IMG/VR virus record: IMGVR_UViG_2693429728_000015 | Location: 1 to 21,849 of that record | DNA length: 21,849 nt | Strand: one strand, 5' to 3' | Source: a virus | Taxonomy: Duplodnaviria > Heunggongvirae > Uroviricota > Caudoviricetes | Shown: positions 1 through 21,849 of the stretch, piece by piece | Position numbering within the stretch: the first letter of the stretch is position 1 | How the letters are laid out: each line of letters opens with the position of its first letter | Position numbers and translations under genes: made by a program | Notes under the pieces: generated by a model | Seen by the model: only the letters and a program-made list of their open reading frames with translations | The model's database searches: none | What the model was told of the DNA's origin: nothing

Positions 1-207
1 ACAGTTGGTGTGGCGGCCTCAGTCCGGAACAATTTGAAAACAAGAACCTCGCTTAGGCCTGTGTCCATATTACGTGGGTAGGATCACGCAGGGGTCGGCC
101 CATTTGAGCTTCAGATAGGAACGTTTGAATTCCTTTCACAAAATACATCACATACTGAACGTGAACATTCCCACTTTGATCTTAAGGCCAAAAAGTATGC
201 AGGACTA

Positions 208-1926
208 ATGATTTTTAGGGATAGCTTGAGAGTATTACCTTATGGTCGAGTAGATAATGATTTCTTCCAGATAGAAGAAAGACGTTCATGGAATGCAGGG
301 CGATATTATTGGTCTAATAGAAGGATTTTTGGTTATATTGGAATTACTCAATCCAGTAATAAAGAGCTGAAAGATAAGTCGGGGAGAGAGGGATTCATAA
401 GAAACCAGGCTGCAAGAGAACTGAAAACTATTATATCTAATTTGTTAACTGAACTTGCTGATAGATTTTTTGGTTCACGTTCTGATGACCGTAAAGAGCT
501 TTTAGAACAAGTTAAGCGTGAAAAAGAGTTAAGAAAATCTGCTCAACAACAAGCTCGAAAATCAACACAAAAAAGTTTTTCAGAAGCTTTGAAGAATCAG
601 ACACCAGTTCTTGATGCTTCCTTGGAGGCTGTTAAAAGGCTGAAAACTAAGCTTGATAAAACTGATGGTTCGTTAGATTTAAACTATCTTAAAATTATAG
701 ACAGTGATCTTACAAACTTAGATGCGTTGCGCAGTGAAATTAAAACGCCTATCAAACCTCCAAAACTTGGAATGTATGAAGAGAAATATAGAGACTACAG
801 AGATAAATTTAATGAGTTCTCTGCGTATATTCTACAAATGAAGTTAGCAATTAATAAACTTGATTCTGAATTAAATAAACTTGAGCCTTCATTGTCAGCG
901 AAAAATCACCTTGAAAAAAATCAAGGTATTATTAATTCTAAACTAACTAAGTTTAATAACACGATAGAGGAGAAGATACATTCTCTTTTAAAAAAATGGG
1001 CCGATGAAATAAAGGTTGATCGAAGTGATTATTATGCTAAAACTATATCAGTTGTTGATTCAATAGATAATGATTCACAAATTGAAAATGTGTTTAATTT
1101 GCTCGATAGTTTATATGTTGAGTCAGTTGATACCCTAACTTTCAAATATCAATCAATAATAAAAGGTCTCGATGGATTATTTGAAGGTATAAACTTAGAT
1201 TCAGCATTCTCATTATCTGAAGAAGAACGCTCATATTTTGAAGAAAAAGCTAAAAGTTTAAACGCGCTTGCACAGTTAGGTATTAGTGTTGAGATAATAT
1301 CTCATGAACTTGAAGAAATGGATTCTATGGTAACCAGAGGACTAAACTCTCTTCCTACTTCTGTAAAAGAACACCCTGGTTTTTCATTGGCGTTAAATGC
1401 TCACAGATCGCTTACTCAACAAATACGTTTCTTATCACCTTTGAAAATATCAGGTTATCAATCCAGGCAGAGAATAACTGGAAAAAATATCATGGATTAT
1501 GTCCTGAAGTTCTTTGGGGAGCGTTTCGAACGGCAACGAATAACTATTGAATTTAGTGAAGAGTTTAAGCAAATCGCAATAACAGATATACCATCAAGGA
1601 TCTATCCTGTTTTTACTAATATTATCAACAATGCAATGTATTGGGTCAGTCTGTCAAATAATAGGCTCATAAAGATTGGTTTTGTGAATTCTTTGGTTAT
1701 CATAGCAAATTCTGGTCCGGCAATTGATACCGATGATATCCCGCGACTATTTGAACTATTTTATAGCAAAAGAGCAAATGGACATGGGGTAGGTCTGTAT
1801 CTATGTCGAGAAAACCTTGCTGTTGCACATCATAAAATATGGTATTCAGAACCTGATGAAGGCGATAACTATTTAATAAAAGATGGCGCTAATTTTGTGA
1901 TCCAGTTCAATGGAGTGGAGTTCTAA
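208..1926 (+). CDS. Histidine-kinase-like protein: coiled-coil-rich N-terminal region, HisKA-like H-box, C-terminal GHKL/HATPase_c domain
   Basis: 572-aa ORF. Translation shows an H-box-like 'ISHELEEMDS', an N-box 'NIINNAMYW', a G1-like 'ANSGPAIDTDD' and a G2 'GHGVGLYLCRENL'. No in-frame start between the stop at 79-81 and ATG 208. Region is AT-rich (about 30% GC in a sampled stretch). No hydrophobic segment seen, so probably cytoplasmic. The SD (AGGA) sits only 3 nt from the ATG, so the start is uncertain. Confidence 0.7.
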   Translation: MIFRDSLRVLPYGRVDNDFFQIEERRSWNAGRYYWSNRRIFGYIGITQSSNKELKDKSGREGFIRNQAARELKTIISNLLTELADRFFGSRSDDRKELLEQVKREKELRKSAQQQARKSTQKSFSEALKNQTPVLDASLEAVKRLKTKLDKTDGSLDLNYLKIIDSDLTNLDALRSEIKTPIKPPKLGMYEEKYRDYRDKFNEFSAYILQMKLAINKLDSELNKLEPSLSAKNHLEKNQGIINSKLTKFNNTIEEKIHSLLKKWADEIKVDRSDYYAKTISVVDSIDNDSQIENVFNLLDSLYVESVDTLTFKYQSIIKGLDGLFEGINLDSAFSLSEEERSYFEEKAKSLNALAQLGISVEIISHELEEMDSMVTRGLNSLPTSVKEHPGFSLALNAHRSLTQQIRFLSPLKISGYQSRQRITGKNIMDYVLKFFGERFERQRITIEFSEEFKQIAITDIPSRIYPVFTNIINNAMYWVSLSNNRLIKIGFVNSLVIIANSGPAIDTDDIPRLFELFYSKRANGHGVGLYLCRENLAVAHHKIWYSEPDEGDNYLIKDGANFVIQFNGVEF

Positions 1927-1927
1927 T

Positions 1928-3676
1928 ATGACAGTGGCAAATTATAATTCTCTTGTCCAGAAAACTTTCTGCGAAAATGCAATTCGTTCCGTTGTCATGA
2001 TTGATGACGATTTTCTGACGTATTCTGAATCAATCAGGGCGTTGAATAACGAAGTTGATTTAGACTACAACAAAATTGACTCATCTAAACGAGCCGCTAC
2101 TCTTGAGAGCTTTTTTCAATCTAAAAATATGATTTGTGATGTTGACAATGGTTCTGTTAATTTCGATGTGGATCGGATTAGAAAATCAGATCTTATTATT
2201 GTAGATTATCATCTTGATAATAATGCACCTGATAAAACACTTAAACTATTACAAGATTTGAAAGGCTCCGATCATTTAAATATGATTGTAATATATACTA
2301 GAGAGAATTTAGAAACGGTTTGGATGCAGATATCATCGACTCTCAAAGGTGCTCTGGATATCAACAGCTTGATCATTGACTACGATAATGAAGATGTCCA
2401 AAGTTATTGGGAAGACGTTGTATTACCGAACTTAAATGATAATGGTAATAAAGCTCTCACAAGAGATGAAACAATAGCCTATATTAAAGACAGTAAGCCT
2501 TGTAGAAGAATTAAAAGATTAATACATGATGATGCTGTGTTGGAGGATCAAAAGGATAAAAACTTCATTGCAAAAATGATTGCAGAATATGCTGTGTCTA
2601 GAAATGCAATTATTTCTAGCAACACATCTGGCAATGTCATTCGGGGTGATGAAAGCGGAGTAAAATGGATTCAATGTGGTAATATCTTTGTCTCCCTATT
2701 TCATAAGGTTCAAGATGATCATGAAAACGATGGAGATAGGATTTGGCAAACTCTCAATGATTCTCTCATTGAATGGAAACCATCTTATTATCAGTTAATA
2801 AAATCTGAAATTCAGAATGCAATCGAAGCTGAGGCTTTATCTTTTGTAAATCATTTGGCTAACGATCATTACGGTCAAGCTGCGTGGTTAAATGAGATAT
2901 TAAAATCAGACTCGCCTGATATTAGATGTAGAAATATTGACTTTGTATTTGGTAATTTATCAGAAGAGCTTTATCAAAGACTTAAAAATAATAATACGCT
3001 GGATGAATTTATCAAAAGTGTTTTTGATAGCTATTCAAATGAATACGCTAACAGCGGAGTTGCTGCATTGCTCCAATATTGCTCTTCAAAAATGGATCTG
3101 CCATCAAATAATGATACTTATCACGAAATGTATCATGCTTTAAATATGAATTTGTCTTCAAAGAATTTTGAAGATGGTCATATTTCTACTGGCACTATTT
3201 TCTTTGATACAGAGTCGAACAAATGGTATTTATGTGTATCTGCGGCATGTGATTTGGTTCCTACTCAGGGTAACGACCCTCACCATGTAAGATTAAGTCC
3301 GCACAGGCTCATTAAAGTTCTGGAGCTTTTTAACGCCAGTCAGAGTAAAGCATTGCCATTTGCTGAACATTCGAAATATATATATGTAATGCATAAAAAT
3401 CAAAGAAAATATCTCTCTATTTTCGAAGGGGATAAAACGCTTCCTGTTGTTGATTATATGGTGGTGTTGAATCATGGAACAACAGTTGATGGCGAAGAAA
3501 AAAATATTATTTCTGCCGTGTTTTTAAGTAATATGGATGGCAACGTGCAAAATGTTCCTGTCCGACTCAAACTTAAATCTCAACTGAGAACTGGTTATGC
3601 AGAAAGATATCAGGCTATAGCGTCTCAGTATAGCTCAAGGATTGGTGTGGATTATGTATCAATGATGCTACCATAA
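1928..3676 (+). CDS. Receiver (REC)-like N-terminal domain fused to a roughly 430-aa C-terminal domain of unknown function
   Basis: ORF track gives 1910-3676. The ATG at 1928 is preferred because GGAGTGGAG lies 7 nt upstream and it sits 1 nt after the upstream stop (translational coupling). N-terminus has REC-like landmarks: 'VVMIDDDF' (acidic pocket), 'DLIIVDYHL' (putative phospho-acceptor Asp), 'MIVIYT' (Thr) and a following Lys. I do not recognise the C-terminal region. Confidence 0.6.
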   Translation: MTVANYNSLVQKTFCENAIRSVVMIDDDFLTYSESIRALNNEVDLDYNKIDSSKRAATLESFFQSKNMICDVDNGSVNFDVDRIRKSDLIIVDYHLDNNAPDKTLKLLQDLKGSDHLNMIVIYTRENLETVWMQISSTLKGALDINSLIIDYDNEDVQSYWEDVVLPNLNDNGNKALTRDETIAYIKDSKPCRRIKRLIHDDAVLEDQKDKNFIAKMIAEYAVSRNAIISSNTSGNVIRGDESGVKWIQCGNIFVSLFHKVQDDHENDGDRIWQTLNDSLIEWKPSYYQLIKSEIQNAIEAEALSFVNHLANDHYGQAAWLNEILKSDSPDIRCRNIDFVFGNLSEELYQRLKNNNTLDEFIKSVFDSYSNEYANSGVAALLQYCSSKMDLPSNNDTYHEMYHALNMNLSSKNFEDGHISTGTIFFDTESNKWYLCVSAACDLVPTQGNDPHHVRLSPHRLIKVLELFNASQSKALPFAEHSKYIYVMHKNQRKYLSIFEGDKTLPVVDYMVVLNHGTTVDGEEKNIISAVFLSNMDGNVQNVPVRLKLKSQLRTGYAERYQAIASQYSSRIGVDYVSMMLP

Positions 3677-3974
3677 TTATTATATTTTAGGCGTGGTGAT
3701 TTTTTTTCGCCATGCCTATTTTATATTTATCATCACAATGATGTTGTTTATTTTTGTTTAAGTCTTCTAAGCTTCATGCATTCTAATGAGAATAATAATA
3801 GAGTTGTGCTGTATATAAAGCCAGAGTTAGTTAATAACTTTAAATTTAATGCTTCAGGATTTTCACTGAGAAAGTGAAAGGCATAAACTAAGTATACAGC
3901 TAAAGTAGCCGTTCCAATTGTTGGTCCAATATCGCCTTGATCATGAGGTTCAAGGTTTACATTGAACTTGAAGA

Positions 3975-4163
3975 TTAGCCATTCAAATCCCCAAGTAAAA
4001 AAACAACTAATATCATGGCTGCGAATAATTTCGCGATGTTATCTGCTGATGGATTCATCAGAACAGATTGTTTCTGAAAAAATTCACAAAGTGAGAGTCC
4101 GAAAAAAATAAAAAAAAGTGGTCTGGAACTAAATTTTTCAAAAACTTTGAATAGGGTTTCCAT
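3975..4163 (-). CDS. Small hydrophobic protein (two predicted TM helices), hypothetical
   Basis: 62-aa ORF with two hydrophobic stretches ('LFFIFFGLSLCEFF', 'LFAAMILVVFLLG') and GAAGG about 9 nt upstream of the ATG. Lies in the AT-rich spacer between the convergent cargo gene and the integrase. Short, so could be spurious. Confidence 0.3.
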   Translation of the reverse strand: METLFKVFEKFSSRPLFFIFFGLSLCEFFQKQSVLMNPSADNIAKLFAAMILVVFLLGDLNG

Positions 4164-4201
4164 TTTCTTTACCTTCAGGATTATATTAGCTATTCTGATA
4201 C

Positions 4202-5473
4202 TTAGGCTACCAGAGCATTTGATCTTTGAGCTTGAACGTAATCACTCCACCATTGCATCAAACTCTGTCGCTCTATCAGATATTCTGCACGATTGTATGC
4301 TGCGATAATTTCATCTTTTTTCGAGTGGGCAAGCGCTGCCTCAAGAACTTCAGCTCTGAATTTACCAGACTCCTCTGCCGCTGTTCGTGCAATAGAACGC
4401 ATACCGTGAGCTACAAGCTCGCCTCCGAACCCCATTCGGATGATAGCTGCGTTGGCTGTTTGTTCATGCATATGATTAAGAGGCGCTTTTATGCTGGGGA
4501 AAACCCATTCTCTATGCCCACTTATTGATTTCATTAATTCAAGGATGCGCAAAGCTTCTTTACTCAAAGGAACTTTGTGAAGCTTTTTCATTTTCATGAA
4601 ATCAGCAGGAATGTTCCAAATGCTGTTGGTTGTATCAATATCAGACCACCTTGCGCGAACGGCTTCACCCGGACGAACCCATGTCAACAATTGCCATTCA
4701 ATTAGCATACGTGTTTCCAACCGGATTGACGCATTCGTCAAAGATTCCATAAACCTTGGCAATTCGCTTGGGGGAAGGGCAGGCATATTTTGCTTTTTTG
4801 GTTTACTGAATCTTTGACCAAGGTTGTCAGCCGGGTTGAACTCAATAAGTTCTTCAGTAGCTGCCCACCGGAAGATTTCATTCAGACGTGAAATGATACG
4901 GCGTAGAGTTTCCAATACGCCTCGTTGCTCAATAGGATCAAGGTGTTGTTTTAAGAGCTTAGGTCGGATCTCATTGATAGGGACATTACCCAGACCGGGA
5001 AAGACATTTCTCTCTAAGCTGCGCCAGATGTCTGCTGCATGGTCTTGTGAGATACCTGATGTCTTTACCTTCTCATCTAACCATTTCCGCGCTACGGCTT
5101 GGAGAGTGTGCTCAGTAGCACTCTTTAATGCCTTCGCCTTATCGTTGTTATGGATTTGGGGATCAACACCATTTGCCAGAAAGGAGAGATATTCATCACG
5201 TAAGGCTCTGGCTCTTGCAAGGGTAAGGTGAGGATATGTCCCAAGGCTCATTTTGGTTCTTTTCTTGCTCACTGGTACTGCATACCTGAAATACCAATTT
5301 TTCTTGCCTCCTTTCGCCAAAGGAGCGATTCGTAGAATCAGACCATCACCGTCAAACAAGTTGATTTCTTTATCGGCTGGCTTGGTGCTTTTGATTTCAG
5401 TGTCAGTGAGCTTCTTAGCGATTTTTGCCATTTTGGGACCCTCGGTTTTTGGACCCTTCTTAATGGGTCCCAT
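4202..5473 (-). CDS. int: P4-family (IntA/CP4-57-like) tyrosine integrase
   Basis: 423-aa ORF. N-terminus 'MAKIAKKLTDTEIKSTKPADKEINLFDGDGLILRIAPL' is typical of the P4-integrase arm-binding domain; C-terminus has 'LAHSKKDEIIAAYNRAEY' (catalytic-Tyr region). The more likely start is the ATG at 5431 (GAGGG about 9 nt upstream), giving 409 aa. It lies immediately downstream, same strand, of the ssrA 3' fragment. Confidence 0.9.
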   Translation of the reverse strand: MGPIKKGPKTEGPKMAKIAKKLTDTEIKSTKPADKEINLFDGDGLILRIAPLAKGGKKNWYFRYAVPVSKKRTKMSLGTYPHLTLARARALRDEYLSFLANGVDPQIHNNDKAKALKSATEHTLQAVARKWLDEKVKTSGISQDHAADIWRSLERNVFPGLGNVPINEIRPKLLKQHLDPIEQRGVLETLRRIISRLNEIFRWAATEELIEFNPADNLGQRFSKPKKQNMPALPPSELPRFMESLTNASIRLETRMLIEWQLLTWVRPGEAVRARWSDIDTTNSIWNIPADFMKMKKLHKVPLSKEALRILELMKSISGHREWVFPSIKAPLNHMHEQTANAAIIRMGFGGELVAHGMRSIARTAAEESGKFRAEVLEAALAHSKKDEIIAAYNRAEYLIERQSLMQWWSDYVQAQRSNALVA

Positions 5474-5528
5474 TCAGGGTGCCATAACTCGTAGTTCTCA
5501 GCAATTCTCACTGGACGACAATAGACGT

Positions 5529-5560
5529 AAAAAAGCCCGCAGAGCTTGTGCTGTGTGGGC
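5529..5560 (-). terminator. Putative rho-independent terminator between the ssrA fragment and int
   Basis: On the minus strand an imperfect GC-rich hairpin (GCCCACACAG...CTGCGGGC) is followed by TTTTTT (plus-strand A-tract at 5529-5534). Confidence 0.45.
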
Positions 5561-5596
5561 TTAGTAGACTTCATTGAACTTCAAACAACTAAAAAG

Positions 5597-5641
5597 TGGT
5601 GGAGCTGGCGGGAGTTGAACCCGCGTCCGAAATTCCTACAT
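5597..5641 (-). repeat. ssrA: 3'-terminal 45 nt of tmRNA (ssrA): T-arm plus acceptor ending CCA; att-site direct repeat of an ssrA-integrated element
   Basis: Reverse complement reads ATGTAGGAATTTCGGACGCGGGTTCAACTCCCGCCAGCTCCACCA, which I recognise as the 3' end of enterobacterial tmRNA. Sequence at higher coordinates (5642-5800) is AT-rich and unlike the tmRNA body, so this is a partial copy, not the gene. Confidence 0.75.
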
Positions 5642-5767
5642 ACTAATAATATATCTTTAAAATCAAAATATTCTATTATTTATCAATGTATTATGTTTAT
5701 GTGGTGTTAAGGGGTTTATATGGGTTTTAGTTCTCTGCCGCCAAAATGCAGCCAAAAAAATTGAATG

Positions 5768-5795
5768 GTAAAACGCCAGTTCGTTGAACTGGCGA
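5768..5795 (-). terminator. Rho-independent terminator after the ThyX-like gene
   Basis: Perfect 9-bp stem with 3-nt loop (cgccagttc-gtt-gaactggcg, 5775-5795), followed on the minus strand by TTTTACC. It sits 10 nt after the stop of the 5805-6572 CDS. Confidence 0.6.
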
Positions 5796-5804
5796 GATCT
5801 TGTC

Positions 5805-6572
5805 TTATTGTTTTATTATCTTAACGTGCGCCGTTCCTCCATTGACTTTTTCGAAATCTTGGAACAAGGCAGGGGCATCTTGAGTTACAATATCGTAAAG
5901 TTTTTCTGAAACTGTTCTCATTTCATAGTCACCCTGTATTGCTCCTCTCATTTCGAAGAAGTGTCGAATTGCGCGAGCATTTGCTGTGACGATTATTTTT
6001 GTCTCGGTTGCATTAGGCAATATAGAGCGAGAAGCGCTTCTTAGGGCCCGCATTTTTTCTTTTTTGTTCTCATACGATTGGTTTTCACGGATTTTTTTCA
6101 AGGATTGCTTATAAAAATCCAGACTACTTTCAATATGTTGGCACCATGACTTAAACAATTCTGGGTCATTTTTTACTTCTATAGGGGCTACGAATTCAGC
6201 ATCGGATTCATCATGATACTGTTGGGATAACTGGCTATATGAAAAACCAGCTCTATGCCGAACTAGCTGGTGTGTAAATGCACGAGATACCCCAGTAATT
6301 AAAAAGGTCCAGTTCAAATGTTCTAAGACACTTTCATGCCCTTGAATAATTAAATTGTTGATATATTGACTTGTAGTCCGTGGAGACTGCTTATCCTCTC
6401 CAAAAGACATATAACATAGCCTGCCAGCGGCCTCTACCAGAAGCTCAGCTTCGGTCGCCTGCCCTTTGCGAACCCATTGCAATGATGATGTGTTTAAAAA
6501 ATCATCAAAAACATTACTTTCAAATGAAGGGTGTGATATGCATTTTACTGATAAATCAGAGATTTTTATCAT
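5805..6572 (-). CDS. ThyX-like flavin-dependent thymidylate synthase homologue
   Basis: 255-aa ORF with 'GVSRAFTHQLVRHRAGFSYSQLSQQY', matching the ThyX signature (RHR ... SYSQ.SQ) and its surrounding conserved block. GGGAG lies upstream of the ATG. Starts 2 nt after the stop of the upstream Dcd-like gene (operon). AT-rich. Confidence 0.7.
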   Translation of the reverse strand: MIKISDLSVKCISHPSFESNVFDDFLNTSSLQWVRKGQATEAELLVEAAGRLCYMSFGEDKQSPRTTSQYINNLIIQGHESVLEHLNWTFLITGVSRAFTHQLVRHRAGFSYSQLSQQYHDESDAEFVAPIEVKNDPELFKSWCQHIESSLDFYKQSLKKIRENQSYENKKEKMRALRSASRSILPNATETKIIVTANARAIRHFFEMRGAIQGDYEMRTVSEKLYDIVTQDAPALFQDFEKVNGGTAHVKIIKQ

Positions 6573-6574
6573 TT

Positions 6575-7360
6575 TTACTCCCGTATAGCTTTTGGGGTGC
6601 TTACTTTAGCATCAACCTTTGGTTCGTTTGATTTAGCATTTTTTAGTAATTCAACGGTGCTTTTTAGGCTATTTATTTCATTTTGTTGAACTTTTATTGT
6701 TAATTCAAGATCTTTTGTACTACTGACATTACTGGATACTATTTGAAATAAGAAAGGAATTGCTAGGGTTATCAACGTTAGCATTAAGGCTGCTATCGCA
6801 ATTATAAAGCCAGTTTTTTTCGCAATGATTTTATTGATTTCTTTCGGAAGTCGTTTATCAAGTCCTGCAAAATCCTTTCCCATTCTAGAAAGTTGATCAT
6901 CATCCAATTTATTTACGATTTTTCCTTGGTAACCTTTAGTCGGTATTATTGTTTTAAATAATAACATTCGGGCTACTGCAGAATTTTGTGTCAATGAGAA
7001 TGGTTCTTTTGACATATTTACAAGATATATTGAAATTATGCCATTATATCCAGGGTCAATATGCCCTGGATTCGTCATGATAATTCCATTTTTTGATAGT
7101 GTGTTTCTTGGGAATATTACACCAGCTAAATTTTTTGCAAGTTGGAATTTTTCATTTAACTCTAATATTACAGTTTCCCCTGGCATCAGGATATGGTTGT
7201 TACGTGTTTTTTTATTGTCTTGACAGTCTGGTATATGTATTGTTTTTACAGAGAGATCAATGCTTGCAGATTGAACTTTAAATGTTCCATTTAATACCGT
7301 TAATGGATCAAAAATGTTGCCTCGCTGAATTTCATCATTGATTTCTATTTCAGACAGCAT
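6575..7360 (-). CDS. dCTP-deaminase/dUTPase-fold (Dcd-like) domain fused to a C-terminal transmembrane helix and a Lys-rich tail
   Basis: 261-aa ORF. 'PGHIDPGYNGIISIYLVNMSKEPFSLTQNSAVARMLLF' resembles the Dcd active-site block (HRIDPGWSG...). N-terminal region is also Dcd-like. Residues about 190-215 ('GFIIAIAALMLTLITLAIPFLFQIV') form a predicted TM helix. Starts 26 nt after the int stop. AT-rich. Confidence 0.6.
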   Translation of the reverse strand: MLSEIEINDEIQRGNIFDPLTVLNGTFKVQSASIDLSVKTIHIPDCQDNKKTRNNHILMPGETVILELNEKFQLAKNLAGVIFPRNTLSKNGIIMTNPGHIDPGYNGIISIYLVNMSKEPFSLTQNSAVARMLLFKTIIPTKGYQGKIVNKLDDDQLSRMGKDFAGLDKRLPKEINKIIAKKTGFIIAIAALMLTLITLAIPFLFQIVSSNVSSTKDLELTIKVQQNEINSLKSTVELLKNAKSNEPKVDAKVSTPKAIRE

Positions 7361-7386
7361 ATCAAAATCCTATATTTGTAAAGTTA

Positions 7387-8400
7387 TTATAAATTAGCCA
7401 GAGGGTTTTTTATTACTGCATCTTCAAGATGCTCTGGGGAAAAATGTGCATAAATCATAGTCATTTTTATATCAGAGTGGCCTAAAATATCTCGTAAAAC
7501 CAAAATATTACCACCATTCATCATAAAATGGCTGGCGAATGTATGGCGCAGAACGTGGGTGCATTGGCCCTCTGGTAACTCAATGTCAGCTCGCTTTACT
7601 GCTCGTTCAAAGGCTTTTCTGCAAGGAGTGAATAACTTCCCTCTGTTCTTAGGGAGTTCGTCATACAGATCCTGAGATATCGGCACGGTACGGTTTTTCT
7701 TGCCCTTAGTCTTGGTATAGGTGATCCGGTATTTCGATAACTGATGGCCCTGCAGATTTTCGGCTTCACTCCAGCGCGCGCCGGTGGCCAGGCATATTTT
7801 TGCAATTAAAAGTAGACTGGGGCTTTGAGAATCAGCACAGGCATCCAGCAGACGTTTAATTTCTTCCGGGGTCAGGAACGCCAGTTCACCCTCAGCAATT
7901 TTAAATGTTGGCAGCCCGGCAAGCGGATTGGGGGCTGACCAGTGGCCCAACTTTTTCAGTGTGCCAAAAACAGATGATAGGTTGCGCTGTTCAAGGTTTA
8001 CAGTGCGGGGCTTAACGGGCGACATAAGCGTGCCCTCTTCATTTCGCACTTCACCTTTTAGCCGCGCTTCTCGGTATTTAGTAAAATCACCGGCTGTCAG
8101 CTCTGAGGCGATGGGATCGCCTAGACCATTACAGATAATTCTAAGTTTCGCCATGAGGCGCTTGGGGTCTGCGAGTGTTTGACCATACAGGGAATACCAC
8201 TGCTCAATTAATTCTGATAGGTGTCGCCGATCTTCCTTTTCCCCCAGCCATGGCTTTTTGTTCACTTCTTCCATTGTGAAGCTTTCAAAAGCAATGGCTT
8301 CGCCTTTCGTAGCAAATTGCTTACGCACGCGCTTGCCATTGCGTCCATGGGGATAGCACTCGCACAACCATTTACCGTTTGGCTGTTTTCTGACAGTCAT
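7387..8400 (-). CDS. int: P2/186-family tyrosine integrase
   Basis: 337-aa ORF. N-terminus 'PNGKWLCECYPHGRNGKRVRKQFATKGEAIAFE' is P2-Int-like; C-terminus 'HVLRHTFASHFMMNGGNILVLRDILGHSDIKMTMIYAHF' carries the R-H-R-Y catalytic region. Starts 2 nt after the cI stop. Confidence 0.9.
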   Translation of the reverse strand: MTVRKQPNGKWLCECYPHGRNGKRVRKQFATKGEAIAFESFTMEEVNKKPWLGEKEDRRHLSELIEQWYSLYGQTLADPKRLMAKLRIICNGLGDPIASELTAGDFTKYREARLKGEVRNEEGTLMSPVKPRTVNLEQRNLSSVFGTLKKLGHWSAPNPLAGLPTFKIAEGELAFLTPEEIKRLLDACADSQSPSLLLIAKICLATGARWSEAENLQGHQLSKYRITYTKTKGKKNRTVPISQDLYDELPKNRGKLFTPCRKAFERAVKRADIELPEGQCTHVLRHTFASHFMMNGGNILVLRDILGHSDIKMTMIYAHFSPEHLEDAVIKNPLANL

Positions 8401-8402
8401 GT

Positions 8403-9035
8403 TTAGATACTCTTTATTACTTTGACTGCACGCCCAATAACTTCCACATCATCAGTAGAGCACTCGAAAGACGCTTCATCTTGATTTACTACAATCTTAT
8501 TGCCGGGAATCCGCATGATTTTTGCAACAATAATCATTCCATCAATATTGATAAGCCAGAATCCATTGCTGACCTGTTTAATTGATTTATCGATGAGATA
8601 ACAATTAGTAGGGGTTTCTAAGAACATCAATTCTTCATAATCTGCAGGTAATATGCTGTGGTCTAGGAAAATCTCTTCATCAATACTGAGTTGTCCATTC
8701 TCCAGGGTTCCTTTAGGAATAGCTGGAGTTATGAGTTTGGATAACGGTTTAATTGCTTGTTTGTTCTCATTATGAGAACTTTTCTCAGGCTCAGCTCCTC
8801 CTTTCATGCTTCCCTGTCCTGTAGCTAACCAAAGCAACGAAACACCGGTTTCTAGTGCGCACTGAATTATCCAGTCAGCAGGAAAGCTGTCACGTAACAC
8901 TCTGTTTGCCATAGTGCTTTTTGAGACATTCAGGTGCTCGCTTAATGCCTGCTTAGTTGTGAATCCATAAGCCTCAAGCAGCCTTCCAATAGCTGCCTTA
9001 CCTCCCGTATCGGAACCCATTCTGATGTTTAACAT
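8403..9035 (-). CDS. cI: CI-type immunity repressor (phage 186 CI-like)
   Basis: 210-aa ORF. N-terminal HTH region '...LEAYGF...CALETGVSLLWLATGQG' resembles 186 CI. Divergent from apl/cII and directly upstream of int, as in 186-like phages. Confidence 0.8.
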   Translation of the reverse strand: MLNIRMGSDTGGKAAIGRLLEAYGFTTKQALSEHLNVSKSTMANRVLRDSFPADWIIQCALETGVSLLWLATGQGSMKGGAEPEKSSHNENKQAIKPLSKLITPAIPKGTLENGQLSIDEEIFLDHSILPADYEELMFLETPTNCYLIDKSIKQVSNGFWLINIDGMIIVAKIMRIPGNKIVVNQDEASFECSTDDVEVIGRAVKVIKSI

Positions 9036-9156
9036 TGGTGATCTCCATTTGACAATCTTGAATCAAGATCGTAATGTCTTCATGTCTCTTGATGTGAGAG
9101 TTTAAGAGACGGGCTAAAACGAACTAACACGCACACAAAGTAAGAGATACTGCACT
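9036..9156. promoter_or_regulatory. Lysis-lysogeny switch region: rightward promoter (TTGACA-17-TAATGT) with a palindromic operator in the spacer
   Basis: -35 TTGACA at 9049-9054 and -10 TAATGT at 9072-9077. The 17-bp spacer contains the inverted repeat ATCTTGA-A-TCAAGAT (9055-9069). A leftward (face-to-face) promoter for cI may lie further right, as in phage 186, but was not resolved. Confidence 0.5.
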
Positions 9157-9399
9157 ATGAGTACTGATATTTCAATTCGTGTACCAAAAGAGATGGCTAC
9201 GCCTGCAGAGTTCGCAGAGTGGGAGGGTATTTCCCGCGGCTCTGTTTACCAAAAAATTCACCATGGTCAACTTGCTAAGTACATGGTCAAGAAAGAAAAA
9301 AACAAAGGCCGCGTAAGCCTGCGTTATCTGATGTACAAAACCGATCAGGTCCGTGAATCCCTCGGTCATTCCAACTTCCGCGTCATTGTTGGTAAGTAA
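9157..9399 (+). CDS. apl: Apl/Cox-like excisionase and transcriptional regulator
   Basis: 80-aa ORF in the first position of the rightward operon, divergent from cI. Basic, HTH-like. Assignment is by position and size. Confidence 0.6.
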   Translation: MSTDISIRVPKEMATPAEFAEWEGISRGSVYQKIHHGQLAKYMVKKEKNKGRVSLRYLMYKTDQVRESLGHSNFRVIVGK

Positions 9400-9431
9400 G
9401 TTCAATTATGGGAACTTTCTAAGGGGGCACC

Positions 9432-9941
9432 ATGTTTGATTACAAGATTTCCAAACATCCGCATTTCGATGAAGCCTGTAGGGCTTTTGCACTGCGCCAC
9501 AACCTGGTGCAACTGGCAGAACGTGCAGGCATGAATGTGCAGATTCTGCGGAACAAGCTGAACCCAGCTCAACCTCATTTATTAACTGCACCAGAAATCT
9601 GGTTGCTTACCGATCTGACTGAAGATTCAACGCTGGTAGATGGTTTTCTGGCTCAGATTCACTGCCTGCCATGTGTACCGATTAATGAGGTGGCAAAAGA
9701 GAAACTGCCACATTACGTCATGAGTGCAACCGCAGAGATCGGGCGTGTCGCGGCAGGTGCGGTTTCTGGCGATGTAAAAACCAGTGCAGGCCGTCGTGAT
9801 GCGATCAGCAGCATTAACTCTGTTACACGACTGATGGCGCTGGCTGCTGTTTCATTGCAGGCCCGTTTACAGGCTAATCCTGCGATGGCGAGTGCGGTTG
9901 ATACCGTGACTGGCCTCGGTGCTTCATTCGGTTTGCTGTGA
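9432..9941 (+). CDS. cII: CII-like lysogeny establishment regulator (phage 186 CII family)
   Basis: 169-aa ORF. '[22 protein letters not shown]...[25 protein letters not shown]' closely matches 186 CII as I recall it. Strong SD (AAGGGGG). Confidence 0.85.
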
Positions 9942-9954
9942 GGTGCTTATGCTG

Positions 9955-10245
9955 ATGAAAGAACCATCATTTGCATCGCTCCTGGTAAAACAAAGTCCGG
10001 CAATGCACTACGGTCACGGCTGGATCATGGGTGAGGATGGTAAACGCTGGCATCCGTGCCGTTCACAAGATGAATTGCTGTCTGAATTGACCACGAGGAA
10101 ACGGAGAAAGTCCAAATGTATGCGGCAGAAAATAAAGTGGTTTATCACTTTCGTTACAGAGGGGAGAATTATTCAGTACCTGAAGATGATTTGCTCTGTT
10201 GCTATCCGTCGTTGTCGGGCGATGGTAGCTACTTTTTCACGCTAA
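9955..10245 (+). CDS. Hypothetical early protein (start and end uncertain)
   Basis: ORF track starts at GTG 9919 inside cII. ATG 9955 has GAGGTG 9 nt upstream. The C-terminal third overlaps the next gene in another frame and looks compositionally odd, so the true product may be shorter. Confidence 0.3.
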   Translation: MKEPSFASLLVKQSPAMHYGHGWIMGEDGKRWHPCRSQDELLSELTTRKRRKSKCMRQKIKWFITFVTEGRIIQYLKMICSVAIRRCRAMVATFSR

Positions 10246-10340
10246 AGGATGGAACCTTTATACGTGGTGAAAAAGTACAAGAAGTGATGCGTATAAAGAC
10301 ATCACCTCTTGAACGTTATCGGCGAAATATTTATCGGTAA
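10116..10340 (+). CDS. Hypothetical early protein
   Basis: 74-aa ORF with GGAGAAAG 5 nt upstream of the ATG. Confidence 0.5.
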   Translation: MYAAENKVVYHFRYRGENYSVPEDDLLCCYPSLSGDGSYFFTLKDGTFIRGEKVQEVMRIKTSPLERYRRNIYR

Positions 10341-10579
10341 CGATCTATCAGTGTCTGTATCAGATGAGTGAATTCTTGTTGTTTAACCGAACCTAAAGGA
10401 AGTTTGTTTAATTCTTCGCGGAGGAGCTCAAAAAATGCTGATTGATTTGCTGAGTCAGTTCGAAATAAGGAGTGGATCAGACCTGAAACAAGAATTCGTT
10501 GAACAGCAACCTCATCGCGAAGACTGGAGATCTCGTTTTCAAGTTGCTCTAAACGCTCTCTTTCAACCGGGTTCAACAT
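10331..10579 (-). CDS. Hypothetical 82-aa protein encoded antisense to the early operon
   Basis: AAGGAA lies 6 nt upstream of the ATG on the minus strand. Convergent with 10116-10340, overlapping it by 10 nt. Confidence 0.5.
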   Translation of the reverse strand: MLNPVERERLEQLENEISSLRDEVAVQRILVSGLIHSLFRTDSANQSAFFELLREELNKLPLGSVKQQEFTHLIQTLIDRYR

Positions 10580-10660
10580 TGATGATTCCTTCTAGCTATC
10601 AATATGTTGGTAATGGATCATATCAAAAATTTTTTAGTAGATGTGTTGTGGGATGCATAA

Positions 10661-11002
10661 ATGGCTATTGAAGGCGCTGCGGCGACTGTTCCATTAAGTC
10701 CCGGTGAACGCCTGAATGGACTTAATCACATTGCGGAGTTAAGGGCGAAAGTATTTGGCCTGAATATTGAGTCAGAGCTTGAGCGGTTTATTAAAGATAT
10801 GCGTGATCCACGGGATATCAATAACGAACAAAATAAACGGGCACTGGCTGCCATATTCTTTATGGCAAAAATTCCAGCTGAACGTCATAGCATCAGCATT
10901 AATGAGCTGACCACTGACGAAAAGCGGGAGTTGATTAAAGCAATGAATCATTTTCGTGCAGTGGTGAGCTTATTTCCCAGACGGCTAACCATGCCGAATT
11001 AA
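10661..11002 (+). CDS. Hypothetical early protein
   Basis: 113-aa ORF with ATG start. No motif recognised. Confidence 0.5.
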   Translation: MAIEGAAATVPLSPGERLNGLNHIAELRAKVFGLNIESELERFIKDMRDPRDINNEQNKRALAAIFFMAKIPAERHSISINELTTDEKRELIKAMNHFRAVVSLFPRRLTMPN

Positions 11003-11069
11003 CCAACTAATGAAATTAATGGCGTAAACCCGCCGGGCATCCCTTTATCTAAATTCAGGAGAATTGATT

Positions 11070-11303
11070 ATGCGTAATATTGAAATCCTCACGACTAAAA
11101 CCGGACCGGATGACGCAGGGCTTAATATTTTACTGACAGAGGCTCGTCTGGAAGAACGTCGGGCAAGGGCTGAAGCAATGGCAGCTCGCCTTGATAGCCT
11201 GGCGTGTCATATCACATCCCGCCAGCTAAACCACGTCGAAGCGGCAGAACTGCTGCGTGTAACTGCTGAAGCAATCCAGAACGAAGCGCAGGAGATCCAC
11301 TAA
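11070..11303 (+). CDS. Hypothetical early protein
   Basis: ORF track starts at TTG 11064. ATG 11070 has CAGGAGAA upstream. The stop overlaps the next gene's ATG (coupled). Confidence 0.55.
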   Translation: MRNIEILTTKTGPDDAGLNILLTEARLEERRARAEAMAARLDSLACHITSRQLNHVEAAELLRVTAEAIQNEAQEIH

Positions 11304-11530
11304 TGGCTGATGCAATGGATCTCGTACAGCAGCGCGTTGAAGAAGAACGCCAGCGCCATATTCGTGCTGTCCGTGCCAAAACACCGGGCGTGTCTCGCGT
11401 GCTTTGTATTGAATGTGAAGCGCCAATTCCGCCAGCACGACGCCGCGCCATTCCGGGAGTGCAGCTTTGCATTACCTGCCAGGAAATCGCAGAGCTGAAA
11501 GGCAAACATTACAACGGAGGTGCTGTATGA
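11303..11530 (+). CDS. TraR/DksA-family C4 zinc-finger protein (P2 orf82-like)
   Basis: 75-aa ORF with two Cys pairs, 'CIECEAPIP' and 'CITCQE', and AGGAGA upstream. Confidence 0.7.
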
Positions 11531-11829
11531 CAAGGGCAGTGCGTATCCATCAATTAAAAATTGCACCTAAGTATTTCAACGCTGTGGTTGCAGGTCAAAA
11601 GACGGCTGAACTTCGTAAAGACGATCGTGGCTATAAAGTTGGTGATGTTCTTTCTCTTTGCGAATGGAAGCATGGCGTATTTACGGGTAGGGAATGGGCC
11701 GCTGTTATCTCTCATGTGCTTCCGGTTAATGACGTCATGGCAGTTTCAGAACAATGGGTGATGCTATCAATTCGCCCATTAACCCCATTAGAAGCTTTAG
11801 GATATGTTATTGCAGGAGGTGCTGTATGA
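11527..11829 (+). CDS. ASCH/DUF3850-like (PUA-fold) protein
   Basis: ORF track starts at 11467 inside the previous gene. ATG 11527 gives a 100-aa protein, '[40 protein letters not shown]...', which resembles ASCH/DUF3850. Immediately upstream of the methyltransferase. Confidence 0.55.
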
Positions 11830-12683
11830 GTACCATCCTGAAATGGGCGGGTAATAAAACTGCCATTATGTCCGAACTGAAAAAACATCTTCCTGCTGGC
11901 CCGCGACTGGTTGAACCTTTCGCGGGTTCCTGTGCTGTGATGATGGAGACGGATTACCCCAGCTATCTGGTTGCGGATATTAATCCTGATTTAATCAACC
12001 TCTATAAAAAGGTTGCTGCTGATTGCGAGGCGTTTATATCTCGTGCCAGAGCTTTATTTGAGGAAGCAAACAGGGAGTTGGCTTATTACAACATAAGGCA
12101 GGAGTTTAATTACTCCACTGAAATTACTGATTTCATGAAAGCGGTATATTTCCTGTATCTCAATCGTCATGGTTACCGTGGGTTATGTCGTTATAACAAG
12201 AGCGGGCATTTCAACATTCCATACGGTAATTATAAAAATCCGTATTTCCCTGAAAAAGAAATTCGCGCATTTGCAGAGAAAGCCCAGCGAGCAACGTTTA
12301 TCTGCGCCAGCTTTGATGAAACGCTGGCGATGCTGCAGGTGGGGGATGTGGTGTATTGCGATCCGCCTTATGACGGTACGTTTTCCGGCTATCACACTGA
12401 TGGTTTCACTGAAGATGACCAGTATCACCTGGCATCCGTTCTTGAACATCGGTCATCAGAAGGACATCCGGTCATTGTTTCTAACAGTGACACATCCCTG
12501 ATCCGTTCGCTGTATCGAAATTTTACTCACCACTACATCAAGGCAAAACGCAGCATCGGTGTAGCAGCTGGTGAGAGTAAATCTGCAACAGAAATCATCG
12601 CTGTTTCCGGGCCGCGCTGCTGGGTGGGATTTGATCCTTCGCGTGGCGTGGATAGTTCTGCCGTGTACGGAGTGCGTGCATGA
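11826..12683 (+). CDS. dam: Dam-family N6-adenine DNA methyltransferase
   Basis: ORF track starts at 11754. ATG 11826 has GGAGGTG upstream. N-terminal '[20 protein letters not shown]...EPFAGSCAV' is the AdoMet-binding region; 'CDPPYDG' is the catalytic DPPY motif. Confidence 0.85.
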
Positions 12684-15094
12684 GCCATGCTGATATGAAC
12701 AACTGCAGCGGCTTTAACGAGGTCGCCGCAGCATTCTCATGGAACAGCCCGAAAAAGGCCATTAACCCTTATCTGGACCCGGCGGAAGTTGCGCCGGTTT
12801 CTGCGCTTTCAAACCTGATCACTCTGTACGCTACTGATAACGAGCAGGAACAACTGCGCCGCGAGGCACTGAGTGATCAGGTTTGGGAGCGTTATTTCTT
12901 TAATGAATCCCGTGATCCTGTCCAGCGCGAAATGGAGCAGGATAAGCTCATTAGCCGGGCAAAGTTGGCGCATGAGCAGCAGCGTTTTAACCCGGACATG
13001 GTCATTCTGGCAGACGTTAACGCCCAGCCTTCCCATATCAGCAGGCCGCTGATGCAACGTATTGAATACTTCAGCAGCCTTGGCAGGCCAAAGGCTTATT
13101 CCCGCTATTTGCGTGAGACGATTAAGCCATGTCTGGAACGGCTGGAGCATGTACGCGACAGTCAGCTATCCACTTCTTTTCGCTTTATGGCAAGCCATGA
13201 AGGGCTGGACGGCCTGCTGATTCTGCCTGAAATGAGTCAGGATCAGGTGAAACGCCTGTCCACCCTTGTTGCTGCGCATATGAGCATGTGCCTTGATGCA
13301 GCTTGTGGCGATTTGTATGCCACCGATGACGTTAAGCCAGAAGAAATCCGCAAGACATGGGAAAAGGTGGCAGCAGAAACCCTGCGACTGGATGTCATAC
13401 CGCCTGCGTTTGAGCAACTCCGCCGGAAAAGAAACCGCCGCAAACCTGTGCCCTATGAACTCATTCCGGGTTCGCTGGCGCGTATGCTGTGCGCCGACTG
13501 GTGGTATCGGAAATTATGGAAGATGCGTTGCGAATGGCGGGAAGAGCAGTTGCGTGCTGTCAGCCTGGTCAGCAAAAAAGCATCTCCCTATGTCAGCTAT
13601 GAAGCCGTGATGCATAAACGTGAGCAGCGCCGTAAGTCGCTGGAGTTTTTCCGTTCTCATGAACTGGTGAACGAAGACGGCGACACGCTGAACATGGAGG
13701 ATGTGGTAAACGCCAGCAGCAGCAACCCGGCGCATCGCCGCAATGAGATGATGGCCTGTGTTAAAGGCCTGGAACTTATCGCGGAAATGCGTGGTGACTG
13801 CGCCGTTTTCTACACCATCACCTGTCCGTCACGTTTCCATTCCACGCTAAATAACGGCAGGCCAAACCCGACCTGGACCAACGCGACAGTAAGACAAAGC
13901 AGCGATTATCTGGTCGGCATGTTTGCTGCATTTCGTAAGGCTATGCACAAAGCCGGGTTGCGCTGGTATGGCGTGCGGGTGGCTGAGCCACATCATGACG
14001 GTACAGTTCACTGGCACCTGTTGTGTTTTATGCGCAAAAAAGACCGCCGCGCCATCACTGCATTACTGCGTAAGTTTGCCATCCGTGAAGACCGCGAGGA
14101 GCTGGGCAATAACACGGGGCCGCGCTTTAAGTCTGAGTTGATTAACCCGCGCAAAGGAACGCCGACAAGCTACATCGCGAAATATATCAGTAAGAACATT
14201 GACGGGCGTGGTCTGGCTGGCGAGATCAGCAAGGAAACGGGTAAATCCCTGCGTGATAACGCTGAATACGTGAATGCCTGGGCGTCTCTGCATCGTGTTC
14301 AGCAATTCCGCTTCTTTGGTATTCCGGGGCGTCAGGCTTATCGTGAACTGCGATTGCTGGCTGGTCAGGCGGCAAGGCAGCAGGGTGACAAAAAAGCAGG
14401 TGCGCCGGTACTGGATAACCCACGCCTTGATGCCATCCTGGCTGCTGCTGATGCTGGCTGTTTTGCGACCTACATCATGAAGCAGGGCGGCGTGCTGGTT
14501 CCCCGCAAATATCACCTTATCAGAACAGCTTATGAAATTAACGAAGAGCCGACCGCCTATGGCGATCACGGTATTCGTATTTATGGCATCTGGTCACCCA
14601 TTGCAGAGGGCAAGATCTGCACTCATGCAGTGAAGTGGAAAATGGTTCGTAAGGCCGTTGACGTTCAGGAGGCGGCAGCCGAACAGGGCGCTTGCGCCCC
14701 TTGGACTCGTGGCAATAACTGTCCCCTTGCTGAAAATTTGAACCAACAAGGGAAAGACAAATCAGCTGATGGGGATACCAGAACGGACATTACCCACATG
14801 GATGACAAGGAGTTGCACGATTACCTGCACAGTATGAACAAAAAAGAGCGCCGGGAACTGGCTGCAAGGTTACGCCTGGTGAAACCGAAACGGCGTAGAG
14901 ACTACAAACAGCGAATTACAGACCATCAACGACAGCAGCTCGTCTATGAACTGAAGTCCAGAGGATTTGATGGCAGCGAGAAAGAGGTCGATTTACTCCT
15001 TCGCGGCGGCAGTATTCCGTCAGGAGCAGGCCTGCGTGTCTTCTATCGGAACCAGCGTTTGCAGGAAGATGATAAGTGGCGGAACCTGTATTAA
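12680..15094 (+). CDS. A: P2/186 gene A-type replication initiation endonuclease
   Basis: 804-aa ORF, GC-rich, in the position after the early genes. Size and conserved blocks (for example '[11 protein letters not shown]') are consistent with the rolling-circle initiator A. Start overlaps the dam stop. Confidence 0.8.
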
Positions 15095-15163
15095 TTACGC
15101 GGGTTAACAATTCGTGCTCTTAATAATACCAGGCATATCAGGCTGATGAACGTAAAAAAACGT

Positions 15164-15206
15164 TTTACATCAGTAAGATTATCATATACTGTAAATATAA
15201 ACAGTG
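15164..15206 (+). promoter_or_regulatory. SOS-regulated promoter: TTTACA-17-TACTGT with a LexA box overlapping the -10
   Basis: LexA box TACTGTAAATATAAACAGTG at 15187-15206 (CTGT-N8-ACAG). -35 TTTACA at 15164-15169. It lies upstream of the small ORF and the DinI-like gene. Confidence 0.6.
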
Positions 15207-15247
15207 GTTATCTATACAGTATTGTTTGCGGTGTCATAGGAGGAAAG

Positions 15248-15436
15248 ATGCAGGACTATTTTTTGGAGTCTTTGAAGCTCCAGCGCATTGATTTTTTTCT
15301 TAAGCTTGTAGCGGCTAGTGAGTGTAGTGATGAAGAGAAGGGGCTGGCCCTGCAGTGGGTTTCTGAATTGACTGATGAACTCATGGCAAAAATCAGAAGC
15401 CACGAATACAACCGCTCAATGGATGTCATCAGCTGA
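15248..15436 (+). CDS. Small acidic protein, possibly the N-terminal antirepressor part of a Tum-like module
   Basis: ORF track starts at 15146. ATG 15248 has the strong SD AGGAGGAAAG upstream and gives 62 aa. Downstream of the LexA box and upstream of the DinI-like gene. Confidence 0.45.
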   Translation: MQDYFLESLKLQRIDFFLKLVAASECSDEEKGLALQWVSELTDELMAKIRSHEYNRSMDVIS

Positions 15437-15446
15437 GGTGACTTTT

Positions 15447-15680
15447 ATGCGCATTGAAATAATGATCGATAAAGAGCAGAAGATTAGCCAGTCTACCCTG
15501 GACGCTCTGGAGTCCGAGCTTTACCGCAACCTGCAACCCATCTATCCCAAGACCGCTATCCGCATCCGTAAAGGGTCGGCAAACGGCGTTGAGCTGAGTG
15601 GCTTAAAGCTTGATGAAGACAAAAAGCGGGTGATGGAAATTATGCAACAGGTTTGGGAAGACGACAGCTGGCTGCACTAA
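15447..15680 (+). CDS. DinI-family protein
   Basis: ATG 15447 with GAGGTG 6 nt upstream. 77-aa 'MRIEIMIDKEQ...ALESELYRNLQ...VMEIMQQVWEDDSWLH' resembles E. coli DinI. The phage 186 Tum antirepressor has a DinI-like C-terminal part. Confidence 0.7.
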   Translation: MRIEIMIDKEQKISQSTLDALESELYRNLQPIYPKTAIRIRKGSANGVELSGLKLDEDKKRVMEIMQQVWEDDSWLH

Positions 15681-15798
15681 GGAACGTTCCTGATGTAAGA
15701 ACTTGAATCTGACGTCAGCAAGGTTGAACAACGAGAGTAGCGAGGCGTTAGCCATGGGTAAAAAAGACAGTAATCACCAGATTATTTATCGGGGCTAG

Positions 15799-16014
15799 GT
15801 GCTGGAACGTTTAACCCTTGGCGACTGGGTCTTCTTTCAACGCCCAAAGGAGTGTGGCGGAGGTTTTTGGTTGGGCCGCATCTATGAAGACTGCTTCTGG
15901 CTTGAGCTGGAATTCCCCGTTTCGCTATATGACGGCCTGGGGTTTTTGATGGAAGTCACTAGGGTAGAGCAGAGAAGTGATGAGGTTGACGCGAATTATC
16001 CCCTGTTTGATTAA
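15799..16014 (+). CDS. Hypothetical protein (GTG start, weak)
   Basis: 71-aa ORF with GTG start and no clear SD. May be a remnant. Confidence 0.25.
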   Translation: MLERLTLGDWVFFQRPKECGGGFWLGRIYEDCFWLELEFPVSLYDGLGFLMEVTRVEQRSDEVDANYPLFD

Positions 16015-16033
16015 AAATGTATTAGCTTATAAT
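16006..16033 (+). promoter_or_regulatory. Near-consensus sigma70 promoter (TTGATT-16-TATAAT) upstream of the membrane-protein gene
   Basis: -35 TTGATT at 16006-16011 and -10 TATAAT at 16028-16033, about 30 nt upstream of ATG 16063. Confidence 0.5.
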
Positions 16034-16062
16034 GGAATACTATTTTTGCAGGTGGGGGCGCA

Positions 16063-16674
16063 ATGGATTTAGTCTTTAAAGTTCTGGCTTCGTTGGGTGG
16101 GGTGTCTTTTGTTGCATCTGGCATATTTGTTTGGATCGGGAAAGTTTATTTAGAAAGATATAAGTCGCGGCTAAACAAAGATATTGCTGAATTTCAATCA
16201 CAACTGAGTGCAACTAATGAAAGAATAAAGGCTAAGTTAGACAATTCTGTTTATGTAACGAAAGCGTATTTTGATAAGGAGTTATCAGCATATAGTCTCA
16301 TTTGGAATTCGATGTTTGAAACCAGAGAAAGCGTGCTTAAGCTGAGGCCTGCGCTGGATCATGTTGACCCCAACGAACCATTTGAAGAGAGAAAATTTAG
16401 AAGGTTGAAAGTTTTTTCTGATGCATTTAACACTTTTGTTACAAGTGTTGAATCTAACAAACCGTTCATCTCACCAGAGGTTTATATAATCTTGGACCGT
16501 TTCCGGAAGGAATGCCTTTCAGAGTCAATATCGTTTAAGCATAGCGATCCAGAATTTGACGGGCAAAATTATTGGAAAGAGGCGGAGTTGAACCATACAA
16601 CCATCATCAAGCTTTTTGATGAGACGTGTGATGCAATTCGAGACAGGATGCACACATTAACTGTGGTTACGTAG
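16063..16674 (+). CDS. Membrane-anchored protein (single N-terminal TM helix), unknown function
   Basis: 203-aa ORF. Residues about 5-26 ('FKVLASLGGVSFVASGIFVWIG') are hydrophobic. GGTGGGGG upstream of the ATG. AT-rich. Confidence 0.65.
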   Translation: MDLVFKVLASLGGVSFVASGIFVWIGKVYLERYKSRLNKDIAEFQSQLSATNERIKAKLDNSVYVTKAYFDKELSAYSLIWNSMFETRESVLKLRPALDHVDPNEPFEERKFRRLKVFSDAFNTFVTSVESNKPFISPEVYIILDRFRKECLSESISFKHSDPEFDGQNYWKEAELNHTTIIKLFDETCDAIRDRMHTLTVVT

Positions 16675-16766
16675 GTTTCCAAAAAGTCTCGATGCCCGCT
16701 TTGGAGATTGTGCATGTCTATGCCGCATGAATCCGCATGATCGTTTGAGGATCGTTTTAGCTGAGG

Positions 16767-16792
16767 CCCGCCAGGAGTGGCGGGATTTTGCT
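16767..16792 (+). terminator. Hairpin plus T-rich tract (possible terminator or attenuator) between the membrane-protein and KAP genes
   Basis: CCCGCCA-ggag-TGGCGGG (16767-16784) followed by ATTTTGCTT, inside a GC-rich spacer that contrasts with the AT-rich flanking genes. Confidence 0.35.
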
Positions 16793-16918
16793 TATGTCAT
16801 GCAGGCGCATGAAAACCGCTACATAAAGCGGGCAGGCGTGGCGGGGATACGAGCGCGCGCTCATTACTTTTATAATTCTAGGGTTATAATACGGGGCTGT
16901 CTTTCTAGGAGAAAACAC

Positions 16919-18571
16919 ATGTCCTTAGAGTTTATCAAAGAACAGTTGTCAGATTTTATCTCATCTACAGAACCAGAAGTAATGGCTATACAGGGTGAAT
17001 GGGGAATTGGTAAAACCTATACTTGGAATACGTTCCTAAAAGATAATAAAGATAAGGTTGCATTTAATAGATATAGTTATGTCTCTCTTTTTGGTATAAA
17101 TTCACTAGATTCTTTAAAGTATTCTATTTTTGAGAATGCAATTACAAAGGAATATATTGGAAATAAACCTGATTTGGAGACAGCAACAACAAACGCAAGT
17201 GGACTTTTTGAATCATTTTCTCGAAAAGCAGCAGGTTTGTTAAAAGAAGTTCCTGTTGTAAAAAACTTCTCTACGACACTTGAAGCAATGTCATTTCTGA
17301 CCGTTTCTAAAATGATTGTAGTAATAGATGACTTAGAAAGGCGTGGCAAAAATTTAGATGTTAAAGATGTTTTAGGGCTAGTATCTCTATTAAAAGAGCA
17401 GAAGGATTGTAAGGTGGTTCTATTGCTTAACAATGGCACAGCTAGTATGGAGGATTATTCTACTTATAAAGAAAAGGTCATTGATAGAGATATCACTTAC
17501 AATCCAACACCAGAAGAATGCGCAGATATAGCCTATAAAGGTGATTCTCATGTTTATAACTTGTTAAGTAAATATTCCATTTCTTTAGGTATCAAGAATA
17601 TTCGAATCTTAAAAAAGATAGAACGTTTTTTCGTGTCCTTAATACCAAATATTATAGGTGATGTTGAGACAATTTCAAATGAAGTTGCGCATTCATTAAC
17701 TCTGTATTGTTGGAGCCATTACGGATTTTCTCCAGAGGGAGATGTGCCATCACTAGAATATATTAGGGGAGTGAGGAATATATATACTTATAATGACAAG
17801 GAAGAAGGCCATGAGAAAATCTGGCTTAATACCTTGCTTAAATATGGATATAGAAAAACGAATGATCTTGATGAGGTTCTTATTGATATGGTTAGATATG
17901 GCTATCTTGATAAGAGCAGTTTCCAAAGACAAATAAGCCTAAGGAATGAGGAGATTACGCGTGATAATAAACGAGGTTCCTTATCTGAGGCATGGCAGTT
18001 CTTTCATAATTCATTTGATGACAATCAAAATCAGGTTGTTGACAAGCTATATCAAGCGGTGGTTGATGGGATGAAGTATGTGACTCCAAGTGATTTAGAT
18101 AATGTTGTCGGACTATATAGGGATTTCGGAGAGAATGCTAAGGCGAGTGAATTGATTGAACAGTTTATTAATTATGGTAACGATGCTCTAAAGGAATATG
18201 TTCAATCTATTTATGTGAATGTTCATCCCGTAAGAGATACTGAGTTGTTGTCAAAAATTCAAGCCTATTCTAAGATTATAAATATTGATGGTTCAATATA
18301 TGATGTTCTTAAGAAATTATCAGGTCAGAATGGTTGGTCTGATAGACATGAGGAAATATTGGATGCTGCTTCAGTAGATGACTACTATCAATTATTTAAA
18401 AATGTCATTCTTGATGGTGGTGATTCAATAATAGCTACGGCGCTTAAATTCGGAAATTTTAGTAATGGTTCTGATAGAATGAATCGTATAGGGAAAAAGG
18501 CAAGGGATGCCTTGATAAGAATTGGAGATGAATCGGCGATTAATAAAATGCGTGTAAGGCGATTTTTGTGA
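16919..18571 (+). CDS. KAP-family P-loop NTPase
   Basis: ORF track starts at 16727. ATG 16919 is preferred because AGGAGAAAA lies upstream and two TATAAT boxes lie at 16871-16890. Walker A 'QGEWGIGKTYTW' (GxWGxGK[ST], KAP-type); Walker B 'MIVVIDDLERRGK'. No TM helix seen within it. AT-rich. Confidence 0.75.
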   Translation: MSLEFIKEQLSDFISSTEPEVMAIQGEWGIGKTYTWNTFLKDNKDKVAFNRYSYVSLFGINSLDSLKYSIFENAITKEYIGNKPDLETATTNASGLFESFSRKAAGLLKEVPVVKNFSTTLEAMSFLTVSKMIVVIDDLERRGKNLDVKDVLGLVSLLKEQKDCKVVLLLNNGTASMEDYSTYKEKVIDRDITYNPTPEECADIAYKGDSHVYNLLSKYSISLGIKNIRILKKIERFFVSLIPNIIGDVETISNEVAHSLTLYCWSHYGFSPEGDVPSLEYIRGVRNIYTYNDKEEGHEKIWLNTLLKYGYRKTNDLDEVLIDMVRYGYLDKSSFQRQISLRNEEITRDNKRGSLSEAWQFFHNSFDDNQNQVVDKLYQAVVDGMKYVTPSDLDNVVGLYRDFGENAKASELIEQFINYGNDALKEYVQSIYVNVHPVRDTELLSKIQAYSKIINIDGSIYDVLKKLSGQNGWSDRHEEILDAASVDDYYQLFKNVILDGGDSIIATALKFGNFSNGSDRMNRIGKKARDALIRIGDESAINKMRVRRFL

Positions 18572-18578
18572 TTTTTAT

Positions 18579-18600
18579 AGGGGTGATTAACCCCTTTTTA
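18579..18600. terminator. Bidirectional rho-independent terminator between the convergent KAP and Q genes
   Basis: AGGGGT-gatta-ACCCCT hairpin (18579-18595) flanked by a T-tract (18596-18599) and, on the other side, an A/T tract. Confidence 0.6.
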
Positions 18601-18601
18601 T

Positions 18602-19630
18602 CTAATTTAATGAGTAATCATTAAATGCTATGATTTTTTCATTTAGCCAAGTATTAATTTCTATAAGCCTTTTTTGTAACGGAATTAATTCATTTCGGAC
18701 AAAGACTTTACTAGCCTTTTCCACATCCCCAAACCCCCCAACATTATTCGGCATTATCCCCATCATTTGCGGCGGCACGCGGTGTGCCGCCATCATGTCG
18801 TCCCGGCTCACGTTCTTGATATTCAAAAACTCATCCTTCGCTGCGACCTCTGACAACGGGATAATCTGAAGCCCGTCCTTTTTGCCGTTAGGCGAGTACA
18901 TAAACAGGTTGCGGAAGTTGCCCGGACCTTTGGCGCTTTTCATCGCGTTGCGGAGGTTGTTCACATCCTCTTGGTTTTGCGCAGCATCGGTCATATACAT
19001 GATGAAGCCTGCATGGCTGCCGTTAATGTAATACTTACGGCGGAACAACGTGGCGGACTCGTTGAGCAGAGCTGACGGAATGGCAGAAAGATAACCGGGC
19101 AGGCCGTAGATCTCCTGGTTGATATCCGGTTCCATCAGATGAAAGATGCTGCCTTTCGTGAACTGATACGGCTGCGTAGTCATGCCGTATTGCACAAACC
19201 AGTAGGTATCCAGGTCTAACCCGCGTCGGGTGTATTTTGCCAGCGCAGGTTCAAGGGCGATAACTTCACCGAAGCGGTTCGTGCGTTTCTCCAGGTAAGC
19301 GTTACCAAATACCAGATAGTCCTGCACAAAACGTGAAAAAGCCTGCTGGCTGAGAAGCGGGTGAGGGATGTAGGTACTGGTCAGAATGTTGCATTTCACC
19401 GCAATTGGTGAACTGTGATGCACGGCAGCGCGGAAGGTTCGCGCCAGTCCGTCAAAACTCACTGGCGGCTCATACCAGCGATCTGTCTGTACGCATTCTA
19501 CATAGTCCAGCAGTTCGCGGCGGTCCAGAACAGGAACGGGATCGCCAAAGCTGAATGCTTCGGCTGAAGTCTGGCTTTTGTGCTGAATCTGGTTCGTCGA
19601 CACAGCGCGGTTCTTCTTACTCTTTCCCAT
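18602..19630 (-). CDS. Q: P2 gpQ-type portal protein
   Basis: ORF track starts at TTG 19633; ATG at 19630 is preferred and overlaps the P stop by 1 nt. 'VLDRRELLDYVECVQTDRWYEPPVSFDGLARTFRAAVHHSSP...GPGNFRNLFMYSPNGKKDGLQIIPLSEVAAKDEF' matches P2 Q as I recall it. Confidence 0.85.
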   Translation of the reverse strand: MGKSKKNRAVSTNQIQHKSQTSAEAFSFGDPVPVLDRRELLDYVECVQTDRWYEPPVSFDGLARTFRAAVHHSSPIAVKCNILTSTYIPHPLLSQQAFSRFVQDYLVFGNAYLEKRTNRFGEVIALEPALAKYTRRGLDLDTYWFVQYGMTTQPYQFTKGSIFHLMEPDINQEIYGLPGYLSAIPSALLNESATLFRRKYYINGSHAGFIMYMTDAAQNQEDVNNLRNAMKSAKGPGNFRNLFMYSPNGKKDGLQIIPLSEVAAKDEFLNIKNVSRDDMMAAHRVPPQMMGIMPNNVGGFGDVEKASKVFVRNELIPLQKRLIEINTWLNEKIIAFNDYSLN

Positions 19631-21396
19631 CAAAAAATCTCCACAATATTGCTGGTATTGGCGGACTCGCCCTGCAGCGGTTCGTTAAACAGTGCGTGCA
19701 TGGTTGCCCAGGCCAGATCGGCATGGCTGGCTTCTTCGCTGCGGCTGGCTTCATAGGTCGGGCGGTTGCCGCTGGCGGTGGTGGCGCGACGGATTGCCAT
19801 AAATGACTGCGCTATGTCGGTGTGTCCGGCGTCAAACTCCAGACGGCGGTGACTGATAATGTCGTAGGCCTTGAGTACCAGGGCATTTTTAACGTTGGGG
19901 TTGTAGACAAACTCCCGGACGGCAGGAAAAAACGCTTTCACGTTCTCGTAAACCCCGTGACCGACGCCGGTTGAGTCGATACCGATGTATGTCACGTTGT
20001 ACTGTTCAGTCAGTTTTTTGATGGCGTCAGCCTGGGCGCGGAAGTCCATCCCGCGCCACTGGTGACGCTCAAGAATGCGGAACTTACCGCCCGGCACGGC
20101 TGGCGGTGCCACCACCACGCATCCGGCGCTGTCGCCGTTCTGCGTACCTTTTGCCGGGTCATAACCGATCCACACTTCGCGCCAGCCAAACGGGCGCAGC
20201 GCCAGTGCATGAAAGTCGGTCCAGACTTCCCAGCTGTCCACCATGCACGCCTGTAGTTCGCTGAGCGGGAACACGGACGCGAGATCGTCCACAAACTCGC
20301 ACATCAGCAGGTTCTGGTATTCGTCCGGGCTGTATTCCATGCGCAACTGGTCAAGGTCGAACAGGTTACAGCCACTGCGCACCGCATCTTCCACGGTGAC
20401 TATCTGGCGGTATTGCCCGTCAGCGCACAGCAGGCCGGGGGCCAGATTGCTGTGGGACAGATCAATGTCCACCTTGTCGGCTTTGTTGCGTCCACGGTTG
20501 AACAGCGCACCGGACCAGAACGGATAAGCACTGTGGGTCAGGCTGGATGGTGTGGAAAAATAGGTCTGCCGCCATTTCTTGTGAATAGCCATACCGGAAG
20601 CCACTTTGCGTAGCTCCTGAAATTTCGGTATCCAGAAATATTCATCCAGATACAGGTTGCCGTGATAACTCTGGGCCGTGCGGGCATTGGTGCCGAGGAA
20701 GTAAAGCGTGGCCCCGTTAGGAAGCACCATCGGATCGCCTTTCAGTTCCACATCCACTTCTTTGGCGAAGTCGATGATGTACTGCTTAAAGACGTGGGCC
20801 TGTGCCTTACTGGCGGAAAGGAAAATCTGGTTACGTCCGGTAAGCAGGGCGTCAATCAGGGCTTCACGGGCAAAGTAAAAGGTCGCGCCGATCTGGCGTG
20901 ACTTCAGCAGGTTGCGGATGCGGTTGGTTTTTCCGGCTTCCCACCAGTGGCGCTGGTAGTTGAACATGGAGGAATGGAAGATTTCTTCCAGCTTCTCAAT
21001 CTGTTCATCGGTGAAGACATTCTTTTCCGGCTGACGGCGCGGGCCTTTGTTGCGGTTGGCGACGTTAGGGTTTAAGTCAGCTTCGTTGCCGCCATTGTTA
21101 AACTTGCCGATCCGCGCGTGGCGCTCAGACTGGCGCGCCAGCAGGTCAATCTCTTTGAAATCTTTCCCTTCTTTGTGCTCCTTCATAATGAGCTGGCAGT
21201 AGCGTGCGGCGGTGGTGAGCTGCATCTGATCCAGCGGCCCATAGTCACCCCACTTGTCGCGTTTTTTCCAGCTGTGAACGGTTGCAACTTTCTCGCCCAG
21301 CATTTCAGCAATGCGGGCGACGCGGTATCCCTGAAAGTACAGCAGCATGGCCTGCCGACGGGGATCGAGATCTGCGGGTGTCAGTGTGGTGTTCAT
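19630..21396 (-). CDS. P: P2 gpP-type terminase ATPase (large) subunit
   Basis: 588-aa ORF, GC-rich. Size and position (upstream of Q, divergent from O) match P2 P. Confidence 0.85.
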   Translation of the reverse strand: MNTTLTPADLDPRRQAMLLYFQGYRVARIAEMLGEKVATVHSWKKRDKWGDYGPLDQMQLTTAARYCQLIMKEHKEGKDFKEIDLLARQSERHARIGKFNNGGNEADLNPNVANRNKGPRRQPEKNVFTDEQIEKLEEIFHSSMFNYQRHWWEAGKTNRIRNLLKSRQIGATFYFAREALIDALLTGRNQIFLSASKAQAHVFKQYIIDFAKEVDVELKGDPMVLPNGATLYFLGTNARTAQSYHGNLYLDEYFWIPKFQELRKVASGMAIHKKWRQTYFSTPSSLTHSAYPFWSGALFNRGRNKADKVDIDLSHSNLAPGLLCADGQYRQIVTVEDAVRSGCNLFDLDQLRMEYSPDEYQNLLMCEFVDDLASVFPLSELQACMVDSWEVWTDFHALALRPFGWREVWIGYDPAKGTQNGDSAGCVVVAPPAVPGGKFRILERHQWRGMDFRAQADAIKKLTEQYNVTYIGIDSTGVGHGVYENVKAFFPAVREFVYNPNVKNALVLKAYDIISHRRLEFDAGHTDIAQSFMAIRRATTASGNRPTYEASRSEEASHADLAWATMHALFNEPLQGESANTSNIVEIF

Positions 21397-21442
21397 GACA
21401 CAAACCTACAGCCTTGAATGAAGGCTTTCCCCGCCTGCGGTT

Positions 21443-21460
21443 TGTGTGGTTGTCGGTACA
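21443..21460 (+). promoter_or_regulatory. TGT-N12-ACA element (P2 late-promoter Ogr/Delta-type activator site) in the divergent P-O intergenic region
   Basis: TGTgtggttgtcggtACA. Its centre is about 88 nt upstream of the O start codon, which fits an activator site near -55 if the leader is about 30 nt. Confidence 0.4.
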
Positions 21461-21538
21461 AATACCGCGCATTGTTTCACTGCCCCCATCACCGCAACCA
21501 TAAGGCTCCAGTAAGTTTTTTCTAACGGAGCACGGCTC

Positions 21539-21849
21539 ATGACAGTGAAAGCAAAGCGTTTTCGCATCGGGGTGGAAGGTGCCACCACTGATGGACGCGA
21601 AATCCAGCGTGAATGGCTGGAACAGATGGCAGCCAGCTACAACCCGGCGGTGTATACCGCGCTGATTAACCTTGAGCACATCAAGTCTTATCTTCCGGAC
21701 AGCACCTTTAACCGCTACGGCAAGGTGACGGCGCTGTTTGCTGAAGAAATCACGGAAGGTCCGCTGGCAGGCAAGATGGCGCTGTATGCCGACGTTGAGC
21801 CAACGGAGTCCCTGGTGGAACTGGTGAAAAAAGGCCAGAAATTATTCAC
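21539..21849 (+). CDS. O: P2 gpO-type capsid scaffolding protein (3' end truncated by the window)
   Basis: Open frame from ATG 21539 to the window end (103 codons, no stop); not in the ORF track because it is partial. 'FRIGVEGATTDGREIQREWLEQMAASYNPAVYTALINLEHIKSYLPDSTFNRYGKV' resembles P2 O. Confidence 0.75.
   Translation, partial: MTVKAKRFRIGVEGATTDGREIQREWLEQMAASYNPAVYTALINLEHIKSYLPDSTFNRYGKVTALFAEEITEGPLAGKMALYADVEPTESLVELVKKGQKLF

Follow-up and report, generated by a model that had tools for sequence, protein, structure and literature searches.

Introduction

The closest described relatives of the locus studied here are the HEF_HK/Response_reg_2 elements, a family that is already known and was described by computer analysis in 2021, when Bellieny-Rabelo, Pretorius and Moleleki (Genome Biol Evol; PMC8011034) defined Pfam families PF19191 and PF19192 with E. 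coli members in the data set. The genes of this family were first noticed as induced in Pectobacterium infecting potato tubers, and restriction-modification genes were found to be enriched near family members (PMC8011034). The same study published, independently of our analysis, the linkage of methylase, kinase-like and receiver-like genes, and it listed proteins with HEF_HK and HATPase_c domains as a natural "group 2" architecture. No fold or role was given for the C-terminus of the receiver protein and no experiments were reported (PMC8011034). Similar parts are found in other systems. Detocs is composed of a kinase (DtcA), a receiver-only buffer (DtcB) and a receiver joined to an effector (DtcC). 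MORC/paraMORC restriction-modification systems have been described by Iyer, Abhiman and Aravind (2008), and phage defence by VcSduA, which is composed of paraMORC3 and a DUF4263 nuclease, requires its GHKL ATPase as well as its nuclease (PMC12137116).

Here we describe a kinase-like and a receiver-like gene at one end of a 21,849-nucleotide stretch of DNA that we call the window. A preliminary description of this stretch, made from the sequence alone, had considered the pair a possible distinct variant of phosphorelay-based defence; it belongs instead to the family that has been in Pfam as PF19191/PF19192 since 2021 (PMC8011034). We think it likely that positions 86-3676 are the decayed remnant of a three-gene system, carried on a mobilisable island integrated at ssrA, and that the intact system works in the manner proposed below.

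A histidine kinase-like gene is followed by a receiver-effector gene

The features of the locus are as follows.

1-85, + strand: IS3 element, right end; positions 1-56 are the 3' end of its transposase coding sequence and the terminus (...GGATCA) is at about 85
86-1926, + strand: 5'-truncated paraMORC/histidine-kinase-like gene, codons 377-988 of a 988-codon gene
208-1926, + strand: ORF1 as annotated, ATG at 208, 572 aa
about 1273-1449, + strand: DHp (HEF_HK) domain of ORF1, with His366 at 1303-1305
about 1591-1866, + strand: HATPase_c domain of ORF1 (Pfam)
1928-3676, + strand: receiver-effector gene (ORF2), 582 aa
about 1928-2710, + strand: receiver (REC) domain of ORF2 with a helical insertion, Asp93 at 2204-2206
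about 2711-3157, + strand: helical subdomain of ORF2
about 3158-3673, + strand: β-rich subdomain of ORF2 with a conserved C-terminal RIGVD tail
3688-3718, + strand: terminator-like hairpin (12-bp stem, 6 G-C pairs) followed by a T run
3748-4164, - strand: small hydrophobic ORF (138 aa in relatives), frameshifted in the window
4202-5473, - strand: P4-family (PRK09692-type) tyrosine integrase of the island, with Arm-DNA-bind_3, Phage_int_M and Phage_integrase domains
5597-5640, - strand: 3'-terminal fragment of ssrA (tmRNA), the att remnant of the island

Both open reading frames were found where the preliminary description had placed them, and its reading of ORF1 as a histidine kinase with no transmembrane sensor agrees with profile searches. 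Two Pfam models exceed their cut-offs: HEF_HK at residues 356-414 with 26.0 bits (cut-off 24.1) and HATPase_c at residues 462-553 with 44.9 bits (cut-off 26.4). The NCBIfam matches were all to kinase CA domains and below threshold. The H-box histidine is His366. Without exception, the 41 family members compared retain this residue, the His-Glu pair of HEF_HK, the N-box asparagine, the G2 box and, in the full-length kinase, GHKL motifs I-III. The G1 box in the clade of the E. coli remnant is NxGxA instead of DxGxG, which leaves some doubt whether the CA domain uses ATP in this clade.

The stop codon of ORF1 (1924-1926) lies directly before the ATG of ORF2 (1928) with GGAG motifs just upstream, and the adjacent, co-oriented genes are tightly coupled, as had been proposed. 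ORF2 probably starts at 1928 rather than at 1910, judging by RefSeq and by its homologues. It has a strong match to Response_reg_2 (E 3e-31, 109 bits, Pfam cut-off 27), and its D26, D27, D93, T124 and K260 (582-aa numbering) do not vary among 55 homologues; both phospho-acceptors, His366 and Asp93, are thereby conserved throughout the members compared. A receiver-like fold followed by a domain that could not be placed had been noted before and holds for ORF2, with the earlier start and domain length of roughly 430 residues revised to a probable start at 1928 and about 320 residues without a match among Pfam, NCBIfam and PDB profiles; nothing in NCBIfam matched any part of ORF2. The hairpin at 3688-3718 begins 12 bases past the stop codon of the receiver-effector gene and is the end of the operon. 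Beyond it, the small ORF on the other strand is kept only among enterobacterial island copies, and in the window a 1-bp deletion at 3996/3997 breaks its frame.

The C-terminus of the receiver protein appears to be composed of a helical domain and a β-barrel effector. A search with 24 of these C-terminal domains against Pfam at E values up to 10 gave no recurrent family and, together with PDB profiles, no PemK/MazF or CcdB match; Foldseek of the effector against the PDB gave nothing significant. When we sought other domain contexts by searching 1.8 billion proteins with a profile of the C-terminal domain, which gave 664 clusters, the best 150 matches all fit the receiver-fused architecture or fragments of it. 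Profile searches found no recognisable nuclease motif or domain in ORF1 or in ORF2, its C-terminus included.

Canonical His-Asp chemistry raises the question of whether the two genes simply form a regulatory two-component system that plays no part in conflict, the C-terminus of the receiver binding DNA or a partner and controlling expression or epigenetic state, for instance in connection with 5-methylcytosine. The induction of these genes during potato tuber infection (PMC8011034) would suit such a role, as would a C-terminal domain free of nuclease motifs. We nevertheless regard it as very improbable. No helix-turn-helix or other DNA-binding fold was detected, restriction-modification genes are enriched in the neighbourhood (PMC8011034), and the system is scattered over many phyla on AT-rich mobile islands, in a pattern of horizontal spread. 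Housekeeping orthologues outside islands, which would have spoken for this reading, were not seen; the allele is limited to about 10% of E. coli, where it invariably occupies the ssrA island site.

The kinase gene is truncated at the IS3 junction

The reading frame of ORF1 stays open 5' of the ATG at 208 to a stop codon at 79-81, and homology with full-length kinase genes begins at base 86, directly past the end of IS3. Positions 86-5640 align at 98.9% with 11127-16681 of L002, an intact copy of the island. The kinase gene of L002 has 988 codons, with HATPase_c_3 at residues 28-137, and is overlapped by an upstream gene for a C5 methylase (PF00145). The ORF1 region is 99% identical to 988-aa proteins that bear an N-terminal HATPase_c_3, and full-length kinases among the 120 homologues listed have about 980-997 aa. 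On this comparison ORF1 is the last 612 codons of a gene for a 988-residue protein and not a complete gene, and a deletion with IS3 at its edge can be seen to have removed the methylase and kinase codons 1-376, which are predicted to encode the ATP-binding sensor module. The HATPase_c_3 (paraMORC) module of the predominant group 1 architecture is absent from the window, having been deleted at junction 85/86, and an ORF and Pfam survey found no C5 DNA methyltransferase in the window. The RefSeq annotation of strain 103605 likewise places an IS3-family transposase directly upstream of the pair, and GenBank AJ304858 labels the E. coli locus a "remnant integrative element".

The remnant occurs in approximately 560 of 5426 complete E. 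coli genomes (about 10%), and none of the 5426 contains the methylase and the 5' part of the kinase gene of this allele. The IS3 junction is identical in 484 genomes. In 70 others a 15-nt scar provides an in-frame ATG, which gives a 614-aa ORF in the IS-less allele. The E. coli copies are at least 99% identical and each has one of these two junctions, which points to a single recent event and clonal inheritance rather than repeated selection. Some genomes have further IS insertions within the pair (H30, H48). Outside chromosomes, the system was found in 2 of 72,556 plasmids, both matches being distant copies on megaplasmids. Two phage records matched; in both, the matching part is this chromosomal locus of E. 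coli, which had been deposited together with prophage sequence.

We also looked for kinases that lack the sensor naturally. Salmonella proteins annotated with 572 aa turned out to have mis-called starts, with N-terminal regions that are intact and in frame, and no natural sensor-less form was confirmed among the candidates checked. The remnant explains an annotation artefact: the start of the abundant, truncated 572-aa E. coli protein coincides with the internal start that is called in intact orthologues from other genera. The "group 2" architecture is a truncation in this E. coli allele, at least some 572-aa annotations elsewhere are mis-called starts, and the published sensor-less architecture may partly reflect this start-calling artefact.

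The window module, with no sensor, methylase or promoter of its own, is most likely silent or inert and non-functional, because both the methylase and the sensor ATPase of the kinase have been lost. We weighed this against the idea that the pair still functions by itself as a phosphorelay module for defence or as a toxin, kept because it is useful to E. coli, in which the sensor-less DHp/CA core phosphorylates the receiver-effector at a low constitutive level or on another cue. Such a module seems improbable to us. Both ORFs, the receiver-effector included, are intact with all phospho-site and CA-domain motifs, and the pair is kept in roughly a tenth of complete E. coli genomes; however, near-identical copies with two junctions are what one recent clonal event would leave, and the GHKL module and methylase are kept in 41 of 41 informative loci outside this lineage. 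Compared with an intact relative, the receiver-effector gene has 12 synonymous and 2 non-synonymous changes, a ratio that would fit a recent truncation and also continued selection; of the 10 substitutions in the kinase fragment, 6 are non-synonymous, among them an R-to-G replacement at a site that nine homologues conserve. These changes are too few for a firm conclusion from dN/dS. As to expression, IS3 is oriented towards the pair and the scar-derived ATG opens the 614-aa ORF in the IS-less allele, but we found no promoter-like site between the IS3 end and ORF1, the pair carries additional IS insertions in some genomes, and the 572-aa proteins of Salmonella have mis-called starts. Read-through from IS3 could express the remnant.

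The island is integrated at ssrA and is mobilisable

The pair had been described as AT-rich cargo beside a P4-family integrase, on the side opposite att, and the sequence bears this out. The integrase matches NCBIfam PRK09692 with 440 bits against a cut-off of 434. ORF1 and ORF2 have 34% GC compared with 45% for int and are separated by int from the ssrA att remnant at 5597-5640. The match between the window and L002 ends at base 5640, 44 nt into the tmRNA gene of L002 (16638-17001), and a sub-threshold Rfam tmRNA match covers 5597-5867. Past the att remnant, the window contains cargo and a P2/186-like prophage in tandem integration, and at the other end the island stops at IS3.

A P4-like satellite, the setting that had been suggested, was rejected as the carrier. 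Although the integrase is of the P4 family, neither the precomputed Pfam listing for L002 nor eight of its genes that we scanned showed psu, delta, sid or the alpha primase-helicase. Besides the methylase, the Pfam listing contains a relaxase (PF03432) and additional integrases, and it assigns the remaining genes to no family; among the eight scanned, one had a NikA-like match (18 bits against a cut-off of 27, sub-threshold) and five had none. The carrier is a mobilisable island integrated at ssrA, whose intact copy has additional tyrosine recombinases along with a relaxase and a NikA-like gene. In SE15, ArdC and MobH genes lie downstream of the three-gene unit.

Intact relatives encode a methylase, a full-length kinase and a receiver-effector

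The preliminary description had raised the possibility of a third gene upstream. Such a gene exists in intact relatives and is deleted here; it encodes a C5 DNA methyltransferase and not a phosphotransfer protein. The methylase gene adjoins the kinase or receiver gene in all 41 informative loci, defined as those that contain the kinase N-terminus, and these span Gamma-, Alpha- and Betaproteobacteria, Planctomycetota, Myxococcota and other phyla. When all neighbouring ORFs across 46 loci were clustered, only three families recurred (methylase, kinase and receiver-effector); there was no fourth conserved gene, and these three form the conserved unit. The intact kinase is a cytoplasmic protein of 988 residues, with an N-terminal paraMORC-type GHKL ATPase and S5-like module followed by a long coiled coil, the DHp His box and an HK-type catalytic domain.

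In the E. coli genomes, loss of the methylase was found only jointly with loss of the sensor, as expected if the methylase is protective. This hint from natural genetics would also suit an addiction module, in which loss of the element or its methylase leads the sensor to detect the cell's own unmethylated DNA and the effector to kill the cell, so that the mobile element is stabilised by post-segregational killing rather than by anti-phage activity. The strict co-inheritance of methylase and sensor (41/41), a possible CcdB/MazF toxin fold typical of addiction modules, and residence on integrative mobilisable or conjugative elements (relaxase, NikA-like gene and integrases in L002; ArdC and MobH in SE15) are all compatible with it. 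From these sequence patterns we judge addiction unlikely to be the main function. The triad hardly occurs on plasmids, the most common setting of addiction modules, and addiction does not exclude defence, given that classical restriction-modification systems do both.

A proposed mechanism for the intact system

We propose that in the intact system the methylase would mark the cell's own DNA and the paraMORC module would act as a DNA-clamping sensor of DNA that is unmodified and foreign. ATP-driven dimerisation of this module would be transmitted along the coiled coil and turn on autophosphorylation of the histidine. The phosphoryl group would pass to Asp93 of the receiver, and the activated receiver, probably through dimerisation, would release the C-terminal effector. 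This effector may be a toxic or nucleolytic domain similar to CcdB/MazF, through which the invader would be restricted or the infection aborted. Every step is one that we infer, because we found no experiments on any family member in the searchable literature.

As a deletion remnant, the window locus itself matters little. The family is worth testing at the bench; it is a strict three-gene unit across several phyla with every catalytic motif intact. A bolder combination, that the surviving core and receiver-effector are a live, domesticated abortive-infection or stress toxin and that the intact triad is a new class of immunity, strikes us as improbable. Were the first part true, a receiver-fused toxin of a fold new to this role would be fired by a truncated kinase or by cross-talk; were the second, a MORC-type sensor would report unmethylated DNA through a His-Asp phosphorelay.

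Comparison with known systems

The window pair belongs to the HEF_HK/Response_reg_2 family. It passes both Pfam thresholds, its genes are adjacent and co-oriented, and its kinase is cytoplasmic. Its relatives have the N-terminal HATPase_c_3 and nearby C5 methylase reported in PMC8011034; unlike this norm, the window copy has neither, owing to the deletion. With the ssrA-targeting P4-integrase islands at the CP4-57 site of E. coli K-12 it shares the integrase family and the chromosomal position between ssrA and ygaQ/csiD. Its cargo differs, and the intact element is mobilisable and is neither a prophage nor a P4 satellite.

The likeness to Detocs that had been pointed out lies in the logic of a histidine kinase acting on a receiver-effector, in the cytoplasmic kinase and in the conflict or mobile-element setting. 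The pair is not Detocs, in line with the reservation made at the time that it may be a distinct variant. There is no separate receiver-only protein among the families that recur across the 46 loci, the third conserved gene encodes a DNA methyltransferase, a paraMORC GHKL ATPase serves as the sensor, and the two effectors are unrelated. None of eight proteins scanned, ORF1 and ORF2 included, significantly matched any model in PADLOC v2.0.0, a release that may or may not contain Detocs models. The best matches of the kinase fragment were PD-T4-6 (E 0.026) and Cas3 (E 0.086), neither significant, and residues 54-137 in the receiver part of ORF2 had a sub-threshold match to C3a59, a transmembrane model (E 0.0048, 15 bits). 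MADS, the methylation-associated defence system, is unrelated; it has an N6 methylase, and the "histidine kinase" is only a gene bordering the island (preprint).

The effector has no profile similarity to the CcdB/MazF/Kid toxins, and the Foldseek support for a likeness in fold is not significant. The catalytic Arg and Thr of MazF are not confidently matched, there is no antitoxin gene, and the domain forms one protein with a receiver and a helical domain. Of the parts of a restriction-modification system, a methylase occurs in the intact relatives and is absent from the window, and no known nuclease domain was found in either protein of the pair. There is also a parallel in parts with the MORC/paraMORC restriction-modification systems and VcSduA, which combine a GHKL ATPase of the MutL/MORC type with cytosine methylases and an effector. 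In contrast to these, the effector here has no recognisable PD-(D/E)xK, HNH or Vsr nuclease, and the GHKL ATPase would be joined to it by a His-Asp phosphorelay and not by fusion or a helicase partner. The family would resemble restriction-modification with sensing and killing linked by a phosphorelay rather than by a protein complex.

Kinase-like and receiver-effector genes

The window is E. coli chromosome, and its bases 1-5754 are matched at >=99% by 560 of 5426 complete genomes. The locus lies between ygaQ/csiD-gab and ssrA and contains the following features.

Features of the locus in the window
1-85, + strand: end of an IS3 element, whose transposase CDS stops at base 56
208-1926, + strand: ORF1, kinase-like gene with Pfam HEF_HK and HATPase_c
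1928 (probable start)-3676, + strand: ORF2, receiver-effector gene with Response_reg_2 (109 bits)
3688-3718, + strand: terminator-like hairpin downstream of ORF2
5597-5640, - strand: 44-nt fragment of the ssrA 3' end, an att remnant retained in the window

The H-box histidine of ORF1 is His366 (1303-1305) and the phospho-acceptor aspartate of ORF2 is Asp93 (2204-2206); the acidic pair, threonine and lysine of ORF2 are all invariant among homologues. The ATG at 1928 is most likely the start of ORF2 because it lies one base past the ORF1 stop, has GGAG ahead of it and agrees with RefSeq and the homologues. The preliminary description had noted a histidine kinase-like gene and a REC-effector gene as cargo beside a P4-family integrase. 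This observation is correct, with HEF_HK, HATPase_c, Response_reg_2, His366 and Asp93 all identified, and its interpretation was partly right: the pair belongs to a published family, is a deletion remnant and is not part of a P4 satellite.

Truncation of ORF1

Upstream of ATG 208 the ORF1 frame is open until a stop located within the IS. We compared window 86-5640 with L002, a 99% identical relative with an intact triad of C5 DNA methyltransferase, full-length kinase and receiver-effector (98.9% alignment). The L002 kinase gene has 988 codons, and the 376 codons absent from ORF1 encode a paraMORC-type GHKL ATPase there. HATPase_c_3 lies at residues 28-137 of the full-length kinase, and the GHKL motifs ExxxN, DxGxG and GEKGIGRLS are invariant in 41/41 relatives. 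The gene overlapping the L002 kinase from upstream encodes a C5 DNA methyltransferase (PF00145, 200 bits). ORF1 is a truncated gene. No promoter-like site was found between the IS end and ORF1.

Among the 41 kinase genes of loci L002 and L006-L050, the G1 box of the CA domain (window ~1750-1780) reads NxGxA in the window's clade, which accounts for 18 loci, and canonical DxGxG in the other 23. The aspartate of this box normally contacts adenine N6, so the nucleotide preference or kinase activity of the NxGxA clade may differ from that of DxGxG kinases.

A family with a three-gene core

The pair belongs to the family that Bellieny-Rabelo et al. 2021 (PMC8011034) described and that gave rise to the two Pfam models. 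Their study reported 91.6% linkage of the kinase-like and receiver-like genes, found C5 methylases and restriction-modification genes to be enriched in the surroundings and noted HATPase_c_3 in the majority of the kinases (PMC8011034). We extended the survey to 46 loci, one genome per species. Among the 41 loci that include the kinase N-terminus, the kinase was full length in every one, and in 41/41 a C5 methylase gene lay immediately 5' of the kinase or 3' of the receiver gene. All-against-all clustering of neighbouring ORFs in the 46 loci revealed no fourth conserved gene. The window's pair is a degraded representative of the HEF_HK/Response_reg_2 family.

Entries of 572 aa named "ATP-binding protein", from Salmonella and further genera, have the 5' 416 codons intact and in frame; these are mis-called starts. 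Full-length kinases annotated in this way include L053 3993-6983 (Salmonella enterica) and the homologous proteins P0190-P0199, and their annotated products begin at the internal Met from which the truncated E. coli protein also starts. The calls look like an annotation artefact, possibly spread from the abundant E. coli remnant, and may make the sensor-less "group 2" architecture of the published survey look commoner than it is.

Downstream of two intact triads is a phosphorothioate-DNA-binding HNH endonuclease gene (DNA-SBD_ScoMcrA + HNH_2):
L051 15105-15977: E. coli SE15
L053 9775-10650: Salmonella
It shows no conservation across the family; either it serves the triad as an accessory or it is a modification-dependent restriction gene in its own right.

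History of the remnant in E. coli

The methylase and the 5' part of the kinase of the window allele are absent from all complete E. coli genomes (n=5426). The best E. coli matches to the missing part are ~70% identical and come from another triad, an intact paralogue carried by 212 genomes such as strain SE15, where its genes are ECSF_RS22155, RS22150 and RS26660. The truncated kinase occurs with two junctions. In 484 genomes IS3 adjoins it, as in the window (85/86); in 70 genomes the IS is missing and a scar of 15 nt (ATCCTTAGAGATGCG; 2728-2742 of comparison locus L052) provides an in-frame ATG, giving a 614-aa ORF. The IS-less form is deposited as GenBank AJ304858, with the labels "remnant integrative element" and "histidin kinase-like protein". 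The kinase is cut at the identical nucleotide in both junctions, suggesting a single ancestral event. Simple insertion of IS3 into the 15-nt-scar allele does not account for the IS3 allele.

In the comparison with the intact relative, 4 synonymous and 6 non-synonymous changes fall in the kinase fragment and 12 and 2 in the receiver-effector, counts too small to judge continuing selection. Roughly three of the kinase fragment's six non-synonymous changes date from the E. coli lineage, and one of these replaces R by G at a conserved position. We judge the window copy most likely inert because the sensor, the methylase and its own promoter are missing, and there is only a slim chance that the two-gene remnant is a still-active module.

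A receiver-effector 100% identical to the window's, flanked by a truncated kinase fragment and an integrase, occurs in L005 (contig DAIPZW010000118.1, 5.6 kb, labelled as a Bacteroidales MAG), which is almost certainly wrongly binned E. coli DNA.

Carrier island

The gene order in L002 is methylase, kinase, receiver-effector, small ORF, P4-type integrase, tmRNA and smpB. Farther upstream are a relaxase gene, additional tyrosine recombinases and a gene weakly resembling NikA. On this gene content the carrier is a mobilisable island at ssrA rather than a P4 satellite. Beyond the ssrA fragment of the window, a P2/186-like prophage follows in tandem.

A small hydrophobic ORF (3748-4164, - strand) between the receiver-effector gene and int encodes 138 aa in relatives; a 1-bp deletion at 3996/3997 relative to two other copies leaves a 62-aa ORF and may reflect either true decay or an error in sequencing. 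The ssrA att remnant is separated from the P2/186-type integrase (7387-8400) by two genes (5805-7360, - strand, 31-36% GC), one for a ThyX thymidylate synthase (PF02511) and one dCTP-deaminase/dUTPase-like, which may act on nucleotide pools; neither has a PADLOC match. This is a variable cargo slot, since strain 103605, an E. coli genome with the same locus, has an unrelated hypothetical gene of 669 nt there. Just ahead of the P2-like portal gene (18602-19633) is an AT-rich insert of two genes (16063-18571, + strand), whose 614-aa product matches PDC-S49, a candidate defence model in PADLOC (E 4e-27). In strain 103605 the position is taken instead by genes for an AAA ATPase and for an HNH endonuclease, and such alternative contents are typical of a P2 defence hotspot.

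Effector domain and proposed working

A profile of the C-terminal 321 residues of ORF2 matched 664 clusters (1.8 billion proteins searched). In the best 150 of these the effector domain almost always occupies residues ~260-600 of a ~600-aa protein, indicating that it is joined to a Response_reg_2 receiver in those matches. Across 232 effector sequences, N406, T421, G422, C436, C441, D442, Q552, R554, Y557, R560, R571, G573 and D575 are conserved. Modelled alone, the region consists of a helical and a β-rich subdomain (pLDDT 81). Sequence-profile searches of the effector gave no match and Foldseek gave no significant match with the model, the sole match with a reasonable TM-score being a non-significant one to a MazF. 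A "CcdB/MazF-like toxic domain" is thus a lead and not a finding.

The three-gene unit, two intact ATPase modules, the His, the Asp and the receiver-effector fusion are retained across the family, and the methylase and sensor were lost together in the window. By analogy with MORC/MutL-type GHKL clamps, histidine kinases, receiver domains and restriction-modification logic, we infer that the methylase would mark the cell's own DNA and the paraMORC module would detect unmodified DNA. The coiled coil would carry the signal on to the DHp domain, His782 (full-length numbering) would be phosphorylated and hand the phosphoryl group to Asp93, and the receiver would activate the effector, leading to restriction of the invader or death of the infected cell. 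A paraMORC-type GHKL ATPase has been shown experimentally to be needed for the anti-phage activity of VcSduA, a nuclease-domain defence protein (PMC12137116). With its methylase and a possibly toxic effector, the triad might be an addiction module; we regard this as unlikely, and it would be compatible with defence. That the pair is a plain regulatory system seems highly improbable.

Comparison with known systems

Both the family and this locus have been published and are present in databases, and the finding is therefore not new: the pair is an ordinary deletion remnant of a system described before. We found no experimental test of any family member in the searchable literature, and the remaining interest lies in testing the family at the bench. 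PADLOC models gave no significant match for the ORF1 or ORF2 product. Detocs, to which the preliminary description had likened the pair, resembles the HEF_HK/Response_reg_2 system in the outline of its working. Membership in Detocs was rejected on this PADLOC result and because the HEF_HK/Response_reg_2 system lacks the receiver-only protein of Detocs and differs from it in third gene, sensor and effector.

Follow-up and report, generated by a model that had tools for sequence, protein, structure and literature searches.

Here, we describe a displaced 3' end of the tmRNA gene ssrA that lies between two integrases in a 21,849-nt stretch of caudoviricete DNA, called the window below. The fragment comprises the last 45 nt of ssrA, ends in CCA and occupies positions 5597..5641 on the minus strand, where it was identified by exact sequence match. 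Read from 5641 to 5597 it is ATGTAGGAATTTCGGACGCGGGTTCAACTCCCGCCAGCTCCACCA, which occurs a single time in the window with 0 mismatches and was matched in 0/100 dinucleotide-preserving shuffles. The annotated ssrA 3' ends of Escherichia coli K-12, 504237 and TUM12355 are identical to it (45/45 nt), and identity with ssrA does not extend upstream of the first base of the 45-mer (..TTAGT/ATGTAGG in the fragment versus ..CGAGG/ATGTAGG in the gene), the DNA upstream being ...TATTAGT in the fragment and ...ACCGAGG in the gene. ARAGORN called no tmRNA gene in the window and Rfam no tmRNA at its gathering score, as expected because only a 45-nt fragment is present; a permissive Rfam scan returned a partial tmRNA match of 46 bits, from the 3' end only. 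Positions 5597-5641 are thus an ssrA fragment only, with no further part of the gene in the window, as the initial annotation had claimed and as its proposed alignment to intact ssrA confirmed in K-12, 504237 and TUM12355. A promoter-like site at 5699-5670(-) was considered as a driver of the fragment and dropped, as shuffles yield one such site by chance. A total of 5,762 copies of the 45-mer, with a maximum of four per genome, were found across 5,426 complete E. coli genomes; extra copies are uncommon yet far from rare.

Behind the CCA of the fragment, positions 5529-5596 hold a 34-nt spacer and a hairpin/U-run terminator supplied by the neighbouring island (5529..5562, minus strand; terminator scan, fold z = -2.87). 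Genomes that lack the prophage carry the same terminator, with 100% identity, directly behind intact ssrA, and the hairpin is the ssrA terminator predicted there. The Rfam model of IsrM, a Salmonella island-encoded sRNA (Rfam), also matches here (5529-5606, minus strand; 53 bits versus a gathering score of 376). We rejected an IsrM gene at this position, since only the two model ends match, with 253 nt absent, and these represent the shared fragment/terminator module. The partial match suggests that IsrM of Salmonella may be located ahead of a P4-type integrase, in a spacer/terminator module homologous to this one.

The terminator is followed by a P4-type tyrosine integrase of 409 aa (4202..5431, minus strand; longest ORF to 5473), as identified by Pfam, NCBIfam and sequence identities. 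It carries the Pfam domains Arm-DNA-bind_3, Phage_int_M and Phage_integrase, scores 440.6 bits against NCBIfam PRK09692 (cutoff 434), and is 48% identical to K-12 IntA of CP4-57 over the full length and 34% identical to P4 Int. The gene is intact as an ORF, co-oriented with the ssrA fragment and downstream of it, as is intA behind ssrA in K-12, which agrees with the P4-family ssrA-int arrangement proposed in the initial annotation; a P4-type integrase that adjoins the tDNA end in the same orientation is also what characterizes CP4-57-like islands. The integrase heads an island remnant of ~5.5 kb that is ended by IS3. From integrase to IS3 the only ORFs are a small one of 138 aa in relatives (3748..4164, minus strand), a Response_reg_2 protein of 588 aa (1910-3676, plus strand; Pfam) and an overlapping gene for a HEF_HK/HATPase_c protein of 572 aa (208-1926, plus strand; Pfam). 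The small ORF is frameshifted here, as seen by comparing its translation with that of 504237: one gap in the 99.9% alignment leaves only the C-terminal ~90 codons in frame. An AlpA/Vis-type excisionase and the P4 genes for alpha primase, sid, delta and psu are absent among these ORFs. The HEF_HK/Response_reg_2 pair gave no match in PADLOC and is found beside the same integrase also in 504237, EC5502 and AMSHJX01. The Pfam families HEF_HK and Response_reg_2 have been described as two-component-like and as linked to restriction-modification systems and paraMORC ATPases (bioRxiv 10.1101/2020.08.26.268516).

The window starts inside the terminal 86 nt of the IS3 that truncates the island (1..86; 100% match to the IS3 end in TUM12355, with IS3 annotated there in relatives). 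The neighbour of this IS3 in relatives is a 5'-truncated ygaQ pseudogene, which means that the island has lost its distal end, along with the adjoining chromosomal genes (those from ypjA to ileY in K-12). A distal copy of the ssrA end bounding the island (21 nt, up to 4 errors including indels) was found neither in the window (1-5596) nor in 504237, EC5502 and the draft contigs L007 and L009, and native chromosomal flank bounding it was likewise absent from window positions 1-5596 and from the downstream DNA in 504237, EC5502, L007 and L009. These searches used exact, 3-mismatch and 4-error patterns, and as a positive control they recovered psaA and its flank in K-12; psaA is the distal pseudo-ssrA of CP4-57 in that strain. 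A weak att-like match at 11213-11233 lies inside phage early genes and on the other strand and was taken as chance. The island is a truncated, integrase-bearing and probably immobile remnant and not a complete mobile unit. Its distal end was lost to the IS3-associated truncation, and it most likely is fixed in place.

On the other side of the fragment lies the int-proximal end of a P2-family prophage, as the initial annotation had recognized, here of Fels-2/RE-2010 type. An A+T-rich phage arm of the att site (5642..5804, minus strand) abuts the 45-mer and is constant across prophages with the same cargo. It is followed by genes for ThyX (255 aa; 5805-6572, minus strand) and for a dUTPase-fold, dCTP-deaminase-like (dcd-like) protein (261 aa; 6575-7360, minus strand), both assigned with Pfam, NCBIfam and PHROGs. 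Next come the P2-family (Fels-2/RE-2010-type) integrase (7387..8400, minus strand; Pfam Int_N and Phage_integrase), which shares 95% amino acid identity with RE-2010 Int, and a 186/Fels-2-type CI repressor (8403..9035, minus strand; Pfam Phage_CI_repr and Phage_CI_C). The rest of the visible prophage (9157..21396) was assigned by DNA identity to RE-2010 and by a gene order as in RE-2010 and in E. coli prophage annotation. It includes replication protein A at the end of the plus-strand early operon (12680-15094, plus strand), a 203-aa protein of phrog_26391 (within 16063-18571, plus strand), a KAP-family P-loop NTPase of 614 aa (16727-18571, plus strand), the portal (18602-19633, minus strand; NCBIfam) and the large terminase (19630-21396, minus strand). 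Starting from att, the order is hence 45-mer, thyX, dcd-like gene, int, cI, early genes, A, accessory genes, portal and terminase, with thyX, the dcd-like gene, int and cI all on the minus strand and reading toward the 45-mer. Of the deposited phages, Salmonella phage RE-2010 (Felsduovirus) matches best, with ~93% DNA identity over 67% of 16.2 kb. P2/186 synteny and identity to the type phages, as read from the part of the prophage whose tail/head half lies outside the window, place it with Felsduovirus-type phages, and so does the ssrA 3' end within attP, which is apparent from the repeats of RE-2010 and the internal 45-mer of phage Cartapus. The integrases of prophage and island have no sequence similarity to each other (E = 2).

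The slot between int and att varies in content among related elements: EC5502 has an annotated 'anti-phage dCTP deaminase' there, Cartapus a RES-like gene of 401 aa, RE-2010 a hypothetical protein, likewise of 401 aa, and 504237 two hypothetical genes. Homology of the dcd-like protein to the 'anti-phage dCTP deaminase' of EC5502 was rejected (E = 0.2), and PADLOC gave no match for the dcd-like/thyX pair. Among P2-like phages, a minor defence hotspot has been described at this slot (PMC13586616). The dcd-like/thyX pair is a candidate nucleotide-pool defence or lysogenic-conversion module. P2-like phages classically carry variable accessory genes in the interval from the replication gene to the portal. 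In relatives this interval holds other genes (AAA_13 ATPase, AIPR), and the KAP-family NTPase found there in the window is a PADLOC candidate (PDC-S49, E = 4e-27).

Neither intact ssrA nor the second repeat falls within the window, and both were examined in closely related complete genomes only; the closest matches to the window are 99.7-99.9% identical over parts of it, and none of the deposited genomes is identical to it. Identity between E. coli 504237 and the window is 99.9% over positions 1-5645 and ~85-94% in the phage DNA. The genes of this strain are arranged as smpB, intact ssrA, small ORF, ogr, D, tail/head genes, terminase, portal, A, cI and int, followed by two cargo genes, the 45-mer, the same P4-type int and island, IS3, truncated ygaQ and glaH. 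TUM12355 carries the same dcd-like/thyX cargo up to the 45-mer, which there is followed by a different P4-integrase island. In both genomes, which share 95-99.9% identical DNA with the window, the far-end 45-mer lies inside intact ssrA, and the two 45-mers form direct repeats that are 35,415 bp apart in 504237 and 15,983 bp apart in TUM12355. The prophage of TUM12355 (L001 4404-19996) is heavily degraded, with truncated tape measure, portal and replication genes, and has kept both 45-mers; from its sequence, this is best read as decay in place. A fragment identical over 45/45 nt to the 3' end of the target gene, a tyrosine integrase inside the interval (Int 7387-8400(-)) and, outside the window here and as seen in 504237 and TUM12355, an intact gene of the same orientation at the far end together represent the signature used by Islander. 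The search for further copies of the 45-mer that the initial annotation had suggested therefore delimits one element of the two: a second identical copy was found at the far end of the prophage in 504237 and TUM12355, and none for the island. Its proposal of a direct-repeat att shared by two elements, each with its own integrase and cargo, is supported, with the refinement that the two are not equivalent: the prophage has two repeats in related genomes, and the island is without a distal repeat.

Related phages carry the repeat as well. The prophage record of RE-2010 has annotated 84-bp direct att repeats, both starting ATGTAGGAATTTCGG..., that is with ATGTAGG and thus at the same first base as the 45-mer. 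In the linear complete genome record of Escherichia phage Cartapus (Elveevirus) the 45-mer is internal, with cI, int and cargo ahead of it and a small ORF and then ogr behind it, which is the arrangement expected of attP. In the lysogens 504237 and TUM12355, intact ssrA is followed by AATAAA.CAAGGGGTTACGTGAA.GCGTAGCCCCTTTTT, a phage-type terminator as in RE-2010. An exact-protein look-up with ThyX was used to find the same prophage end elsewhere. The same cargo and an identical phage arm up to the 45-mer abut three contexts, namely the island of the window, another P4-integrase island and the native flank, which beyond the 45-mer reads ATCATGATTGG; ATCATGATTGGACGG... and is found after psaA in K-12. 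These junctions suggest that the flank behind the fragment is whatever followed ssrA before the phage arrived.

The corresponding site without the prophage is common. We assembled a synthetic empty site of 393 nt, in which 196 nt of intact ssrA are joined to the 197 nt located directly behind the window's fragment, and found it at a coverage of at least 80% in 978/5,426 complete E. coli genomes, several of which match with 100% over all 393 nt. The island junction in these 978 genomes consists of ssrA, the terminator and the start of int. AMSHJX01 encodes smpB, ssrA, the same integrase protein, cargo, IS3 and truncated ygaQ, and lacks the prophage. Presence of the IS3-truncated island directly behind ssrA in prophage-free genomes indicates that the island is older than the phage insertion, and the occurrence of the prophage without the island and of the island without the prophage indicates that the two elements are independent. 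On these genome comparisons, the order of arrival is read as island first and phage second. As a general rule, the newest element in such arrays lies closest to the intact gene, and the order found here agrees with it.

We propose that the phage inserted at a pre-existing ssrA-island junction and that the 45-mer is the original ssrA tail, an explanation to which we assign a probability of roughly nine in ten. In the ancestor, ssrA would have been followed directly by an island that supplied the terminator (5529-5562) and a P4-type integrase, as CP4-57 does in K-12. A Fels-2/RE-2010-like phage would have brought its own 45-nt copy in attP, located between the int-side cargo and ogr. Recombination of attP with the ssrA 3' end by the phage Int would then have left the phage copy to complete the functional gene, and would have displaced the old 45-nt copy together with the island to the far, int-proximal end of a prophage of ~35 kb. 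The 45-mer of the window would accordingly be both the far att site of the prophage (attR in ssrA orientation) and the old ssrA-side junction of the island, and we hold this double assignment with the same high confidence. With the two copies identical in sequence, the crossover has no assignable position within the 45 nt. For the same reason, excision would restore wild-type ssrA: the phage Int, together with a Cox/Apl-type excisionase as annotated in related phages, should excise the prophage by recombining attR with the intact ssrA end, and the attP of the excised circle would read phage arm, 45-mer and then AAATAAATCAAGGGG. Repeat identity and boundaries, gene content, the attP copy, occupied and empty sites in relatives and the intact integrase ORFs were all observed directly; from these we infer the recombination itself, present excision competence and an intact ssrA beyond the right end of the window, on the basis of what is established for tyrosine-integrase elements at tRNA and tmRNA genes (the Islander principle, PMC4383910; P2-like integrases, PMC3448106).

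The best surviving alternative is the reverse order, with the phage arriving before the P4-integrase island and the displaced 45-mer, not the functional gene, then serving as the insertion site of the island. Such an insertion is conceivable, as the fragment keeps the extreme ssrA 3' end, which is the part used by CP4-57-type integrases (psaA of K-12 covers only ~15 nt). However, the same island with the same integrase and IS3 truncation lies behind intact ssrA without the prophage, at 100% junction identity, the same prophage is also found without any island, and an island without a distal end could not have integrated recently. A single phage insertion into a common island-bearing background accounts for all of these states, and we consider the reverse order improbable. 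Less probable still is a single composite element, in which the P4-type int region would be cargo of the prophage, or the prophage cargo of the island, and the 45-mer an internal relic. Prophage and island are indeed adjacent in several genomes, yet phage records end or circularise at the 45-mer without the island, each of the two elements is found alone, and their integrases share no sequence similarity. A chance or non-att match, such as a tRNA-like pseudogene or an artefact of assembly, would fit the absence of gene calls by ARAGORN and gathering-threshold Rfam and is refuted by the 45/45 nt match, 0/100 shuffles and the same junction in many independent assemblies.

It is intriguing to ask whether the two elements interact. 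The intact island integrase, which has no distal site of its own, might use the two ssrA-3' copies that flank the prophage to delete or exchange it, or excision and packaging of the prophage might carry island cargo. Such cross-talk is a speculative idea that we regard as very doubtful. If true, the 45-mer would be no passive scar but would function in the hand-off from a helper-type phage to a P4-type remnant or the reverse.

Under the proposed insertion, the fragment would define with base precision where an apparently complete-type P2-family prophage ends on its int-proximal side and where an older island starts. With this boundary, the thyX and dcd-like genes count as phage genes and the kinase-like/receiver-like pair as island genes, which is mainly of value for annotation. 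In addition, the order of acquisition becomes readable, and wild-type ssrA is predicted after excision of the phage, unlike for CP4-57. Current understanding of integration at the tmRNA gene is unchanged.

The prophage resembles the Fels-2/SopEPhi/RE-2010 (ELPhiS) group (Salmonella, Peduoviridae, Felsduovirus), members of which have the same order of att, cargo, int, cI, apl/cox and cII, followed further along by A and then by portal and terminase. The att identity block of RE-2010 starts at the same ssrA base. In contrast to the Salmonella Fels-2 group, the closest relatives of the window are all E. coli genomes, and compared with RE-2010 the cargo differs both between int and att (dcd-like and thyX) and between A and portal (203-aa protein and KAP NTPase). 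In RE-2010 the far copy is flanked by DNA that matches the terminator arm of the phage itself, which extends the repeat to 84 bp, whereas identity in the window ends at the CCA, since island DNA follows it. Both Fels-2 and SopEPhi have ssrA as their integration site (PMC3448106) and are listed with an unaltered 3' end (PMC10107115 Table 1).

The island resembles CP4-57 of K-12 in the co-oriented P4-type integrase right after the ssrA 3' end and in the element-supplied terminator. It differs from CP4-57 in its size (~5.5 kb versus 22 kb) and its cargo, the HEF_HK/Response_reg_2 pair. The ORFs of the window include no alpA-type excisionase gene, and the island ends at IS3, with neither a psaA-like distal copy nor native flank. 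Excision of CP4-57 in K-12 deletes one T and inactivates tmRNA (PMC10107115).

As a whole, the locus resembles the tandem tDNA arrays described with Islander, in which the intact gene is followed by an element, a displaced 3' fragment and the next element, with the newest one nearest the gene. Each member of such an array has its own fragment and integrase; the second member here has its own integrase, the intact 409-aa P4-type protein, and is not bounded by a distal tDNA fragment of its own. Islander recorded 125 arrays of at least two islands, and the tmRNA gene was the most enriched target (PMC4383910). In Salmonella LT2, Fels-2 with a P2 integrase and Stm27X with a P4 integrase are both listed at ssrA (PMC10107115 Table 1, citing Williams 2003). 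Because both elements are at one single-copy gene, they presumably lie in tandem, with the same pairing of integrases as here. The arrangement of the window is thus ordinary and already known in kind, as tandem elements at ssrA have long been known.

Follow-up and report, generated by a model that had tools for sequence, protein, structure and literature searches.

Organization of the prophage locus

In the window, which is the whole 21,849-nt stretch analyzed (positions 1 to 21,849 of the IMG/VR record IMGVR_UViG_2693429728_000015), we observed two genes of an E. coli prophage, placed between a 186/P2-type integrase gene (int) and a 45-49 nt repeat of the 3' end of ssrA (Table 1). Both ORFs are exactly those given in the preliminary description, and the layout that it had proposed, downstream of a P2-family int and before an ssrA-derived repeat, was confirmed. 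The att core was assigned through identity to the annotated ssrA of a sister genome (L001), whose 3' end is identical to the 45 nt at positions 5597-5641, and this att-side copy is identical over 49 nt to a Klebsiella locus (L072). A direct-repeat search found no second att copy within the window, as the prophage extends beyond it, and ARAGORN detected no tmRNA in the window. The GC content rises from about 0.32 in the dcd-like gene to 0.40 in thyX and 0.49 in int.

Table 1. Features of the int-att region of the prophage
Feature	Position	Strand	Basis
Gene 1 (dcd-like), membrane-anchored Dcd/dUTPase-fold protein, 261 aa	6575..7360	-	ORF list, profiles, AlphaFold model
Gene 2 (thyX), ThyX-family flavin-dependent methylase, 255 aa, "SQLSQQY" clade	5805..6572	-	ORF list, profiles
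Probable intrinsic terminator of the operon, GC-rich 9-bp hairpin followed by UUUU	5774..5794	-	Folding
Copy of the ssrA (tmRNA gene) 3' end, prophage att core marking the boundary	5597..5645	.	Identity to sister ssrA
Tyrosine integrase (int), 186/P2-type, co-oriented, directly upstream of the pair	7387..8400	-	
CI repressor (cI), 186-type, first in the co-oriented block cI, int, dcd-like, thyX	8403..9035	-	

On the minus strand, the int stop codon is followed by 26 nt containing AGGA and then by the ATG of the dcd-like gene, whose TAA is separated by 2 nt from the thyX ATG. The pair had been described as ending with its own terminator; folding indeed gave a perfect hairpin with its run of U, 10 nt past the thyX stop (z = -2.1), whereas a consensus terminator scan missed it. 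Since a promoter scan of the minus strand returned nothing sigma-70-like in the interval from int to gene 1, we infer that the pair is co-transcribed with cI and int, and it probably rides on their lysogenic transcript. As the last cargo at the end of a lysogenic operon cI-int-dcd-like-thyX, the cassette would therefore be expected to be expressed in the lysogen.

The int-att interval of sister prophages

An int 80-92% identical to that of the window was found in 201 E. coli genomes. Among 11 sampled relatives, the cargo directly after int was different each time and the slot was never empty, and the earlier statement that int normally abuts att is thus wrong for this prophage lineage. These cargoes included GapS1 (NF047931, 3e-128) and the anti-phage dCTP deaminase (NF041025, 8e-127; PADLOC dCTPase, 4e-145), and the remaining ones had no Pfam, NCBIfam or clear PADLOC match. 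The same cI-int-pair layout was present in Klebsiella and in 7 IMG/VR proviral contigs. Within this slot, identity was 50-65% for gene 1, 77-80% for ThyX and 92% for int. Overall, ssrA-integrated 186-like prophages exchange defense genes in their int-att interval, and the view of the pair as acquired cargo at the prophage edge was supported.

Gene 1 encodes a membrane protein with a Dcd/dUTPase fold and no deaminase glutamate

The Dcd-like fold proposed for gene 1 was recovered both by profiles (Pfam DCD PF22769, 5.9e-15; dUTPase PF00692, 1e-12) and by structure. In the AlphaFold model, the N-terminal domain (residues ~1-155, placed in the cytoplasm) had a pLDDT above 90, and the best Foldseek matches of the model were bifunctional dCTP deaminase-dUTPases (4xjc, E 3.5e-12); profile alignment placed residues 1-154 onto 4xjc and 2qxx. 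This domain is followed by a conserved KDFAxxxxR linker (~162-170), by a strongly hydrophobic helix at residues 186-204, with more K/R before than after it, and by a helical tail of ~57 aa (205-261) that forms a coiled coil and is placed in the periplasm. The C-terminal TM helix noted earlier is therefore real.

The motif TNPGH(I/V)DPG(Y/F)xG, at residues 96-107, is invariant in the family. Its GHIDPGYNG segment (99-107) satisfies dUTPase motif III, G-x-I-D-x-G-Y-x-G, which supplies the catalytic Asp and an aromatic residue stacking on the sugar; D102, P103, G104 and G107 are invariant, and position 105 is Y in 149 and F in 32 of the 181 members. The HIDPGYNG stretch had been read as a Dcd catalytic block, but it is a nucleotide motif common to Dcd and dUTPase, and the site of the deaminase Glu (E138 in E. 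coli Dcd, ITLELxN) is occupied by Tyr112. Throughout the family this site is T, C, Y, A, V or S (181/181), never E or D. Dcd enzymes in which this Glu is mutated to Ala or Gln are inactive. Such Glu-to-Ala or Glu-to-Gln variants are found in PDB entries 1xs4, 2j4q, 2hxd and 3gf0. Equivalog scores were below cutoff both for Dcd (TIGR02274, 56.2 bits against 92.8) and for the NCBIfam dut models (36-46 bits against 102-130).

As compared with bifunctional Dcd:Dut enzymes (4xjc of B. halodurans, 2qxx/2qlp of M. tuberculosis and 1ogh of M. jannaschii), gene 1 has the same fold (profile E 8.8e-17), a Dcd-type N-terminal segment (MLLSD...IQPSSIDL) and motif III in the form GxIDPG(F/Y)xG. It differs from them by the missing catalytic Glu, by the family-specific invariant TNPGH, by the added C-terminal linker, TM helix and coiled coil, and by being always paired with ThyX. 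In addition, RSSxxR of Dcd:Dut, like dUTPase motif II, (P/G)RS(S/G), is replaced by (R/K/P)N(S/T)LSK. The Gln of dUTPase motif IV (R-x-A-Q) is replaced by R, T or S, and the Gly-rich, P-loop-like C-terminal motif V is absent, its place being taken by the linker, TM helix and coiled coil. Archaeal dUTPases with a Dcd fold (8y1w of Thermococcus pacificus, 9ln0/9ln3 of P45, 2zdc of Sulfolobus tokodaii) were also among the best Foldseek matches of gene 1 (TM-score to target 0.71-0.79). These enzymes, annotated as plain dUTPases, resemble it in fold and are a precedent for a Dcd fold that hydrolyses and does not deaminate; unlike gene 1, they are soluble housekeeping proteins of ~150 aa.

Because the deaminase Glu is missing in 181/181 members, the gene 1 family is, judging from its sequences, not a canonical dCTP deaminase, and the lack of this residue counts, by the preliminary description's own standard, against a deaminase. 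That gene 1 is a genuine dCTP deaminase or deaminase-dUTPase and depletes dCTP when phage infects, with ThyX turning dUMP to dTMP, is highly improbable for this reason and because the known anti-phage dCTP deaminase belongs to a separate model (NF041025) matched by neither window protein. Such an enzyme would fit with the closest matches in fold, sequence and structure, with dUMP as the substrate of ThyX and with the anti-phage dCTP deaminase in the same slot of a sister phage; however, it would leave an invariant Arg-to-Gln change in ThyX, described below, unexplained. The residue pattern makes a dNTP pyrophosphatase or a nucleotide sensor a more likely role for gene 1 than a deaminase.

Gene 2 belongs to a ThyX clade with an Arg-to-Gln change

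The ThyX-like identity of the second gene was verified: its protein matched Pfam Thy1 (2.6e-48) and M. tuberculosis (Mtb) ThyX (7e-42) and scored above the TIGR02170 thyX cutoff (154.8 bits against 87.9). Its ThyX motif, RHRAGFSYSQLS, satisfies RHR(X)7-8S and has one extra residue, inserted after RHR, as compared with RHRHFSYSQLS of Mtb. Gene 2 has most active-site residues in common with canonical ThyX (Mtb, 3gwc; T. maritima TM0449, 1kq4): the RHR motif, the Ser, the Tyr, His69 and the equivalents of Mtb R87, R95, R172 and R199 are kept, and conservation extends to the residues for FAD and folate and to most of those for dUMP. However, the full set of dUMP-contacting Arg residues (Mtb R87, R95, R107, R172, R199) is incomplete, since R107 (R90 in T. 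maritima) is replaced by Gln. This Gln was found in 167/167 clade members, comprising 47 partner proteins (47/47) and the 120 best database matches (120/120). The clade further differs from canonical ThyX by an invariant Trp at Mtb positions 78 and 132 and by being encoded on mobile elements of hosts such as E. coli, which possesses a ThyA of its own.

Mtb R107 bonds the uracil C4=O and a phosphate oxygen (PMC9571937; PMC12004180), and T. maritima ThyX is slowed by R90A (PMC8316439). The sequences delimit gene 2 and its relatives as a distinct clade within the ThyX family, and an invariant Arg-to-Gln change at the residue that contacts uracil O4 suggests an altered base preference or catalysis. 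The family assignment of the preliminary description stands, and within that family gene 2 is not an ordinary member.

The pair is a conserved operon in many genomic settings

ThyX is encoded directly downstream of the Dcd-like gene, on the same strand, in 39/44 loci, with an ORF overlap in 25 of them (mostly 4 bp). One locus had appeared to be a real exception without ThyX (L058), and its Dcd-like gene proved to be a truncated fragment; in the remaining loci without ThyX, the contig edge was reached. Conversely, a Dcd-TM gene adjoins every SQQY-type ThyX whose context was inspected. A 611-aa protein considered as a possible fusion (P0303) has a low-complexity N-terminal extension and seems to be an ORF drawn too long. 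Overall, the two genes form a tightly coupled operon.

The pair family extends over at least 8 phyla and at least 480 clusters at 50% identity (E <= 1e-30), and it is present in 2/5426 complete E. coli genomes. Locus by locus, we observed it in variable mobile-element hotspots or beside known defense genes. It is carried by a P2-like prophage in Pantoea and by a P4-like island in Brenneria. In a marine integrative element, it stands right after a P4-type int and is flanked by PLD-DEAD-DUF3427, NERD and AAA_23/MC2/CTD6. It also occurs in an ICE and in a cluster of GmrSD, AAA_15-DUF3696 and R-M genes, and in P. aeruginosa it is flanked by a DEAD/UvrD giant helicase on one side and an nSTAND protein on the other. 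In 26 further genomes, its neighbors include Schlafen-type helicase/PDC-S41, MzaA, HmaB/C, AbiO and a methyl-directed REase. Several loci lie amid ordinary housekeeping genes, including insertions of the two genes alone in Morganella, Shewanella and Pseudoalteromonas.

In acidobacterial variants, the pair is accompanied by two further putative NTP pyrophosphatases, one being a NUDIX-WGR protein (PADLOC candidate PDC-S07) and the other a weak match to MazG.

These settings bear on two explanations that involve no defense. One is metabolic cargo, that is, a folate-sparing dUTP clean-up combined with a dTMP route under thymine or folate stress or antifolate. The loci amid housekeeping genes would agree with it, as would the acidobacterial clusters, which resemble "house-cleaning" NTP pyrophosphatase sets, and a ThyX that exceeds its equivalog cutoff with its cofactor and most substrate residues in place. 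We nevertheless hold it to be rather unlikely, since it leaves unexplained the membrane anchor, the strict pairing and the invariant loss of the O4-reading Arg, as well as the extreme patchiness seen in E. coli and the residence in a slot where defense genes are swapped. The other explanation is a nucleotide-metabolism module for the lytic replication of the phage itself. ThyX and dUTPase genes are common in phages and the pair does lie inside a prophage, but it shares the orientation of cI-int, at the lysogenic end, and not that of the replication genes, few sister prophages carry it, and it is also found without any phage around. Moreover, 50,697 sequenced phage records gave no member of the pair family and only ordinary dUTPase and Dcd matches. 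We regard this explanation as extremely improbable.

PLSDB plasmids likewise gave ordinary dUTPase and Dcd matches and no family member. Neither protein is covered by a model in PADLOC 2.0.0 (no match at E <= 1), literature searches found no published description of a Dcd-like and ThyX pair, and a metagenomic-selection paper mentions none of these domains, in line with the earlier proposal of an undescribed system. Taken together, the pair is a widespread yet undescribed, autonomous and horizontally mobile cassette.

Relation to known nucleotide-based systems

The anti-phage dCTP deaminase found in the sister slot resembles the pair in targeting the pyrimidine dNTP pool and in occupying the same int-att position. 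Unlike the pair, it is a single gene of 577 aa with its own NCBIfam model and a weak ComEB match, and neither window protein matched NF041025 or PADLOC dCTPase.

In phage T4, gp56 is a dCTPase/dUTPase and gp42 is a dCMP hydroxymethylase of the ThyA type, and both serve the modification of the phage's own DNA. Like the arrangement considered here for the pair, they combine a dNTP pyrophosphatase with a C5-modifying enzyme of a thymidylate-synthase family that it feeds; unlike gene 2, gp42 is of the ThyA type and has no sequence relationship to the window ThyX.

DefensePredictor DS-4 is a validated E. coli defense system in which a thymidylate-synthase-family protein is combined with other nucleotide-modifying enzymes (PMC13092281). 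DS-4 differs from the pair, its thymidylate synthase being of the ThyA type (PF00303), with no ThyX and no Dcd-fold protein; its partners there are adenylate-kinase-like, DNA base hypermodification and TIR proteins. The accessions of the pair were not found in the portions of the tables of that source that the analysis covered. DS-4 was set aside as an earlier account of the pair, being a different system.

A candidate defense system acting on pyrimidine deoxynucleotides

We propose the pair as a new candidate for anti-phage defense that acts through pyrimidine deoxynucleotides, a role suggested by genomic context and to which we give a probability of about 0.5. Defense, as put forward in the preliminary description, is the best-supported reading, based on the mobile-element and defense-hotspot context. 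In this proposal, gene 1 would form a trimeric Dcd/dUTPase-fold domain on the inner face of the membrane, held there by the TM helix, with its coiled coil in the periplasm. Because the nucleotide pocket appears to be kept (motif III Asp/Tyr, Ser/Thr-Lys phosphate motif) and the deaminase Glu is absent, we infer that a pyrimidine dNTP, either dCTP or dUTP, is bound by gene 1 and probably hydrolysed there to its dNMP. Coupled to gene 1 in translation and seemingly equipped for catalysis as a ThyX-type flavoenzyme, gene 2 would then methylate that dNMP at C5. As a result, a pyrimidine dNTP pool on which phage replication depends would be drained or re-routed.

Several observations stand against parts of this proposal. 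The altered RSS phosphate motif, the absence of motif V and the dUTPase equivalog scores below cutoff weaken the case for hydrolysis by gene 1. If the substrates were dUTP and dUMP, the pair would duplicate host Dut and ThyA, with no obvious harm to the phage. The lack of a PADLOC model, the absence from phage records and PLSDB and the housekeeping-flanked loci likewise count against defense.

Alternatively, the pair may act by abortive infection, with the Dcd-like trimer as a sensor whose TM helix and coiled coil permeabilize the membrane on binding a ligand that ThyX makes or removes. The family-wide conservation of the TM helix, coiled coil and KDFA..R linker would suit such a sensor, as would degenerate catalytic motifs next to an invariant base/sugar pocket motif. 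Gene 1 also diverges much faster than ThyX and int, as might be expected of the part that meets the phage. We regard this alternative as unlikely: one TM helix per chain would be a minimal effector, a PADLOC scan showed no similarity to known pore-forming effectors, and the invariance of Asp and His within TNPGHIDPG points to chemistry beyond mere binding.

Within the preferred reading of a pyrimidine-nucleotide defense, a more specific version can be formulated, in which gene 1 is a membrane-tethered dCTP pyrophosphatase and gene 2 turns dCMP into 5-methyl-dCMP, as the first cytosine C5-methylase of the ThyX family. The kept Arg199 could donate H-bonds to cytosine N3 and O2, and the Gln replacing Arg107 could accept an H-bond from the 4-amino group, a change analogous to the Asn-to-Asp replacement that distinguishes T4 dCMP hydroxymethylase from ThyA. 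We put this version forward tentatively and consider it unlikely. If true, dCTP would be locked into a dead-end pool or, alternatively, phage dNMP kinases would phosphorylate the product, leading to m5C in phage DNA and to methyl-dependent restriction.

If the pair protects, a widespread system would join the few defenses that act on nucleotide pools, with two enzyme folds for which we found no earlier report in defense. The family-wide active-site changes in both proteins would imply new chemistry, namely a Dcd fold that does not deaminate and a ThyX without its O4-reading residue. Because ThyX is an antibacterial drug target, a natural ThyX clade with altered substrate recognition would also be of enzymological interest. 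Finally, as most cargoes of the int-att slot match no known family, this slot may be a ready source of further candidates.

A dcd-like and a thyX gene occupy the int-att interval

The two open reading frames proposed in the preliminary description, a dcd-like gene (gene 1) and a thyX gene (gene 2), were recovered at exactly the claimed positions. Together with cI and int they share one orientation, with successive intervals of 2, 26 and 2 nt, and AGGA lies upstream of the dcd-like ATG. A promoter scan of the same strand between int and gene 1 gave no promoter-like site, and folding predicted a 9-bp hairpin followed by U4 3' of the thyX stop. The pair is likely expressed from the lysogenic operon. 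GC content was 0.49 for int, 0.32 for gene 1 and 0.40 for gene 2. Since window positions 5597-5641 match the annotated ssrA 3' end of a sister E. coli genome at 100%, the interval that the pair occupies is bounded by int and by the att core of a 186-type prophage in ssrA, with a P4-type integrase island on the far side of the att repeat.

Features of the prophage and of the neighbouring island (window positions)
Feature	Position	Strand	Product
Gene 1 (dcd-like)	6575-7360	-	261 aa
Gene 2 (thyX)	5805-6572	-	255 aa
HEF_HK/HATPase_c and Response_reg_2 genes	208-3676	+	572 aa; 588 aa
KAP-family NTPase locus	16063-18571	+	203 aa; 614 aa

In the neighbouring island, the HEF_HK/HATPase_c ORF overlaps the Response_reg_2 ORF; a PADLOC search gave no match for these genes, and GC is ~0.32 near them, at window 3500-4100. 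A second candidate defence locus of the same prophage, directly 5' of the portal gene, encodes a protein with no family match, then a P-loop NTPase of the KAP family whose PADLOC match is the candidate PDC-S49 (4e-27). In the sister prophages L001 and L002 this stretch is unalignable and holds an AAA-family ATPase instead.

An int 80-92% identical to that of the window was found in ~201 E. coli genomes, of which 11 (L078-L088) were sampled for the slot equivalent to window 5646-7386. The view that int normally abuts att did not hold, as all 11 carried cargo there, of ten different kinds directly after int. Two were known defence cargoes, GapS1 (NF047931, 3e-128) and an anti-phage dCTP deaminase (NF041025, 8e-127). 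The eight others, of one or two genes each, had no Pfam or NCBIfam match, and only one had a weak PADLOC match. These cargoes of unknown function are WP_001083625, WP_096851621, WP_000344474, WP_089624414 + WP_073508497, WP_001429732, WP_021552396 + WP_021552397, WP_077696579 and WP_032320872. Given such varied cargo, GapS1 and the anti-phage deaminase included, ssrA-integrated 186-like prophages have in their int-att interval no empty junction but a hypervariable slot where defence genes are swapped.

Gene 1 encodes a Dcd-fold membrane protein

The Dcd-related fold and the C-terminal transmembrane helix previously proposed for gene 1 were both supported. Residues ~30-150 matched Pfam DCD (5.9e-15) and dUTPase (1e-12), and with the family profile, residues 1-154 and thus also a Dcd-type N-terminus aligned to 4xjc and 2qxx, both bifunctional dCTP deaminase-dUTPases (E 8.8e-17). 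The AlphaFold model had pLDDT >90 across the Dcd-like domain, and Foldseek ranked bifunctional dCTP deaminase-dUTPases first (E 3.5e-12) and archaeal dUTPases of Dcd fold next. Past residue 154 the model is a single long helix, in which residues 186-204 are strongly hydrophobic. With four Lys/Arg before this segment and one after it, the enzyme-like domain would be cytoplasmic, and a helical tail of ~57 residues would lie outside the membrane.

Such matches could suggest a canonical dCTP deaminase, as first assumed, but this is unlikely from the residues. In all alignments to solved Dcd enzymes, Tyr112 (IISIYLVN) pairs with the Glu of ITLELxN (E138 in E. coli Dcd); at this site the 181 motif-bearing family members have T (125), C (26), Y (22), A (5), V (2) or S (1), never E or D. 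Gene 1 also scored under the cutoff of the dCTP deaminase equivalog model. The family keeps an invariant TNPGH(I/V)DPG(Y/F)xG, in which motif III (the Asp and aromatic residue common to Dcd and dUTPases) is joined to a family-specific Thr-Asn-Pro-Gly-His, together with N(S/T)LSK in place of RSSxxR, a KDFAxxxxR linker, the transmembrane helix and a coiled coil. Since the Glu is missing and motif III is kept, the most fitting reading of the domain is a derivative of the Dcd:Dut lineage that binds nucleotides. It is possibly a pyrophosphatase; as dUTPase motifs II, IV and V are non-canonical, hydrolysis is only inferred.

Gene 2 encodes a ThyX with an Arg-to-Gln change

The ThyX-like nature of gene 2 was confirmed by Thy1 (2.6e-48), by the thyX equivalog (154.8 bits, cutoff 87.9) and by a match to M. 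tuberculosis (Mtb) ThyX (7e-42). When 47 partner ThyX proteins were aligned to the latter, the FAD and folate residues, the RHR motif, Ser105, Tyr108, Arg87, Arg172 and Arg199 were kept, and the Arg107 position was Gln in all 47. In the Mtb enzyme, Arg107 bonds to one oxygen of the phosphate as well as to the C4=O of uracil, and Arg199 reads N3 and O2 (PMC9571937; PMC12004180). The equivalent R90 of T. maritima is described as conserved, and R90A is slower in the dUMP-dependent step (PMC8316439; PMC11940539). As SQLSQQY was also present in 120/120 top database matches to the window ThyX, the reader of the base 4-position is uniformly lost throughout this SQQY clade, with all else kept.

The pair is a conserved operon in contexts that suggest defence

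A pattern scan using one genome per species gave 51 loci, in Pseudomonas, Neiella, Acidobacteriota, Mycobacterium, Solirubrobacterales, Rhizobiales and other Alphaproteobacteria, Nostoc, Verrucomicrobia, Myxococcales and others. ThyX accompanied the gene 1 homologue (Dcd-TM) wherever the contig sufficed, bar one locus, rejected as an exception to the pairing since its gene is a truncated fragment. In 39 of 44 loci thyX was directly 3' on the same strand, with overlapping ORFs in 25. Conversely, three SQQY ThyX proteins taken as starting points all had a Dcd-TM neighbour. An exhaustive profile search (E <= 1e-30) gave at least 480 clusters at 50% identity, and among the 150 listed almost all were full-length matches of 220-360 aa. 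Only 2/5426 complete E. coli genomes carry the pair, which is, judging from these distributions, a conserved, mobile operon.

The cI-int-pair order recurred in Klebsiella and in seven IMG/VR proviral contigs (int ~92%, ThyX 77-80% and Dcd-TM 50-65% identical to the window). Compared with window 5805-8400, Dcd-TM in five of these proviral contigs (L091-L095) diverges far faster than its ThyX partner in the same slot. Diversifying selection or exchange of alleles may explain the difference.

Elsewhere, the pair was found within a P2-like prophage (Pantoea), within a P4-like island (Brenneria), directly after a P4-type integrase between PLD-DEAD-DUF3427/NERD and AAA_23/MC2/CTD6 genes (a marine element), between a giant helicase and an nSTAND protein (P. 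aeruginosa), beside GmrSD, AAA_15-DUF3696 and R-M genes, at an ICE border, or as a lone two-gene insertion amid housekeeping genes. Several PADLOC families lay near it in 26 further genomes. In six Acidobacteriota loci (L012, L015, L017, L019, L020, L030) it accompanied a NUDIX-WGR protein and a weak MazG match, putatively two further NTP pyrophosphatase folds. The genomic context thus points to defence; a purely metabolic role is less probable.

Several of these loci had further features. In the Brenneria island (L059, 7145-8786), Peptidase_M78 and 'Beta_protein' (PF14350) genes lie directly 5' of the pair and a HipA-type kinase module 3' of it, possibly more defence cargo. In the marine metagenome contigs (L068-L071), the small integrative element encodes a P4-type integrase and a GPA-type replication protein besides the pair. 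On its flanks lie the PLD-DEAD-helicase-DUF3427 and NERD proteins and the AAA_23/MC2/CTD6 trio, and the element resembles a compact defence island. The Acidobacteriota loci represent a four-gene variant: the NUDIX-WGR protein (~255 aa) is PADLOC candidate PDC-S07, the MazG-like protein has 306-353 aa with the weak match in 3/6 copies, and three of the loci have ThyX encoded 2-3 kb away on the other strand.

Proposed role in nucleotide-pool defence

PADLOC 2.0.0 has no model matching either product, RefSeq names them only 'dCTP deaminase domain-containing protein' and 'FAD-dependent thymidylate synthase', and our literature search found no ThyX or Dcd-fold protein linked to defence. The closest published case, the validated E. 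coli system DS-4 of DefensePredictor (PMC13092281), differs in its ThyA-type enzyme and its partners.

In the model of gene 1, a nucleotide pocket of Dcd fold, predicted to face the cytoplasm, is carried by a membrane anchor. By gene arrangement, gene 1 is translationally coupled to gene 2, whose residues indicate a fully equipped ThyX-type flavoenzyme. Gene 1 would bind or hydrolyse a pyrimidine dNTP to dNMP, gene 2 would methylate the resulting dNMP, and the dNTP pool for phage replication would be drained or re-routed. That the pair instead acts as a sensor and effector of abortive infection is likewise less probable. dUTP and dUMP, as the simplest substrates, would make the pair redundant with host functions. 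The active-site changes in both proteins make a cytosine route (dCTP to dCMP to 5-methyl-dCMP) attractive but unproven; it would mirror the two steps of T4 gp56 and gp42. Overall, we rate the pair as a candidate within nucleotide-pool defence, a known kind; its enzyme activity may be categorically new.

Follow-up and report, generated by a model that had tools for sequence, protein, structure and literature searches.

A probable SOS induction operon with a split tum-type antirepressor gene in a Fels-2-like prophage of Escherichia coli

The stretch of DNA analysed here (21,849 nucleotides, hereafter the window) is part of a Fels-2-like prophage (Felsduovirus, P2/186-type) of E. coli, and the 621 bases around the locus under study recur without any difference (100% identity) in several E. 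coli chromosomes, with an identity of 98% to phage Cartapus and of 91% to Fels-2. Related copies of the locus were found in 1126 of the 5426 complete E. coli genomes. It lies directly downstream of the replication gene A (12680-15094; Pfam Phage_GPA, 1.5e-126), with an SOS promoter that begins 70 bases past the end of that gene, and this position after gene A is that of tum in phage 186. From left to right on the + strand, the locus comprises the -35 hexamer TTTACA of a p95-like SOS promoter (15164..15169, read from the sequence), a -10 hexamer TACTGT (15187..15192, assigned by analogy with the 186 annotation), which sits inside a first LexA box (TACTGTAAATATAAACAGTG, 15187..15206, unstranded), a second LexA box overlapping the first (CAGTGGTTATCTATACAGTA, 15202..15221, unstranded), and a Shine-Dalgarno sequence AGGAGG (15238..15243, likewise read from the sequence) ahead of a 62-aa ORF (15248..15436). 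This ORF is herein called tumA, and it was assigned as an antirepressor gene homologous to the N-terminal module of Tum on the basis of homology and of its identity to ECHS_RS04495 of E. coli HS. A second Shine-Dalgarno sequence, GAGGTG (15435..15440, +), overlaps the tumA stop codon and precedes tumB, which encodes a 77-aa DinI-like protein (15447..15680, +; Pfam DinI, 2e-24) and starts 10 bases past the tumA TGA in a different frame. A preliminary description made from the sequence alone had listed the elements of the span 15164-15680, including a DinI-like frame separate from the preceding 62-aa ORF and a position equivalent to that of the SOS-controlled tum, and all were present as described. 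The presumed target of TumA is encoded elsewhere in the window by cI (8403..9035, - strand), a 186-type immunity repressor gene recognized by its Pfam domains. An Rfam scan of 14900-16100 gave no credible match.

The cargo that separates the dinI-like gene from the portal gene (15799-18571) is variable, and in the window it is unlike that of Fels-2, DuoHS (the related prophage of E. coli HS) and 186. Its ORFs encode proteins of 71 aa (phrog_2100), 203 aa (phrog_26391) and 614 aa, the last being a KAP-family P-loop NTPase (16727-18571) that matches Pfam KAP_NTPase (5e-7) and, among the PADLOC candidates for defence families, PDC-S49 (4e-27). This is probably an anti-phage cargo in a hotspot of the P2 tin/old type, possibly but not necessarily transcribed from the SOS promoter as well. 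A homologue of orf97, the gene that follows tum in 186, is absent from the window, and STM2726 of Fels-2 is likewise not an orf97 homologue. Immediately beyond the prophage integrase gene (7387-8400) come genes for a dCTP-deaminase/dUTPase-like protein (6575-7360) and for the thymidylate synthase ThyX (5805-6572), and then a second integrase, of the P4 type (4202-5473). PADLOC had no matches in this region (4202-7360), which may represent cargo at the prophage end or another island inserted in tandem. At the left edge of the window (208-3676), two large ORFs overlap. The one at 208-1926 encodes a histidine-kinase-like protein (HEF_HK/HATPase_c), the one at 1910-3676 a protein containing a Response_reg_2 domain, and PADLOC matched neither of them.

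The motif CTGT-N8-ACAG occurs once in the window (15189-15204), 59 bases upstream of the start of the tumA ORF. With 0.19 occurrences expected by chance and at least one in 16 of 100 shuffles, this single match is weak on its own; the LexA box is convincing because of its position and its conservation. Within a set of 47 tumA homologues, drawn from phage records and 40 species-representative Enterobacterales genomes (the genera include Escherichia, Salmonella, Citrobacter, Enterobacter, Klebsiella, Pantoea, Erwinia, Tatumella, Serratia, Yersinia and Cronobacter), a CTG-N10-CAG motif was present no more than 160 bases upstream in 45 loci, one exception being a contig end. The initial proposal of a LexA box overlapping the -10 just after gene A was thereby confirmed. 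Although a generic promoter scan found no site at the locus, the promoter could be assigned by homology with p95 of 186: its layout of TTTACA, a 17-base spacer and TACTGT resembles that of the annotated p95 (TTCACA, 18 bases, TACTGT), where the LexA site begins at the -10. As a -10 hexamer TACTGT is poor (3 of 6 positions), and an alternative, TATACT, is found at 15185-15190 with a 15-base spacer. Across the promoters of 26 distinct relatives, the -35 TTTACA is nearly invariant and the spacer to the -10 varies freely, while no variation is seen in CTGT, in the central CAGT or in the distal CAG. The tumA ribosome site is also kept among relatives, as ATAGGAGGGAA(A/G)ATG.

The second LexA box (15202-15221) was absent from the preliminary description. 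It is offset from the first by 15 bases, begins with GTG rather than CTG, and has five mismatches to the consensus TACTGTATATATATACAGTA, against three in the first box. The window has a single occurrence of the combined pattern, CTG-N10-CAGTG-N10-CAG (15189-15219, against 0.01 expected), and the pattern was found at the same place in 22 tumA loci as well as in two pesticin promoters. Over approximately 40 bases, the operator is 85-90% identical to the pesticin (pst) operators of Yersinia pestis pPCP1 and of a small E. coli plasmid. Judged by its sequence, it is a double overlapping LexA box of the colicin/pesticin type: promoters of that type also have two LexA boxes with a 15-base offset and a shared central CAGTG, but there the double box controls a bacteriocin, whereas here it controls a prophage antirepressor. 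By comparison, 186 and PsP3 each have a single, near-consensus LexA box. Double SOS boxes of colicin genes have been reported to be bound by two LexA dimers, which leads to very tight repression, lower basal expression, delayed induction and expression in a small subpopulation only, and LexA would be expected to bind directly to both boxes of the tumA operator as well.

The small ORF behaves as a gene under selection. Over 41 intact 62-codon copies from across Enterobacterales species, the median dN/dS was 0.08 in the tumA frame, compared with 1.2 and 1.8 in the other two frames, and the last 17 codons taken alone gave 0.19; purifying selection thus acts on the TumA protein along its whole length, as far as the stop codon. 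Some gene finders extend the ORF upstream to 96 aa (ATG at 15146), a form that we rejected since its start lies upstream of the -35 and the 62-aa form has a strong Shine-Dalgarno sequence. The AlphaFold model of TumA is a helical hairpin (helices 2-23 and 28-61, pLDDT 88.7), with no relative found in the PDB. Neither Pfam nor NCBIfam holds a model for the protein, which PGAP labels “hypothetical protein” and PHROGs “unknown function”. Many members of the TumA family outside the Fels-2 clade (relatives P0266, P0276, P0280, P0297, P0300, P0303, P0307 and P0310, and loci L003 and L005) share a conserved C-terminal tail, K-x-P-Q-x-G-G-x-S-G-G-G-x-x-(L/F)-Q, for which a degradation tag and an extra interaction motif are possibilities; the TumA of the window does not have this tail.

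A lack of similarity between the 62-aa ORF and the N-terminal region of Tum had been named as a refutation of the proposal; pairwise BLASTP alone would wrongly suggest such a lack, and profile methods overturn it. BLASTP found no similarity between the ORF and 186 Tum, and hhalign on shallow alignments (Neff 1.5) gave a P of only 0.002, such that diverse relatives were needed. A profile search with the close relatives of the ORF against 1.8 billion representative proteins yielded 86 matches, and a hidden Markov model was built from the diverse, intact matches among the relatives of the ORF itself. This HMMER profile matched residues 7-43 of 186 Tum with 33 bits (E 2e-12 as a single comparison, Z=1) and, when run against all ORFs of 48 loci, again recovered 186 Tum (E 3.4e-8). 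Two further proteins matched by the same model were a Yersinia phage protein annotated as “tum protein” (4e-14) and a 63-aa 186-like Tum that stands alone (6e-14). In hhalign, residues 5-45 of TumA aligned with residues 5-45 of 186 Tum (probability 95.1%, E 3.1e-8). The match of the TumA profile to the TumA of PsP3 was marginal (E 0.003). The PHROG families are in independent agreement: the TumA of the window belongs to phrog_698 and also matches phrog_8554 and phrog_1993, all three of which are matched by 186 Tum, and the PsP3 TumA is phrog_1993. Identity between TumA and the Tum N-terminus is approximately 20%, with a common motif of L(Q/E)RI(D/E)xxx(K/R)L...C...(D/E)(K/R)xxALxW(I/V)xEL. By these profile comparisons, the product of the 62-aa ORF and the N-terminal part of 186 Tum are remote homologues.

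The product of tumB matches Pfam DinI (PF06183) over the whole profile (1-63 of 63) with 86.1 bits against a cut-off of 24.2, as well as the PDB structure of DinI (1GHH, E 2e-9), and it is 43% identical to residues 71-145 of 186 Tum. Its score against the NCBIfam model for the chromosomal DinI equivalog (NF007893) was 53.7 bits with a cut-off of 111, and by sequence it is a phage paralogue of the TumB type and not the host DinI. Members of the DinI family modulate RecA filaments. The protein has an acidic C-terminal segment (VWEDDSW), and most likely it would bind RecA filaments and tune the SOS signal in an accessory role. A dinI-like gene comes right after tumA in ~24 of the 47 loci; the others, ESSI-2, ev040 and Yersinia among them, have a truncated copy or none, and a fusion of the two is found in 186 only. 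Because about half of the homologous loci do without it, the dinI-like gene is dispensable for the module. In every relative with the gene, the tumA stop, the Shine-Dalgarno sequence and the ATG are packed into 8-13 bases. The DinI-like protein of the window is also a mosaic, which agrees fully with the Fels-2/DuoHS type over residues 1-28 and with the TumB of PsP3 over residues 31-77 (overall identity 92% to PsP3 TumB and 86% to DuoHS), which suggests recombination within the gene between phages with very different TumA proteins. A hairpin at 15425-15442 (GTCATC-AGCTGA-GGTGAC followed by TTTTAT), which spans the tumA stop and the dinI-like Shine-Dalgarno sequence and is also found in Fels-2 and DuoHS, was the only terminator-like match; it showed no covariation and is absent in more distant relatives, and we set it aside as probably incidental.

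The split arrangement of tum is already described, its deletion has already been tested on an identical protein, and to that extent the biology is settled. The Phollow study (PMC12055606, Nat Microbiol 2025) reported that an in-frame deletion of “tum” (ECHS_RS04495) in the E. coli HS prophage DuoHS abolished induction by mitomycin C, that lexA(Ind-) likewise blocks this induction, and that a recA SOS reporter was still responsive in the delta-tum strain. The deletion fuses the start and stop codons, with junction primers reading ...ATAGGAGGAAAG ATG TGA GGTGACTTTTATGCGCATTG. These primers map to 15228-15250 (one mismatch) and 15434-15456 (no mismatch) in the window and fall exactly on the start and stop of the 62-aa ORF. 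The DuoHS deletion left the dinI-like gene intact. ECHS_RS04495 is itself 62 aa long and 100% identical to the TumA of the window. DuoHS also has the same promoter, double operator, 10-base junction and gene order around the locus, and its DinI-like protein (ECHS_RS04500) is 86% identical to that of the window. It differs in its CI (189 aa versus 210 aa, 40-44% identity) and in the cargo downstream of the dinI-like gene.

Other relatives of the locus are split in the same manner. The PsP3 record annotates tumA (“similar to 5' end 186 tum; UV induction of prophage”) and tumB, and, as stated in passages of Lemire 2011 (PMC3121763) that cite Bunny, Liu and Roth 2002, tum is split by a stop codon in Fels-2 and PSP3, with the antirepressor activity carried by the upstream PSP3 gene. 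Both PsP3 (tumA/tumB) and Fels-2 (STM2728/STM2726.1) match the window in having the split form after gene A with an upstream LexA box. The TumA of Fels-2 is 97% identical to that of the window, whereas PsP3 TumA represents another branch of the family (phrog_1993) and its locus has a gap of 3 bases and only one LexA box. Phage 186 corresponds to the window in the position of the locus, in a LexA promoter with its -10 in the box, and in the possession of an N-terminal antirepressor and a C-terminal DinI-like module. It departs from the window in that both modules are fused in one 146-aa protein and in that orf97 follows. Since an internal GTG start in 186 also gives the DinI-like part as a separate product, the fused and split forms deliver similar products. 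A further likeness is to the Gifsy operons dinI-gfoA and dinI-gftA, for which the relevant passages of Lemire 2011 (PMC3121763) describe LexA-repressed pairs of a DinI homologue and a small antirepressor that acts on a non-cleavable repressor; unlike the window, these operons belong to lambdoid phages, have dinI first, and use unrelated antirepressor and repressor families.

We consider it very likely that the locus is the SOS induction operon, in split form, of a Fels-2/186-type P2-like prophage. According to the proposed mechanism, LexA would occupy the double operator in an undamaged cell, covering the -10 of a sigma-70 promoter together with its start region. Upon DNA damage, activated RecA would trigger the self-cleavage of LexA and the promoter would fire. 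TumA, as a predicted helical hairpin, would then bind the 186-type CI and end its hold on the lytic promoter, while the DinI-like protein would be translated from its own ribosome site, 10 bases past the tumA stop. The CI of the window matches Pfam Phage_CI_repr (1.5e-29) and Phage_CI_C (3.3e-29), that is, a 186-type helix-turn-helix and C-terminal domain, and Pfam reported no S24 peptidase domain in it; the repressor should therefore not respond directly to RecA, and an antirepressor would be needed. This chain has been demonstrated genetically for the identical DuoHS protein and biochemically for 186 Tum only: passages of Lemire 2011 (PMC3121763) cite Shearwin 1998 for 186 Tum binding CI and blocking its binding to the operator. 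By the same analogies, the window CI would be the target of TumA, and TumA would be needed for SOS induction of the window prophage.

The preliminary description had offered three readings of the two ORFs, namely a split antirepressor, a frameshift, and a stand-alone DinI-like modulator, and of these the first is the one that the homology to Tum residues 5-45 and 71-145 upholds. The second would make the locus a broken tum, in which a frameshift or nonsense mutation split a fused ancestor into a decaying 5' fragment and a working DinI-like gene, as could be imagined from two ORFs in different frames just 10 bases apart, from the fused form of 186 and from a DinI frame that is open upstream to 15371. 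A decaying fragment, however, is hard to reconcile with the low dN/dS of tumA, which extends to its last 17 codons, with its 41 intact copies in different species and with the separate Shine-Dalgarno sequence of each ORF. The overlap of the DinI frame with tumA is not conserved, about half of the loci have kept tumA but not the dinI-like gene, contrary to what a decaying tumA would predict, and the identical protein is functional in E. coli HS, where DuoHS requires it for induction; we regard a broken or frameshifted gene as excluded by the selection and deletion data. The third reading fares no better. It assigns the SOS function to the DinI-like protein, as a RecA modulator, and regards the 62-codon ORF as a leader or upstream ORF, in keeping with the Pfam and NCBIfam support that exists for the DinI-like ORF only and with the “hypothetical” label of the small ORF in PGAP. 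The conservation of tumA at the amino-acid level, its profile homology to the Tum N-terminus, its occurrence alone with a LexA box in ESSI-2, ev040, Yersinia and some 20 genomes, and the deletion phenotype in DuoHS all speak against a mere leader, to which we assign hardly any probability.

Two further explanations concern how the antirepressor is made and what it acts on. Programmed +1 frameshifting late in tumA might give rise to a fused TumA-DinI protein that would be the counterpart of full-length 186 Tum and the real antirepressor; in the window, Fels-2 and DuoHS, the DinI frame lies at +1 to that of tumA and is free of stop codons over the 63 bases that precede the tumA stop. Yet the corresponding stop-to-stop frame contains only the 77-aa protein in PsP3 and in loci L010 and L015 and spans 79-81 codons in other loci, many loci without a dinI-like gene retain tumA and the LexA box, and a slippery motif was not found. 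The DuoHS deletion spared the dinI-like gene and induction was still lost, showing that the tumA codons are needed, and a frameshifted fusion seems to us highly implausible. It is also conceivable that TumA acts through a target other than CI (e.g. CII, Apl, LexA or RecA), an idea favoured by the finding of identical TumA proteins alongside very different CI proteins. Against it stand the binding of 186 Tum to CI (Shearwin 1998, as cited in the passages of Lemire 2011 mentioned above), the normal SOS reporter in the delta-tum strain, by which LexA and RecA are not the target, and the conserved core that the N-terminal DNA-binding domain of CI keeps across loci. A target other than CI is, on balance, very unlikely.

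The pairing of TumA with CI nevertheless shows a mismatch in conservation. Despite identical TumA proteins, the CI proteins of the window and DuoHS share only 63-64% identity in the N-terminal domain and ~30% in the C-terminal domain, their overall identity being as given above, and the TumA-CI pairing is therefore assumed. The same holds more widely, in that many pairs of loci with TumA at least 95% identical have CI N-terminal domains that are 53-86% identical and C-terminal domains that are 23-65% identical (loci L008-L047, with the CI of L007 at 13701-14270). Divergence of TumA was weakly related to that of the CI N-terminal domain (rho 0.23), compared with a rho of -0.01 for the C-terminal domain. 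In one locus, L029 of Pantoea stewartii, TumA is of the Fels-2 type and the N-terminal domain of CI is 186-like. From these sequence comparisons we tentatively propose, as a possibility that we think somewhat doubtful, that Fels-2-type TumA may be a broad-specificity antirepressor that recognizes the conserved core of heteroimmune 186-type CI N-terminal domains, that it could induce co-resident P2-like prophages of different immunity, and that the colicin-style double operator sets an unusually high damage threshold.

Beyond the known split tum, the double operator, the dispensable dinI-like gene and the TumA-CI conservation mismatch are modest additions. The locus also exposes an annotation gap, as the antirepressor that decides the induction of a very common prophage is still without a functional label, and the profile that links phrog_698, phrog_8554 and phrog_1993 to 186 Tum could seed a family model. 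The colicin-type double operator offers a testable reason why such prophages might fire late or in a subpopulation only and, if the proposal of broad specificity is true, the mismatch between TumA and CI would permit cross-induction among heteroimmune P2-like prophages.

Follow-up and report, generated by a model that had tools for sequence, protein, structure and literature searches.

The interval between the replication gene A and the portal gene Q of 186-type prophages is a hotspot that consists of two adjacent exchangeable slots around a 155-bp linker. In the phage DNA studied here, the first slot contains a gene for a membrane-anchored protein of 203 aa and the second a gene for a KAP-type NTPase, and these genes are separate passengers in neighbouring slots, not a two-gene system. 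We consider it likely that the slots hold two independent cargo modules and that the NTPase is a self-contained single-gene anti-phage module, similar to the defence protein Reve.

The locus and its phage backbone

The window, i.e. the whole stretch of DNA that was analysed, comprises 21,849 nt of a Caudoviricetes virus record (IMGVR_UViG_2693429728_000015). Its A-to-portal interval is the A-to-Q variable region of a 186/P2-type prophage, a location described as a defence hotspot in P2-type phages (Rousset 2022, PMC9122126). The left backbone flank is formed by the replication endonuclease gpA, an 804-aa ORF on the plus strand (12680..15094), for which RefSeq uses the name "replication endonuclease" in syntenic loci and which matches Pfam Phage_GPA in homologous loci. 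A phrog_698 gene of 62 aa (15248-15436) precedes a DinI-like (Tum-type) gene (15447..15680, plus strand; Pfam DinI, 85 bits), which no further backbone gene separates from slot 1; at the positions of these two genes RefSeq annotates a 77-aa and a 62-aa gene in syntenic loci. The right flank is the portal gene Q on the minus strand (18602..19633), the last ~10-20 codons of which travel with the slot-2 cargo. The position between gpA/DinI and the portal gene is taken by varied defence systems in related prophages.

The first-pass annotation had placed an AT-rich gene pair into the variable locus between P2 genes A and Q. This description is accurate, as both genes lie between gpA and the portal gene and have GC contents of 38.6% (203-aa gene) and 33.8% (NTPase) compared to 50-53% in the flanking phage genes. 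An Rfam scan of positions 15000-19000 yielded zero matches.

Two slots around a conserved linker

The borders of both slots were defined by the breakpoints in pairwise blastn comparisons. Variable slot 1 (15753..16709, plus strand; GC 41.5%) is a 957-bp cassette consisting of orf71 and the 203-aa gene. One related locus is without exactly the stretch 15753-16709, and in four others slot 1 is replaced by other contents. Variable slot 2, the NTPase module (16865..18634, plus strand; GC 33.5%), was delimited against three further loci that have positions 12000-16864 in common with the window and are divergent from there until 18635-18666, placing the left breakpoints at 16860-16864 and the right ones at 18635-18666.

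The slots are parted by the conserved backbone linker of 155 bp (16710..16864, plus strand; GC 56.8%), whose 3′ end GAGCGCGCGC constitutes the cargo junction. This linker is common to loci carrying the NTPase, DUF4145 or a retron, and 1263 of 5426 E. coli genomes contain it, mostly without annotation. It contains a terminator-like hairpin (16767-16784) followed by ATTTTG. An ORF runs across the linker but is not conserved among related loci. A functional small ORF at this place (phrog_28685) was considered and appears unlikely in view of the in-frame stops at the corresponding position of related loci.

The NTPase gene and its product

The protein encoded in slot 2 had initially been taken to be 614 aa long. 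An ORF of that length is indeed present at 16727-18571, but represents a read-through artefact. The initial 46 codons are part of the backbone linker, which is also located 5′ of unrelated cargo, and in related loci this stretch contains in-frame stops, including a locus with an identical NTPase allele. The ribosome binding site AGGAG (16907-16911) lies 7 nt upstream of an ATG at 16919, the homologues are all 550-560 aa in length and start at this methionine, and RefSeq calls the NTPase mostly as a protein of 550 aa. The gene for the TM-less KAP-type P-loop NTPase of 550 aa hence extends over 16919..18571 on the plus strand. TATAAT hexamers occur at 16871 and 16885, and a terminator-like hairpin at 18579-18595 is located 3′ of the coding sequence. 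These -10 hexamers, the Shine-Dalgarno sequence and the terminator make slot 2, with its coding sequence for 550 aa, a self-contained single-gene module.

The Walker A motif GEWGIGKT (16994-17017, residues 26-33) and the Walker B motif VVIDDLER (17318-17341, residues 134-141), both pointed out in the first-pass annotation, are present in the sequence, and residues G26, G29, G31, K32, T33, D137, D138, E140, R141 and N171 are invariant in 42 homologues. The assignment to the KAP NTPases withstood the profile search: the match to Pfam KAP_NTPase (PF07693) reached 29.7 bits against a gathering score of 20 (E 4.9e-7) and spans profile positions 6-224 of 293.

TM helices inserted within the NTPase domain are the classical hallmark of KAP proteins, as Aravind et al. 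reportedly described in 2004. Such helices were not detected inside the NTPase domain of the 550-aa protein by hydropathy scan, and there is no TM segment along its entire length, the maximum 19-residue Kyte-Doolittle mean being 1.35, at the Walker B strand. The earlier impression of a soluble NTPase is thus borne out. At the canonical position of the KAP TM insert, residues 85-119 form an amphipathic insert of ~35 residues with low pLDDT.

The N-terminal domain is ORC/Cdc6/STAND-like, with a fold resembling ORC, Cdc6, Apaf-1, NLR and RdrA in a fold search. The C-terminal half of ~300 aa is helical and conserved; a nuclease, pore or other effector domain was not recognisable in the protein, and the NTPase profile gave nothing below E 0.1 when searched against solved structures. 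The family, with proteins of about 550 aa, comprises more than 1000 homologues in several phyla, and the NTPase gene occurs in 131 of 5426 E. coli genomes, corresponding to ~2.4% of complete genomes.

Distribution of the NTPase and the 203-aa gene

The possibility that a membrane protein encoded beside the NTPase makes up for its missing TM segments, as in a two-gene variant, had been raised in the first-pass annotation. In the strictest form of this idea the system would be an obligate pair, in which the 203-aa protein supplies the KAP anchor or effector in trans. The genes lie next to each other in the same orientation and have a high AT content in common, and proteins with TM helices are found immediately upstream of the NTPase at other loci as well, namely proteins of 280 aa and 260 aa (3 TM helices), of 309 aa in Vibrio (2 TM) and of 103-113 aa in Pseudomonas (2-3 TM). 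A membrane partner in trans was considered on the basis of the first few NTPase loci, all of which had upstream TM proteins, and was dropped when 36 diverse loci showed no such pattern and the 280-aa cassette was recognised upstream of unrelated systems. These 36 NTPase loci come from Gammaproteobacteria, Acidobacteriota, Cyanobacteria and other groups and have no recurrent neighbour family apart from phage core genes; a TM protein is located upstream in only a minority, and most upstream genes encode proteins without TM segments. The 121 neighbours of non-prophage NTPase homologues, classified by PADLOC and Pfam, were a mixture of defence genes, integrases, transposases and housekeeping genes, a scan used here qualitatively as it has no background for comparison.

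Conserved co-occurrence of the pair was not found in the genomes and contigs surveyed. The 203-aa gene is present in 52 of the 5426 E. coli genomes, and a single genome possesses both genes (1/131 of those with the NTPase and 1/52 of those with the 203-aa gene), against ~4.7 expected under random assortment; among viral contigs, the pair is together in 2/20. The check on co-occurrence elsewhere that the first-pass annotation had proposed gave a mixed result: at least five other loci carry both genes, yet the pairing is no more frequent than expected from chance assortment. The 203-aa gene stands beside three divergent NTPase alleles (100%, ~77% and 51% identity), and therefore some occasional functional interplay between the two proteins may exist.

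Each module is also readily combined with other partners. In loci of the UTME-8 type the NTPase gene directly follows DinI and slot 1 is empty; elsewhere it is located behind genes for an HsdR_N-AAA-S1 protein or an LA2681 HEPN protein, or behind cassettes of 72+280 aa or 66+260 aa. Conversely, the slot-1 cassette with the 203-aa gene is followed by at least 12 further types of cargo, among them retron St85, DUF4145, OLD-like, AIPR, AAA_21+RloB and Schlafen/HATPase, further CoiA, AbiU, PDC-S59, PDC-S33-like and DitB-like cargo, while the 72+280-aa cassette precedes AAA+HNH, PIN, PDC-S59 and ParA+SIR2. The ranges of the two families differ too: at a similar depth of search the NTPase family extends over several phyla (more than 1000 matches), whereas a word-indexed search with the 203-aa protein returned 17 matches, all named sources of which were Enterobacteriaceae. 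Together with the linker hairpin between the genes and the separate expression signals of the NTPase, this distribution largely refutes the obligate pair, which we regard as highly improbable. The genes occupy separate slots divided by backbone sequence, and each is mostly found without the other.

Relation to known defence systems

The first-pass annotation had also suspected a relation to single-gene KAP-type defence, with Tiamat as the possible example. The link as such is sustained by the matches to PDC-S49 and Reve described below; the choice of Tiamat is not. The PADLOC scan of the NTPase with E up to 1 returned PDC-S49 plus a weak PDC-S20 only, with no match to Tiamat, tmn, PifA or QatA/QatABCD, although PADLOC-DB 2.0 contains models for Tiamat, tmn, PifA and QatABCD.

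PDC-S49, a single-gene candidate in PADLOC-DB 2.0, is a predicted defence system with the same single-gene organisation as the NTPase. The match is moderate (E 4e-27, 93 bits; judged by E and bits and not by PADLOC's own score and coverage cut-offs) and aligns NTPase residues 6-428 of 550 with profile positions 9-440 of 624, leaving the last ~120 NTPase residues and the C-terminus of the profile unaligned. Distant members of the NTPase family match this model with 1e-22 to 1e-29. The family is probably a sister group of PDC-S49 and not its seed family. A literature search for PDC-S49 found nothing.

Reve (pFD425) is a validated single-gene defence system from P4-like satellite hotspots of E. 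coli (NAR 2026, PMC13586616; bioRxiv 10.64898/2026.02.27.708500) that lowers Drexlerviridae plating by 10^-2 to 10^-6 (PMC13586616). With 586 aa it is somewhat longer than the NTPase of 550 aa and likewise is without a TM segment (maximum hydropathy 1.2). Its Walker A motif NGEWGVGKT (residues 25-33) is at the same position, its Walker B motif is IIDDLER, and both proteins match PDC-S49, have ORC as the top Foldseek match and are assigned to KAP/AAA_22 by profile. The identity is 26% over residues 21-243 (BLASTP 1e-12, profile score 47 bits), and the likeness is confined to the N-terminal 270 residues of the NTPase, the C-terminal halves not being detectably alike. These comparisons characterise the NTPase as a relative of Reve and not as an orthologue. 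Each resides in a hotspot of the P2/P4 pair of phage and satellite, Reve in the P4 hotspot and the NTPase in the P2 A-to-Q hotspot. Activity against Drexlerviridae was measured for Reve, and the NTPase is a candidate anti-phage protein.

The canonical defence-related KAP NTPases, tmn (Gao 2020), PifA of the F plasmid, EF_KAP and QatA, share with the NTPase the Pfam KAP_NTPase domain, the Walker A motif and a Walker B motif of the DDxxR type. EF_KAP also has the same architecture of an NTPase followed by a C-terminal region of unknown function (PLoS Biol 2026, PMC13552941). In contrast to the protein studied here, tmn and EF_KAP are described with TM helices, one or two of which lie inside the NTPase domain (10.1101/2022.08.21.504612; PMC13552941). 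As to the STAND/ORC-Cdc6 switch ATPases (Apaf-1, NLRs, Avs, RADAR RdrA), no STAND Pfam model reaches its threshold with the NTPase (NB-ARC 14.3 bits, threshold 23.5), and the repeat-type sensor and N-terminal effector domains of these proteins are absent from it. These profile and alignment results are best interpreted as pointing to single-gene KAP-type defence.

The slot-1 cassette

Slot 1 contributes a 203-aa protein from a large, uncharacterised family that is without a Pfam entry. The first gene, orf71 (phrog_2100, match 1.4e-28; 15799..16014, plus strand), corresponds to the 3′ portion of a gene for 86 aa that starts with an ATG at 15754 and is broken by a TAG at 15796-15798; an uninterrupted 86-aa version exists in LF82/Cartapus. 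The two cassette genes are together in 20/20 P2-type viral contigs. The 203-aa gene is preceded by a promoter-like site (16007..16033, plus strand) with TTGATT at 16007-16012, a 15-nt spacing and TATAAT at 16028-16033. The designation "near-consensus promoter" given to it earlier is justified for the perfect -10 element and less so for the -35 element, which agrees in only 4/6 positions; the site was not listed in the consensus promoter scan because of its 15-nt spacer.

A single hydrophobic helix is located at the N-terminus of the 203-aa protein (phrog_26391; 16063..16674, plus strand), at residues 3-25 (Kyte-Doolittle 19-residue mean 2.0), and the AlphaFold2 model agrees with the single N-terminal TM helix proposed initially. 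According to the model, this helix is followed by a long helix and a four-helix bundle that is probably cytoplasmic. The fold search gave generic four-helix-bundle matches only (Tar ligand-binding domain, FAT domain; E >=0.007), and there was no match in Pfam or PADLOC. A HEPN-like reading (R193...H197) was rejected, the spacing being wrong and H197 not conserved. The RefSeq name "valyl-tRNA synthetase" looks spurious, the sole support found being a sub-threshold match to the coiled-coil Val_tRNA-synt_C domain.

The family comprises 919 clusters at 50% identity, each of about 200 aa, with conserved residues E73, R95-P96, P134-F135, E154 and R193/R195; wide alignments have too few conserved stretches for pattern scans. 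Its carriers are P2-type prophages, a P4-like element, low-GC phages and small islands, and the low-GC phage contigs would be Firmicutes-like by their composition. A separate role of the slot-1 cassette is probable and may lie in exclusion or defence at the membrane.

A looser relation between the slots would be that slot-1 cassettes are generic helpers, which may modulate, potentiate or immunise against the defence system downstream in slot 2. All three different cassettes pair a small soluble protein with an N-terminally anchored membrane protein, they are always located immediately upstream of defence cargo, and synergy with neighbouring systems is documented for the KAP NTPase tmn (10.1101/2022.08.21.504612). 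Slot 1 can nevertheless be empty or be occupied by the defence-like HsdR_N-AAA-S1 or LA2681 HEPN single proteins, further settings of the 203-aa family, in which it is alone, are a P4-like element, the neighbourhood of smpB and low-GC phage contigs, and the terminator-like hairpin parts the slots. Facultative cooperation of this kind is in our view improbable. Somewhat less doubtful, although still speculative, is the broader proposal that the 203-aa, 72+280-aa and 66+260-aa cassettes constitute a novel class of modules that are anchored in the membrane, serve in phage exclusion or modulate defence, and precede exchangeable defence cargo; slot 1, and not the NTPase, would then be the overlooked item of this locus.

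A candidate single-gene anti-phage switch

The anti-phage activity of the NTPase and each step of its action are inferred here by analogy to Reve and to the STAND/ORC-type switch ATPases, like which it would act alone as a sensor and switch. A phage cue would be recognised by the conserved helical C-terminal half, nucleotide binding and hydrolysis at the Walker A/B site would lead to a conformational or oligomeric change, and this change would then block the infection. The orf71 and 203-aa four-helix-bundle genes in slot 1 are an unrelated cassette that travels with many slot-2 systems.

A role outside of defence, in replication or partition control, in lysogenic conversion or as selfish cargo without a phenotype, would accord with a fold closest to the ORC/Cdc6 initiators, with the lack of a recognisable effector domain and with the many chromosomal homologues among housekeeping genes. 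Against this, the same slot in sister prophages contains almost exclusively known or candidate defence systems (e.g. retron St85, OLD-like, AbiU, PD-T7-4-like DUF4145 and PDC-S59), the NTPase is similar to the defence candidate PDC-S49 and to validated Reve, and anti-phage activity is documented for the KAP NTPases tmn, PifA and EF_KAP (10.1101/2022.08.21.504612; PMC13552941). The gene is moreover dispensable for the phage, because most related prophages are without it. We judge a function unrelated to phage defence to be unlikely and favour the single-gene anti-phage module.

The resolution of the 186-type A-to-Q hotspot into two slots should help in the automatic delimitation of cargo, and it avoids that this locus is mis-filed in catalogues as a two-gene "split KAP" system. 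Judged by sequence comparison, the NTPase is unexceptional within a class of single-gene, membrane-free KAP-type ATPases that includes Reve. A widespread family is thereby tied to Reve and PDC-S49, and the three together would outline a TM-less KAP-type class of single-gene defence systems in P2 phages and P4 satellites.

Two cargo slots separated by a backbone linker

The window holds a 186/P2-type prophage in which the integrase (7387-8400, minus strand), CI repressor (8403-9035, minus strand), CII (9432-9941), Dam methylase (11754-12683) and replication endonuclease gpA (12680-15094) genes are followed by a 62-aa gene, a DinI-like gene, the two-gene region and the portal (18602-19633) and terminase (19630-21396) genes, the last two on the minus strand. 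Two further AT-rich gene pairs are present. An overlapping pair at 208-3676 (GC 31-37%) encodes a HATPase_c plus HEF_HK protein of 572 aa and a Response_reg_2 (PF19192) protein of 588 aa, adjoins a P4-type integrase (4202-5473, minus strand) and has the appearance of a two-component-like conflict system residing on its own island. The pair at 5805-7360 (minus strand, ~31% GC) directly adjoins the prophage integrase, encodes ThyX (Thy1) and a dCTP-deaminase/dUTPase-like protein and may represent nucleotide-pool cargo placed at the int end of the prophage. PADLOC returned no match for either pair.

In pairwise comparison, sharp breakpoints separate the window from related prophages. Alignment with the E. 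coli UTME-8 locus stops at 15752 and resumes at 16710; this locus therefore lacks exactly 15753-16709, the segment with the 203-aa membrane protein gene (16063-16674) and the small gene preceding it (orf71), and its NTPase module follows DinI directly. Three other related loci (L006, L007 and L008) match without interruption from 12000 to 16860-16864 and then diverge until 18635-18666, with a DUF4145 protein or retron St85 instead of the NTPase. Because of these breakpoints the 155 bp at 16710-16864 are assigned to the backbone, with slot 1 at 15753-16709 and slot 2 at 16865-18634.

Of 5426 complete E. coli genomes, 1263 contain this linker (GC 56.8%), mostly without annotation. Within it a conserved hairpin of high GC content precedes a T-run (16767-16784). 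The invariant 3′ end, GAGCGCGCGC, coincides exactly with the cargo junction, and the linker probably serves as a terminator and as an anchor for recombination. It also has repeated GCATGA motifs; the ORF that spans it (phrog_28685) is interrupted in several loci.

The NTPase is one occupant among many of slot 2, a defence slot. In related prophages this linker is followed by retron St85, DUF4145 (weak PD-T7-4 match), an OLD-like AAA_15/TOPRIM protein, AIPR, AAA_21 plus RloB, a Schlafen/HATPase protein, a CoiA nuclease, AbiU (1e-107), PDC-S59, a PDC-S33-like protein, a DitB-like protein, AAA plus HNH, a PIN protein and ParA plus SIR2. Upstream of the NTPase, slot 1 can be empty or hold orf71 with the 203-aa gene, a 72-aa protein with a 280-aa protein or a 66-aa protein with a 260-aa protein (the larger with 3 TM helices in both cases), an 883-aa HsdR_N-AAA-S1 protein or an LA2681-family HEPN protein. 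The HsdR_N-AAA-S1 protein (L005, 1267-3918) is the occupant in most NTPase-bearing E. coli genomes (99.7%-identity group), and the HEPN protein is that of strain AF5 (L095, 4929-6506); given these two occupants, slot 1 itself counts as another slot for defence cargo.

The NTPase gene and its product

Both ORFs named in the first-pass annotation are present where stated and AT-rich, with a GC content of 38.6% for the 203-aa gene and 33.8% for the NTPase ORF vs 50-53% for the flanking phage genes. That description was sound except for promoter strength and ORF length. The NTPase had been read as 614 aa, but four observations identify the ATG at 16919 as the start codon, for a product of 550 aa. 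An AGGAG lies 7 nt before this ATG, and the ATG at 16727 lacks such a site; more than 1000 homologues of 550-560 aa align from the 16919 methionine (consensus MSxEVIKEQI); codons 1-46 of the long ORF (16727-16864) fall within a segment that unrelated cargo genes also have upstream; and in related loci this segment contains in-frame stops, among them that of UTME-8, whose NTPase is 100% identical.

The Walker motifs GEWGIGKT and VVIDDLER are present as described, and the assignment to the KAP family holds on profile search (Pfam KAP_NTPase, 29.7 bits vs a gathering score of 20), all other P-loop Pfam models remaining under their cut-offs. The protein likewise has no hydrophobic segment (maximum hydropathy 1.35). 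The family is conserved over its full length (mean column identity 57% in 42 sequences with pairwise identity down to 41%), and the Walker A lysine, the Walker B DD-ER and an asparagine at the sensor-1 position are invariant among these sequences. The AlphaFold2 model (mean pLDDT 82.8) has three parts: an alpha/beta P-loop domain at the N-terminus that bears a helical lid, an amphipathic insert modelled with low confidence (residues 85-119) and an all-helical C-terminal half. We infer that the insert takes the position of the TM hairpin in canonical KAP proteins. PADLOC matches were limited to the single-gene candidate PDC-S49 (4e-27) and, weakly, PDC-S20.

The two genes assort independently

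The proposal that the membrane protein and the NTPase form a two-gene system failed in substance on co-occurrence. Among complete E. coli genomes the NTPase occurs in 131 and the 203-aa gene in 52, and the two stand side by side in a single one, strain 504237. Random assortment over ~1459 linker-bearing loci would give ~4.7 such genomes. With 115 of the 131 NTPase copies sharing 99% identity or more, the sample is clonal, and this count shows only an absence of enrichment. The 203-aa gene is found on 20 P2-type contigs in IMG/VR, all with orf71 and two with the NTPase. Three divergent NTPase alleles occur next to the 203-aa gene, as often as two independent slots would predict.

Membrane proteins were also encoded upstream in the first non-enteric NTPase loci, which made a membrane partner in trans worth considering. 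We therefore sampled 39 loci, one genome per species, of which 36 were analysed. Their upstream genes mostly lack a TM segment, and all-against-all clustering gave no recurring neighbour family besides P2 core genes. The 72+280-aa cassette, present in 52 genomes, precedes unrelated slot-2 systems. These results give no support to a membrane partner in trans or to the two-gene model.

The 203-aa protein and its relatives

The single hydrophobic segment reported for the 203-aa protein was recovered at residues 3-25 (hydropathy 2.0). A lysine- and arginine-rich stretch follows it, so that by the positive-inside rule the remainder is predicted to be cytoplasmic. In the model (pLDDT 82) the TM helix continues into a long helix and then a four-helix bundle; structural matches were weak and generic. 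A full HMMER scan gave 919 clusters at 50% identity, nearly all of 190-230 aa with end-to-end matches and none with a Pfam or PADLOC family. Relatives adjoin the integrase of a P4-like element, lie beside smpB or occur in low-GC phage contigs. Our guess is a membrane-level exclusion or modulatory role.

Many genomes name this protein 'valyl-tRNA synthetase' (RefSeq WP_016237789.1 and WP_020218871.1). The sole support found was a sub-threshold match of a coiled-coil helix to Pfam Val_tRNA-synt_C (16.7 vs 25.9 bits), and the name looks spurious.

At all 20 P2-type loci the gene is accompanied by orf71. The window copy (15754-16014) is an 86-aa phrog_2100 gene cut at codon 15 by a TAG (15796-15798), directly followed by GTG; this allele recurs in 8 of 20 related viral contigs, and LF82/Cartapus has CAG there. 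The alternative slot-1 cassettes share one layout, in which a small soluble protein (66-72 aa) is paired with one of 260-280 aa that has three TM helices at its N-terminus (L003, 2468-3528; L004, 2401-3387; L014, 3710-4770). They precede assorted defence cargo in 52 E. coli genomes and may be functional analogues of the cassette of orf71 and the 203-aa gene. A distant homologue, P0143 (L101, 2121-3316; L102; L103), has the same 171-aa gene 69 nt downstream in each of three metagenome contigs, one with a SLATT_5 protein nearby, which hints at a fixed partner in some branches of the family.

A candidate single-gene defence

The other reading offered at first pass, a single-gene defence, is supported for the candidate NTPase by comparison with Reve, a validated single-gene system (pFD425) from a P4 satellite hotspot that lowers Drexlerviridae plating by 10^-2 to 10^-6 (PMC13586616; 10.64898/2026.02.27.708500). 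Translation of the construct in preprint Dataset E1 (10.64898/2026.02.27.708500) gave a 586-aa protein that, like the window NTPase, has no TM segment, with Walker A NGEWGVGKT at residues 25-33 and Walker B IIDDLER. The two share 26% identity over residues 21-243 (BLASTP E 1e-12); Reve scores 47 bits against the NTPase family profile (positions 8-287) and also matches PDC-S49 (2.5e-11), but its C-terminal half has no detectable similarity to the window protein. The preprint annotates Reve with ORC as the top Foldseek hit and with KAP and AAA_22 by HHpred, in agreement with our findings. Other documented KAP-type defences are tmn, PifA and EF_KAP; the first and last of these are described as membrane-anchored (10.1101/2022.08.21.504612; PMC13552941).

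We consider it fairly probable that the NTPase is anti-phage and acts alone. No nuclease, pore or NADase domain is visible in it, and we propose a sensor-switch within one polypeptide: the conserved helical C-terminal half would recognise a phage product, the P-loop domain would couple this step to nucleotide-dependent assembly or remodelling in the manner of ORC and STAND ATPases, and infection would be blocked. Any specific step of this scheme is far less certain than the anti-phage role. The NTPase is a further representative of an already known kind of protein, with a putative protective activity.
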